Shown here piece by piece: positions 1-64,000 of a stretch of 64,000 bases of DNA (positions are counted from its first letter, which is position 1; the number at the start of each line of letters is the position of its first letter). The stretch spans positions 1,998,246 through 2,062,245 of the forward strand of contig JBNJNM010000013.1 of the NCBI GenBank assembly GCA_052426225.1. The letters run 5' to 3'. This DNA is from Zancudomyces culisetae HAW-14-8. Lineage: Eukaryota > Fungi > Kickxellomycota. The position numbers and the translations under genes are program-made. The notes under the pieces were generated by a model. It made no database searches. It was not told the DNA's origin and saw only the letters and a list, made by a program, of their open reading frames with translations.

Positions 1-260
1 AGTAAATTGGATCACCCATTTATAAAATAGTAGTTTTTATCGAAAAAATAAAGCCGATGGCTCTAATCAGTAAGTGCAAAGTTCTATTGACACTAGTCCA
101 GAGGCGAACCAAGCAACAAAAAATAATAAAATGACCATACAAAGTAATTAGGTGCTGAAAAACCAATGAGAATGAAGAGTACTCATGCGCAATACCTTTT
201 TTCAGGATTTTTGAATGTTTGTAACGTTAGAAAATTCTAGATGTATGACGTCATAATCTA

Positions 261-1382
261 ATATACTCGGTAGAAGCGCCTAACATAAATAACGTAATCA
301 AGCAGTATGGAAAATCAAAAAAAGTAGGCGCAATTGTAGGTGGGCAAACCTCAGTTAAATCGCCTGAAGTCGAGGCATTTTATGAACACTTACCAGCCGA
401 CGTGAACATAGTAACTATGCATTCACTTCACGGACCAACAGCAGATACAACAGGTCAAACACTGGCAGTAATAAGGTGCAGAAGTACCGAGGAAAAGTAT
501 CAACAGGCAGTAAAGATCTTGGAATGCTTAGAGTCAGAAATGTTATTTATATCACCCGAGGAGCACGATAAGTTTACTGCAAACACACAAACTTTAACAC
601 ATATATGTTATCTAAGTCTGGGAACCGCATGGAAAACCCAAAAAAGCTATCCTTGGGATAACCCACAGTTCAACCACCTTGTAGATAATGTAAAAATAAG
701 CATAGCGCTCCATATATATGGAAGTAAATCACATGTATATTCTGGGCTGGCAATCATGAACCCAATGGCAAAGCCACAACTTAACAGCTATGTCGATGCT
801 ATTACGATGCTTTATAAAATGATGGTTGAGGGACAGAAGGAGAAATTTACAGAGCTTATTATGGCAACCAAGAAAACTATTTTTGAACGAGCGAAAAAAG
901 ATCCTCAAAAACGGATTTTGTTGCTATTGGATTCTGTGATAGATAAACTGGCAATGCCCAAGGAAGCCAAAATTGATGGGCCTATCCCAAACTCACACCT
1001 ATCGCTCCTTGCAACAGCGGTTTGTTGGTACCAGATGAATATTGATCCATATGAACATTTAGTTTGTCAGACACCTCCATTTCGACTGTGGTTGGGAATT
1101 ATCGAATACTTATTCTGCAACGACGATCTTTTGAATGAAAGTATAAACGCTGCGCTGAACGATAAATACACACAAGCTGAGGATCTTGTGTTTTTTGCGT
1201 CGGTACTGGGATGGGAACAATGTATTAACCTACGTAGCTTTGACGGGTATGAAAAGAGATTTAACGAAACCAAGGAGTTTTTCCAACACAGATTGACCGA
1301 GGCTAGAGGGATAAGTTCACTTATTATTGATATTTTGGCCAAGGATAGACTCAAGAGGTTTAATGAGTCGAAAAATAATTGA
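261..1382 (+). CDS. TYR1: Prephenate dehydrogenase (NADP+), 5' end apparently disrupted
   Basis: The frame is open from 249 and reads IYSVEAPNINNVIKQYGKSKKVGAIVGGQTSVKSPEVEAFYEHLPADVNIVTMHSLHGP...EEHDKFTANTQTLTH...PNSHLSLLA...CQTPPFRLWLGIIEYLF, which are fungal Tyr1 motifs. There is an in-frame TGA at 246 and no intact N-terminal GxGxMG motif upstream. Confidence 0.88.
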   Translation: MYSVEAPNINNVIKQYGKSKKVGAIVGGQTSVKSPEVEAFYEHLPADVNIVTMHSLHGPTADTTGQTLAVIRCRSTEEKYQQAVKILECLESEMLFISPEEHDKFTANTQTLTHICYLSLGTAWKTQKSYPWDNPQFNHLVDNVKISIALHIYGSKSHVYSGLAIMNPMAKPQLNSYVDAITMLYKMMVEGQKEKFTELIMATKKTIFERAKKDPQKRILLLLDSVIDKLAMPKEAKIDGPIPNSHLSLLATAVCWYQMNIDPYEHLVCQTPPFRLWLGIIEYLFCNDDLLNESINAALNDKYTQAEDLVFFASVLGWEQCINLRSFDGYEKRFNETKEFFQHRLTEARGISSLIIDILAKDRLKRFNESKNN

Positions 1383-1834
1383 TAAAATATAAACAGTGTT
1401 TCTAATGAGTTTTATTCAGTTGATAGTCTTTAGTGCTATTATATTAATAAAGTGAAGTTTTAAAGTATTAAACATTAAATTGTTTATTGACATGTTTTTA
1501 GAGCTAAGGTATTTGAAAGTTTTGCTGCGGAAGTCGAGGGTGATCTGTTTTACGGTGAATAGTAGACAAATTCTGGAAATAATTCACTCGAACAATGCAT
1601 TAGTATATTAGGTGGCATTACCAAGTGAATGAAAGTGAGTGGAAAGGGATCAATTCCCCAGGCATATATACCTAGCTTTTTTTTTATTTTTTTAAAAATC
1701 ATTTTATTCTTCAAAAAAACAAAAAAACTAACAGTTAATAAAAAACTTGGTTTTAGTTTTTAAGAAAACAAACAGGGGGAAGTATCGAAATAAAGATTTA
1801 ATTCAAGTAACTAATAACTATAAAAAGGACAAAA

Positions 1835-3407
1835 ATGAAGAGAAACCGAGTATTTGGACCAAGATCCGCACTTACTAGCTTTTTAAAGGTATATTTTATA
1901 GTTTTCTTTTAGAATACCCTTCATATACTTGTAAAGGGGGGGGCGGGGTATCATGTTTTCTATATTTTTGTGTGTATGTAAGAATAATTGAATTTATCAA
2001 ATATGTGTTTGTATTAAAATAAAATAGGAGCAGGGAATCACAAATGAAAGCATTCGAGAAAGGTTTCAAGCAAATAATGACGTTTTGGAAGAAGGAGACG
2101 AAGGTCAAAATGAAGAAATCCAACAAATACAAGAAAGCAACAGTGAGAGTGAGAGGGAGGAAGACCAGGAGCAAAATGTCATTGAAAGTGGGGAAACCAG
2201 TGGTGAAGAGGATGTAGAGGAGTCAAGTATTGGAAAGAGAGTAACCCGTAGTAGCAACAGTAAAAGTAAAAACAAGAAAATCAAGATTGATCTAAAGGGG
2301 AGCAAATCCAAGGGAAAAGACTACGAAAGCGATGTGGAAGGAAACAAAAGAAAAAAAAGACTTGGAATTGAATCCTCAAACAGAGATAATGAAGGGTTGA
2401 ACGCCAGTTCAGCGAGAAAGGGTGGTCGCGTTGAGTATTGTTCAATGTGTAAAGCCAAATTCTTGGTACGGGAAGGGTCAATGGATGATAATGGTAAAGG
2501 AAGGATACTATGTCCAACCTGTGACAAATACATGAAAAAATATGAACAAGCGAAACAAAATCACGAGCTAAAAAAGCAAGAAGTTCTAGTTCGTTCTGTG
2601 TCACAGCTTAGAAAAAATATGAGAGCAGCCACAAATACAGCAAAGATAAATAACGGGACAGGAATGAAAAAGATAACTCAGAAAAAGAAGGTGGTCAAAA
2701 CTGAAAACGGATTATTAGAGATAGATTTGGGTATTCCCAGTTTGCAGGATTTATGTGTTAGAGTAATTGGGAAACATATAAAGGATGTCACATCATTTGG
2801 AGATATCTCTTCAGATACCATGAATAAAGTGTGTAGGATTATTAGTAAATACCGGCTTTTGGATAACGACAAACTTCAGCTCTTTTTAATATCAACACAG
2901 GAACAAAGAACAGATTTTGTGTTGTATGAATTACAAATATAGATGGGGGTGGGTTATTGAGATTTTATGATTCTGCTAGTGGAAAACGAATCAAGCGGTT
3001 TTTCACTCATTCATTTGGATTTGGGTGGAGTTTACGATCTTGGTGACAATACTTTAATTTCCATTCTCAGGCATTCTAACTCTACAATATTTGAGTCTAC
3101 ACTCTGTAACCAAACTTTAGCAACTAATGGCCTTTCTGCCTTTTCTGGTACTTTTCTTTTCAGTACAGACGAGGATAATAATAGCAGCAAAGGTAAAAAT
3201 AACACAGACACAAACAATTCTCAACTGAAAACACCACCGACAGTTACTCTTCCAACATGCAAAAACCTACACACACCAAACCTTTCATTTGTAAGGTCTA
3301 CTGATCACTCTGCCATCACCACTCTTTTCTCTAATCGCCCTAGTTTATCTACAATGTTTATGAATAGGAAACCCGAAAGCCATCCCACTAACTTCTTCTT
3401 AGTCTGA
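1835..3407 (+). pseudogene. RAD7: Rad7/Rhp7 nucleotide-excision-repair LRR protein, truncated or broken
   Basis: Exon 1 (1835-1888, MKRNRVFGPRSALTSFLK) and a GT..AG intron (1889-2027) lead into exon 2 from 2028 (EQGITNESIRERF), giving the Rad7 GPxSALTxFL-EQGI motif. A CxxC...CxxC finger and IPSLQDLCVRVI follow. The ORF stops at 2942 where the LRRs should begin, and LRR-like pieces (LIHLDLGGVYDLGDNTL) follow in 2967-3407. Confidence 0.75.
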
Positions 3408-4809
3408 TTGGACACGAACCAGGTAGTTTTTAACCGAGATTTATTGTTCTTCCTACCATGTTGGCCATCTATTAATATGTATAGCATTTTATATTTGGTG
3501 GGTTTCCGAATTTTAGTTATACCTAATAATGTGCTAATTTATTCAAAATTCCTATACAATATCTTAGGTTCCAAAGTAGGTTCCGTAAAAATTAGCGAAC
3601 AAATCTATTCATTTTGGGGTTTATTGAACTGTGGATATGTTAGGTTTCCAAAGTTGAAATTATTTGATGAAAATGATGAAATTCAGTGGAGAATACATTT
3701 AATTGTATTTGGATTAAGATTTATAACAATTACAACTATTAGCTTATTTTTTAATTAAAAAGTTTTATAAAAATATATAGCATATTGTAATTTAGAACAA
3801 GGTTAAAGACTCAGATTTATATAAAATTACTCCAAGCAATTACGACTAGTTGGTATAAAATAACTCGCTTAGTTTGTTAAAAGTCTGTTGGCTATGCATA
3901 TTTTGCTTTACAAAATAGCTTAGGTAACATTTGCTAGAAACCAAAAATAGAGCAAATTCTATGATTTTTAACATTACTTCACGTAGTCCCATCCCGAGGT
4001 TCTATTTTTGTTTATCTTAACAAGGTTCTAATGATATAAAATGAGAATATGAAGAATTTAGTAATCAGACCTAGTCGAAACAGTATTCAGAGCAAAATTA
4101 GGCTGTTGTTGGCGTTTATAAAAACGCCACTTACAGTTGAATGCAAGTAAGCAACTGAACTCGATATTATCATATTAAGCGGAAAGGCTCTTGTTTTAGT
4201 ATGGCATCACATATTTACTTGATAGAGGTGTTCATCTTTATAACTTATGAGGTTTTGCTAAAATATTACTATCTAGAAATAGAATCAGTAGGTCTACATA
4301 AAATTAGACAAATGTGATTGCTATAAGAAATGGGTGATAATGCACTAAAAATATTTAAAATAAGAGATTGTGTAAGCCATGATTAACTATTTGCTAAGAT
4401 TCTTTCAAATCATTAGATCGGCCAACGGAACAAGTCTTTTTAAATAAAGTGTTAGAGGTCATTACGTTTATGTCAATTAGTTACATAATAAATTTTAATA
4501 TAATGAACTTTTCATCTCTCCGAATCTAAAAAAAGATTTACTTTTCTATACTATTTATATTCACAACTGAAAACAGAAAGATCTAAATATACACTAAACA
4601 GGACTGTAGTTGTTATGGTTAATTTTTTTTAAAAAAGACACGAGAAATGTGTAGGAATTAAAATAAAATTAATACGAAGTAGTATATTACAGAAAGTTGT
4701 ATATAAATCAACGCTATCTACCGATAAACACAATCACAATTCATAGTCATCAATAAATACATCTACTATTAATACATCTTTAACTGCAAAAATAAATTAA
4801 AAAATAAAA

Positions 4810-7632
4810 ATGAGACCAAGTGTATATACTGCATCCATATCATTGATAGTAGCTAATCTGCTCTCACCAATAGTGGGAGCATCCACATCGGCTGGAACTG
4901 GAAATGTTAACTGTTCTGATTCGATCAGCCAAATCGAGATTGCACAAGGATCTGGCGATAATTCAGTTATCAAATACAATTGGGATAGCGCTATTGACGT
5001 TTCTTGCTCATCTCAGGACTATCATGTTACATTTGATGTCGATCAAACTTCGGATATATATTTTGCAATTAGCACACAAAAATCTTTGCTTACTGGTGAG
5101 GAGGTCATTGAAGGTGTAATCGGTGTAAATACTGGTTCATGGTATGTTGGATCTTCGGTATATGTCGCACAAACAGATATCGCCTCAGGAGCAGCGGATA
5201 CTCAAAAAGTATATGTTCAGGTTAGTAGTTCAGGTATTGGAATTGGGTTGGTAGGAAGTAGCAAACCAATTTTGACAATTTCACCAGCAGATTATGATGC
5301 CAGCGCATTCATTAACTCATATGATGTATGGCTTGCATTCGGTGCCGAGAGGGATTCAGCCAAAATCCAAAATATAGAGTATAACTGTAATGATTCTACT
5401 TGTGAAAACCCATCATCAACCAGCTCAACACCATCAACCTCATCAACACCATCAACATCATCAACACCATCAACCAGCTCAACACCATCAACACCATCAA
5501 CACCATCAACACCATCAACATCATCAACCAGCTCCACTTCATCAACCAGCTCAACACCATCAACACCATCAACATCATCAACCAGCTCCACTCCATCAAC
5601 CAGCTCAACCCCATCAACCAGCTCAACCCCATCAACCAGCTCAACCCCATCAACCAGCTCAACCAGCTCAACCAGCTCAACACCATCAACATCATCAACA
5701 CCATCAACATCATCAACTCCATCAACCAGCTCAACACCATCAACCAGCTCAACATCATCAACCAGCTCCACTTCATCAACCAGCTCAACACCATCAACAC
5801 CATCAACATCATCAACCAGCTCCACTTCATCAACCAGCTCAACACCATCAACACCATCAACATCATCAACCAGCTCCACTCCATCAACCAGCTCAACCCC
5901 ATCAACCAGCTCAACCCCATCAACCAGCTCAACCAGCTCAACCAGCTCAACACCATCAACATCATCAACACCATCAACATCATCAACTCCATCAACCAGC
6001 TCAACCCCATCAACCAGCTCAACACCATCAACCAGCTCAACACCATCAACCAGCTCAACTAGTTCAACCAGCTCAACACCATCAACCAGCTCAACACCAT
6101 CAACCAGCTCAACACCATCAACCAGCTCAACACCATCAACCAGCTCAACCCCATCAACCAGCTCAACACCATCAACACCATCAACATCATCAACCAGCTC
6201 CACTCCATCAACCAGCTCAACCTCATCAACCAGCTCAACTAGTTCAACCAGCTCAACACCATCAACCAGCTCAACTAGTTCAACCAGCTCAACTCCATCA
6301 ACCAGCTCAACCCCATCAACCAGCTCAACCCCATCAACCAGCTCAACACCATCAACATCATCAACCAGCTCAACCCCATCAACCAGCTCAACACCATCAA
6401 CACCATCAACACCATCAACCAGCTCAACACCATCAACCAGCTCAACACCATCAACCAGCTCAACCAGCTCAACTAGTTCAATCAGCTCAACACCATCAAC
6501 ATCACCAACCAGCTCAACACCATCAACCAGCTCCACTCCATCAACCAGCTCAACTAGTTCAACCAGCTCAACCCCATCAACCAGCTCAACCCCATCAACC
6601 AGTTCAACCAGCTCAACCAGCTCAACCAGCTCAACCAGCTCAACCAGCTCAACCCCATCAACACCATCAACATCATCAACCAGCTCAACCCCATCAACCA
6701 GCTCAACCCCATCAACCAGCTCAACTAGTTCAACCAGCTCAACACCATCAACCAGCTCAACTAGTTCAACCAGCTCAACCCCATCAACCAGCTCAACACC
6801 ATCAACCAGCTCAACCCCATCAACCAGCTCAACACCATCAACACCATCAACATCATCAACCAGCTCCACTCCATCAACCAGCTCAACCTCATCAACCAGC
6901 TCAACTAGTTCAACCAGCTCAACACCATCAACCAGCTCAACTAGTTCAACCAGCTCAACTCCATCAACCAGCTCAACCCCATCAACCAGCTCAACCCCAT
7001 CAACCAGCTCAACACCATCAACATCATCAACCAGCTCAACCCCATCAACCAGCTCAACACCATCAACACCATCAACACCATCAACCAGCTCAACACCATC
7101 AACCAGCTCAACCTCATCAACCTCATCAACACCATCAACCAGCTCAACACCATCAACCTGTGCTTCCACCTCTGTCGGTCCTAATTCTATTGTATCATCC
7201 ACTAGCAAAAACAAAGACTACGATTTTGCGCATGCTCTTACAATTCCATGTGATACAAGCGACTTTGAGTTTACTGCTAGCGTCTCAACCACATCTGATT
7301 TCTTTGTTGCTCTTATGGACAGCGGCGGGTACTACAGTTCTAATGGTGTAATAGAAGCACAATTTGGTTTATCATCTGGCATCAGTTCCATCAAGAAGGG
7401 TAAATACGCTTTGGTTAAACGAAGCAAAGTTTTCACAAGAGCCGACTTACAAGACATCAAGATTGTTAGCAAGAACTCTCAGCTCCAAATATTTATCAAC
7501 AATGCGCTCAAGTCCACATATAAGGTTTCCAACTTTAACATGACTTCATTGGCCATGGCATCATTCAAAGGCACTGCATCTGTTTTCAACCCAACATTCT
7601 CTTGCCAGAGTATTTCTAATTGTAGCAACTAG
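4810..7632 (+). CDS. Secreted Ser/Thr/Pro-rich mucin-like protein with two homologous Cys-containing globular domains
   Basis: 940-aa ORF with a hydrophobic signal peptide, an N-domain, ~580 aa of STP/STS tripeptides and a C-domain. A TATA-like sequence lies near 4702. No GPI tail is visible. Confidence 0.9.
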   Translation: MRPSVYTASISLIVANLLSPIVGASTSAGTGNVNCSDSISQIEIAQGSGDNSVIKYNWDSAIDVSCSSQDYHVTFDVDQTSDIYFAISTQKSLLTGEEVIEGVIGVNTGSWYVGSSVYVAQTDIASGAADTQKVYVQVSSSGIGIGLVGSSKPILTISPADYDASAFINSYDVWLAFGAERDSAKIQNIEYNCNDSTCENPSSTSSTPSTSSTPSTSSTPSTSSTPSTPSTPSTPSTSSTSSTSSTSSTPSTPSTSSTSSTPSTSSTPSTSSTPSTSSTPSTSSTSSTSSTPSTSSTPSTSSTPSTSSTPSTSSTSSTSSTSSTSSTPSTPSTSSTSSTSSTSSTPSTPSTSSTSSTPSTSSTPSTSSTPSTSSTSSTSSTPSTSSTPSTSSTPSTSSTPSTSSTPSTSSTPSTSSTSSTSSTPSTSSTPSTSSTPSTSSTPSTSSTPSTSSTPSTPSTSSTSSTPSTSSTSSTSSTSSTSSTPSTSSTSSTSSTPSTSSTPSTSSTPSTSSTPSTSSTSSTPSTSSTPSTPSTPSTSSTPSTSSTPSTSSTSSTSSISSTPSTSPTSSTPSTSSTPSTSSTSSTSSTPSTSSTPSTSSTSSTSSTSSTSSTSSTPSTPSTSSTSSTPSTSSTPSTSSTSSTSSTPSTSSTSSTSSTPSTSSTPSTSSTPSTSSTPSTPSTSSTSSTPSTSSTSSTSSTSSTSSTPSTSSTSSTSSTPSTSSTPSTSSTPSTSSTPSTSSTSSTPSTSSTPSTPSTPSTSSTPSTSSTSSTSSTPSTSSTPSTCASTSVGPNSIVSSTSKNKDYDFAHALTIPCDTSDFEFTASVSTTSDFFVALMDSGGYYSSNGVIEAQFGLSSGISSIKKGKYALVKRSKVFTRADLQDIKIVSKNSQLQIFINNALKSTYKVSNFNMTSLAMASFKGTASVFNPTFSCQSISNCSN
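5411..7158 (+). repeat. Coding 9-bp minisatellite (CCATCAACM / AGCTCAACH) with higher-order duplicated blocks
   Basis: Uninterrupted 9-nt periodicity encoding Ser-Thr-X. Confidence 0.97.
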
Positions 7633-9579
7633 GTTTGTTTAATATTTTTTTTTGGTTACTAGGTTTTGAAAATTCCATTTTGATAAATTTTAGTAGCAAA
7701 TCAATTGATTTTCTAATATTCAGCTTATCTACTTATTAGTATACGGAATGCTTCAGACTTTGGAGAAACAAATAATAATTGAATGAAAAATGACGAGATA
7801 GAGCATTCAAGAATATATCACAGTATCAACACATTCAAATTCAAGACCAAATCTTATACTGATTTAAGCACATGAAACTTGAGAGAATGGGTAGTTAGAA
7901 ATACCTCTTAAACCGGAGTCACATATATGTTTAATACACATTGAAAGAAGAAAAGTTCAAAATTGTATCTTTAGTCGAGCTGCGAACAGCAATATTTTTA
8001 AATGTAGTCTTAGAACGAGAATTATTATCTGGATCAATTATGAGCATAGATTTCATTGATCCAACAACCAATGAGCAAGGCTTACATAGCGGAATAATAA
8101 GGTGTTGATTGATAGAGTTAATAAGAGTTATGCCCTGCAAATTTGTACTTTATTTGCATAGTAATTCATTGCTGACAAAGAATAGATACTGTTGTCCCGT
8201 GATGCTAGAACGCATTAAGGCCATATTTTTTTGCGTAGTTTCACATCATCTAACAATATTGATGTTTAAATTGACCTACTAAACTTTTTCAATTTTACTT
8301 CATTTATGCTAAAATACTAGGCTAATTGAACCGAAAAATGTGTTTTTTGCATCTCGATAACTCAAAATACATATGTCTTCTCATCATTTATGGTACAGTT
8401 TACACTTTTTTTTAAGTTCTAATTATTTATATAATCAAGCTTAATAGATAAATTATAAGCTATTGATATCATCAACATACAAATATGTCGTGTATTCTTC
8501 ATAGTTTAATGTTGAGTTAAGTCATATCCATTTTTCTGAATATATTTATAACAGAATGAATTTGAAATTTAATTTGTTAGCTTTGATTATAAAGCGTGTA
8601 ACTTGCATTGACTGATTGTCTATTAGTATGTCCCCTATATTGGACCGCCGATTAATATTAGAGGATGGAGGTAATGGTCGAGACATTATCACTTTGGTTC
8701 CGAATTTCAATGTAATTATTTGCTAAAATAAAAAAATCAACACACTTTTTTTCAAAAGAGCAGAAATACAGGTGACTCTGTGTTTTGATTCGTTCATGGA
8801 ATCATGTCTTTTTGTTATATATAATTTTTCTGGTGCACCTATATTAGTGCAACACTTTTTCTATATTTAACTCGATTCCAAAAATAATATATCGCCTCTA
8901 GAATATTTAATAATGCGTTGTGTGTAAACTATTTCATTTACAAAACTATCTTCCCTAAACGAAGAATTTTGTGCAATTTTAATATATAAAATGTATTGCA
9001 AATTGAGTACCCGGATTTTAAATCACCATAGTTCTGAAACCGGAGGGTATTGACCGAATAAAAAAATCTGTTTGATTGTATTAGATAATAATTATAAAAT
9101 TTGCTTATTTTTGTTGGAACTTGTAGGACAGTCAAAAAAGTGTATAACAACTGTTGAACATGAGTCAACAGAATATCTGAGATAACTCCAAATGCACTTG
9201 TGGTTAAAAAATAAAACCATAAGGTGTCAAAATTAGAATATGTTTTTCAATATATTTTTTAATACACTCGCTCTAGTATCACCTAAATATAGTTCAAAGT
9301 GTAGAATAACAGAATTCTTGTACCATTCTAAAATTAGATTGTTAAATGAACCATTAAAAATGAAATAAGGTCGTCGGTTTAACACTGTGTTAAGAACACT
9401 GTAAAAGGTGAACTAGGATGAGGGAAAGGTATAAAAGATTCAAAATATCGTTGACAAAAAGAAAAATTATCAACTATTGAAGTTTCTTCAAGTATAATCC
9501 AAATTAAAAGCATAGTCATTATAATTTATAATAAGTGCATTAGCTACATACAACGCTCATTTTATACTAAATATCAAAA

Positions 9580-10038
9580 ATGGTAAAGTCAACACTCGCA
9601 CTCCTCACAGCCACAGTTGCCACAGTATCAGTAAATGCTGCAGTTGCCCCAAGACCAAGAGCAAATGTTGGTCCTATGCAACCACCAATGGGACAAGTCC
9701 AGAACTTTGGAAGATATGCTCCACCTACTCGCCCTGCATTTAACAGACGCTTTGCTACACCAGCCTACCGCAAACGTGCTGACGAAGAGGAAGATGCCCC
9801 AGCAGAAAATGCTAGCGCAACTACTGATGCCACCCAAACTGCTGATGCTGTTACATCTGATGACAGCTCTGCGCTAACTGTTGATGGTTCAGCAGATGGA
9901 AACAGTACAGGAAATGGAACTGATGACCGTTGGTGGTGGGGGGGATACTACGGGTACCCATATTACGGCGGATACTACGGCTATGGCTATGGCTACGGAT
10001 ACCCATACTATGGCGGATATTACGGATACTACTGGTAA
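9580..10038 (+). CDS. Secreted Gly/Tyr-rich prepropeptide (copy 1)
   Basis: Signal peptide MVKSTLALL..VNA, Pro/Arg-rich segment ending in KR, acidic spacer, and C-terminal WWWGGYYGYPYYGGYYG... TATA near 9430. Paralogue at 31362-31766. Confidence 0.88.
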   Translation: MVKSTLALLTATVATVSVNAAVAPRPRANVGPMQPPMGQVQNFGRYAPPTRPAFNRRFATPAYRKRADEEEDAPAENASATTDATQTADAVTSDDSSALTVDGSADGNSTGNGTDDRWWWGGYYGYPYYGGYYGYGYGYGYPYYGGYYGYYW

Positions 10039-10769
10039 TTTGTCACATCCGAATCTCATCTTATTCCATTTGTTCCTATAACATCGAGTTTGTAGGATTT
10101 AATTTTATTTAATTTTGTTTAAATAAAATATCCGGTAAATTTATACTAGAGGTTCAGATCCTACCCATGTATATCAGTCAGATCCTAATCAACATTTGAA
10201 TTTAAAGCAAAGTCGTAGTTTGTAGTTTAAAAATTATCCTACATTCGGATTTATCAATAATATTTAAGCTATTAGTATCTGTAAAGAAAGAATTAATAAC
10301 TTGTATCGACTGAGTATAAAACTTACTTTGAACGAGCTTTAAGTGTGTATGAGACATTAAAATGATAAAGATATAATTGTTATTCATTTTTCTAAAGAAT
10401 TATTTACCTTTGGACTATAAATATTTACATACTCGATTTGGCAACATGGTTTTTAATTTTAAATTATATACATAAGGTTAATGTGCAAAGAGATACTTTA
10501 TTCAAACTTGACGCTTTATCCAAACGTTAGATTATTTTACATTTAAATTACTTTTTTGAATAGTAAAGCATGGGCACGTGTTCTAAACAATTTATATAGT
10601 TTTTGATAAATATCATTTCTTTCCAACATACGTGGTTTAAACGGTAAATACCATATCAATATAAAAAAGTAAAAATATATATAACAAGGAGTATCCATTT
10701 AAACCTAGTGAATGAATATTGGGTCTTATTGAGATATTCTTGAAAAATATACATGGCTAATTTTAAAAA

Positions 10770-11200
10770 TCAAGCGTTTACTGTATACGTACTACTACAG
10801 TAGTTTTTTCTACATACCAAAATTCCTTCTGATCTAATAGTGAGATTAAGAAATTGCCCTAAGGTACCCTGTTTGACGTTATAATAACTAATTTTTCTTA
10901 TCTGAAAGTCGTTTAATACACCAGAAAAATAGTATCTTGAAATCACTAAAATACCAAGGTATATCGAGAGGTTTCTTAGTGGTAATAATCTTATACGTGC
11001 AGGGTTTGAGTAGCTGGTAGAAGCAGATGGCATATGTGTAACCTACGCACATTTGTAAGCTTTTTTGATTTTAGGGAGAGTTTGTAAGCAGATTTCTCTA
11101 GTCTAGTCTGGTCAAGTATCTTGTGTTCTATGATATAAGATCTAAATAACACAATTACTTGGTAAACTGTATTCTTGCTGGAAACTATAAATATTCGCAA
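10770..11200 (-). pseudogene. Relic of the small Cys-containing secreted family (30363-type)
   Basis: TQTLHV then YFSGVLNDFQIRKISYYNVKQGTLGQFLNLTIRSEGILVCRKNYCSSTYTVNA aligns to the 30363 protein. It has stops and frameshifts, and the start codon is TTG rather than ATG. Confidence 0.8.
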
Positions 11201-11212
11201 TAATGAATTCCA

Positions 11213-11889
11213 TGTTATTTATTATGATAACAACCAAAAATAGGAATAAATTTCCAATCACAAAATAAAGAAAATATTCAGATCAAAAATCTTAAAAAAT
11301 TTATAATGGAATAAGAATAGAAAAAGTGTTTAATATTATCAGTATATTTAATATAGCTAAAAATTATTTAATTGACCAAGGAAAATGAGACTGGCTATGT
11401 GGACGACTACAAACTTATTATGAAGTAATAACGGATATAATAAACATTTATAGGTAAGTTTTATAATAGTTTTAACTGTAGCAAATAGCAATATCAAAAG
11501 CAGGAAAAATTTCATTAGGAGTCTCTTTAACTCTTTTGGTGATTATAAATAATATTGTAAACAAGGAATCTGCTTAAAAAAATGTTGATTAAAGAATTAC
11601 AAGCTATAAGAACAATAACAAGGCTAATTTTGAAAGTTAAAAACAATATTTTTGAATTACTAAAATCTCAATTTCAGGTCATATAAAGCAACTTCGTTAT
11701 GCAATTATCCGAAATTTTTGGGATAATGGACATTACTCTTCCGAAAGAGACAGATCAGATGTCTCATCCATAGATGTAAAATATGCATTGTCACGTGACC
11801 AATTAAAGATACTGAAGAAGTAATAAGCAGAAGCTTCTATCTGTCAGAAACCCGACCAACAAACGAGATCTGCCTGATCGCATCCGATA
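11213..11889 (+). mobile_element. Degenerate ~700-bp TG..CA element (solo-LTR-like family X, copy 1)
   Basis: Shares aaaatctc and a translated SG...LR...DNGHYSSERDRSDVSSIDV with the other copies, and ends catccgata. Boundaries are approximate. Confidence 0.5.
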
Positions 11890-14751
11890 ATGATGCGATA
11901 TTTGTATAAAAACTATTAATAAGTCTTTGTTAAGTATTATTTGTAAACAGATCATAATTATTTATCTAAAATCAATCGATGATTGCGTTTCTGCAATACA
12001 ACAATATAAGGGGGCTTTAGTGAATGTGTAAATTTAGACAGCAATGGTCTATGCAGAGTAATGTCCAGAAGAATATCAAATGGATTGCCAGATATTTTTG
12101 CAGATTTCGGAAACAAAACTGAAGTTTCAGTAACATGGATTTCACTATATTACTAGAACTTGTACTCGATGTCTCTTTTAACTTATACTGTTTTTTTGAT
12201 ATATGAAAAATGCCAAACGAGGCAGTTACACTAAATTTATTGTGTTTTATTTGTAATAAACCCAAAATACATTTATTACTTTAATAATAAGCCTTTTTGC
12301 GTAAAATAGGACTCATTGTAGAGAATATTTCAGCGAATTAACATTTCAACATGAAATTACTCCAGCAGAATTGCTTGGATATAGTTACGATTCCACTTAA
12401 TTGATTGCAGATAGTTCAACAAACATCATTGCAGTATCTAAAAGAAAATAATTATGCTTAACACGTTTTTTTCAAAAATATTAGACCACTTGTGCCTATT
12501 TCTAATCATCTTGTGACTCCCAAATTTTAACTGTTTGATACCTCTACTATCTGTTATTCAATCCATCCTGTAGATAGTGTGTTGGGTTCAGCATAGAAAA
12601 CTGCAAAAAGTACGTCTATACTTTTATGACCAACTCAAATAGGTATAGCTTTTGATATTATCATCTAGTACTCAAGTGTGTTTTTGGAATTCGTTTACTG
12701 GAAATGATTATATATATTTTTTACAGATTTTACGCCATTTTATAAATAGGGTTTATAGATTTTGATTAAAGTTTGTGCATCAGCATTACTAATTATCAAA
12801 TAAACGATTTTTGAATTATTTATGAAAACATATTCTCGTAGACACATGCTTCTATCTTTAATCTGCTACCAATTCAAATATTTGCTTATATCTGAGGATT
12901 ATTATTTTATAAAGATACATGTGATACCAATCAAAGTACACTCCCTCAATGGTCTTTGTATACATCATATGAGAACTTATAATGGTTAGAAGTATACCTT
13001 TTGTGTTTCATTGCATGTCTGTACCACTTTAAAAGCAATAACGTCAAATCGAATCACAGCTGTCAGAGTTCATGCACACCATTTTTGCACACTTAATTTG
13101 AAAATAGGTAGTTTAAGACCAATACTCTATGATATATTTAAGAAACGCAATAAAAGCGTACTTTTAGTAGATCAAAAATACTGATATTATACAATTTATC
13201 ACTCAAAAATGGATTGAATACTATCTTATGAAGTCCAATAACGAGAATAGCATTCAACTTGCATAGCAAACTATTGAGTGGAATTTATAATATCATTGTA
13301 GTATTGTCCACCAAAATCCTCATTTGAAGATATTTTTTGTCGGTTGTACTTTGCTATCATCTTTATTACCATAATCATATTTGTGTTAGCCAAAGTTTAG
13401 AAAATTTTTACTATTATTAAAAAGCAAGTCGTAAGAGGTGAGTTTTCTATAAATTAGCACTGTTTACTATAAGATTCTTAAAAGTAATAGAAAAATTTCT
13501 GAAAAACGCTTGCTCAAACCTTGTATTAGTTAACCTTTATGAGTAGGTTTTGTACCTAATAAAATAATAACAATAAACTAGTTTTTTTTATTTTCTATTT
13601 TTCCTACGCTGATATTAGTGTTTAGGGGCAATAGCGTTTAATTTTCAATTGAGCTAAATAAATGTCCTATAAAACATATTTATTATTTCCCGAGGCTAGA
13701 ATTAATCCAATATTAGCGCATACCAATGTATTAAATTCCTATTCACCTAAACACGTAGTCACTTACACTTTAGGCATTTGCAGCTCATTTATCCCTATTC
13801 TGTCCATAATCAAAAATAAACTATATAATGATTTGGTTGATTTTCTATTAATTTTTTGTAAGACTGCACTAATGAAGGTCTTTATTATGCAATTTCCTTT
13901 ACTAGATGCAAATCCAGAAATTTTAATCCCCCTGAACCTATTGGTATTCTTATTTTTTTACTTTACTCTTTTTTAGTATTTTACTCCACAAAACTGTCCA
14001 TTAAACCTAACCGAAACTTAAAATTGATTCAGAAAATGGTAATAAATGATTTAAAAGGTATATACATACTATCATAATATTAAAAAAAAGTATTTTATAA
14101 GCAAAATGGCCAGAATTTATTTCTGTAACTCACGTTATATTATTATGAATGACCCAAAAGTTGAGTTTTTGGGTGACCATTTAAACTAATTTTATTTTTA
14201 AATACAAAGGGTTCTAAAGTATCTTCATTGGCTTGACGATTATTTTATTCATTTATTGAAAAAGTACTCAGTTAAGTATAAGTATAACGATCTGCAACTC
14301 AAAAATGTACTAAAAAAGATTATTCCAGTACGCATAACTATTATTATGAACGTCAAGTTTTGAAAAGAAATACAATTATCCGAAATAATATTATTTTTAT
14401 ACACGTATTTCATAATTATTTTTTATTTAATGCAGTATAAGCAACAATGGTTATTATGTACATGTGCAAACTACTAGAACCAAGTATAGACACTATGAAA
14501 TACTAACTTTTGATCACCAACATGATGTACACCAACATAGTACTAAAATTTCATAAACGTAATACTAGAAGGATGTGTAACAATTAATTCAATCTACAGT
14601 TTAAAAATACATATGGTGGTTTCATTTCCACAAAGAAAAAGTATAAATAGACCAGGGTTTCTTCCAAAACTAATTTCTTCTCACTCCAAAAGTATTTAGA
14701 ACTATATCCTAGAGAGAAAGAAATTAGACTTAGAAAACTTAAAAACTAAAA

Positions 14752-15177
14752 ATGGTGAACATTCAGTTGACAAGCGCACTTTTGATTGCCTCAAGTTTTG
14801 TAGCCGGTGCCAACATTCCAAACGCTCCCATGACTGATGCTAACGGATACGGTAACAATAGACCAAATAGCCTTGAGTGTTGCCACGCAAGAACTTTGGA
14901 AATCAAAATGTTTAATACAAACTTCTATAAAGACGAGGTTGGCACAAAAACAGTAAAACCAAATCGCTGCTATAATTTGCCTAACATTAATTCATGCGTT
15001 CTTGATGGTGGTGAACCTGGTGAAGGTAAAATCATGTTCTTCACCGAAGATAATTGTATGGGAAAAGGAAGAAGCAACCTGAGAAGTCAATGGTTATATC
15101 CTGGGAACATGGATGGTGACCTCGGAGGGCGAGCAAAATCAGTACTTTGGCTTAATCCAGTACCTAGAAATATCTAA
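14752..15177 (+). CDS. Small secreted Cys-containing protein, beta/gamma-crystallin-like family
   Basis: Signal peptide and motifs KPNRCYN, SC, NCxG, SVLW. TATAAATA at 14642. Close paralogue at 39387 with a conserved 5' flank. Confidence 0.85.
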   Translation: MVNIQLTSALLIASSFVAGANIPNAPMTDANGYGNNRPNSLECCHARTLEIKMFNTNFYKDEVGTKTVKPNRCYNLPNINSCVLDGGEPGEGKIMFFTEDNCMGKGRSNLRSQWLYPGNMDGDLGGRAKSVLWLNPVPRNI

Positions 15178-15476
15178 AGAGCTAATACTTTAAAACATTT
15201 TATTGCTGTATTGTCCTATTTATTGAACTTAGAATTTGAAAGTACACTAATACCAAATACAAAATAAAAGAGTTAAAGTTGAAAGTTAGTTTGTTCGGAA
15301 TAGCACAAAATTTCTGAATTTAAATACGTGCAATTAATGAGAATCTATTTGTATGGTTAAGTAAGCATTGCGTTATATAGGAATAAAATATAGATTAGCT
15401 TTTAATTAAGATGAATATACTAAAAACAAATATCGGATACAGAGCCAATTTAGTTAATTTATACCAATCTATTGCC

Positions 15477-16244
15477 TGATTTGTGTACCCGGAGTTAGAT
15501 CGGGACACAGGGTCAAAACTGAGAAATCAAAAATAACTAAACTTAATAATAAATAAAATCAACCAAAAAGTTTTAAAAACTCAACTACTATAATGACAAT
15601 ACTAAAGTTCAATAAAAAATTATAATCACATAAATTAGAAAAATGAATAACGAAAAACGAAAAAAATGATAAAAAGTATTATTAACAAGTAATCAATGGT
15701 TTGATATAAGAACAAAAAGGGAAAATAGTATGTATAAAACAACGAAACCACTGGTCAAAAACGGAGTAAAACAAGATACGATCAAAAGGATTAAATAAAG
15801 CAATATAGTTAAATAATTGTTTTAGTATATATAATTAAAGGAAGACTCATGAGAGGATTCCTTAGCTCTTTTAATAGTTTTGATCAGTAACAAAAAGTAG
15901 GATAAATAAATAACAATTGTAAAAGAAATCCAGGTTTAGAATGATTAAGAAGTTTATTAATATAGTGCTACGGCTAGTCATAAATACAAGTTTAAAAAAA
16001 ACAAGTATAGTTATTAAAATCTCGCAACAAAACATGTCATGCTTCATGACTAAACTCAAAACCACATTGATCCAGACTGCAAGAGATGAGGGCGATACTC
16101 ATCTGATAGTGATCGCTCAAGAGTTACTTCTATGGAAGTCGACCCCGAAGAATCAGACGATCCATTTGCTGATAGCATGAATCACGTTTTTTTATAAACG
16201 AATTTCCCGACAAAGAATGAGGTATCACCCAATCTCATCCGACA
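15477..16244 (+). mobile_element. ~770-bp TG..CA element (family X, copy 2)
   Basis: Strong similarity to 33677-34405 (agatcggga, tagtgctacggctagtcataaatacaagtttaaaaaaa, gagatgagggc..actcatctgatagtga). Ends ccgaca. Confidence 0.7.
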
Positions 16245-16811
16245 GTTCGCCATTTTTTTGCTTAACAAAAGAGCTTTGTTATCTAAAATATTTTACTCAA
16301 ATTATCTATTTCAGAGTACAAAATCAGTAAGATACAAAATCCTGGAGTATATATTAGCTACAATTGAGTCCACCTTGTTATATTGACACACTTCCACATT
16401 ATAATGACCCTTGAAATGAAAAAAAATACGTTTTTTTAACAAGCACACAGAATTATAATGCTACGGGGAGCCGAGTTGACTTGATTACCACCTTGTAGAT
16501 CAGTGAAAACAGTGGAAGTTTTAATGCGTTATTTCAACTAAAAATACAGTTTGCCGTAATTACCTTTTATATTTACTATTTGTGCTTTCTTTTTGTAAAT
16601 GTAATATTTTGGTTGTATAACTTATAATTGATCTTGGATATTAAAGTAACATCAGAAAACTAAAAGATAATAAAATAATTTAGATGTATCATGATATATT
16701 TATTTAATAAACAAAAGATTGGTCCTATACTAAAAGATTATCAAAATTTATCTAGGAAATCAGTGAGTGAGCTTCAATACTAAATTCAACTTCTACCATA
16801 AGTCTATGAGA

Positions 16812-19199
16812 TTAATCATCAATCATAGAGTTAATAGCCGATCCAAACCTAGCGTGATTGTTGTTTTTGTATAGGAATTGACACCCACGAGTTTTATCAC
16901 CTCTCTGTGCTTGTTCGATGGGGCTGTACAACAATTCAGTAAAATTAAAGCTCGAAAAAGCTTTCTTATAGCTGGAAATGGTGAGATTTTGCTCAAGTGT
17001 TGGAGACTGGTTTTTATACATAGATTTAGCGTTTGCACTCAAAATGAGATAAAATACGCGCTCAATCATTTTTTTGCATTGACTAAGCAACGTGATATTC
17101 TGAGGTCGTGTATCAAAGTTGACAAAATTTACATAAAAGTCTTGAGGATCATCATCCAAGGTTGAATCATTGGTACTGTGAGCACTGTGTTTTTCAGATG
17201 TCTGTTTTGAGGTACTCAGCTCTTCAAATGGCAGATGAAGTTTTTTTAGCTCTTCAATTATTATTTTCAAGTCAACCGCCAATACGAATCGCTTTTTACT
17301 AGCTTCCTTAATAAATCGTGATGAAAATGCATTATTTCTATCCAGACCTTTTTTTCCATTAATCCTACTCAACAGGAACGGGTCGTGTATCTTTGGATTT
17401 TCTGTATTATTACAGCATACTTTTTTGAGAAAGCTGCTTCCAGTTGGAATCAACCATGGATTATAGTCATATGGTGAAAGCATTTTCATTGCAAAATCTG
17501 GAGGAATGTTTCTAAATTTGGCGTTGGCCTTATCATAACTCTTTTTAAGATTGGAAAATCCAAGTAGTATATAAATGTAAGTTTGTGATAGTTGAGATGT
17601 TGATTTGAGTCTTTCAAAGTATTCAGATAATACATTTTTTCCATTTATGATTGCGTTGAGTCTATGTAGATCTTTTATATATTCCAAGTTCATGAGTTGC
17701 CTAAGAACGTAAAAAGTCATGCTATTTAGCTCCACATCAAACTTATCAAGTGAAAAGTTTGACATTAGCCAGTAAAATATCTCTGTAAAGCGAATAGTGT
17801 TCTCAATTAGCATTATTTTAGCCAGTTTTACCCTCTCTGGGGGGATATTCACACTTTCATAGTAAGAAATCTCTGATTTGCAAACGTGTATGTTTGCCAT
17901 ACAGGTGTTTAGAATTAATGTACAGTAGCGTAGTATAAAGTATTCAATATTCATCACATTCACTATATCTGGATTGCATAGTCCAAATACCAATACTTTT
18001 TTCAACTCATTGTGAAATTTTACCACGACACTCTCCTGAAACTGTATGGAGTTTGTGAATAGTCTCAAGTAGTTTTGATAATCTTTCTTCATGTCCTTTG
18101 TTATTGTAATCTCTCTCCGGTTTATAAAAGTTATATTTACTTGTCTTATCCTGAACAGCATCACATATGAGGCAAATGTATCAAATTTGAATTCTCCTTG
18201 GCTGTTTAGAATCATGCCACCTCTTTTCGCCGAGTTTGTTGTTGGAAGTATAAATTCCGAATTATTATGCCATAAACGATCGTTGCTGGGTAAGTTTACA
18301 AATATGTCCTTCAGTTGTAAAGCCGGTTGAACCGCTGTTGATTCAGATAATAATACGGAAAAAATATATGTGCACCACCAAAGACGTCGTCTAAGTTCTT
18401 TTTCCACTATCAAATCCTCGCTCTGATTAGCTGGTGTTCTAATACAATATTCATCAACTCTATGTAATTTTATTGAAATTGCCAAGCTGGCTGCTAGGTG
18501 TACATATTTTGTGTATTGTGACAGGATTCCAAGTGTAGTATAGTATCTGGCTAAAACCAGCATTGTCCATATACTCAAGTAGTCCGGTTTACTGATTACC
18601 GTTCCCATATACTCAGTAACATTTTTTAATGCTCTTTTACGCTTCTCCTCAGTAAATGCTTCAAAAAACTTATCATTTTTTAATAAGGTTGACCCCACCA
18701 GCAAAAGCATGTAAACCACATGTTTCGGCAATTGAGAACTCTTTATATTCTGTATAAACTGAGGAATCCTTACAACATTCACAAGCAGGGGATAGCGATA
18801 TATAAACCTATCCATTAGCTCGTCTATCACATCTCGCAGAAGTTTTGATAACACTATATATTCTGAGTCCCTATCAATGTTATTTTGAATGTTCATATCA
18901 ATAGTACAAACCTTTATCATCAAATTATGCGTTTCAACTTTTTTATGCTGATTGACGTTTTCCTTTGCGGTAGTTTTCGTTTTATTGACATGATCGTCCA
19001 ATGTTTTAATTTTCTTTTCTATATCCTTGAGTTTTCCATAAAAAATCCTGTATTTAGGCTTTTTATACATACCGTTTTTTATATTAACCCTGAATTTTAT
19101 TATGTGTTTTTTATAGGCATTTTCGGTGTTTGATTTTGATCTCTTCCGTTTGCCACAACTACTGGTAGAGTTTTTACCTTCTTTTTTTGTTTGCGTCAT
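16812..19199 (-). CDS. Fungal-specific transcription factor domain (Fungal_trans/MHR) protein, no visible Zn2Cys6 cluster
   Basis: ~795-aa ORF with LAASLAISIKLHRVD...EKELRRRLWWCTYI...VNLPSND. The N-terminus is basic and lacks the six-Cys motif. Confidence 0.8.
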   Translation of the reverse strand: MTQTKKEGKNSTSSCGKRKRSKSNTENAYKKHIIKFRVNIKNGMYKKPKYRIFYGKLKDIEKKIKTLDDHVNKTKTTAKENVNQHKKVETHNLMIKVCTIDMNIQNNIDRDSEYIVLSKLLRDVIDELMDRFIYRYPLLVNVVRIPQFIQNIKSSQLPKHVVYMLLLVGSTLLKNDKFFEAFTEEKRKRALKNVTEYMGTVISKPDYLSIWTMLVLARYYTTLGILSQYTKYVHLAASLAISIKLHRVDEYCIRTPANQSEDLIVEKELRRRLWWCTYIFSVLLSESTAVQPALQLKDIFVNLPSNDRLWHNNSEFILPTTNSAKRGGMILNSQGEFKFDTFASYVMLFRIRQVNITFINRREITITKDMKKDYQNYLRLFTNSIQFQESVVVKFHNELKKVLVFGLCNPDIVNVMNIEYFILRYCTLILNTCMANIHVCKSEISYYESVNIPPERVKLAKIMLIENTIRFTEIFYWLMSNFSLDKFDVELNSMTFYVLRQLMNLEYIKDLHRLNAIINGKNVLSEYFERLKSTSQLSQTYIYILLGFSNLKKSYDKANAKFRNIPPDFAMKMLSPYDYNPWLIPTGSSFLKKVCCNNTENPKIHDPFLLSRINGKKGLDRNNAFSSRFIKEASKKRFVLAVDLKIIIEELKKLHLPFEELSTSKQTSEKHSAHSTNDSTLDDDPQDFYVNFVNFDTRPQNITLLSQCKKMIERVFYLILSANAKSMYKNQSPTLEQNLTISSYKKAFSSFNFTELLYSPIEQAQRGDKTRGCQFLYKNNNHARFGSAINSMIDD

Positions 19200-21715
19200 T
19201 ATAAAAGCTATCAATAAATAAAACCTTGAAATGAATTAGTTGAGGTGAACTCATCGCAATCAACCATATGCCCAACTCTGGGGTTATATAGTATTATTTT
19301 TATTTCAACCTATTTATTTTCGAGTTTTTCGCTTTTTGATGTTTGGGAGGTCAAGTTTGCATAGGTTCTCGTCTGTTATTTTACAGTAATCCATTGAATC
19401 AATTGAAAGCTGTTAGTGTTTTACATAAGAAAAGGTGATTATAATAAGTTTCTGTAAATAAAACTAAATGACGGGGACATGAAAGCTAGTTTAGCTTCTT
19501 TCTTTACAAAAAAGACATCAAAAATATGTGAAGTGTACTACATCTCATTAATAATCTGAGGTTTATGTAATTCGGGGTTTACAGGTTGTCAGAGTAACAA
19601 AACAAATTCTTTTCTGGTTACGTAAATTTATGCAAAAGTTTACCAAAAATATAAACTTCGCTTTTAGCAGAACTCAAGTACTTAGCATTACTAAATTAAT
19701 AGCCCAATGAACAATTTTGTTGATGGTTTGCTTTAAATATTGCTACACCAGATACTATTCCATAAATTATTAAAGCGATTCAAGAAATATTAAATGAGCA
19801 GTTAATGTTTTATTTTCTCAAAAATAGTGTAGCACATATTATATTAATTTTGCTATTTATATAACAATAACTAAATTATTACAATACTAAACTGAGAATA
19901 TTGACTGTGATCTATGAGAATACGATGAATTGTTCTCGCTTTAGTAATGATTGCTTAAATCGTATTTATTGTTTTGAGTATTACATAACCAATGTTAATC
20001 ATTTAACAGTACACCAATAATAATCTGATTGAGCCTAATAGCAAAAATGTAGCTATTTGGAGAAAAGCAGATAAAAAATTATGGAATTTCAACCAGTTAC
20101 CATCACCGGAAAGTTCATCTCTGAACACCTGCAATTTCACCACTAAACCAAGGCACAATAAATATGAAACCACGATTCAGAGCTAAGAGCCACCATGAAA
20201 ACTAAGAAATCAGCCTTAGGATTAGCAGCATTCAAAGCGAAAAAATAACCGCAGTATGGGTATTGAATTTATATAACTTTTTAACAAAAAAAAAAAACAG
20301 ATGAATAATTCACGCCCAAAGAATTTGTCTAGCATGTAAAGATTCAATGTGTAAAGTATCTATCAATACTCTGCTCACATTCTTCTTGAAGATTAATTGC
20401 TTGAACACACGATAAAACTTTAGTCCAGATTATGATTTATTACAGTATGAGAGTAGGTTTTAATGGCGGATAAAAAAGGCTAATGATATTTTCATTAATT
20501 TATCTATCAACTGAACCATTGTTATTCTGGCGGCATTGATTTTTTTCAGAATAGAATTATTCGTTGAAAGCCAACCGTGAGATTCATTGAAGCAGCAGAC
20601 TCACCATTTGCTTACTGAAGTTGTCCACAAACCCAGAAAACCCATACTGTTTTTCAACAGCAATTTCAGTAGACATTGCATTTTTTATTTCTATAAAGTT
20701 CATGTTGGAGACTCAACTAAATAGGATTCAAGGTTGTTACAACAGTTGGCAAACCTTTATATGCTCAGTTTTAATCGACTTAAAACTACAATAACAACTT
20801 TTATTTTGGTATACGAAAATGTGATGTTCTAGTAACAACCCAAATTCAATGGAATGTTGCATTGTACATTAAACTTTCTATTGTATTATTTATTATAGCT
20901 TTGCACCAATATTAACAATGAGGATAGTCACTAATTTAATATGCTAGTATATTATAGAATTCCAGCTACTGTAAATTATTGTTTACAAAGTTCGCAATGT
21001 ATATTTGAAGTCAATAAATGTTACTTTTATCGAATTTTATCTTTAAATACAGGTATTAAAATGTTCGAAATACAAAATTCAAACAAACTTAAGTGTGATT
21101 TGTAAGTAGAAGAATACTTAGCTTTTGGTTCAGAGTATAAACTGGTATATTGTTGTTGTTATTAATGAGCTTAGAAATATAAGTAGTACTCGAGATTAAA
21201 CTACATATCACTGGCTCTTAGGGGTATTGCAGTTTGATTTTTACCCCATTTTTGTTTTTGATGTATTTAGTATCATGGTGGGTGTAAGAATATCGAGTCT
21301 AAGAATACTGGGTCTTGGGCTTATTATATAGTTATCACATCAACTTTTTTATATTGGCTACTGATATTGATTTATATTCAAAATACTAGACGTTCAATTG
21401 AAGAATATAACCCTGTTGATTTTCCAATTATTGCCATACTAAAATATCACTATTTTTCTTTTGTCCAAAAAAGTTAAATGGTTGATGGGATAGATTGACA
21501 AAGATAATAAATCTTTTGGCACTAATAAAGATGTAGAGTGGTTTTATAATATCAAAAACAAAAATCTGTGATCATACAGGGTATAATTAGCTCTGGTGAT
21601 AGAAAGACAGCGATATAGCTAACAAAAAAAAGAAAAATAGGAATTACTGCTATAATACAATGTTATTTGAGTGAGTGTAATTTTTTGCTCATGTATTTAT
21701 ATATTTATAATATGC

Positions 21716-22110
21716 TTAGTTGGATGAAATTAAAAATTATTGCTATTAAGCGATTTATTAGATAAAACTCCCATCTAATTCCCTTCCGTGCCTTGCTAAA
21801 GTAAAAATTATAAAATTAATAGAGTAAATATAGGATATAATCTGAATTTTAGATTTAAATTTCTATTTTTAGCTTTTTTATTCGTTTTAAACCTTATACA
21901 TTGAAATTGGTTATATGTATTCTAATTAACTTTTTCTAAATTTAAACATTTTTATTTAGATTAATAATATCCTATATATACTGGTATGAAGTAATCGATA
22001 AAGAGAATCAATTAAATAATGTCTATTATAATAAATATTATAAAAATATTATAAAAATATTTGAGACTGGATGCTCGCATAATAATTAAAATTTCATTTC
22101 ATTCAACTAA
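21716..22110. mobile_element. MITE with long imperfect TIRs (same family as 26295-26630)
   Basis: Left end ttagttggatgaaattaaaa..ctattaagcga; right end ggatgctcgcataata..tttcatttcattcaactaa. Confidence 0.6.
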
Positions 22111-22929
22111 CATAAATTATCTGCTTAATAGTTATACTTTTAACGCCCTACTGAGTATTATTTATTCCCAATATTTACAAACGAGACAATTCTAATTTAT
22201 ATTGAATGTTTTTACTATTGTCATTAGGCGAGAAAGAGGACGTTATGTTAATTAATTTAAAACTATGATATTTATTAAATAACCTATAAGAATTAGCCTA
22301 TAAATTAAAGAGAATACTGGTAAAAATTCAACTATGTAAAATTCCATACAAAAAATCGAATGTTGGGGAGGATGATTCATTGAATTTTAATTCAAAAATT
22401 ATTATAGCTGTTCTTAAATCTTACGTCAAAAAATAATTAACACTAATATTATTACGTTTACCAATTCCAATAGATATTGATTAAGGATCGATCCACTCTT
22501 GTTGCTATAAATTTCATTGATATTATGTTTTTCAACAGTTTCGAAAACTTTAGTATCCTATTCTCACTTTTTAATTAAATTAACTTTATAAAAGAATTAT
22601 TAAATTATAAAAATATTCTTAATCAAACCCTACTTGGACAAGCTGTAATGCAAAAAAAGTCTCAAAAAAAATCTACCTGAAATATTATTCCAGTCCTACA
22701 ATATCCAAATCACTTCTAAGTTGATTTTGTTACTTAGCATTTTACCGGACTTGAAATATAGTAATATTTTCCGCTCACACCTACCTTTTACAAACCTGGA
22801 TTGGTTTACAAATTAACTATTTCTATGTATTTTTGAATTGCAACTTTATATTTATCAATTTACTCAGCTATAGTAATAATTCTATACTGAAGCTTTTAAA
22901 CTAATATATTTGGATTTTGAAATCTAAAC

Positions 22930-23351
22930 TTAATTGGCAACCCACATGTAAGAAATGTCACCATTTCTCATACTATGTAGATCAAATTTGCTATCATCAA
23001 CTCTAGGTGGATGAACGCAATAACCATTACAATTAGCCGCATACAAAACTTATGGAAATACTTGTGGGGTTTCAGACCATCAGTTACACAAGATAAAAAT
23101 CTAGGTGAGTTGTAGCATCTGTTTGGTTTGAAACGGAAAGTTACTATAAGATTGGTAACATACATATCTGAAAGTAACTCGAGGTTAACTTTTGCCCGTG
23201 TTCGTGTGCATCCATAGTGACTGTTATTAAATTTGACTTCCGAGACACTTTTTAGACTTGGTATTTGTACGGCTTGGTTCTGTGAATTCTGTACACTTTA
23301 AGCAAGGAATGAGCCAAGTGCTAAGGTACTGAGAATTACAGACTTGATCAT
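22930..23351 (-). pseudogene. Relic of the small Cys-containing secreted family (34902-type signal peptide)
   Basis: MIKSVILSTLALGSFLA* has an in-frame TAA, followed by FKPNRCYNSPRFLSCV. After a frameshift near 23035 it continues ANCNGYCVHPPR..ISYMWVAN*. Confidence 0.8.
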
Positions 23352-24370
23352 TACATATGTGTTTCATTATTCATTTTCGGTTTTAGTTAAAGTTTCTATC
23401 TTCTATGGGAATCGATATAGTTTCTTTTTTAGCTGAACTAATTGTGTTTTATGTACTTTTCTAAACTAAAGGGATTATGTCAAAGTATTTAAAATATTAA
23501 CTATAGCTTTGTGATACACTTCTAAAGCAAAATTATTGTTTTTTAAACAATCTAGATCGAAGCTTTTAAGTTCTAGACACTAAAATTGTATTTCATAGAT
23601 AAAATGTGATCTAAATATCTTAATAATGTTGTAATTTCAACAACAATCTAACAATTTTTACATAAGCCGTCCTAAAAGTAGGTATAACCTATACAAACTA
23701 AAGAAATCTGATAATGATTATTAGTATATAAAGAGGAAACGGACCTAAAAAGAGAAGTAGTAGGTTCTATTAGTTTGAAGGTGGTTAAGGCCTAGTGTCT
23801 TGAGAAAAATTTAAATATACAGCATTTATTATCATAACAACAGTAGTCATTTACCACAATATAGACATTATTTAAAATGTTTAGGTAAAATTCATACTCA
23901 CATATATCAATTTAGGTAATTTTGGAATCACTAAAAAAATTTCTGTACCTTTATGTTGTTTTGTTTGGTGAATTCCGAGTTAATAAAAAACATCCAAATT
24001 AGGTGGTGTTGGTATAAAAGTAGCAAATAAAGAACGAAATTAGAAAACTGGGCGTGAATTTATGGAACTGATATGAAAACTACACACAACCATTCGAAGG
24101 AATTGATGATTGGAAATCATCAACAAATTCCAAATATGACAAACGATTTGGGTAAACAAATTGTTGGTACTAGTAAAAAAAGAGTAAACAAAAAAATGAA
24201 AAAATGTATAAAAACAGTTGAATACGAAAATTATCAAGCCGGCATTTTAAACACAAAGGCATCCTAATAGCTCTAGGCTTCAAACCAGGGACATCCTTTT
24301 AAATTGAATAAAATTTTTTTTTCCTATAAAACTTTCTAGTAGGTATATAGACAACAGCAATCAAAGAGAA

Positions 24371-26050
24371 ATGGAAAGATCAGTTCTGGGGTTGGGTTTT
24401 TACGTACACGACTATATTCTGAGTGTATTATTTTCAATACAGTTTGTTGACGACCTTGTGTTATTTGCAACTGAGAGCGAATATAGACACATACTGGCAA
24501 ATCTTATTTACATACCATTATTGGCATGTGATATAAAATGGCTGTTAAAATACATCGTCTCGGATCAATGGCTACAAGAAGTACTGATTTTTATTAAGAA
24601 CGTGGTTTTACTTTGCCTTTTTTGCTACCAATTATCAGCAACAATCAGAAAAACACTAAAGGAACTAGCCGTACCCTATGGTTTAAAAAAAGTAAAATGC
24701 ATAGAGGCAAGTATTAACAGTAACTCTTCGAAGGGATACAAAGGCAAACGTAAGGTTTATGGGAAGAAAATGAACCAAAATCTGTGTATAGTTAATTTGG
24801 AGGAAGGAAGAAGTATTTTGATTGGTGGAGGGTTTTCATCAGAATATGTAAAGCATCCAGATACAATATTCAATAAAAATCGGGCTTTTCTAAGAAACCA
24901 CCACAAACACACAATATTGACCAGAGGAATGAATGTGAGTGATATCCTATACAGAAGATACTTGTTATATTTTCTGTCATATGTTGATTTAAACGAATCG
25001 ATGGAGGCAATCCAACCGACCCTGGAACAAGTAATCAGGAGAGAGATTATATCATCTGGAAGCATGTATAATGGAAATGAGGTTGTGGTTGACAATTTGT
25101 ATGAAACAGTAAAAAGTATGGTTAGATTTGCTATAGTATTTAGATTTTTTGGCTCATACGCAATAAGAGACAGAAATTTGGTTGAAAGCTTGAAAAAAGT
25201 GACGAAACCGACCAGGCTTGGAAACGTCAATAATCAAGAGTTTTTTTCAGTACTTTTTACTGCAGGATATTTGGGTAAAAACTACTTTTTTGAATATTTT
25301 GAACTTGAGTCGAGCTGCAGAAAATACCTTCCCGAATACAGAAAACCAACTGATATAATACAATTTTTTACAGACAATTTTAGCATTTTCCAAGTGGAGC
25401 TAACGAGCGTTGCGTATTGTATACAGAAAGCTATAGCCATTGGTGTGGAAGTGACATCAAGGCGAATGTTTAATTTATTAGTAGAACTTAGTCTGAGGCC
25501 TCACGTCTACAAAGAGTTGCTGCAGGAGCAACATGAGCTTATTAAAAAAAATGGTGGTAACAACCATATTCCATTTGAAATGTTGGACGAAATGGTGTAC
25601 TTGGATGCGTTCATTAAAGAAACGATCAGGCTTTCGGGATCGGATCCATTCATGCCCCGTTGCACGACCCAGGAAGTAGTGATGTCTAATGGCGTGAGTA
25701 TTTCTAAACATCAATATGTGAGTTTCAACATCCAAGCGCACAATAGGGATCCCAAAATATTTGGGCCAAATGCGAATAAATTCAACTACAAGCGACACAT
25801 TCGTCTTGGTCTGAAACTAACTGATGCTTCGTTGGCTAATTTGATGTGGGGTGCTGGCAATCGGGTTTGTTTAGCAAGAATATATGCAGCTGCACTTATG
25901 AAGCTGATGTTGGCAATGATCATTAGAAAATACGAGGTGCATGCCAATTATGCTGTTAAAAAAAACAAGCATGGACAACCCGCATTCTCCCACTATACAT
26001 CCCTTAGCGATTTTTGCATAAACAAGGGATTGTACTTTAAGATTCGTTGA
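24371..26050 (+). CDS. Cytochrome P450, divergent
   Basis: ExxR motif (YLDAFIKETIRL), HNRDPKIFG meander region, heme motif WGAGNRVCLAR, and hydrophobic N-terminal segments. Confidence 0.9.
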   Translation: MERSVLGLGFYVHDYILSVLFSIQFVDDLVLFATESEYRHILANLIYIPLLACDIKWLLKYIVSDQWLQEVLIFIKNVVLLCLFCYQLSATIRKTLKELAVPYGLKKVKCIEASINSNSSKGYKGKRKVYGKKMNQNLCIVNLEEGRSILIGGGFSSEYVKHPDTIFNKNRAFLRNHHKHTILTRGMNVSDILYRRYLLYFLSYVDLNESMEAIQPTLEQVIRREIISSGSMYNGNEVVVDNLYETVKSMVRFAIVFRFFGSYAIRDRNLVESLKKVTKPTRLGNVNNQEFFSVLFTAGYLGKNYFFEYFELESSCRKYLPEYRKPTDIIQFFTDNFSIFQVELTSVAYCIQKAIAIGVEVTSRRMFNLLVELSLRPHVYKELLQEQHELIKKNGGNNHIPFEMLDEMVYLDAFIKETIRLSGSDPFMPRCTTQEVVMSNGVSISKHQYVSFNIQAHNRDPKIFGPNANKFNYKRHIRLGLKLTDASLANLMWGAGNRVCLARIYAAALMKLMLAMIIRKYEVHANYAVKKNKHGQPAFSHYTSLSDFCINKGLYFKIR

Positions 26051-26294
26051 TTATGTAGTGTGTTACATTTTTTTGTTAATTAGGTCAATAACTAACTAAA
26101 TAGAGTGAAGATAATGATGTTTTCGATATCAGACCAAAAAATAAAAGCGATACAAAAAAGAGAAAAGTTGAAACAGAACATTAGCAATATACCCTTGATT
26201 TGGTTTTCGTAATACACAGTATTACTATAGTTGAATTTGACAAAAAATACTCTTGATGTGCTTGAGGGTTTACTTTAGCTAAACACCAATGTAT

Positions 26295-26630
26295 ATAGTC
26301 AAGTGAAATGAAAGCCTATTACTATTATGCGAACATCCAAATATTAATATTCTCATAAATACTCATTATAGCCAAATCAAATTATTATCAGTAACTCAGG
26401 AATTATAAAATTGTACTTTACTGTATGTCATTTCATACATCATATGAATAAAGATTCCTAAGTTTAATTCGTTTAATATTGTTTTATTGTTTTATCTATT
26501 ATATGGTAAGGAATTAATCGATTAAACGAGTATCTAGATAAAAATATTCAGTATATAATAAGGATGGTACACACATAATAGTATCTGGATGTTCGCATAA
26601 TAATAATTGGTTTTCATTTCATTCAACTAA
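26295..26630. mobile_element. MITE, Mutator-like (long TIRs, ~10-bp TSD)
   Basis: TIR tagtcaagtgaaatgaaagcctattactattatgcgaacatcca versus tggatgttcgcataataataattggttttcatttcattcaacta. Flanks are accaatgtat (26285-26294) and accaatgaat (26631-26640). Confidence 0.75.
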
Positions 26631-27891
26631 ACCAATGAATATAATCCTTGTCTATTTTCATTGAATAGTCTGGAATTTTTAGCAGCGTTTAATTTGTTGA
26701 TTTATACCAGATAATTGGTTACTTGGTTAAAATGCCAAGTTCATAAAAAAATATCGGAACACATCCTTGACAATGGTAGTTACCCCCACAAATTTATGGT
26801 TGCAGTAAATGTCAGTTCAATCAGCTACCTTTACGTATTTGCACAATGTGTATACTTTCTACTTCTAGACCATTTCGACTACTTGGGCTCGCTTAACCAC
26901 TCTGTGCTCCAGAAGGTATACGAAATTGGGATTTAATAATTACTACTTTCTGTTTTTTAACTTAATTACGTAAAAATACACTACAGTTTTACATTTTGTT
27001 ATTATCATCTTGAAAAATATTGAAAACCTTAATTAAACCAGTAGGATTAATAACTTGATAAAATCATTGTTTTATCTTTACAATATGTTTGTGAAAATAT
27101 CGAACTTGGATAGCCTACATACATATTTCAATGAGATAGCCTTATCACAAATCAATTATCCGTATTCTAAATAATTGAAGATATTCTAAAACAATCCATT
27201 ACCAAAATGATGAATATTCTTATACTAATATCACAATTCCTATAAATCACCTTTTGGTTACTAGTTATTTGTAATAGGTGTCAAAGACCGAATAAACATA
27301 TCCCACAATATTATTTTGCTGTAAAACTATTAAAGAGTGTATTTTATAACCAACTTATGGTTTAATGGTAATACTATGCTGTTGATAGTTGTGTTAAATA
27401 GTGGTTTTTAGTTATTTAAAACCGTTTTCTTAAAGAGATTAACAACACAGTGTAAATATACTTGATATTTATTTGATTGTCAGCTATTTATAGCATTGAT
27501 ATTTCAATCAAAATGTATTAAATGATAGGGTTACTATATAGATATGAATCAATATTCAAACATTTTTTGGGATTTGATTTATAGCCATCGTAAAGTTTAA
27601 ACAAATTCAATCAAAACAACGTGGTTGACTTTAAGCAAAAAGTCATTTTACTGATTTCAGGGTTTACAGCTGGTTCAAAATTTTAAGCGTTTTAGTACCG
27701 AACAATCTGAACTGATGAAAATTCTGTCAACAGCTATAAACGGCACGGTAGATATGAAAGCGGAAGGGAACCTACCCTAAACACTCAAATGTTAAAACAT
27801 GTTTATATATAGACACGGTAGGTACAATAGTGATTTAACCAAATATCAGTTATAATTTGCCAAGTATTAATTCATGTATCCTCGATGGTGG

Positions 27892-28564
27892 TGTCATGTG
27901 TAGTTGGATGTCTTGCGAAACCTAAAGAAATCAAGTAATACTTTTTTATTTTAATTACATCAACTAATATTTTAACAAGAAAACAATCAATATTTAAAAA
28001 AACTATTATTGATTAAAAAAATAATTAAAAGATCACAGAAAAGTTATAAAACGGAAAATCAAATATAAATATGAATATAGTTAATATATCAATTGTTTAA
28101 AAAAAGTATAAAAAGAAAAAGGAAATGACGAAGCCACAAGTCATGGACACTGAGAAACAAAACTATGACCAAAACTAATTAAATAAAATATTAGTAACTA
28201 ATGTGAATAGTTAAAATTTTCTAAGTGTAATGAAAATAAAGAATGAATACTTTCTAAAGGAAAAATTATAAGTTTTAGCTATAACAAAAAAAGATAATAG
28301 TGCTACGGCTAGTTAAGCTTATAATACTTTAAAAATTAAAATCTCAATTAATATGTCAGGTCTTATGCATAAACTGAGATTAGCATGGATCCAGCAGGCC
28401 AAGGATGAAGGCCGTTATTCATCAGACAGTGATCGCTCTGGAACCATCAATATGAAGGTGGATTCCAGAGAGTCACACGGCCCATTTAAAGAGCTTGCTG
28501 ATCAAACCTTTTTGCTAATGAAAAACCCGATAACAGGCGAGTATCAGACCGTACTCGCTCAACA
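27892..28564 (+). mobile_element. ~670-bp TG..CA element (family X, copy 3) containing micro-ORF from 28353
   Basis: Starts tgtcatgtg and ends ctcaaca. Contains tagtgctacggctagt and MSGLMHKLRLAWIQQAKDEGRYSSDSDRSG. Confidence 0.65.
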
Positions 28565-30362
28565 ACCTGTATTTTTTTACTTTTATTTTATTTAGTATAT
28601 TCACTTTGTCTATTTGTTGTTTTCACATTCGAATTAAAGTATTGACATGCCTTTTTGATGATTCTGATATAGGTTGATATGAAAACACTATATCGGTGTA
28701 CTCTGGTGCTGTTTTACTTGGTTTTGGGATGTTGCTCTTAGTATAAAATAATTTTAATTTAATAGTGGATCTCACACTCAAATAGTAGAAAGTAATAAAC
28801 CTAAATTAAATTACTGATATCAGAGAAGCTCAACTTTAGTATTAAATAAATTCGTATAGTTATCTTGCCTAGATCTGAATTATTTTGTAGACTACATGAT
28901 TTTACTCGCGCTAGTGTCGTTTCACTAAAAATCCAAACCTAAACTAAATTTTGTATTTCTTGCGCTTTAATATGTATTCTATCTCTTCAATAAGCTGAAA
29001 AGTAGAGTATTTACACTACTTTTTTTTAAATTTAGGTATAGTATAACAATAAAAACATACCTATATTCACTTGACGATGTAAAAATACACTAAACAAACA
29101 GTAGTAGAATTTGAAAGTGTAACATAATATGATATTTTCGTTAATTAAATTTTATCTCTAGTCAAAAATATCTAGAACATTCTAGTTGCATTGGTGTGTT
29201 AAATGGTTTGGTTGACCAAATTATAGTTAAGCTTGACTAATACAAAACAGTTTTAGATATTTAAAACATTTATTTTTTATCAGTGTTCACCAATAAAGCT
29301 CAATTTTTAGCTTTGGTTTGAATTTTGTCAAATCGAATACACTATTCGTAAGAGTGTATTTATCGAACCCACTTGAAATGCACTAGAAGCCCTGTCCACA
29401 ATAATTAATATTCAAACAAACTATAATTATACTCTTAAGTATATATACTTTCACCTACAACAATATTGTAAACGAAATTATTACTTTGTACTAGAGCATT
29501 ACTGTTCATCATTTTAACTCTAGTAAGCTTTAAAATGACATCAAGAGCTTATCCTTCTAGCTCAGAAATTGACAATATTCAAAAATTATACCAAGAGATA
29601 TACGGATGCAAAATTTTAATATATTGCAAATCTAAAGATGATACCTTTGTGCTGCTCAACCTGTCTAGAAGTTTTCGTTATACTGTAACTAGATTATTTG
29701 ATTTTCGTACATCTAGAATCTATTAGTTCATTATTTTATCAGACATGTCTAGCTGGTATTAATATTGAAATAAACCAGTAGACTATTTAGTTACCAAAAA
29801 CTAAAATTATGGCTCAGATATGAAAAGTGATGGAATGTTCGGGAATATCTATTCCAAACACCCAATCAAAATTTCAAAATATAAATTAAAACTTTGTTTC
29901 TAGACTACGACTTATCGCACTCTAGTAGAAATACTCTGCTGACACCGGAGGTGATAAGAAGTATTTTACTATTCTTCTACTTTATTTCTAGATTTTTATT
30001 TTTTTATATTCCTTTTTCAATAGTCTATTTACTTTTTCGCTAATAATTAATCTATATAATTTTAATTGTTAAGATAATATACCTAGAAGTTTGAACTTAC
30101 AATATATTGTACGATCTATAATAATTTTGCCTAGTATTTGATCTACATGCTTTTGATCAGCACACCTGTTACTAATAAGATATACTGTATAGACAAGTCT
30201 ACTAAAAGTATTACTTTACTAGACCTACAAATGTTTAGTTCTTTAAAATGTATAAATAGTGATAGATAAAGTCCTAGTTTGAAACTCCAGCCTCAGCTAA
30301 AATAGATAAAACTAGACCAAAATAGCCACAAAGTTTATTACTGAAAAAGAAAATCTCTAAAA

Positions 30363-30758
30363 ATGCGCATTTTAAGTTATACATTGGCCATCCAGCTTCT
30401 GTCAGCTACTCAAACCCTGCTAGTATCAGGCCATTGCCGTCATCGCCATCATGGGTACTCTCGACCAACCTTACACGTTAAAGTATTCTCAGGCTACCGC
30501 TTTTCAGGAGATGTAATAAACGACTTCCAAATGAGAAAACACAAGTGTTATAACATTAAGCAGGGCACCTCAGCGCAATTTCTTAATCCCACGGATAGGT
30601 CAGGAGGAATGTTGGTATGCAGAGAAAACGACTGCAGAGGTGTGTGTACAGTAAATACCAGGTTTTTACAAATTGGTATGTGGAATTTCCCAGAAGATCT
30701 CAAGTCTGGTCCACTTTCAATTAAATGGGTGTCAATGGGTACTGCCCCCAACGAGTAA
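30363..30758 (+). CDS. Small secreted Cys-containing protein, beta/gamma-crystallin-like family
   Basis: Signal peptide, His-rich stretch, LHVKVFSGYRFSG..KCYNI..VCRENDCRGVC..SIKW. TATAAATA at 30251. Confidence 0.85.
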   Translation: MRILSYTLAIQLLSATQTLLVSGHCRHRHHGYSRPTLHVKVFSGYRFSGDVINDFQMRKHKCYNIKQGTSAQFLNPTDRSGGMLVCRENDCRGVCTVNTRFLQIGMWNFPEDLKSGPLSIKWVSMGTAPNE

Positions 30759-31361
30759 TCTTTAATACCCCTTTATAAGCAATAAAATATTTCTTTAGAG
30801 TCAAGTTTAGTTGATGAAAATATTATTTTTCTAGCCTTAGAGTGCTGAGATTAATTAAAGTATCCAATCTTTGCATAAATAAATTACAGTATTCTGCATT
30901 AAAACGAGACCAAAATGATCCACAAGCTATAATATTTACGTATATTTTAGTTGATAGTATAATTTAATGTCACAAGTACACAAACATTAAAAAGATAGTA
31001 GGTAAAAAATTTCTTAAAACATAATATGAAAAGTCTGTTTCCACAAGTCTAGAGACAGCATACTCACTGGTAATTGGTCAGATGATGTATTTTCTGCCTT
31101 AGGTAGATCAAAGCCAATTATCTTAATAAGCTATGTGTACTTTACCTATGGTAATATTACTAATTTAGTTAACGGAATAAATTAGATACTGGTAATTTAA
31201 TTGCTATTTAAGTGCTAATTCTGAATTTATAATCGATTATGCAGCAATTTATGTATCTTCATGTATATTGTTCGATATATATATATTTAAATAATATATA
31301 AAGACCCTTAGAATCAGTTAAAGTAACGACTAAAACCAATAAAGTTTTAAAGACTGGCAAG

Positions 31362-31766
31362 TTAGTAGTAGTATCCACCATAGTATGGGTATCTGTAACC
31401 GTAACCATACGATGGATATCCGTAGTATCCGCCGTAGTATGGGTATCCATAATTTCCATACCACCAACGGTCATCAGTTCCATTTCCTGCATCACCACCT
31501 TCTGCTGAAGGATCAACAGTTTGAGCAGAATCGTCGTCAGCTGGTGCAACTTCCTCCTCCTCGTCAGCACGCTTGCGGTAGGCTGGTGTAGCAAAGCGGT
31601 TGTTAAAGGCAGAGCGAGATGGTGGAGCATATCTTCCAAAGTCCTGGACCTGTCCCATTGGTGGTTGCATAGGTTCGACATTTGCTCTTGGTCTTGGGGC
31701 GAATGCAGCATTTACTGATACTGTGGCAACTGCAGCAGTGAAGAGTGCGAGTGTTGACTTTACCAT
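31362..31766 (-). CDS. Secreted Gly/Tyr-rich prepropeptide (copy 2)
   Basis: Paralogue of 9580-10038 with the same signal peptide, RKR site and DDRWW..GY-rich tail. Confidence 0.88.
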   Translation of the reverse strand: MVKSTLALFTAAVATVSVNAAFAPRPRANVEPMQPPMGQVQDFGRYAPPSRSAFNNRFATPAYRKRADEEEEVAPADDDSAQTVDPSAEGGDAGNGTDDRWWYGNYGYPYYGGYYGYPSYGYGYRYPYYGGYYY

Positions 31767-33039
31767 TTTTGATATTTAGTTTAAAATGAGCGTTGTTTGT
31801 AGCTGATTGCTAATGCAATATTTTAATACAAATGATTATGATTATGCTTAAAATTTTTACTTGAAGAATCTTCAATTGTTGATGATTTTTTATTTTGACA
31901 GTGATATCTTGACCCATTTTATACTTTTATTTTTTCTTGTTTGTAATCTGCTTTACTCTTTAAACACATTTAACGGATATCCTATGTCATCTTTAAAGAG
32001 ATAGTGGAAGATTCTAATTTTAGAACGGTATAAACGAGTATTTATTGCTCTAACTTTAGTATATTTAGGTTATAATAATAATCGATATAATTACAGTTAG
32101 TAATATACAATACTATTTTTAACCTAAATATGGTATATCGGATTTTTCTAAATACACTTACTTAGGTACCAGCGTTGTAGTACTAGCAAATAAAAGACAA
32201 AGATTGTTGCGTTTAGTATTATTTCATTGGTAGATTGATTGATTTATAATGTTACCTAAAACTACGTAAATAATATAGATATTAGATTTTGTATCTAATT
32301 CGTTTGAAATATCTTTCCTTAATAAGAAATAAATAAAGTAATTAAAACGAGAGTAAAGTACCTCATTGATGGTATCGGTATTTTCAAAAAAACTCTGATT
32401 TAGATAATAGTGTCATTTCTAAAAATAATATTGATATTTATAATGTTCTCTTAAATGGAAAAACATTAACTAATATTGGGGGTGCACCTGGAAAAGAGGT
32501 AAAATAGACAAAACTACCCGGTCCTGTAAACATTCCAATTCAACTAGCCATTATTTCCATTTTTTTCGACAAGGATTAGTCACTACTTGTATACACATAC
32601 CCATTGTGTTTGTAATGTAGAATAAAATAAACGCCTATTTTGTATAATGTATTATTAAACCACGAAGCAACTACTATGAAACTCTCTAGCACAATGAACT
32701 TTATTTTTATGTTCATGTAGTTATTTTGGTCCCGTAGGTGTTACTAATAGCAAAAATATATTATACAAGGGTTTACTGATTGAGTCTATTTATAGATTGA
32801 TAACTACTTTAGAATATTAGTAGCTATGTTGATCCGATGTATTATTCTATTCAGTATTGTATATAATAGAATAATGATTCTTGTATTATTCTTATCAGTT
32901 TGCTTTTTTTGTATAAATGTTCCAGCTTTTTCTTTTTTAAAGAACCAAAATACATTGAAACCTTTACCGATGTTAAAAGATATAGATCGTTTAACTATTT
33001 TAAAATATCTTTGATTATAGACTCTAAACTCATTCAACC

Positions 33040-33579
33040 ATGTTTAAAAAGCTATTGATTTTGGTTGCGTTATTGCAATTCTGCCTAGCATCCTCAGATT
33101 TTCAGAAAGACCTAGCATGTAAGGTTACAGTCACCAATGCATACCCTTGTACGGAACATACATATTGGAGAGATCTGAGCGGTGAAATACCTATGAATGC
33201 GGGAGACTGGTTCAAGTACTGGTCATTCTCATACAAGGACTTTGACAGAAATCAAATAAAATACTCAGGACACGATTTGCCTAATAGTGTAATCAGTCAG
33301 TATATTGGCTTTAATGTTGATTCAAATCTGAGAACAGGTGAATCTATATGTACTTGGGTCAAGGCTGGTGTTACAGTAAAAGTTTTGGCTAGAACCTATA
33401 TGAGATGTGTTGAACTCGATACTGTGAGTGACTGCAACGGAATGCAAACACGCTTGAGAACCAAAATCTGTGTAGACGAAAAATGGGATGCACTTGCATA
33501 TGAAAGATACTGTCATTGGAACAATTGTGGATTAGGGTGGGATGGACCTTTCTCAAAAGAAAAATCAGTGTTCTGTTGA
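33040..33579 (+). CDS. Secreted Cys-rich protein of unknown function
   Basis: Clear signal peptide MFKKLLILVALLQFCLA, 179 aa, multiple Cys, beta-strand-like composition. Confidence 0.82.
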   Translation: MFKKLLILVALLQFCLASSDFQKDLACKVTVTNAYPCTEHTYWRDLSGEIPMNAGDWFKYWSFSYKDFDRNQIKYSGHDLPNSVISQYIGFNVDSNLRTGESICTWVKAGVTVKVLARTYMRCVELDTVSDCNGMQTRLRTKICVDEKWDALAYERYCHWNNCGLGWDGPFSKEKSVFC

Positions 33580-33676
33580 TTTTTTGAAACTGATTAGTAC
33601 AACTGCTGGTATAACTAGTGTTAGAAATAATACAAATTAACATTTTCTATTTATAAACAATTGCATTATTTTTGTC

Positions 33677-34405
33677 TGTCGTGTGTGTTTTGGTGTAGAT
33701 CGGGATTCAATGATTTCAAATAATATTTTATTATCTACATAAACAATAACTATAAATATTTACATTGTAATCACAAAAACAAAAACAGTTATTAATTCGT
33801 TCCAAAACTTCAAACAATAACATAAAAATTATAAAATGAAATATGAAAAATACAACTAAAAAGATTATTAGTTAGTAAATCAACCACAGAGATAAAAACA
33901 AACTGAATATGATAACGAATGTAAGAACATAACTACAAGCAAGAAAAAAGTAAAACAAGAATGAAACATAGGTTAATTATATATAGCTATTAGTTGTTTT
34001 GTCGAAATACTATATATAAACAAAAGTAGACTCATTAAAGATTTCTTAGCTCTTATAACAGTTTTAAGAAGATAGAATATTAAGATAAATAAATAGTAAT
34101 TGTGAACACAAGTTTATTAGGATTAGTGCTACGGCTAGTCATAAATACAAGTTTAAAAAAAAACAAGAATAGCTATTAAAATCTCACATAAAGAATGTCA
34201 GGCTTCATGAGTAAATTTAGACCCAGATGGATCCAGTCAGAAAGAGATGAGGGCAGATACTCATCTGATAGTGACCGTTCGGGAGCCACTTCTATGGAAG
34301 TGGATCCCGAAATATCACGTGTCCCATTTGCTGAATTATGGATCATGTATTTTTGCAACTAAAGAACCCGTCAAAGGATGAGGCTGTCCCCAACCTCACC
34401 CGACA
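33677..34405 (+). mobile_element. ~730-bp TG..CA element (family X, copy 4; best preserved ends)
   Basis: Imperfect inverted termini TGTCGTGTGTGTTTTGG / CCCAACCTCACCCGACA. Micro-ORF from 34195. No TSD seen (ttgtc / gaaca). Confidence 0.72.
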
Positions 34406-34901
34406 GAACAGAAACTTAATATTATTATGCGAGCGTCAATATATAATGGAGTCACACCCAATATTCTACACAGCTAGCACAAATGATTGGCATTCAGATT
34501 ATTAGACAGACGACACCACATTGAATTGGTTAGTTTATTTATAAAGATTTATAACAAATGTTAACCATTATTTACACATCTATGTAAAGAGCACTAAATA
34601 TTTACTTTCTATATCGAAGAAAAATATACCTGACTTCATGATATCAAATATCTCAACTAAAACGTTAATCAATAACCACATCTGATTAATATTGGGGAGT
34701 AGTTCATAAACTAATTGTATCTAGAATAGCGAAGCAAATTACTACAATACTCAAAAGTGTAAAAAATTATTATGGTTGGAGGTACATCCCTTTGTTTGTG
34801 AAAATTATAAAAAGAGAACTTTTTTTCAAGTCGAAAGAAGGTAAATCAAAACCGAATTATAATCAACAATTCATAATAGCATCGAAAAAAAAAAAGCCAA
34901 A

Positions 34902-35326
34902 ATGATCAAGTCAGTAATTCTCAATATATTCAGCATTGGTATACTTTATTTAGCTTTGCCGCAAAGTGCAAATAACCACACCTTACAAACAGCCTATGAG
35001 GATCAAATTTTAGAAACCAATCCTGTCGAAAAAAGCTTTAGGCGTGATAATATGGCAGTTCAGTTATTTGTTGGTGGTGGTTTCAAAGCCCTAAAAGGTA
35101 CCTTTAATGTCAAACCAAACACATGCTACAATGAGAGTAATTTTTCATCTGTTAAAATGGTTGGTGTGAATGAGAATAGAGGTGCCTTTATGGTCTGTAG
35201 AGAATTAAATGTAGTGACAGCTGTTATGTCCATAATATGAGTAGTGGAAATGAGATTTATGATTCGTGGTTTTATATTGGTCAAGTCTATGCGGTATCTT
35301 ATTTTTGGATTACTCCGTACAATTAA
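34902..35326 (+). pseudogene. Small Cys-containing secreted family member with a 1-nt frameshift (or assembly error)
   Basis: MIKSVILN..VKPNTCYN..MVCRELN. Adding one base near 35210 restores CSDSCYVHNM...AVSYFWITPYN* ending at 35326, which matches the family C-terminus. Confidence 0.75.
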
Positions 35327-36540
35327 TGCGATTCAAACCTACAAATGGATTTGATTTCATTTCCCAACTTGATCATAATTTAAACATACTTAAAGGTTAA
35401 AGATTTAAAGCAGATTTAGGAAACTTTTATTGTTATTTTTAAACTTTTTTATGAATAAACATACCAAACATATAGTATAAATAAATAGATTATGTGTGAA
35501 AAGAGATAAATTGACTTTACACCAAATTCTTTTGTCAAATTTCGTCAAAATTTCTTATTAAAAATATAATGAAAGTGTAACAAAATGTATGTCAGTCTTC
35601 AGTTTATATATTTTACAAAATGCCAGATTTTATAAACGCTAGTAATTAGCTTATTATCGGTATAAAGATGTGAAAACCAAAAATTATCTATTAAATAAAA
35701 AAAAGCTATAAAAACTGAAACGATAAAGAAAAGGCCCGAAATCAGGCTAATTAAACGCATAAAGTTGAGGGTTAATACTAAACGACTTGGCCGAGAATAA
35801 AAATTCTAGATTAATAGTCTAATATGTTTAGTTTGAAATGAAAATTATATTTATTTTGCGAATATCCAGATAAGATTATGTTTCACCCAGTTCTGCCCAA
35901 TCTAGCACACAAATAAATGTAAGGAATCAAGAAAGTAGAAAAATAATCGGTAATATACTTTTACTTTCACTTTTGTTTTTATTAAGAAAAACCATTTACA
36001 TACTTTTAACCCTTCATTTTCAAAAATAATTTTATTATCGTGTTAGAAATTACTAAATAAATTTAGTGATCGCAGTCAGATACTAAATCGCTAACACTTG
36101 GAAATTTTTTCGAGTCAAAATATTTATGATCTAGGAAAGATTTCAAAATTATATAAAGATTAAGTAAACATAATTATTTCTGGTGTTTTGTGTAATAATA
36201 ATAAGTTTTCAATACATTCAACTAAATATATTAGAATAACCTCTTTTAACAAACTACCAGTAGGTATAGAATCTTTGAGAAAGTCGAGTAAGAAATGCTT
36301 AGTAGATATTATATGGAGTTTTTTACCTACTAATCTTTGTGATATTTAGTATATTTGTGACAAGGTTAATTTTGTACTCAAATTAAAATATATCTTTGTG
36401 TGTTTATGTCACTTTGTTAACTATATTAAAGTTAATATGCTAATCATTTTGATAATAGAATTGTAACTTTATTCAAGTATACGTTCAAATTAAATAAAAA
36501 CAAATTTACTACCAACTAAACTATGCTCTAAAGTAACAAT

Positions 36541-36900
36541 TTATTCGTTGGCGGCAAGACCGAATGCTATCCATTTCATAGAAAGAACGCTTGTACCGAC
36601 ATCAAGATAGAAGTCCCAATTACCTGTTCTTATAAAATCGGTGTTTGCCGTACATACACCCTGACAATTTCTTTCCCTACACATTATAAGTGCTCCTGAT
36701 CCATCAGTGGGGTTAAGGTATTGTCCCGATCTGCCAGGGTTAATGTTATAACATTGATGTTTTACCATCTGGAGTTCATCCACGACAGCACCAGAAAATC
36801 GATATCCTGAAAATATTTTGGCATGCAGGGTTTGGAATTTAGCATTTACTGGAAACATAGAAACTACGGCCGCAAGAAGTGCTAGTGTTGACTTTACCAT
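36541..36900 (-). CDS. Chimeric secreted protein: GY-family signal peptide fused to the 30363-type mature domain
   Basis: MVKSTLALLAAVVSMFPVNA followed by TLHAKIFSGYRFSGAVVDELQMVKHQCYNI...CRERNCQGVCTAN...SMKW..ANE. Confidence 0.87.
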   Translation of the reverse strand: MVKSTLALLAAVVSMFPVNAKFQTLHAKIFSGYRFSGAVVDELQMVKHQCYNINPGRSGQYLNPTDGSGALIMCRERNCQGVCTANTDFIRTGNWDFYLDVGTSVLSMKWIAFGLAANE

Positions 36901-39386
36901 ATTTGATACTCGAATTTAAATAAAATTGTGACAAGCTAATGCGCTGATGCAGTATGAAAATGATGATGACTATAATATGTCTTTTTGTGTTGTATAAAGA
37001 AACTTCAATTGTTGATGTACATCTTGTTTCAACAATATTCTGAACGTTTTATACTTTTTTTTTCTCTCTGTTGCATCTATACTACTCTTGAAACTGCGTA
37101 AGGTGACCAACTGTAGTGTTTCCAATATATTTTAAAAAATGTTCTATTTTTAGAAAGTCGAGAAAGCATCTAGTTTCAAAGCATTAGGCTGAATGAAAGT
37201 GTACTAAAAAATGATAATTTAGGTGTTATGTAATTCATAGCTTCTAATTTTAATCTTTGACAACTTTTCTATATTTGCTAGCCTCGCTTACAATGTAGTG
37301 GTATACTAGAACTAGTAATCTTATAAGGTAGTAGAGCAATTTTTTCTGCTCATGAATTGTGCCCTTACTGTAACTGGTAGATTGAAAATAATTTTGTAAT
37401 TTTTATCTAATCAACACTAATTCTGTTCCGATTTTTTGATTTCGCAGTTCCGATAGTTTAAAAGCATTAAATCCCAACAAGTAAAAACGGTTACGTAATT
37501 GAAATAAATAAATAATAACATCCAAATTTGATTTACTATTTGAAAAGGTTTATCTAAAGCGATATTTTTAATTCATCTAAAAATAACACTATTCCACAAA
37601 ATTCCCATTAAAAAGAGAAAATAGACCCATAAACTATTATACGTCCTTGAAAAAGACGTAAAACCGACAAAATGATCCGTTCCTGCAATTCCAAGGAATA
37701 CTACTCTTTATTTCGATACTTCCCGACAAGAGGTGGCCATTGGGTTTAATTATTAGATTGGTAATAATTACAAATCTGTTTTGAACCTAAAATTACGTTT
37801 CTATACCTCTCACCAACGAATACACCAGATAACTAACAAGGCCAAAGAGCATTTTAAAAGACAAGATAGATTTCGAGTCTCTAGCCTCGAGAAAGACAGC
37901 ACTTACACTAATAAATTATTCAAAGGCATTTTCTATTAATAAGTGAGTAGAATTAACCCGTGTTCTAAATCAAGGTGTATTATCAATCACACAATGTGAT
38001 GTATTCATATGCTAATGATGCTTTCAGTTTACCTAATAATAATGGCCTTAATATATCTCGATACCAAGCTATTTGAAAGCTAAAGTAACGTGCAAAACAT
38101 TCTTACAAAGATAGAAAAGAACTGAATCAAATTGTTTTGAGTGTCTAAATAATAGCCTTATGAATAAATATTTACATGTTTTCATCAAAAAGAGTACACT
38201 TGGCTTATAATTATAAGTAAACAAAGCCCAATAAAGTAATATTAATCTTTATATGTGGCATGGTCAACCAGGAGACTACCCTAGCCTCATACTTGTTTTT
38301 ATTTAGTATGTAAATACTGGAGTTTCAATAGTACACTCCAAGGTGTCGGTTCGATTTATCGTGAAATTGCGAGTTTTTAATGTTGATCCTTTTTCCTTCA
38401 ACACTTTAGATTGTTTTTAAAACTTGCTCATTAAATCTTATTTATAAAAAGATTAAATTACCTAAATTAGAATCATGCGCCTACCTAGTCTTGAAATTAA
38501 CATGTAGAAGAGCCTAATTAATATGTCAATTATCTCTAAAGGCATAAATATAATTCGTACTATAATCCCGAAGTGAGGTTAATAACCATATTTGCTTAAA
38601 ATGGGCCAATCAATTAAGTGCTAGAACTTGAACAAATCTTTCAACCAATAAGAACTCGGTACATCTATCACTACAAATATTCTCGAATCACAATTATTTA
38701 GGTATATGCAACATATTCAACAAATTATAAATGCTGATTACGATATAATTTAAAATAGAATATGCAATTTCAAAAAAAAACAAGCGTACTTCGGGTCATC
38801 TAGTACATGATAAATACTTTACAAACCCTGAATGCCACCGGTACCGTTTATACTGTGATATGTCTTTTTTTAGATTTCACATTTCCCTCAAAAACCGGAA
38901 TAGATTACTAAAAATAATTATTTTTCGCTTTCGTTCAAATGCAAACGACCAAAAATATTGGTTCTCTAAGTAAAAGCCTTTGTTTTTCTTTAATTTTTAG
39001 AGAACATCAAGGTAAAAGCATTGACATTAGGTATCATAAAACAAGTTATCTTATTACATGTTAACTCTGATAGCTATTAACACACTTATAAATATAATGA
39101 TCTAAATATAGTTCTACTTTCTGAGTGAGCTGATAGAGGAATGAATTTGTCATTGATTCGGATATATTGACAATAGTTGTAATGTCATTGTTACCAGCTA
39201 TCTAGCAATTTCGACTAGTAACTTTTAATTCAATACACCATTAAACTTACAAACAAGAAGGTCACAACAAAAAAAGTATAAAAAGTCCAGGTTTTTTTCA
39301 GAATCCTATTCTATACAATTCAAAAACATTTCAACTGTGTCCTAGATAAAAGGTGTTTAGATTAAATAGTCAAAAAATAAATTAAG

Positions 39387-39809
39387 ATGGTAAACATTTT
39401 GTTGACAACCGCAGTTTTGATTGCCTCAAAGCTTGTAGCTGGTGCTAGCATTCCAGATACCCAGACAAATATTTCTAAAAGGCAAGACGACGACAATCGC
39501 AACATCTGCTATGGAGACAATAAAAAGCAATACCCTAACAAATTTCTAAATATTGAAATGTTTGCACAAAGGTCAAGGATAAATAGAATTGGTTTCAAAA
39601 CAATTAATCCAAATCGATGCTATGTCATGCCAACTACTGGTTCCTGCTTGCTTAATGGTGGTACGCCTGGTGAAGGAACAATAATGTTCTGCACTGGAAC
39701 CAACTGCGATGGTTACTGCCGGGCTCAACCAAGACAAGTCTGGTATACCCCCGGAGATATGCAGAAAGATATTGGAGGGCTTGCAAATTCAGTTTATTGG
39801 ACAATTTGA
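39387..39809 (+). CDS. Small secreted Cys-containing protein, paralogue of 14752
   Basis: MVNILLTTAVLIASKLVAGA signal, KR site, NPNRCY, GGTPGEGTIMFC, NCDGYC, SVYW. TATAAAA at 39277. Confidence 0.87.
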   Translation: MVNILLTTAVLIASKLVAGASIPDTQTNISKRQDDDNRNICYGDNKKQYPNKFLNIEMFAQRSRINRIGFKTINPNRCYVMPTTGSCLLNGGTPGEGTIMFCTGTNCDGYCRAQPRQVWYTPGDMQKDIGGLANSVYWTI

Positions 39810-41449
39810 TAAGTGATGAAAGTGCATTACTTCACGAGCCGTCAAGAACGCATTTAAATTTGCATAGTTACTCTTATTTTCATTATATCATTCACATTTA
39901 ATTTAGCTACTATTTTATAGCATAGCATAAAAAAACTTTACAAAAATATATTCTCAGAATTTGTTTTTATATTAAATTAAAGCTGATCTGAAGATCTTTG
40001 AAGTATATATTGTATTTTTAGTGATATTATAGACAAATTATAAAACAACTTAATATATCTATGGAGACCGCTTAACTCTAGATTTTTGGTAGTGAAGTAC
40101 CTAAAATGTAATTTAACTTTGTATATGAAATCAATTAGTCTATTAATTTTCTTAATGTAAATATGCTATTGTATCTAAAGTATATCGAACACATATGGAC
40201 TATCAAAAATTGTTATTAAAATGTATTCATTAATCGAGGAAAAACAGTGTAACTGATTTGAATCTTAAAGTAAATATCACTAAAATAAAAAGTTATACAA
40301 ATAAAAACCCCGATAAAATCATCTCATCTTAGCTTCTTTAATCTGTTGATTGTAGTACTAATTTTCATAGTTGCAGTCTATTGAGAAACCTAAAGTAGTT
40401 TAGATCAGACTCTATAGATGTTTTATTTTTGGTTGCTGTTTTAATCTAGTAAAAATGTTTTATTCCCTACTTGGAGGCTATTGGCTACTAAGATATACTC
40501 GAGTAAAACAACTATAGTTTATAATTAACAATATTGTGTACTATTATAATGTTCAGATACAACAAATTAACTTTTCTAAAAATTTTACTAATTTTATAGA
40601 ACAAACTCAAATGCATAACTGTCAAATAAGAGTATCAATAAAATTAACATACAAATTACAATTGATGAGAAATCCAATATGTTTAATACTTTGTTATTAA
40701 TGTATGCATCGTCTATTTAGGCTAAACTCTACTTTGTTCTCTCATAAGTAGATAATGAAATAGGCCTTGTATCATTTTTCAATATTTTAAAATATTCCAA
40801 CTATTAACATTCATATTATGAAATAAATTCAATAATTTCTCAAAAGTCGAGAAATTAATATTATTAATATATTATTTTCTTATTTATATAAAATTACACT
40901 TTTTCTACTGTTTAGTAAATCAAACTATTCTTGCTGTTCAGTTATACTTAACTTTCAAAAAGTATTAAAAGGTGCTTTATTAATTAAATTAAATCTAAAC
41001 CACTCCATTAATATACTTTGAACCTTTTTACATACTAACCAGAAATTTAAGTGAAAGGAAAAAGATAACCATTTATTTATAATGTAGTTATAGTTGGTAT
41101 AAGCTTTAAATAGTAGCGAATTCTCATACAGGCAGTAAAATTTAAAATTTGGGCCTTATTCAGGTGTTTTGATCTTAATTAAAAATTATCATTGGTAATT
41201 GACTTCAACATATCAAAAATAATAAATATAATTCTAGTAATCTTCGGATTAAAGTACTATGAAATTGATTAATGTTAGGTTTTAATTGAGTTTATTTAGA
41301 ATATTTATTTTGAAGAATATTAACTTCCTAAATGAAGAGAATATTTTTCACAGCCTCTTCAATCAATGCATCGTCGGTGTTTAAATACTTGAAGAGACAG
41401 GTGAAAAATAAGACAAAATATTTCATGTGCATGAAGTTACTTAACATTA

Positions 41450-42251
41450 TGTGATGTTTCAGGATGATATTCACATCCAGACATTTACATATAAGTTAAT
41501 CCCATTGGGAGTTTTTCTCCTAGATGTTAACGTGAATAATCACGTTAACATGATACGTTACTAATTTTGTGAATGTATCGTTGTGTGTTCACGTTCAATT
41601 AAATTAGTAATAAATTAATTTATTAATTAAAACTATTTAAGCTAAATTAAAATAACTAAATCATAACATTCCCCTGATTTCAGAACTTTTAGATCACCGC
41701 AATGATGCCAGAATATATACTAAAATAGATCTGAGAGGAGCATATAACTTAGTTCGCATGAAACCTGTTAGATACCAATATTATACACAATAATGATGGT
41801 ATTAACAAATTAACACACAGTTAATTTATAAAAGTTAAGATTAATTATGCTAGTTTAAAACACACAGTAATAATATAATATTAGTTAATAATATCTTTAT
41901 TATTGTTAAACGAGATTGACAAACTTAATTGTTCAATAAAGGGATTAGTATCACCTTTTATACAAAAAAGTTTGTACTAAAACTTTAGTATAAACTAAAA
42001 CTATTAATACAACTAATATTAATAAACAAATAAACAAATATCATTAATATACACAATATTAATAAAGATACATTTAATATTGATCATGTGTATCAATATT
42101 AATGTTTTAAACTAATAATTAATAATAATTAAATTTTATAAACTAATAATTAATTAATATTAATGATGCACATTTAATATCATTAATATTAATTAATACC
42201 ATATTGTATTTTAATATACAATATTGTTATGATACATGTGTATTCATAACA
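41450..42251 (+). mobile_element. Nested LTR-element debris: TG..CA segments around a Ty3/Gypsy RT fragment
   Basis: 41669-41765 translates [32 protein letters not shown]. It is flanked by tgtgatg..cataaca (41450-41668) and tgttag..cataaca (41766-42251). Confidence 0.6.
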
Positions 42252-42619
42252 CGAAATCCATCGAAAGAGAACTTCAGAGAAAAATATCTTATTCACTATT
42301 GAATATCATATTTTTCTAAATAATATAATAGTAATAAATAATTTAATCTTAAAATATTCAAGTCTTAACAATAATGAATAAAATCACTATAAAAGGTATT
42401 TGGTATATATAGCATAATTTTTGAAACTTGGTATCTGTTAATATTTTTTAAATACAAGATTAATATTTGGTTGATCAAACATAGTGCTAAGTAAATTTGT
42501 GATTAGGTTGGTAATTTGAATTTCCATAATTATTTATCAGAGTTTGTGAGGTTGATTTAAAGTTCTTCCGATTCATTGGAAAAATTACCTTGAAGACCGA
42601 CTTTCCGTGTTGGAGCATC

Positions 42620-45600
42620 TATAGGAATAGGATTGAGACTGGGTTTGAATCAGCCCTATAATTATCCTTGATATATTCGGCTTGGGCTTTTTTTAGCCTA
42701 AATTTTAGTAGGTAATCACCAAGTTTCGGTGATTTTTTACAAGCAATAATAAATCTTAAATTTTTACTTAGAGCAGTTTTGGTGCGTTGAGTTCCTGTAT
42801 GAATCTTTGTAATATTTGGTAGTTTGAATGTTTGTTGTAGAGTATTACTAATGGAACAATGTTTTTAGAAGGTTTATTGGTCGTTTTTAGCTATAATTTT
42901 CTAACATCGTATGTGTTTTTAATGAATATGTCATTTACAAATTTTATGTTATAAAATCGTGCTATTGTCATTCTATGAATAATTATCGAATATCAACAAA
43001 GTCATTATTATCTGTGCATTGTCATAATATCAGTTTAGTACACCAGATATAACTGCTTTTTTAGTAGAAATGCTGTGTTTATAAAAAAATGGTATTTATC
43101 TGTATAGATTAAAAGGTTTTTGATAGGTTTTGAAACTGATTTTAATTTCAGTATTAAAGTAAACAGTATTATCAAGGAAGTCTACAGTATCTGCTGAATT
43201 GATAGCGAGGGTCATATTTATTCCAGGGATGCTGTTGTTGGCGGTGTGTATAAGTTTGGATAAATTGTCTTTGTGAGTTACTGTTAGAAATGGCCAATTC
43301 CCGTTAATAATTATAGTTACATTTTGGCTTATGAAAAATTTAACCTATTATATTAATTCATTTCCGGCATTCGAAAATGTCATCCGACATGAAATTATGT
43401 TAGCAGAATACACCATCAAATATCAGAATTTATTTATAGAAAAATTACATAGAAAATTCAAGAAATTTTACAATTATTAAAATTATAATTAACCATGGTA
43501 AAACTGGATAGACATAATCCATAGAGAATTGTATATCTAAAATCCATGATTAAATTGATAAATAAAATCTATGCCAAAATCATAAAGTAAAATCTATGCT
43601 AAAATTGAAATACAAAATCAATGTTAAAATTTATAAACAAAATCAATGTAAATTGATATACAAATATAATGTTATAATCGATAATCTAAATACATGTTAA
43701 AATCAAAAAATGAAATGATAAGTTTACGATAAGTAGATACCTAATCTAATTAGATTATACATAATCTAATTTTTATTGCTAAAATATATTGTATTAATGT
43801 TTTGCTTCATACTCTAAATAATTGATAGTAATTTTATAAACCCTTCGAAATTCCGTTGGGTTACATCGGAATAAAATATAATTTATTAACTCATTTATAA
43901 ATATATTACTCTAAATACATACTTCATCTAATAAATATTAATCAAGCATAACTAATCCACGGTCCAAAGTTATAAGCAGCTCATTGTTTATAACAGTTTT
44001 CTAGAATTTATCGTTAATATATCTGTATTAATGAAGGCAAAATATTTTAAAATATTATCAATATTTGAAGGTATAGTATAGTTCATTTATTCTGCATTGG
44101 TGCCCATTGTGATAACAATAATATATTTAAATACATTTTTATGATACATAAAATAGTTGATTCACAAATGTAAATTGTGGCATCAGTTAGTTATTGAGAT
44201 TTGGTCAATTTAAGAATAGTTCTGTCAAAGTTTTTATTTGAAAAATTGAATTAAAGTTACAAATCGAGTGATCCTATGATGTAGTTATTGGGAATAACTT
44301 TGTTTTCAAGTTGTTTGATCAATTCTAAAAAATTTTTAGATTACTGGGTTTTCTTGTTCAATTAATATATTGATATTGTTTTAGATAGCTTCGTTGTTAG
44401 CCAATTGGTTGCTGATGTAATTGGTCGAAACTCAATTGGCGTTTTATGGATTATTAATTCTACGTAGAAATTCGGTAATTGGATATTATTGTCATTATGT
44501 AGTAGACTAGTTAGCATTTTAAATATTATAATGTAGAAAAGTTGTTAATTAGTATTTATAGTTTATTATAAATACTTGATCATTGATGTCATCTGAGTTA
44601 TTACGAATTTGTACATTATTGTTAGTGTTGTTTAATATTTTCAATACTTGTTTGTGATAATCTATTGTATCCATAATTACAGGGCCTATGTGAATATTGA
44701 ATTTATTATGTTAATACTTCCGTCATGGTTGATATCATTAATAACTTTTGGTATAAAGATTTAGTTTTCTCTGTGAGTTTAGGAGTGGTTGTATAAAATA
44801 ATTTTTACTCAAGCATTTCAATATAATTTCTTTATAATTTGTCATCAACGTTGTTTGAATAATATAACTTTTGGTAAAAAGAAGTGTGGTATTATAAAAA
44901 GAAAGGTCAATGTAATGTACTTCATTGTTAAGTAATTGAGGTATGTGTTTAATTCAATTGTTTAATATAAGCTGTTTACTATCAGATTTGGAAGTCATGT
45001 TGTGAACAAAAGTAAATATAGCTGAATAATTTTTAGTTGACTTTGTTGTATTTTTGGTAAAGTTACTTAGTAATTGTTGATGGTAATGATATTTGAAGTA
45101 AAAACTGTGTTTTACTTTCTTTTTGAATATTATGTTGTGATTCCTTCTTTGGCGCCATGTAAACTTTTGTATAGATTTGTGTTGTTAATTACTCTTTATT
45201 TATTGTTAATTGAATGTCTTTTGTTGGATTTGTAGTTTTTTTCTTTCCTTTATTGTTAGTTCTATTGTAGTATATTAGTGATATTTTGGTTTTGTTGGTT
45301 GATGGTTTCGACGCAATTTGTTGCCTTAATACATATCTTTGTCCTTTTAAACTATCTTGTGTATCTACGGTCATCGAGTTTTGTTCTAGTTCTAGTTTCT
45401 TTATAGCCTTCTTAGCTTCAGCAAAATTCTGATTTTTTAGTTTTCTTGAGTTGAAATTAATCTTAAAAATTTGAAGATAAATATAAAAGATATTGAGGAG
45501 GTCAGCTTCAAATTTTGTAATTGTAACAGCAAGTAAAGTATTAGAAGCAATGATTTTAAATCTAAAGTGAAGTTTGTATTGAGTTCTTTACTTTTAATGT
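42620..45600 (-). mobile_element. Decayed Penelope-like element (PLE) reverse transcriptase, no GIY-YIG seen
   Basis: Minus-strand motifs in order: IGPVIMDTIDY (~44670), PNFYVELIIHKTPIEFRPITS (~44420-44476), GSLD (~44270), ITMGTNA (~44100), YRYINDKF (~44004-44027), VDFLD (~43180), TYQKPFNLY (~43115), IIACKKSPKLGDYLL (~42710-42750). Boundaries are approximate. Confidence 0.8.
43290..44001. mobile_element. ~710-bp insertion splitting the PLE RT, with ~24-bp tandem repeats
   Basis: The PLE frame RYINDKF|LTVTHK is interrupted here. TAGAA lies at both 43285-43289 and 44002-44006. aaaatcwatgytaaaat-type repeats occur at ~43540-43705. Confidence 0.55.
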
Positions 45601-46289
45601 TTAATAGTGTCATGAACTTGTTTATTTTGGTGTAATTAGGTAATTATTAAGTACAACTATAAAATATATATTAATTGTGACACTTGTTGTCGATAAGTTT
45701 TTCTGAAGGCATAAAGAATGCTATTTAAACTTTTTGAATGTAATATAATAATTTATTATTAAAGACTAAAATGTTGCATAAATAGAAAGTAGTTAAAATT
45801 AATGAACTATTTAAAGAAAAGTTGTGTTTTGTGCTAGTTTCAATATTAAACATGTTTAAAATCATATTTCTGATTCATCCAAATCATATTTGATATTGTT
45901 TGTTGATTTAAATTTAAACTGTTTAATATTAGTTTATGATAGTATTCCCTCTCTTAGTGTCGATCTCTGAGCGACATTGGTTTATTCGGGTTTTCATTAT
46001 GGTACTTTTCCATAAGTTCTTTTGTATTTGTTAGATGTTCGGCTGGTTCCCAAGTTCTTTTGCTTGCGTCGTACCCTTTCCAGTCCACTAGATATTGTAG
46101 TTTATTATATTTAATACAACTGTCTAATATTTGTTCGACTTTGTATTCTGATATTCCATCAACTAGTACCGGTAATGGAGTTTCATGAATTCGGCCTTCA
46201 ATGGTGTTGTAAGTTACTATTACTAGAAGGAAAACGTGAAAGACAAGATGTAATTTCATAGTTGTAGAAAGTTGAAGTTCGTATGCTAC

Positions 46290-46429
46290 TGTCACAGAAC
46301 GAGTTTTATTAGTTAAACAGGTTGTAATTCTTAAGGAATTACAGCTAGGCAAATGTTATTAATTAAATACTAAGTAAATATTAGAATAAATGTTATGGGA
46401 GGTTAGATGTCACCTGATTGGCCATGACA
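46290..46429. mobile_element. 140-bp solo LTR inserted in the integrase
   Basis: TGTCAC...ATGACA termini and a perfect 5-bp TSD GCTAC (46285-46289, 46430-46434). It is absent from the sister copy at ~52080. Confidence 0.88.
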
Positions 46430-49400
46430 GCTACTTTGATTAATTTTTTAACTATTGTAAATGGACCTAATTTAGTATAATCTATTTAGTTATTTGGTCT
46501 GTTAGTTTTAATATATTTTCTATTCAACCAAGCTTTTGATCCTATATTAAACTCGAGTTCGGCTTGTCTGTTTTTATTATTAGTTTAGCATATCTTTCAT
46601 TTGATTTTTTATATTTTTTATAAGTTCCTTGTAAATTTGTGACATTTTCTGAATTAAATCTGTGATTATGGGCGAGTTACTGGGTGAAGTCAAAATATTT
46701 AGTCGAAATATTGAAGGATGATATCCAGTATAGCGTAGAATGGTGCAAATTTTGTAGTTGAGTGTTTTGAGTTATTATATGCAAATTCTGCGAGTGCTAA
46801 TAAATCATGCCAGATTGTTTGGTTGTAGTTACAATAAATTCTGATATACTGTTCTAAAACTTGGTTTACTCGTTCCGTTTGACCATCCGTTTGTATATGG
46901 TATGCTGTTGACATATTTAATTTTTTATTTAATACTTTGGTAATAGTATCCAAAATTTTGAAGTGAAGATAGAACCTCTATCAGAGAATATATCTTTTGG
47001 CAGTCCGTGAAGTTTAAATATGTTATTGATAAATAGTTTTGCTGTTTGTTGTTCGTTGATGTTGTTATTTGTTGGAATAAAATGCGCCATTTTTGTTAGT
47101 CTATCTACAATAACCAATACTGAATCGTAAGTTTGTGACAATGGTAACCCAACAATAAAATCCATAGAAATTGATTCCCACGGTTTATCTGGAATCTGTA
47201 AAGGTTGTAGTTGACCATATGGTTTGTGTCTTATCGGTTTACATCTGCAACATTGATCGCATGAGTTAATATAATTTTTGATCATTTTTCTCATTTTTGG
47301 CCAATAATAGTATCTTGAAATCAGTTCAAAGGTTTTAGAATGTCCGAAGTGTCCAGCAATAGGCGAATCGTGAAATTAATTGAGTAGTAGTAGTTTGATT
47401 TCAACGTTATCTGGAATGTATGTTTTACCTTTAAAAGTAAGTATTTCATTGTCGTATTTATAATCCTTTAGGTTTGAATATTCAGAGTTATATATACTGT
47501 TAATATGTTTCAATTTAGAAATAATGGAATTAACTTTAATATCTTTTTCGTAGCTACTATTAAATATAGTTTTATCAAAATTATTATAACCATTGGTTCT
47601 ACTGCTGCAATTATCTATTGTTCTGGCTTTAGCAAAGTTTTATTAGTACGTAGAGCGTCATCCCCATCCTTAGGCAAATGATCCGGGCGTCGGGACAAAG
47701 CATCGGGTTTCCCGTTAGATGAACCAGTTACGTATTTAATAATGAAATTATAATTTCCTAATAATTCTGCCCATTGTGCTTGACGCCTATACAAACTTTT
47801 AGTGGTAGTAAAATATTCTAGATTTTTATGATCAGTTAAAACCGTAATTTGATGTAATGCTCCTTCGAGGTATGACCTCTATTCTTTAAAAGCCTCAATT
47901 ATGGCTAACATTTCTTTATCGTAAATTTCGTAGTTGATTTCAGCAGGTTGTAACTTTCTGGAATAATATCTATTTGATGTAAATTGATATTATCGTTGCG
48001 TTGTGAAATAACTCCACCAATTGCGAAGTCTGATGCATCAGTTTCGATAGTAATTGATTTATTCGGATCAAAATATTTTAAAATAGGTGCAGTTGTAAAT
48101 GCTTTTTTGTATTGATCGAAAGAGTTTTGTGCTTCAGACTCCAGTTCCATTTTTCATTTTTTCGTAACAATTTTGTTATAGATGTCACAATCATTGAAAA
48201 ATTCATTATAAATTTTTTATAGAAATTTGCAAAACCAAGGAACTTTTGAATTTCTTTTATTGAGGTTGGTGCAGACCATGCAATTACAGCTATTGTCTTT
48301 GTTTTATCCATACTTACCCCTAGATCGGAAACAATATATCCCAAGAATTCGACTTTTGTTTTGTGAAATCGACATTTTTCCAGTTTAGCATAAAGTGAAT
48401 TATTCTGGAGTCTTCTTAATATATCTTTTACATGCTTAATATGGTCTTCGTATATTGTACTATAAACCAGTATATCATCTAAATATACTACTGCAAAACT
48501 ATCTAAGCAGTCAGATAATACATCAGTCATGAAATATTGAAACGTGCTGGATCATTGCAGAGTCCGAATGGCATAACCCTATAATCATAGACCGTATCTC
48601 GTACGGAATGCAGTATTCCATTATTCTCCCTTAGCGATTCTTATTAAATTATAAGCGCCTCTTAAATCGATTTTAGTTAATATTTTCGCTTGACTGAATC
48701 TGTCGAGTAACTCTCCGATTAAAGGTAAAGATACCTGATTTAATTGTCAAGTTATTTAATCCTCTATTATCAACGCATAATCTTAAAGATCCATCTTATT
48801 TTTTTACAAAAAGTATAGGCGAGCCAGCAGGAGATGATGAAGGATGAATAAAACCTTTGTCTAAATTTTTTTTCAAATATTCACGAAATGCTGCAAGTTC
48901 TGTTTCAGATAGTGATTAAATTGGTCCAAATGGTGGTTGTGAGCCTGGTGTTAACGAAATATTATGATCCTATGTACGATGAGGTGGTAAATTATTAGTT
49001 GCATATTCATCGAATACATCTTTAAATTCAGAACATTCCGATGGTATAGGATTTATTTCTGATTTTTCTGGAATTAATGTGCAAGTTATTGTGTGTGTAT
49101 AACATTGATTTTGTTGAATACTACATTTATTTTGGCAATATTCAGTTATGAAATACAACTTATCTAATTTCCCCTCTATGTGTGGATTATGGGTTCGCAG
49201 CCAGTTTATTCCAATAATTAATGGGTATTTTCCCAATATATTTACATCAAATGGTCTAGTTACGTGATAATTATAGGTGTTAAGTTGAATTGGTATTGTA
49301 TTGTGTGTTATGGAGCCTGACGAAATTCATCTTCCGTCAATTACTAGTAGCGGAAATAGTAATTTTTTTAATACTAATGGAATGTTATTAGTCTTAGCAA

Positions 49401-49589
49401 AAGTAGAATCAATGAAGCAATTAGTTGAAACCGAATCAATCATGGGAACGGTTTTTATCGGGTTATTGTTTACCCGAAGGGTTAATGATACTATATGATG
49501 AGAGTTAACTTTATTTGTTGACATAGTTAAATGTTCCAGGTCAGATTCATATTGATTGTGGAATTAATTTATAAGTTGCAGTCAGGTAT

Positions 49590-49790
49590 AGATTCAGGCT
49601 TAAATTCAGGCTTAAGTTCAGGCTTAAGTTCAGGTTTTGAGTGAAGTACGGGATTAGTTTTAATTATAAGTTAAGATATGGTTACAGGTTTAAGTTAAGG
49701 TTTAAGTTCAGGTTTAAGTTCAGGTTTGATTTCAGTATTAATTTCAGGTTTGACTTCAGATTTGGTTTCAGGATTAATTTCAGAGTTATA
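49590..49790 (-). repeat. 12-bp tandem repeat (TTCAGGYTTAAG) in the pol N-terminal linker
   Basis: Visible tandem units. The sister copy has a shorter version at ~55245-55375. Confidence 0.7.
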
Positions 49791-51272
49791 GTTGGATTAG
49801 TAGAATGTATCTTTTACATTTAATTCTGGTGTTAGATTGGTTATTTCAGTAGTGTTTATTTTATTGTGAAATTGTAAAGGTAGATTGTATACAGCTTGAT
49901 ATAAACTTCCGGATGTTTCATAGCGGCAATAATTAAGGAGTAAAATTTTTGATTGAAGTGGACGGTTTAGGATAATTAGATACGCTCAAGACTACGTCCG
50001 AAAATTGTCTTGAGCTTAATTGTTTTCCTTAATAATGCTTGCAGATATAGTATTTGGTACCTTTATTTGCGGGCGACGAGGACAAGATGATAATTCATGA
50101 TCAGGATTACCACAGTATAGACAAAGATTAAGGTCGCGGCGGCGTTGTTTTTCAGTCTGAGTGAGTGGTGGGCGATGAGATAAAGCTCCGTCAATTTCCA
50201 TTTGTTGCACCCGAGGCTGTGTTATTACTATTAAATTGTTTTTTGATGGTGTAGAGTAATCCAAATTTTGAGTGTGCATTGGGCGAGGGCAAAACGTTGT
50301 TTCAAGGTTTCTTTCAAATAGTCTGTTGTCAATTTTTATGGCGAGGTCTATAAATTCTGAAAAGTTTTCTGGTCTATCAAAACATGCTAATAAATCCTTA
50401 ATGTCTTTTTTAAGTCATTCATAAAATTGGCTACAGAGTGCTACGACATTCCAGGACATAAGTGTGGAAATACGACGAAATTCTGTATCATAGGTGGCTG
50501 CGGATCCCAACTGGCGAATTTTTCTGAGTTGACGTTCAACTGTCAAAGATTGGTGTGGATTTCCGAAAACACGATGAAGTTCGTTTATGAAAATGTCAAA
50601 ATTTTCCAGGATTGGTTCATGATCATTAGATTCTAGAAACGGTTGTAGCCACGAATAAGCAGGACCACAAAGGAAAGTAAAAGCAAAAATGACTTTCTGA
50701 GTATCTGTTGAAAATCTTGAGGGTTGAGCTTGTATGACTTGTTGGACTTGTGCTACAAAGTTTCTTAGTTGGTCTCTATTGCCACTAAAGTATTCAGGAT
50801 CTGCTACTCTTGGTTCTCTAGCCACTGGTAACACGTTTGCTTGATTATTTCTTAACATATTTAAGCGAAGCTGAAGATCGTCTAGTTGGGTTGCTGTCAT
50901 GATCCATTCATGACATTATTGCTATTTAAAATATGTTATTATAAATAGCAAATGTAAATTTATTAACATTTTCTCCGATTTATTTCTTACACCATAATTA
51001 AAAATTTATGGAGTAAGAATTAATAATTGTTAATAATTTGGTTTTACCACATATAATTAAATGTTAACTGTGGAGTTGACAGTTAAGATTATTTAGTTTA
51101 AATTATAGTTTAAGTTTAGATTATAGTATCATTTACAGTTTATTTTGTATATTGTAAAACTATATAAAAACAAAGATTTATTGCTTTGAGAAACTTTAGC
51201 AATATAATTCTTTTCATCTCATAGTAATTTATTAAATAAATCACAGCCATCGTTAATACAAATAGTACTTAG

Positions 51273-54200
51273 TGTCAAGTCATGACAGTTGCCATCCTAT
51301 GTAATTCATTAAAATGACTTCAATCATTGTTACTAGTGCATCAAGGTCTTTGTAATTATTCTTCGACATGATAGTAGTAGTTATTATATATTGATCTGAC
51401 AAACTCTATGAACTTATAATTTTGGTGTAATTTGGTGATTATTAAGTACTACTATACAATATATTTATTGTTAACACTAGATGTCAGATAAGTTTTTCTG
51501 AATGAATAAAGAATGCAATTAAAACTTTTTTTTTGTATTATATATATTTAGTATTTAATACTAACATGTTGCATAAATAGAAAGTAGTTAAAATTAATGA
51601 ACTATTTAAAGTAAAGTTGTGTTTGTACTAGTTTCAATATTAAACATGTTTAAAATCATATTTCTGATTCATCCAAACCATGTTTGATATTGTTTGTTGA
51701 TTTAAATTGAAACTGTTTAATATTAGTTTATGACAGTATTCCCTCTCTTAGTGTCGATCTCTGAGCGACATAGGTTTATTCATGTTTTCATTATGTTACT
51801 TTTCCACAAGTTCTTTTGTATTTGTTAGATGTTCGGCTGGTTCCCAAGTTCTTTCGCTTGCGTCGTACCCTTTCCAGTCCACTAGATATTGTAGTTTATT
51901 ATATTTAATACGACTGTCTAATATTTGTTCGACTTTGTATTCTGATATTCAATCAACTAGTACCGGTAATGGAGCTTCCTGAATTTGGCCTTCAATAGTG
52001 TTGTTAGTTACTGGTTCTAGAAGGGAAACGTGAAAGACAGGATGTAATTTCATAGTCGTAGAAAGTTGAAGTTCGTATGTTACTTTGCTTATTTTTATAA
52101 CTATTGTGAATGGACCTAATTTAGTATAATCTAGTTTGTTATTTGGGCTGTTAGTTTTAATTATTTTCTATTTAACCACACTTTTGATCCTATATTAAAC
52201 TCGGGTTCGGCTTGTCTGTTTTTATCATATGCTTTAGCATATCTTTCATTTGCATTTTTAATATTTTATATAAGTTCCTTGTAAATTTGTGACATTTACT
52301 GAGATAAATATGTGATTATGGACGAGTTACTGGGTGAAGTCAAAATATTTGATCGAAATATTGAAGGATGATAATCGGTATTAGCGTAGAATGGTGAAAA
52401 TTTTGTAGTTGAGTGTTTTCAGTAATTATATGCAAATTCTGCGAGTGCTAATAAATCATGCCAGTTTGTTTGGTTGTAGTTACAATAAATTCGGATATAC
52501 TGTTCTAAAACTTGGTTTACTCGTTCCGTTTGACCATCCGTTTGTATATGGTATGCTGTTGACATATTTAATATTATATTTAATACTTTGGTAATAGTAT
52601 CCAAAATTTTGAAGTGAAGATAGAACCTCTATCAGAGAATATATCTTTTGGCAGTCCGTGAAGTTTAAATATGTTATTGATAAATAGTTTTGCTGTTTGT
52701 TGTTCGTTGATGTTGTTATTTGTTGGAATAAAATGCGCCATTTTTGTTAGTCTATCTACAATAACCAATACTGAATCGTAAGTTTGTGACAATGGTAACC
52801 CAACAATAAAATCCATAGAAATTGATTCCCACGGTTTATCTGGAATCTGTAAAGGTTGTAGTTGACCATATGGTTTGTGTCTTATCGGTTTACATCTGCA
52901 ACATTGATCGCATGAGTTAATATAATTTTTAATCATTTTTTTCATTTTTGGCCAATAATAGTATCTGGAAATCAGTTCAAAGGTTTTAGAATGTCCGATG
53001 TGTCCAGAAATAGGCGAATCGTGAAATTGGTTGAGTAGTAGTAGTTTGATTTCAATGTTATCTGGAATGTATGTTTTACCTTTAAAAGTAAGTATTTCAT
53101 TGTCGTATTTATAATCCTTTAGGTTTGGATATTCAGAGTTAGATGAATTGTTAATATGTTTCAATTTAGAAATAATGGAAATAGATTTAATATCTTTTTC
53201 GTAGCTACTATTAAATATAGTTTTATCAAAATTATTATAACCATTGGTTCTACTGCTGCAATTATCTATTGTTCTGGCTTTAGCAAAGTTTTATTAGTAC
53301 GTAGAGCGTCATCCCGCTCCTTAGGCAAATGATCCGGGCGTCGGGACAAAGCATCGGGTATCCCGTTAGATGAACCAGTTGCGTATTTAATAATGAAATT
53401 ATAATTTCCTAATAATTCTGCCCATCGTGCTTGAAGCCTTTTCTTAGTATTAGTGGTAGTCAAATATTCTAGATTTTTATGGTCAGTTAAAACCGTAATT
53501 TGATGTAATGCTCCTTCGAGTTATGATCTCCTTTCTTTAAAAGCCTCAATTATGGCTAACGTTTCGTTATCGTAAATTTCGTAGTTGATTTCAGCAGGTT
53601 GTAACTTTCTGGAATAATATGCTAACGGGTGTAAATTGTTATTATCGTTGCGTTGTGATATAACTCCTTGAATTGCGAAGTCTGATGCATCAGTTTCGAT
53701 AGTAATTGATTTATTCGGATCAAAATATTTTAAAATAAGTGCAGTTGTAAATGCTTTTTTTAATTGATCGAAAGAGTTTTGTGCTTGAGTGCTCCAGCTC
53801 CATTTTTTATTTTTTCGTAACAATTTTGTTATAGATGTCACAATCATTATAAAATTCATTATAAAATTTCTATAGAAATTTACAAAACCAAGGAACGTTT
53901 GAATTACTATTATTGAGGTTGGTGTAGGCCATGCACTACAGCTATTGTCTTTGTTATATCCATACTTACCCCTTTATCGGAAACAATATATCCCAAGAAT
54001 TCGACTTCTGTTTTGTGAAATCGACATTTTTCCAGTTTAGCATAAAGTGAATTATTCTGGAGTCTTCTTAATATATCTTTTACATGCTTAATATGGTCTT
54101 CTAATGTTGTACTATAAACCAGTATATCATAAAATATACTACTGCAAAACTATCTAAGCAGTCTGATAATACATCATTCATGAAATATTGAAACGATGCT

Positions 54201-57200
54201 GGAGCATTGCAGAGTCCGAATGGCATAACTCTATATTCTTAGTGACCGTATCTCATACGGAATGCATTATTCCATTCTTCTCCCTTAGCCTTTCTTATTA
54301 AATTATTAGCGCCTCTTAAATCGATTTTAGTTAATATTTTCGCTTGTCTGAATCTGTCGAGTATCACTCCGATTAAATTTAAGAGATACCTGTTTTTATA
54401 GTCAAGTTATTTAATCCTCTATATCAACGCATTATCTTAAAGATCCAACTTTCTTTTTTACAAAAAGTATAGGAGAGCCAGCAGGAGATGATGAAATATG
54501 AATAAAACCTTTTCTAAATTTTCTTTCAAATATTCACAAAGTGCTGCGAGTTCTGTATCAGATAGTGAATAAATTGGTCCAAATGGTGGTTGTGAGCCTG
54601 GTTTTAACGAAATATTATGATCATATGTACGATGAGGTGGTAAAAGATTAGTTGCTTTTTCGTCGAATACATCTTTAAATTCAGAATATTCCGATGGTAT
54701 AGGAGTTATTTCTGATTTTCTGGAATTAATGTGCAAGTTATTGTGTGTGTAGAACATTGATTTTGTTGTTTAATACAATTATTTTGGCAATATTCTGATA
54801 TGAAATAAAACTTATCTAAATACCCCTCTAAATCTATATTATGGGTTCTCAGCCAGTTTATTCAATAATTACAGGGTATTTTCCCAATTTGGTTACATCA
54901 AAAGATATAATTACGTAATAATTATAGGTGTTAAGTTGAAGAGGTATTCTATTGTGTGTTATGGAGCCTGACGAAATTAATCTTCCGTAATTACTAGTAG
55001 CGGAATTGGTAATTTTTTTAATACTAATGGAATGATATTAGTATTGGCAAAAGTAAAATCAATGAAGCTATTAGTTGCACCCGAATCAATCATGGCAACG
55101 GTTTTTATCGGGTTATTGTTTACCCGAAGGGTTACTGATACTATAAGGTGCGCGTTAACTTTATTTGTTGACATATTTAAATGTTCCAGGTCAAGATTCT
55201 TATTGATTGTGGAATTGATTTTTAAGTTGCAGTCAGGTATAGATCAGGCTTGAGTTCAGGCATAATTTCAGGTTATGAGTAAAGTACAGGTTTAGTTTTA
55301 ATTATAAGTTCAGATTTGATTTCAGGTTTAAGTTCAGGTTTGATTTCAGATTTGGTTTCATGTTTATTTTCAGAGTTATAGTTGGATTAGTAAATGTATT
55401 TTTTACATTAATTTCTGGTGTTAGTTTGGTTATTTCAGTAGTGTTTATATTATTGTTAAATTGTAAAGGTAGATTTAATTCAGCTTGATTTAAACTTCCG
55501 GATGTTTCATTAGCGGCAATACTTAAAGGGTAAAAATTATGATTGAAGTGGACGGTTTAGGATAATAAGATACGCTCAAGACTACATCCGAAAATTGTCT
55601 TGAGCTTAATTGTTTTACTTAATAATGCTTGCAGATATAGGATTTGGTACCTTTAGTAGCGGGCGACGAGGACAAGATGAAATGACATGATCAGGATTAC
55701 CACAGTATAGACAAAGATTAAGGTCGCGGCGGCGTTGTTTTTCAGTCTGAGTGAGTGGTGGGCGACGAGATAAAGTTCCGTCAATTTCCATTTGTTGCAC
55801 CCGAGGCTGTGTTAAACTATTAAATTGTTTCTTGATGGTGTAGAGTTAACCAAATTTTGAATATGCATTGGGCGAGAGCAAAACGTTTTTTCAAGGTTTT
55901 TTCAAATAGTCTGTTGTCAATTTTTATGGCGAGGTCAATAAATTCTGAAAAGTTGTCTGGTCTATCGAAACGGGCTAATAAATCCATAATGTCTTTTTTA
56001 AGTCATTCATAAAATTGGCTACAGAGTGCTGCGTCATTCCAGTACATAAGTGTCGAAATACGACAAAATTCAGTAGCATAGGTGGCTGCGGATCCCAACT
56101 GGCGAAGTTTTCAGAGTTGACGTTCAGCTGTCGAAGATTGGTGTGGATATCCTAAAACAGATAAAGTTCGTTTATGAAAATGTCAAAATTTTCCAGGGTT
56201 GGTTCATGATCATTAGATTCTAGAATCGGTTGTAGCCACGAGAAAGCAGGACCACGAAGGAACGTAAAAGCAAAAATGGCTTTCTGAGTATCTGTTGAAA
56301 ATCTTGAGGGTTGAGCTTGTATGACTAGTTGGAATTGTGCTATAAAGTTTCTTAGTTGGTCTCTATTGCCACTAAAGTATTCAGGATCTGCTACATTTGG
56401 TTCTCTAGCCACTGGTAACTCGTTTGCTTGATTATTTCTTAACATATTTAAGCGGCACTGAAGATCGTCTAGTTGGGTTGCTGTCATGATCCATTCATGA
56501 CATTATTGCTATAAATAATATGTTATTAAAAATTGCCAATTTAATATTATTAACGTTTTCTCCGCTTTAATACTTAGTCCATAAATTATTAATTATGTAG
56601 TAAGAATAAATTTTAATATTAATTTGGTTTTACCCCATAATATTAAATGTTAACTGTGGAGTTGACAGTTAATATTATTTAGTTTTAAAGTTATAGTTAT
56701 AAGTATAGCATTTATTAAGTTTTACAATTAATTTTGTATATTGTTAAACTATATAAGGACAATGATTTTATTGCTTTAGGAAACTTTAGCAATAAAATAC
56801 TTTATATCTCATATTATTTTATTAAATAAATCATATCATAGTTAATACAAATAGTACTTAGTGACGAGTTGTGACATGGAGCTAATTTTATGTAATTGAT
56901 TATAATGTCTTACAATCATTGATACTAGTGCATCAAGGTCTATGTAATTATTCACTGACATGATAGTAGAATTTAATATATATTGATCTGACAAACTCTA
57001 TGAACTTATAATTTTGGTGTAATTTGGTGATTATTAAGTACTACTATACAATATATTTATTGTTAACATTTGTTGTCAAATAAGTTTTTCTGAATGAATA
57101 AAGAATGCTATTAAAACTTTTTGTTTGTATTATATCTATTTAGTATTAAAGACTAAAATGTTGGATAAATAGAAAGTAGTTAATATTAATGAACTATTTA

Positions 57201-57327
57201 AACTAAAGTTGTGTTTTGTGCTAGTTTCATTATTAACATGTTTAAAATCATATTACAGATTCATCCAAATCATGTTTGATATTGTTTGTTGATTTAAATT
57301 GAAACTGTTTAATATTAGTTTATGACA
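51273..57327 (-). mobile_element. Degenerate Ty3/Gypsy chromovirus, family B copy 2 (shares LTR 51273-51735 with copy 1)
   Basis: Same gag/pol fragments (gag start MTATQLDDLQ at 56487). PPT follows 51735. 5' LTR at 56862-57327. Confidence 0.93.
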
Positions 57328-57878
57328 ATCTGTTGGATTTTTTCATTGGTGGCTTTTTTAATTATCGTAAAACAGTGAGCTTCAATGATTTTAGCTAGCT
57401 TTTGAGTTCCAGGAGCGTTACTGTTTTTAACTGCAATGAATTTATGTGTGTTAGTGTCAAGATCTGGAGTCAGGAGAGTTATATTTATTATTATTAAAGT
57501 TTATTGTATGAATGTATACAAGATACTAGATACTGAATCCAAGACAGGAAATTTGTACCCTTTTTATACTTTTTTCCAGCCTTGGTTTTTGAACATAATC
57601 ACTATAAAAACTGCGGAATAGCTAAAAATTCAAGCTAAAGAAAAACGTGTTTGATTACTAATCAAATTGGATTAGTAATCAAACAAAATTCAAACTCGAA
57701 TGCTATTAAAATTAAACATGTGAAAATTATTACGTAATAAAAATTAATAAATAATGTGAATGTTCGGAAATGTTCTAGAATGTTTCCCAACATTCTAAAC
57801 ATTACTGCGGAATAAAATCAGATGATTCTAGAACGTTTTCGAACATGCTAGAATCAGTTCATGACACGACCTCCCCTC

Positions 57879-60800
57879 TTAAGGCTGAGCTCCGTGAAGC
57901 ATTTGTGGTGGCTTTGGTTTTTCAGGATGGTGACGATGGAATTCAGTGACAAGATATTTTGCATTTGCTAAGTCAGAATATGTTTGCCAGGTACGTTCAG
58001 TGTCTGGGTATCCTTTCCAGTGTACCAGGTATTTGACAGTTCTACCAAATATTTTACTGTCTAGGATTTTCTCAACTTCATATTCTTCTTGACCATCAAT
58101 GATCACAGGTGGAAGCGGTTTTGATAGTCTGTCTGGGATCAGATCTGGTTTACAAGGTTCAAGGAGATTGACGTGGAATACTGGGTGAATCTTCATTGTG
58201 TGTGGTAGCTGAAGTTTGTATGATCTTTGTCCAATCTTTTCCAATACTTTGAATGGACCAAGTTTCCGATAGTCAAGCTTCTTGCTTGGTCTTTGAGTCC
58301 TGATGTTTTTAGTTGAGAGATAGACAAGATCACCAATGTTGAAGTCAGGTTGTGATGATACTTTTCGGTTGTAGTATTTCTCATGGTCTTCAAGGGCAAG
58401 GGTGATGTTAAACTTCAGTTCTTGGTGGATATCAGATAGTCGTTTGGATCTATCAGAGGAGGCAGGATTTAAAACTTGAGTACGAGGGATTATGACTGAG
58501 AAGCGTGGATGGAAGCCATAGTTGGCGTAGAAAGGTGTGGTTTTAGTAGAAGCATGAGATGTGTTGTTGTAGGCGAATTCAGCAATTGGTAACCACTTTG
58601 ACCAATCAGTTTGTTGGTAATCAATGTAGCACCTGAGATACTGTTCCAATACTGAGTTTACGCGTTCAGTTTGTCCATCTGTCTGAGGATGGAATGCGGT
58701 GGACATTTTCTGTTCAATATTCAGTGATTTCATTAGAGTACGCATGAATGATGAATTGAAGGTTACACCTCTATCTGATACGATGTCTTTAGGGAGTCCA
58801 TGTTTGCAGAAGACATGTTGGATAAACAGATCTGCAGTACCTTCAGCATCAATTTCATTGGTTGTGGGAACAAAATGCGCCATCTTGGTAAGGCGATCCA
58901 CAAATACACAGATTGCAGTAAAGTTATTGGATGGAGGTAGCTGAGTGATGAAGTCGACAGAAACAGATGACCAAGGTGAATCAGGAACGGGAAGTGGAGC
59001 GAGGTAGCCATATGGTTTATGGCGAGAGGATTTGTTGCGTTGACAGGTATCGCAACCAGAGATGTAGTCTTTGATATATTTTCTCATGGTTGGCCAGTAA
59101 AAGTTGCGAGATACAAGTTCGTATGTCTTTGCATTTCCAAAGTGGCCGGCAGCAGGGGAATCATGGCATTCAATCAGAATTGTTCTTTTGATGTTGTCGT
59201 CTGAGGGGATACAGATTAGTCCATCATAGTGCAGAAGATTGTCAACAAGAGCGAACTTTTCATGGGAATCAGGTTTCTTGGATAAGTCAGTGTAAATGGG
59301 TCCAAAGTACGTGTCTTTGGGTTGTAGTGACTTGATGTTGTTCATGAGCGTGGAGGACAAAGGTTCAACAGGTGTACTAGTCATGGACTTCAAGAAGATT
59401 TCAGGAGGCAGCAAAGTTATTTTGTTTTGGTCAGTACGGGAGTCACCCCCCTTCCAAGGTTGGTCTTTCCGAGAAAGAGCATCGGCGGCAGTGTTCTGTT
59501 TTCCAGGGCGGTACTTGATGACAAAGTTGAAGTTACTGAGGTATTCTGACCATCTGACTTGGCGGCGACTAAGATTTCTGGTAGTGGAGAAGTATTCCAA
59601 GTTTTTATGGTCGGTCATAACAACGGTTGGGTGTACAGAAAATTCAAGGTAGTGACGCCAGTGAGCAAAAGCGTCGATAATTGCTAACAGTTCCTTATCA
59701 TAGATTTGATAATTCACTTCAGCAGGCAGGAGTTTCCGGGAGTAGTATGCAACAGGGTGGAGTTGTCCCTCGTTGTCATACTGGCTGCAAATGGCACCTA
59801 ATGCAAAATCTGATGCATCGGTTTCGATGATACAAGGCTGGTCAGGATTGTAGTGAGCTAAGACTGGGTTACTGATCATGGTTTCTTTTAGCAAGGCGAA
59901 AGCTTCTTCAGCTTTGGGTGTCCACTGGAATTGAACACCTTTTTTCAACAAGGCGGTAAGTGGCAGAGATATCTTGGAGTAGTTCAGAATAAAACGGCGG
60001 TAGAAGTTTGTAAGGCCAAGGAATACCTGAACGTCACGGACACAAGTTGGTGTCTTCCATTCGGTGACGCTGGATACTTTTGATGGATCCATAGAGATTC
60101 CGTTGGGGCCAATTACAAAACCGAGGAACTGTACTGATTGTACATCAAACTCACATTTCTCTAGCTTGAGGGTGAGATTGTGTTCCTGAAGTTTCTTCAA
60201 GACAAGGCAGACGTGGTTATAGTGCTTATCGATATCATCTGAGTAGATTAACAGATCATCGATGTACACAACAAGGAATTGATCAATGTATTCACGGAAG
60301 AGATCGTTAACAAAGGACTGGAACGTGGCTGGAGCATTCATAAGGCCAAACGGCATGACCTTATACTCGAAGTGGCCGTAGCGTGTACGAAACGCGGTCT
60401 TCCATTCTTCACCAGGCGAGATCCTGATCATGTGGTATGCGGATTTCATATCCAGCTTGGTGAATATCTTGGCTTTGCCAAGCCGATCCAAGGTTTCAGA
60501 GATGAGTGGCAAGGCTGCACGGTTGGGGACAGTGATCTTATTCAGGGCTCTATAGTCGACGCACAACCGGAGACTACCATCTTTCTTTTTTACAAATAGG
60601 ACGGGAGCCCCAGCCGGGGATTCAGAGCGTTGGATAAAACCATTGGCTAGGTTTTCCTGAATGTAGTCGTACAGGGTCTTTAGTTCCAATTGGGAGAGGT
60701 TGTACAATGGGCCATATGGTATCTTTGAGTCAGGAAGCAAAGGAATGGTATGATCATATGGACGATGTTCAGGCAGTTTGGCAGATTGGGATTCAGAGAA

Positions 60801-61496
60801 GACAGATTCAAACATTTTATACTTTTCAGGGATTACAGGAGTAACAGGGTTTTTAAGAGAAGATTCAGAGACAAGACAGAGATTTTCACAAGATTTAGGA
60901 GCTACAAGAGATTCAAGATTGTTCACGGTAATTGCACCAGCATAGACAGTGTCTGGTGCCTTCAGATGTTCTTTAAACTGGTTTGAGCCCACAAGAGAGA
61001 TGTCTAGGTTGACATGGTTGGGCCCACAAGAAGACAAGGTACACGGCAGATGGACTACGTTTTCAGTCCAGTTGATGTCAGGATTGTGTTGTTGAAGCCA
61101 GGAAAGACCAAGGATGATTGGTGAAGATCCAAGATCTAGTTGTTGCAGATAGATACTTTCGAGATGGTTATCGTTGATTTTTAGTGTTACTTGGGAGGCA
61201 GAGTTGGATCTAAGCTTTGATCCGTCAGCGAGCGTGATTGTCATTTTTCTAGATATAGATGGTAGATTGTTTTTTAGAGCAAAGGTGGCGTCAATGAACG
61301 AGGACGAAGCACCAGAATCAACCATAGCGTAGGTTTTGATGTGGTGGTGCTTGGACAAGATGGTTACAGGAATGGTCAAGGTGTTTGGTTTATCAGGAGA
61401 TTGGGTGTCAGAAACAGGAGTGGTTACAGTGGCGTGGGGACTGGCTAAGTTGCCCAATAGGTGTCCCTTACTGTCTACTGGGCGGTGTCGTTTTCC
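57879..61496 (-). CDS. pol: Pol polyprotein (protease, RT, RNase H, integrase, chromodomain), reached by -1 frameshift
   Basis: VDSGA, YIDD, ETDASD, HHCC, SDRG/QTERVN, GPF and EYEVEKILD..YLVHWKGY. The frame is open from the slippery site GGAAAAC at 61496-61490. Confidence 0.96.
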   Translation of the reverse strand, partial: GKRHRPVDSKGHLLGNLASPHATVTTPVSDTQSPDKPNTLTIPVTILSKHHHIKTYAMVDSGASSSFIDATFALKNNLPSISRKMTITLADGSKLRSNSASQVTLKINDNHLESIYLQQLDLGSSPIILGLSWLQQHNPDINWTENVVHLPCTLSSCGPNHVNLDISLVGSNQFKEHLKAPDTVYAGAITVNNLESLVAPKSCENLCLVSESSLKNPVTPVIPEKYKMFESVFSESQSAKLPEHRPYDHTIPLLPDSKIPYGPLYNLSQLELKTLYDYIQENLANGFIQRSESPAGAPVLFVKKKDGSLRLCVDYRALNKITVPNRAALPLISETLDRLGKAKIFTKLDMKSAYHMIRISPGEEWKTAFRTRYGHFEYKVMPFGLMNAPATFQSFVNDLFREYIDQFLVVYIDDLLIYSDDIDKHYNHVCLVLKKLQEHNLTLKLEKCEFDVQSVQFLGFVIGPNGISMDPSKVSSVTEWKTPTCVRDVQVFLGLTNFYRRFILNYSKISLPLTALLKKGVQFQWTPKAEEAFALLKETMISNPVLAHYNPDQPCIIETDASDFALGAICSQYDNEGQLHPVAYYSRKLLPAEVNYQIYDKELLAIIDAFAHWRHYLEFSVHPTVVMTDHKNLEYFSTTRNLSRRQVRWSEYLSNFNFVIKYRPGKQNTAADALSRKDQPWKGGDSRTDQNKITLLPPEIFLKSMTSTPVEPLSSTLMNNIKSLQPKDTYFGPIYTDLSKKPDSHEKFALVDNLLHYDGLICIPSDDNIKRTILIECHDSPAAGHFGNAKTYELVSRNFYWPTMRKYIKDYISGCDTCQRNKSSRHKPYGYLAPLPVPDSPWSSVSVDFITQLPPSNNFTAICVFVDRLTKMAHFVPTTNEIDAEGTADLFIQHVFCKHGLPKDIVSDRGVTFNSSFMRTLMKSLNIEQKMSTAFHPQTDGQTERVNSVLEQYLRCYIDYQQTDWSKWLPIAEFAYNNTSHASTKTTPFYANYGFHPRFSVIIPRTQVLNPASSDRSKRLSDIHQELKFNITLALEDHEKYYNRKVSSQPDFNIGDLVYLSTKNIRTQRPSKKLDYRKLGPFKVLEKIGQRSYKLQLPHTMKIHPVFHVNLLEPCKPDLIPDRLSKPLPPVIIDGQEEYEVEKILDSKIFGRTVKYLVHWKGYPDTERTWQTYSDLANAKYLVTEFHRHHPEKPKPPQMLHGAQP
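61437..61496 (-). promoter_or_regulatory. -1 ribosomal frameshift signal: G GAA AAC plus H-type pseudoknot
   Basis: Stem 1 is GCCCAGTAG/CTATTGGGC. Loop GGGAC can pair with the downstream GTCCC. Confidence 0.8.
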
Positions 61497-62694
61497 TGTA
61501 TTGGTGTAATGCTGGAGATGTTGTGACGTTTCTTTGGACAGTTGATGTTGAAATGGTCATTACCGCCACAATAGAGACAGAGGTTGTTTTCGATACGGTA
61601 TGCCCTTTGAGCAGGAGTAAGTGGTGGTCTTCTAGTCGATGAAGCGGTACTGAGATCCATTGGTTGAGGTCCATCACTATTAGCTGGTGGAGTGGTAGAT
61701 GGTGCAGAAACAGGTGAAGCAAACGGGTTGTAAGCAGTGGGTTTGGGTGGCATAGTTGCAGTGGGGTTAACTGGAGGTTGACGACGTAGTGGATGGCTGA
61801 AGAGGCGGTTGTCGATCTGGATGGCTGTAGAGATCAGGGTATCGATGTCTTCTATTGGTTCTCTACGGTTGAGTTCTTGGGATACGTTGTACTTGAGACC
61901 GGATAGAAACTGTGAGATCAAAGGTGGTTGGTTCCAGTCAATTAACATCTGTAGGCGTCTAAACTCGGTGGCATATGCGGCAACGGAAGTGGTTTGGCGG
62001 AGTTGGCGGATTGCCCTATCACATTCTCAATAGGGTTGGGATCACCAAAGGCACGAGTGATAGTTTCTTTAAACAGATTGTAGTTGGAGAGGATGGCAGG
62101 ACGATCAGACTGTGGAAGGTTTGCTTTCATGAGGTAAGGTTCCATGTAACTGAATGGTGTGCCTGAGAGGTAGGAGATGGCATACAAGACTTTACTTGAG
62201 TCTGTGTTGAATTTATCGGGTGAAGCGGCAAAGACGAGAGCAAGCTGTGAAAAGAAGTTGGAACAGGCGGAGGGTTTTCCTGAAAATGTGTCTGGGTGTC
62301 TGACTTTGATACTAGGTTCAGAAGTACTAGCAACTTTGGTGGCACGGTTTTCAGTTATATAAAGTATGACTTCGTTCCTGAGGGTACTGAGCTGGTCCTG
62401 AAGGGATTGGATTTCCAACTGGTTGGCCTGTATGGCGCTTTGGGTCAGCTGGTCTGAATTCTGGATATCGGACTGGAGGTTTTTCATGGAGTCAAGAATG
62501 GTCTGGATGGACTTGGTGGTGTCTGCTTTGACCTTGTCATAAATTTTCTTGGATACTGTGGCAGGGTGTTCCTTGATGGCAGACTCGGCTTTTTCTACTC
62601 TTATTAGTAGTTGCTGGAGGGCGTCTTTAACTGCTGGTAGGGTCACGGCGGCTTTGTTGAGGAATTCAACTTGTTCTGGGCTAAACGGTTCCAT
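61475..62694 (-). CDS. gag: Gag with one frameshift near 62025
   Basis: PDTFSG..FGDPNP, then a shifted frame CDRAIRQLRQTTSVAAYATEF..GPQPMDL..LCLYCGGNDH..QENDTAQ*. Confidence 0.88.
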
Positions 62695-62743
62695 GGATTA
62701 AATACTTAGGCTGGTGTCAGAAAATAATAAATATAATATTTTG

Positions 62744-62752
62744 ATCTAGTAT
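62744..62752 (-). promoter_or_regulatory. Non-tRNA (self-priming-type) primer binding site
   Basis: ATACTAGAT sits 2 nt after the 5' LTR and is complementary to ATCTAGTAT at 62831-62823, ~37 nt downstream of TATAAAAA (62868-62861). Confidence 0.65.
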
Positions 62753-63057
62753 AGTGTCAAGATCTGGAGTCAGGAGAGTTATATTTATTATTATTAAAGT
62801 TTATTGTATGAATGTATACAAGATACTAGATACTGAATCCAAGACAGGAAAATTGTACCCTTTTTATACTTTTTTCCAGCCTTGGTTTTTGAACATAATC
62901 ACTATGAAAACTGCGGAATAGCTAAAAATTCAAGCTAAAGAAAAACGCGTCTGATTACTAATCAAATTGGATTAGTAATCAAACAAAATTCAAACTCGAA
63001 TGCTATTAAAATTAAACATGTGAAAATTATTACGTAATAAAAATTAATAAATAATGT

Positions 63058-63154
63058 GAATGTTCGGAAATGTTCTAGAATGTTGGGGAACATTCTAAAC
63101 ATTACTGCGGAATAAAATCAGATGATTCTAGAACGTTTTCGAACATTCTAGAAT
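63058..63154. promoter_or_regulatory. Heat-shock-element-like nGAAn arrays in LTR U3
   Basis: TTCtaGAAcgTTTtcGAAcaTTCtaGAA at 63126-63153 and GAAtgTTCggAAAtgTTCtaGAAtgTTGggGAAcaTTC at 63058-63095. Confidence 0.65.
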
Positions 63155-63166
63155 CAGTTCATGACA

Positions 63167-64000
63167 GATAGGGATAGGGATAGGGATAGGGATAGGGATA
63201 GGGATAGGGATAGGGATAGGGATAGGGATAGGGATAGGGATAGGGATAGGGATAGGGATAGGGTTAGGGATAGGGATAGGGATAGGGTTAGGGTTAGGGT
63301 TAGGGTTAGGGTTAGGGTTAGGGTTAGGGTTAGGGTTAGGGTTAGGGTTAGGGTTAGGGTTAGGGTTAGGGTTAGGGTTAGGGTTAGGGTTAGGGTTAGG
63401 GTTAGGGTTAGGGTTAGGGTTAGGGTTAGGGTTAGGGTTAGGGTTAGGGTTAGGGTTAGGGTTAGGGTTAGGGTTAGGGTTAGGGTTAGGGTTAGGGTTA
63501 GGGTTAGGGTTAGGGTTAGGGTTAGGGTTAGGGTTAGGGTTAGGGTTAGGGTTAGGGTTAGGGTTAGGGTTAGGGTTAGGGTTAGGGTTAGGGTTAGGGT
63601 TAGGGTTAGGGTTAGGGTTAGGGTTAGGGTTAGGGTTAGGGTTAGGGTTAGGGTTAGGGTTAGGGTTAGGGTTAGGGTTAGGGTTAGGGTTAGGGTTAGG
63701 GTTAGGGTTAGGGTTAGGGTTAGGGTTAGGGTTAGGGTTAGGGTTAGGGTTAGGGTTAGGGTTAGGGTTAGGGTTAGGGTTAGGGTTAGGGTTAGGGTTA
63801 GGGTTAGGGTTAGGGTTAGGGTTAGGGTTAGGGTTAGGGTTAGGGTTAGGGTTAGGGTTAGGGTTAGGGTTAGGGTTAGGGTTAGGGTTAGGGTTAGGGT
63901 TAGGGTTAGGGTTAGGGTTAGGGTTAGGGTTAGGGTTAGGGTTAGGGTTAGGGTTAGGGTTAGGGTTAGGGTTAGGGTTAGGGTTAGGGTTAGGGTTAGG
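63167..64000 (+). repeat. Telomere: proximal ATAGGG variants then (TTAGGG)n
   Basis: 16 x ATAGGG (63168-63263), 1 x TTAGGG, 3 x ATAGGG (63270-63287), then pure TTAGGG to the window end. The G-rich strand runs 5'->3' outward. Confidence 0.99.

Follow-up and report, generated by a model that had tools for sequence, protein, structure and literature searches.

The window, the whole 64,000-nucleotide stretch analysed, ended in a telomere at the right end of contig C13. The telomere occupied 63167-64000 (plus strand) and comprised 19 ATAGGG variant units (63168-63287), beyond which 119 TTAGGG units ran to the end of the contig. Next to it, on the minus strand, lay an apparently intact young chromovirus (57455-63166) with a 1192-aa pol ORF including a chromodomain, LTRs that were 99% identical and the flanks GTTAG and GATAG. 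It was followed inwards by a 127-bp spacer (57328-57454, minus strand) and by an older chromovirus on the minus strand at 45608-57327. The latter was an 11.7-kb tandem of the form LTR-int-LTR-int-LTR, whose three LTR copies lay at intervals of 5795 and 5592 bp; most other chromosome ends had just one such element, about 5.9 kb long. The old chromovirus was nested in the relic, a decayed coding sequence read on the minus strand and represented by 42353-45607 and by the spacer at 57328-57454.

The 5' half of the relic (44002-45607, minus strand) was assigned from translation and a motif scan. It comprised an N-terminal basic, coil-like region, a reverse transcriptase (RT) block RT1-2, HKTPIEFRPITS (44413-44448), and the RT5/C block RYINDKF (44004-44024). 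Its GC content was about 25%, and stops and frameshifts were numerous. Directly after RT motif C, a 720-bp dispersed repeat was inserted (43282-44001), delimited by its genome copies. More than 30 further copies were found in the genome at 66-79% identity, with consistent ends at query positions 1609-1616 and 2322-2333. A 25-bp tandem array lay within the insert at 43527-43703 (TRF). The string TTAACG, considered as a target duplication of the insert, was rejected because it is internal to the dispersed repeat. The 3' half (42353-43281, minus strand), assigned by translation, motif scan and alignment, held a thumb-like stretch besides the RT6-7 block VDFLDNTV (43162-43185); the last block that could be recognised was IIACKKSPKLGDYLL (42706-42750, from translation). 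This half formed a single reading frame free of frameshifts with 14 stops, and a tail of about 340 bp beyond the last block carried no endonuclease signal. At position 42352, the homology of the window to most other subtelomeric copies stopped; beyond this breakpoint, the other copies stayed homologous to one another over at least 1.4 kb, reaching into a Tc1/mariner-like transposase. The relic yields no protein today and has a role only as shared subtelomeric homology.

Motif evidence for a Penelope-like reverse transcriptase

The initial annotation had placed RT motifs of a Penelope-like element (PLE) in the correct order on the minus strand. The block set of a PLE RT comprises DKG, RT1-7 and the thumb. 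A motif test was performed with nine PLE consensus blocks, calibrated by shuffling and with control segments. It was positive on the sense strand only (combined Fisher p = 3e-4); p was 0.27-1 for all controls, which were two Ty3/gypsy pol genes, the antisense strand and six further segments. Two of the nine blocks were individually significant in the shuffle test, RT1-2 with p = 0.002 and RT5 with p = 0.003-0.005, and both were the top matches across six frames of the whole 64-kb window. The thumb blocks did not pass the rigid motif test. RT1-2 and RT5 were about 141 aa apart, RT5 and FLD about 40 aa with the insert removed, and block order and spacing agreed with a PLE RT once the 720-bp repeat was taken out. 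Order and strand of the initial reading were upheld. The quoted motif strings were also present on the minus strand, but motif C had probably been misplaced: MSDDI fell within the 720-bp insert and was rejected as RT motif C.

Recognition by databases did not follow. Pfam searches with 18 stop-to-stop pieces, some of the window and some of better-preserved copies, returned neither RVT_1 nor GIY-YIG, and chance matches only. A protein-language-model atlas gave nothing or a chance DegT match for a 102-aa and a 150-aa piece. PDB sequences were searched with a profile of 12 copies as well as with two pieces, and neither RT nor TERT turned up. The 12-copy profile of the 102-aa piece, A1, had 0 matches at E <= 1e-3 among 1.84 billion protein representatives in hmmsearch. 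AlphaFold2 modelled A1 with a pLDDT of 57, and Foldseek against the PDB found no meaningful match; the first ~40 residues of A1 derive from the 720-bp insert and not from the RT. Searching the whole genome with the RVT_1 profile was swamped by 605 LTR-element candidates. Altogether, no sequence, profile or fold search (Pfam, proteins, PDB, atlas, Foldseek) recognised an RT in the relic.

In line with the initial annotation, no GIY-YIG signal was detected after the final motif or in the surroundings of the copies, at low test power. A CX2-5CxxC linker, CCHH and GIY-YIG were not detectable in the relic, and Pfam was blank on an open 96-aa tail piece. GIY and YIG blocks were absent from the tails of seven copies (p = 0.19-0.99). 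PF01541 was found in the genome only on C18 and at C14:367784, and not near any relic copy. The advanced decay leaves these tests with little power, and the missing endonuclease is weak evidence. Two tail frames could each be read by eye as a decayed GIY-YIG domain (SYRCSNTES...IGRTLNQPHKL and SVFKV...FKSTSQTL). Both readings failed the shuffle test and were rejected; that two frames were legible in this way shows how easily such matches arise.

The legibility of both tail frames, the blank searches and a weak stop depletion (15 stops in the best frame versus about 24 expected in 311 codons) would fit a sequence that was never an RT, the motifs being mere pattern matches in the translations, AT-rich in origin and full of N, I, K and F, that a non-coding subtelomeric repeat would give. 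This explanation is improbable given the calibrated motif test with its clean negative controls, the two blocks that scored best in the six-frame comparison and the proper order, strand and spacing. The sense strand of the relic was moreover A-rich and G-poor, like the neighbouring retroelements. The motif signal was above chance, but modestly so, and a PLE-type RT relic appears to be the best reading of the decayed sequence.

Copies at other chromosome ends

The relic block was present at about 19 contig ends, with matches 7-27 kb from the ends. Polarity was uniform: left ends carried the copies on the plus strand and right ends on the minus strand, so that the 5' end was always telomere-ward. 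In the window, the 5' end faced (TTAGGG)n at 63264-64000, as described in the initial annotation. Internal copies were not found in the genome search, and a protein-level genome search with an 82-aa piece gave nothing elsewhere. Aligned copies were 85-98% identical. Eleven of the 14 stops of the window were stops in all nine aligned copies (the window and eight others), and the 720-bp insert was found in 9/9 full-length copies. All sampled copies carried this same insert together with the same chromovirus insertion, the site of the old chromovirus being identical at 10/10 left ends. Nine unmodified left ends had one telomere junction in common. On the proximal side, homology to other subtelomeres extended as a mosaic over tens of kb.

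The predicted enrichment at chromosome ends, with a uniform polarity, was found, but the shared insert, chromovirus site, junction and stops trace it to one ancestral event followed by subtelomeric duplication. Common order, polarity and lesions with inward mosaic homology mark the block as a subtelomeric segmental duplication; independent insertions with variable 5' truncation were not seen, since junction, nested insertions and stops were shared. The same shared lesions show that the element had already died when the block began to spread. Every copy found was dead, and the telomeric retroelement system that had been proposed was not supported. No telomeric retroelement system is active here, and the relic reached about 19 ends by subtelomere copying and not by jumping. 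As all copies descend from one event, their 'correct' orientation counts as a single observation with a 50% prior.

The spacer is pre-insertion sequence formerly located 5' of the relic. Its copies were 88-100% identical and lay near the telomere at 10/10 left contig ends. As initially noted, it was open on the minus strand and ended on the plus strand in GTTAG. A 5-bp target site duplication, CTGAT, was legible on both sides of the chromovirus at four left ends (L027-L030), which shows that spacer and relic were once contiguous and confirms that the spacer belongs with the relic. In L027, an open frame of about 110 codons spanned the spacer/relic junction. The spacer was not the original truncated end, because nine other ends had about 165 bp more before the telomere. 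These nine ends shared one 5' junction, CCC[G/A]AAATCAATCG..., at which variant telomeric repeats began about 290 bp upstream of the N-terminal region of the relic. The layout of canonical, then variant telomeric repeats was the same at 10/10 left ends. The truncated, capped end of the window was common only to the left end of contig C8 (L034), where the arrangement of the young chromovirus was identical; C13-right and C8-left matched at 98-100% identity. With the LTR elements removed, the sequence did abut telomeric repeats as claimed, but this particular end is a secondary local change.

Origin and history of the relic

Hallmarks of terminal elements were searched for around the copies. Among PLEs, only Naiads and most Chlamys lack a hammerhead motif in the terminal repeats (PMC8557442). 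Rfam searches detected no hammerhead ribozyme in the window at 40000-46500 or in L027 at 1200-1800 (both E <= 10), nor in 12 other loci at the gathering score; decay could have erased it. Pseudo-LTRs were not apparent: when the 300-bp 5' region was compared by blastn with the 3' regions from nine copies, nothing rose above chance. Telomeric repeats on the 3' side were absent from the 1.5-kb flanks of 12 loci and from window positions 1-63000. The comparison with Athena and Coprina drawn in the initial annotation was not matched in these hallmarks: telomeric repeats at the 3' junction, reverse-complement repeats, the hammerhead ribozyme and variable 5' truncation were lacking.

The absence of 3' telomeric repeats, ribozyme and pseudo-LTR is also what would be expected if a PLE-type or other RT fragment had lain by chance in an ancestral subtelomere, as an internal insertion whose endonuclease possibly decayed. 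Erosion or rearrangement would then have placed the telomere alongside the fragment, and subtelomeric duplication would later have spread the block. With one founding event for all copies, polarity is a coin toss, and terminal loss with formation of a new junction is visible in this very lineage (about 165 bp, in the window and at C8-left). The subtelomere is also a general transposon sink that received chromoviruses, a Tc1-like element and the 720-bp repeat. However, only ~290 bp separate the telomere junction from the N-terminal region downstream of it, which puts the junction at the expected start of a near-full-length element; seven tails were without endonuclease signal and internal copies were not found. 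Such a chance origin is rather unlikely. An ancient terminal element is the likeliest origin, and there is about an even chance that the stretch is the fossil of an endonuclease-less, Coprina-like PLE.

For a terminal element, the proposed history begins with one ancient copy that would have joined a chromosome end with its 3' side proximal and its 5' side capped by telomeric repeats. The sequences show what followed: the relic decayed, acquiring at least 11 stops and a GC content down to 24%, and was struck by the 720-bp dispersed repeat and by the chromovirus with the CTGAT duplication. Only later were the composite block and neighbouring sequence copied to about 19 chromosome ends, by subtelomeric recombination in the form of break-induced replication or gene conversion and not by retrotransposition. 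In the lineage of C13-right, the end of the window, and C8-left, the chromovirus turned tandem and the terminal ~165 bp were lost, so that telomeric repeats now join at GTTAG; the young chromovirus integrated at this junction. The locus can be read as a dated series of events from relic, 720-bp insert and chromovirus to spread, terminal loss and young chromovirus. It is conceivable, if somewhat doubtful, that one endonuclease-less PLE, attached to a telomere, gave rise to the scaffold of almost all subtelomeres in this early-diverging fungus. In that case, terminal retrotransposition of the Coprina type would reach beyond Dikarya, and a terminal retroelement would have been domesticated as passive subtelomeric homology. 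A trace of an endonuclease-less PLE in an early-diverging lineage would widen the fungal distribution of these elements and push back their age. The lesson for method is the clearer one: a uniform polarity with enrichment at chromosome ends resembled targeted terminal transposition and is explained here by one dead composite block copied between subtelomeres.

Among transposons, endonuclease-less PLEs are most closely related to telomerase; they were already known from chromosome ends in basidiomycetes and ascomycetes. Coprina was reportedly described by Gladyshev and Arkhipova in 2007 as endonuclease-less PLEs of fungi. The relic resembles Coprina in RT blocks that the motif test suggests to be of PLE type, in having no detectable GIY-YIG (at low test power), in its restriction to chromosome ends with the 5' side distal, and in the telomeric repeats that adjoin this side. 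Most ends are occupied, as in Tuber and Agaricus, where fungal endonuclease-less PLEs sit at nearly every chromosome end (PMC13159263, PMC8557442); Coprina-1_Alen is a Coprina element of Ascochyta lentis (PMC13159263). Unlike Coprina, all relic copies found are dead and have nested insertions, stops and telomere junction in common, and so spread as DNA; proximal telomeric repeats, the hammerhead ribozyme and terminal direct repeats are missing. The Athena/Terminon elements of bdelloid rotifers share terminal position, polarity and, as far as detectable, the lack of an endonuclease with the relic. They differ in occurring as arrays, in which short telomeric stretches lie between variably 5'-truncated copies, and in carrying extra ORFs, none of which was seen at the relic. 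Endonuclease-bearing Penelope, Neptune and Nematis resemble it in RT block order and in the RT1-2 spacing HK-x3-P-x-RPI-x-S, whereas the relic has no detectable CX2-5CxxC linker, CCHH or GIY-YIG and no dispersed internal copies. The relic block as a whole resembles yeast Y'/X and similar fungal blocks, which lie in fixed order and polarity beside the telomere at most ends, are spread and homogenised by recombination and show mosaic homology for tens of kb inwards. The core of the yeast block is a helicase gene, whereas that of the relic block is probably a decayed retrotransposon RT, riddled with LTR elements.

Layout of the chromosome end and nature of the relic

The window, C13:1998246-2062245, ended at the right end of contig C13. 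Its last 834 bases were telomeric and consisted of 19 units of the ATAGGG variant and, from there to the contig end, 119 of TTAGGG. A young chromovirus (57455-63166) had LTRs 99% identical to each other and encoded RVT_1, RNase H, integrase and a chromodomain in a pol ORF of 1192 aa. It was separated by a 127-bp spacer (57328-57454) from an older chromovirus (45608-57327), arranged as a tandem LTR-int-LTR-int-LTR. The adjoining AT-rich relic stretch (42353-45607, 24-25% GC) was split by a 720-bp dispersed repeat (43282-44001). This repeat carried an internal 25-bp tandem array and occurred in more than 30 genomic copies of 66-79% identity; neither clear terminal inverted repeats nor a target duplication could be defined for it. 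Each telomere examined (63167-63287 and the first 1.2-3.3 kb of the left-end pieces L026-L035) comprised 1.2-2 kb of canonical TTAGGG and, at its base, 4-48 ATAGGG variant units, at times interspersed with other variants. Because a canonical telomerase template would not produce ATAGGG, the variant block is probably part of the duplicated subtelomere.

The initial annotation had proposed reverse transcriptase (RT) motifs of a Penelope-like element (PLE) on the minus strand of the relic, and all strings that it quoted were recovered there by translation. No RT was recognised by Pfam in 18 stop-to-stop pieces, by a protein-atlas search with two queries, by three runs of PDB sequence search or by Foldseek with an AlphaFold2 model (pLDDT 57). 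A profile of 12 natural copies gave 0 matches among 1.84 billion protein representatives. Stop depletion was weak, with 15 stops in 311 codons of the best frame (42353-43289) against about 24 expected. Such results would fit a stretch that never encoded an RT at all, a reading considered improbable beside the motif matches described below.

Since objective recognition failed everywhere, a motif test was undertaken. Nine short PLE consensus blocks (N1, DKG, RT1-2, RT3, RT4, RT5, RT7 and two thumb blocks), based on the literature and used as a lead, not as a reference, were scored ungapped with BLOSUM62 in all frames. Across six frames of the 64-kb window, the top RT1-2 match was HKTPIEFRPITS at 44413-44448, with a score of 32 and a runner-up at 24. 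The top RT5 match was RYINDKF at 44004-44024, and VDFLDNTV at 43162-43185 was second best for RT7. All three were located on the minus strand in the correct order, and their spacing of about 141 aa and then, with the insert removed, about 40 aa matched that of PLE RTs. Against first-order Markov shuffles, the consensus gave p = 0.002 for RT1-2 and p = 0.003-0.005 for RT5; the nine blocks combined gave a Fisher p = 3e-4. Control values were p = 0.27-0.97 for the antisense strand and six further segments of the window. Two Ty3/gypsy pol regions yielded p = 0.46 and 1.0, and the test was therefore not merely picking up any RT. The patterns K-x5-RPI in RT1-2 and RY(V/I)(D/N)D-x-F in RT5 are closer to PLE and TERT than to LINE or LTR RTs. 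The stretch is likely a relic of a PLE-type RT.

Relic copies at contig ends and their common history

A DNA search of the genome detected relic copies, 85-98% identical, at about 19 contig ends: the left ends of C6 and C9, both ends of C7, C8, C11, C12, C13, C15, C21 and C23, and C14. Every copy was 7-27 kb from the contig end. Copies were on the plus strand at left ends and on the minus strand at right ends, and the 5' end of the relic therefore always faced the telomere. Internal genomic matches were confined to the 720-bp dispersed repeat, and a protein-level genome search found no copies beyond those at contig ends. Two ends held a second, partial copy in the same orientation. At C7:1109973-1110736 it was the 5' 770 bp, distal to the full copy; at C21:3408878-3411161 it was a 2.3-kb internal piece located about 11 kb to the proximal side, with no telomeric repeats in its 1.5-kb flanks.

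The 720-bp insert occupied the identical place in all nine full-length copies. The spacer was found near the telomere at 10 of 10 left ends, and the relic started one chromovirus length inward of it at the six left ends where the relic start fell inside the fetched 10 kb. CTGAT was present on both sides of the chromovirus in L027-L030; the spacer and the relic were therefore once contiguous and the chromovirus insertion happened once. Nine left ends shared one telomere junction, composed of (CCCTAA)n, (CCCTAT)4-48, CCC[G/A]AAATCAATCG..., about 165 bp and the spacer. Stops of the window frame in the relic 3' half were conserved at 11 of 14 positions in all nine aligned copies. With insert, chromovirus site, junction and stops common to the copies, the element was dead, and its nested insertions in place, before recombination spread the composite block among the ends.

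Most copies ran on together for at least 1.4 kb proximally into a Tc1/mariner-like transposase. At most of the other ends (L003 5780-6199, L006 5625-6176, L007 5614-6225 and others), some 1.1 kb separated this DDE-type gene from the relic on the proximal side. The gene was not present in the window, where homology to most copies stopped at 42352 and the next 12 kb (30000-42352) showed mosaic matches to other subtelomeres with 82-96% identity. In the nine-copy alignment, A>T (304) and T>A (249) transversions clearly outnumbered C>T changes (126) and G>A changes (78); either the mutation spectrum is unusual or the alignment of such AT-rich sequence produced an artefact. The relic block today behaves like a Y'/X-type subtelomeric repeat with a dead retroelement as its core.

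Endonuclease and a possible terminal origin

The last recognisable block of the relic was at 42706-42750, followed by a tail. No GIY or YIG block was detected in the tail of the window copy or of seven other copies (p = 0.19-0.99), whose tails reach 1.4-1.9 kb further. A GIY-YIG-like reading of the tail by eye was rejected, as two different frames could each be read that way. Genome matches to PF01541 were restricted to C18 and C14:367784, with none near any relic copy. The absence of an endonuclease is thus supported only within the limits set by such advanced decay. No hammerhead ribozyme was found in the relic, 12 other loci or the telomere-proximal 600 bp of L027, no repeats joined the 5' and 3' regions of the relic, and no telomere-like repeats occurred in the rest of the window or within 1.5 kb on either side of 12 copies (L001-L012).

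PLEs lacking the endonuclease (EN-minus) are well documented at fungal chromosome ends, as Coprina in basidiomycetes, at almost all chromosome ends of Tuber and Agaricus, and on 13 ends of one Ascochyta lentis isolate, with telomeric repeats on both sides and transcribed elements (PMC8557442, PMC13159263, PMC7473861). No literature linking the genus Zancudomyces to PLEs was found. A terminal origin was favoured by a telomere junction situated just 290 bp or so upstream of the relic N-terminal region, by the lack of a detectable endonuclease and by the lack of internal copies. Counted against it were the missing 3' telomeric repeats and hammerhead, and an orientation that amounts to a single observation; a possible, though less probable, origin is an ordinary RT fragment that became trapped in the subtelomere. 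The leading explanation, given about an even chance in its entirety, is that a PLE of the EN-minus, Coprina-like type became attached to the end of an ancestral chromosome, died, was invaded by other elements and was copied to most ends as part of the subtelomere; the relic would now represent shared subtelomeric homology only. Provided that the host belongs to an early-diverging fungal lineage, the relic would widen the host range of EN-minus PLEs.

The near-identical ends C13-right and C8-left

C13-right and C8-left were near-identical, with 98% identity in the relic, 100% in the spacer, the same tandem and the same young chromovirus. The terminal 25 kb or so was common to both (window 40900-64000 and G000:C8:1-25500), and sampled stretches were 96-100% identical, which points to a recent exchange between the two chromosome ends. 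The approximately 165 bp of the other ends was absent from both. Both here and at C8-left (L034 1185-7040), the young, apparently intact chromovirus directly adjoined the telomeric variant repeats on one side and the spacer on the other. Its spacer-side flank was GTTAG and its telomere-side flank GATAG, a match at four of five positions (57450-57459, 63162-63171). In the simplest history, the terminal 165 bp would have been lost, a new telomere junction would have formed at GTTAG, and the young chromovirus would then have integrated, duplicating 5 bp of which one position later changed. Alternatively, recombination between two LTR elements may have produced this end. Under either history, the 5'-truncated, telomere-capped appearance of this end is a secondary local event and no signature of retrotransposition.
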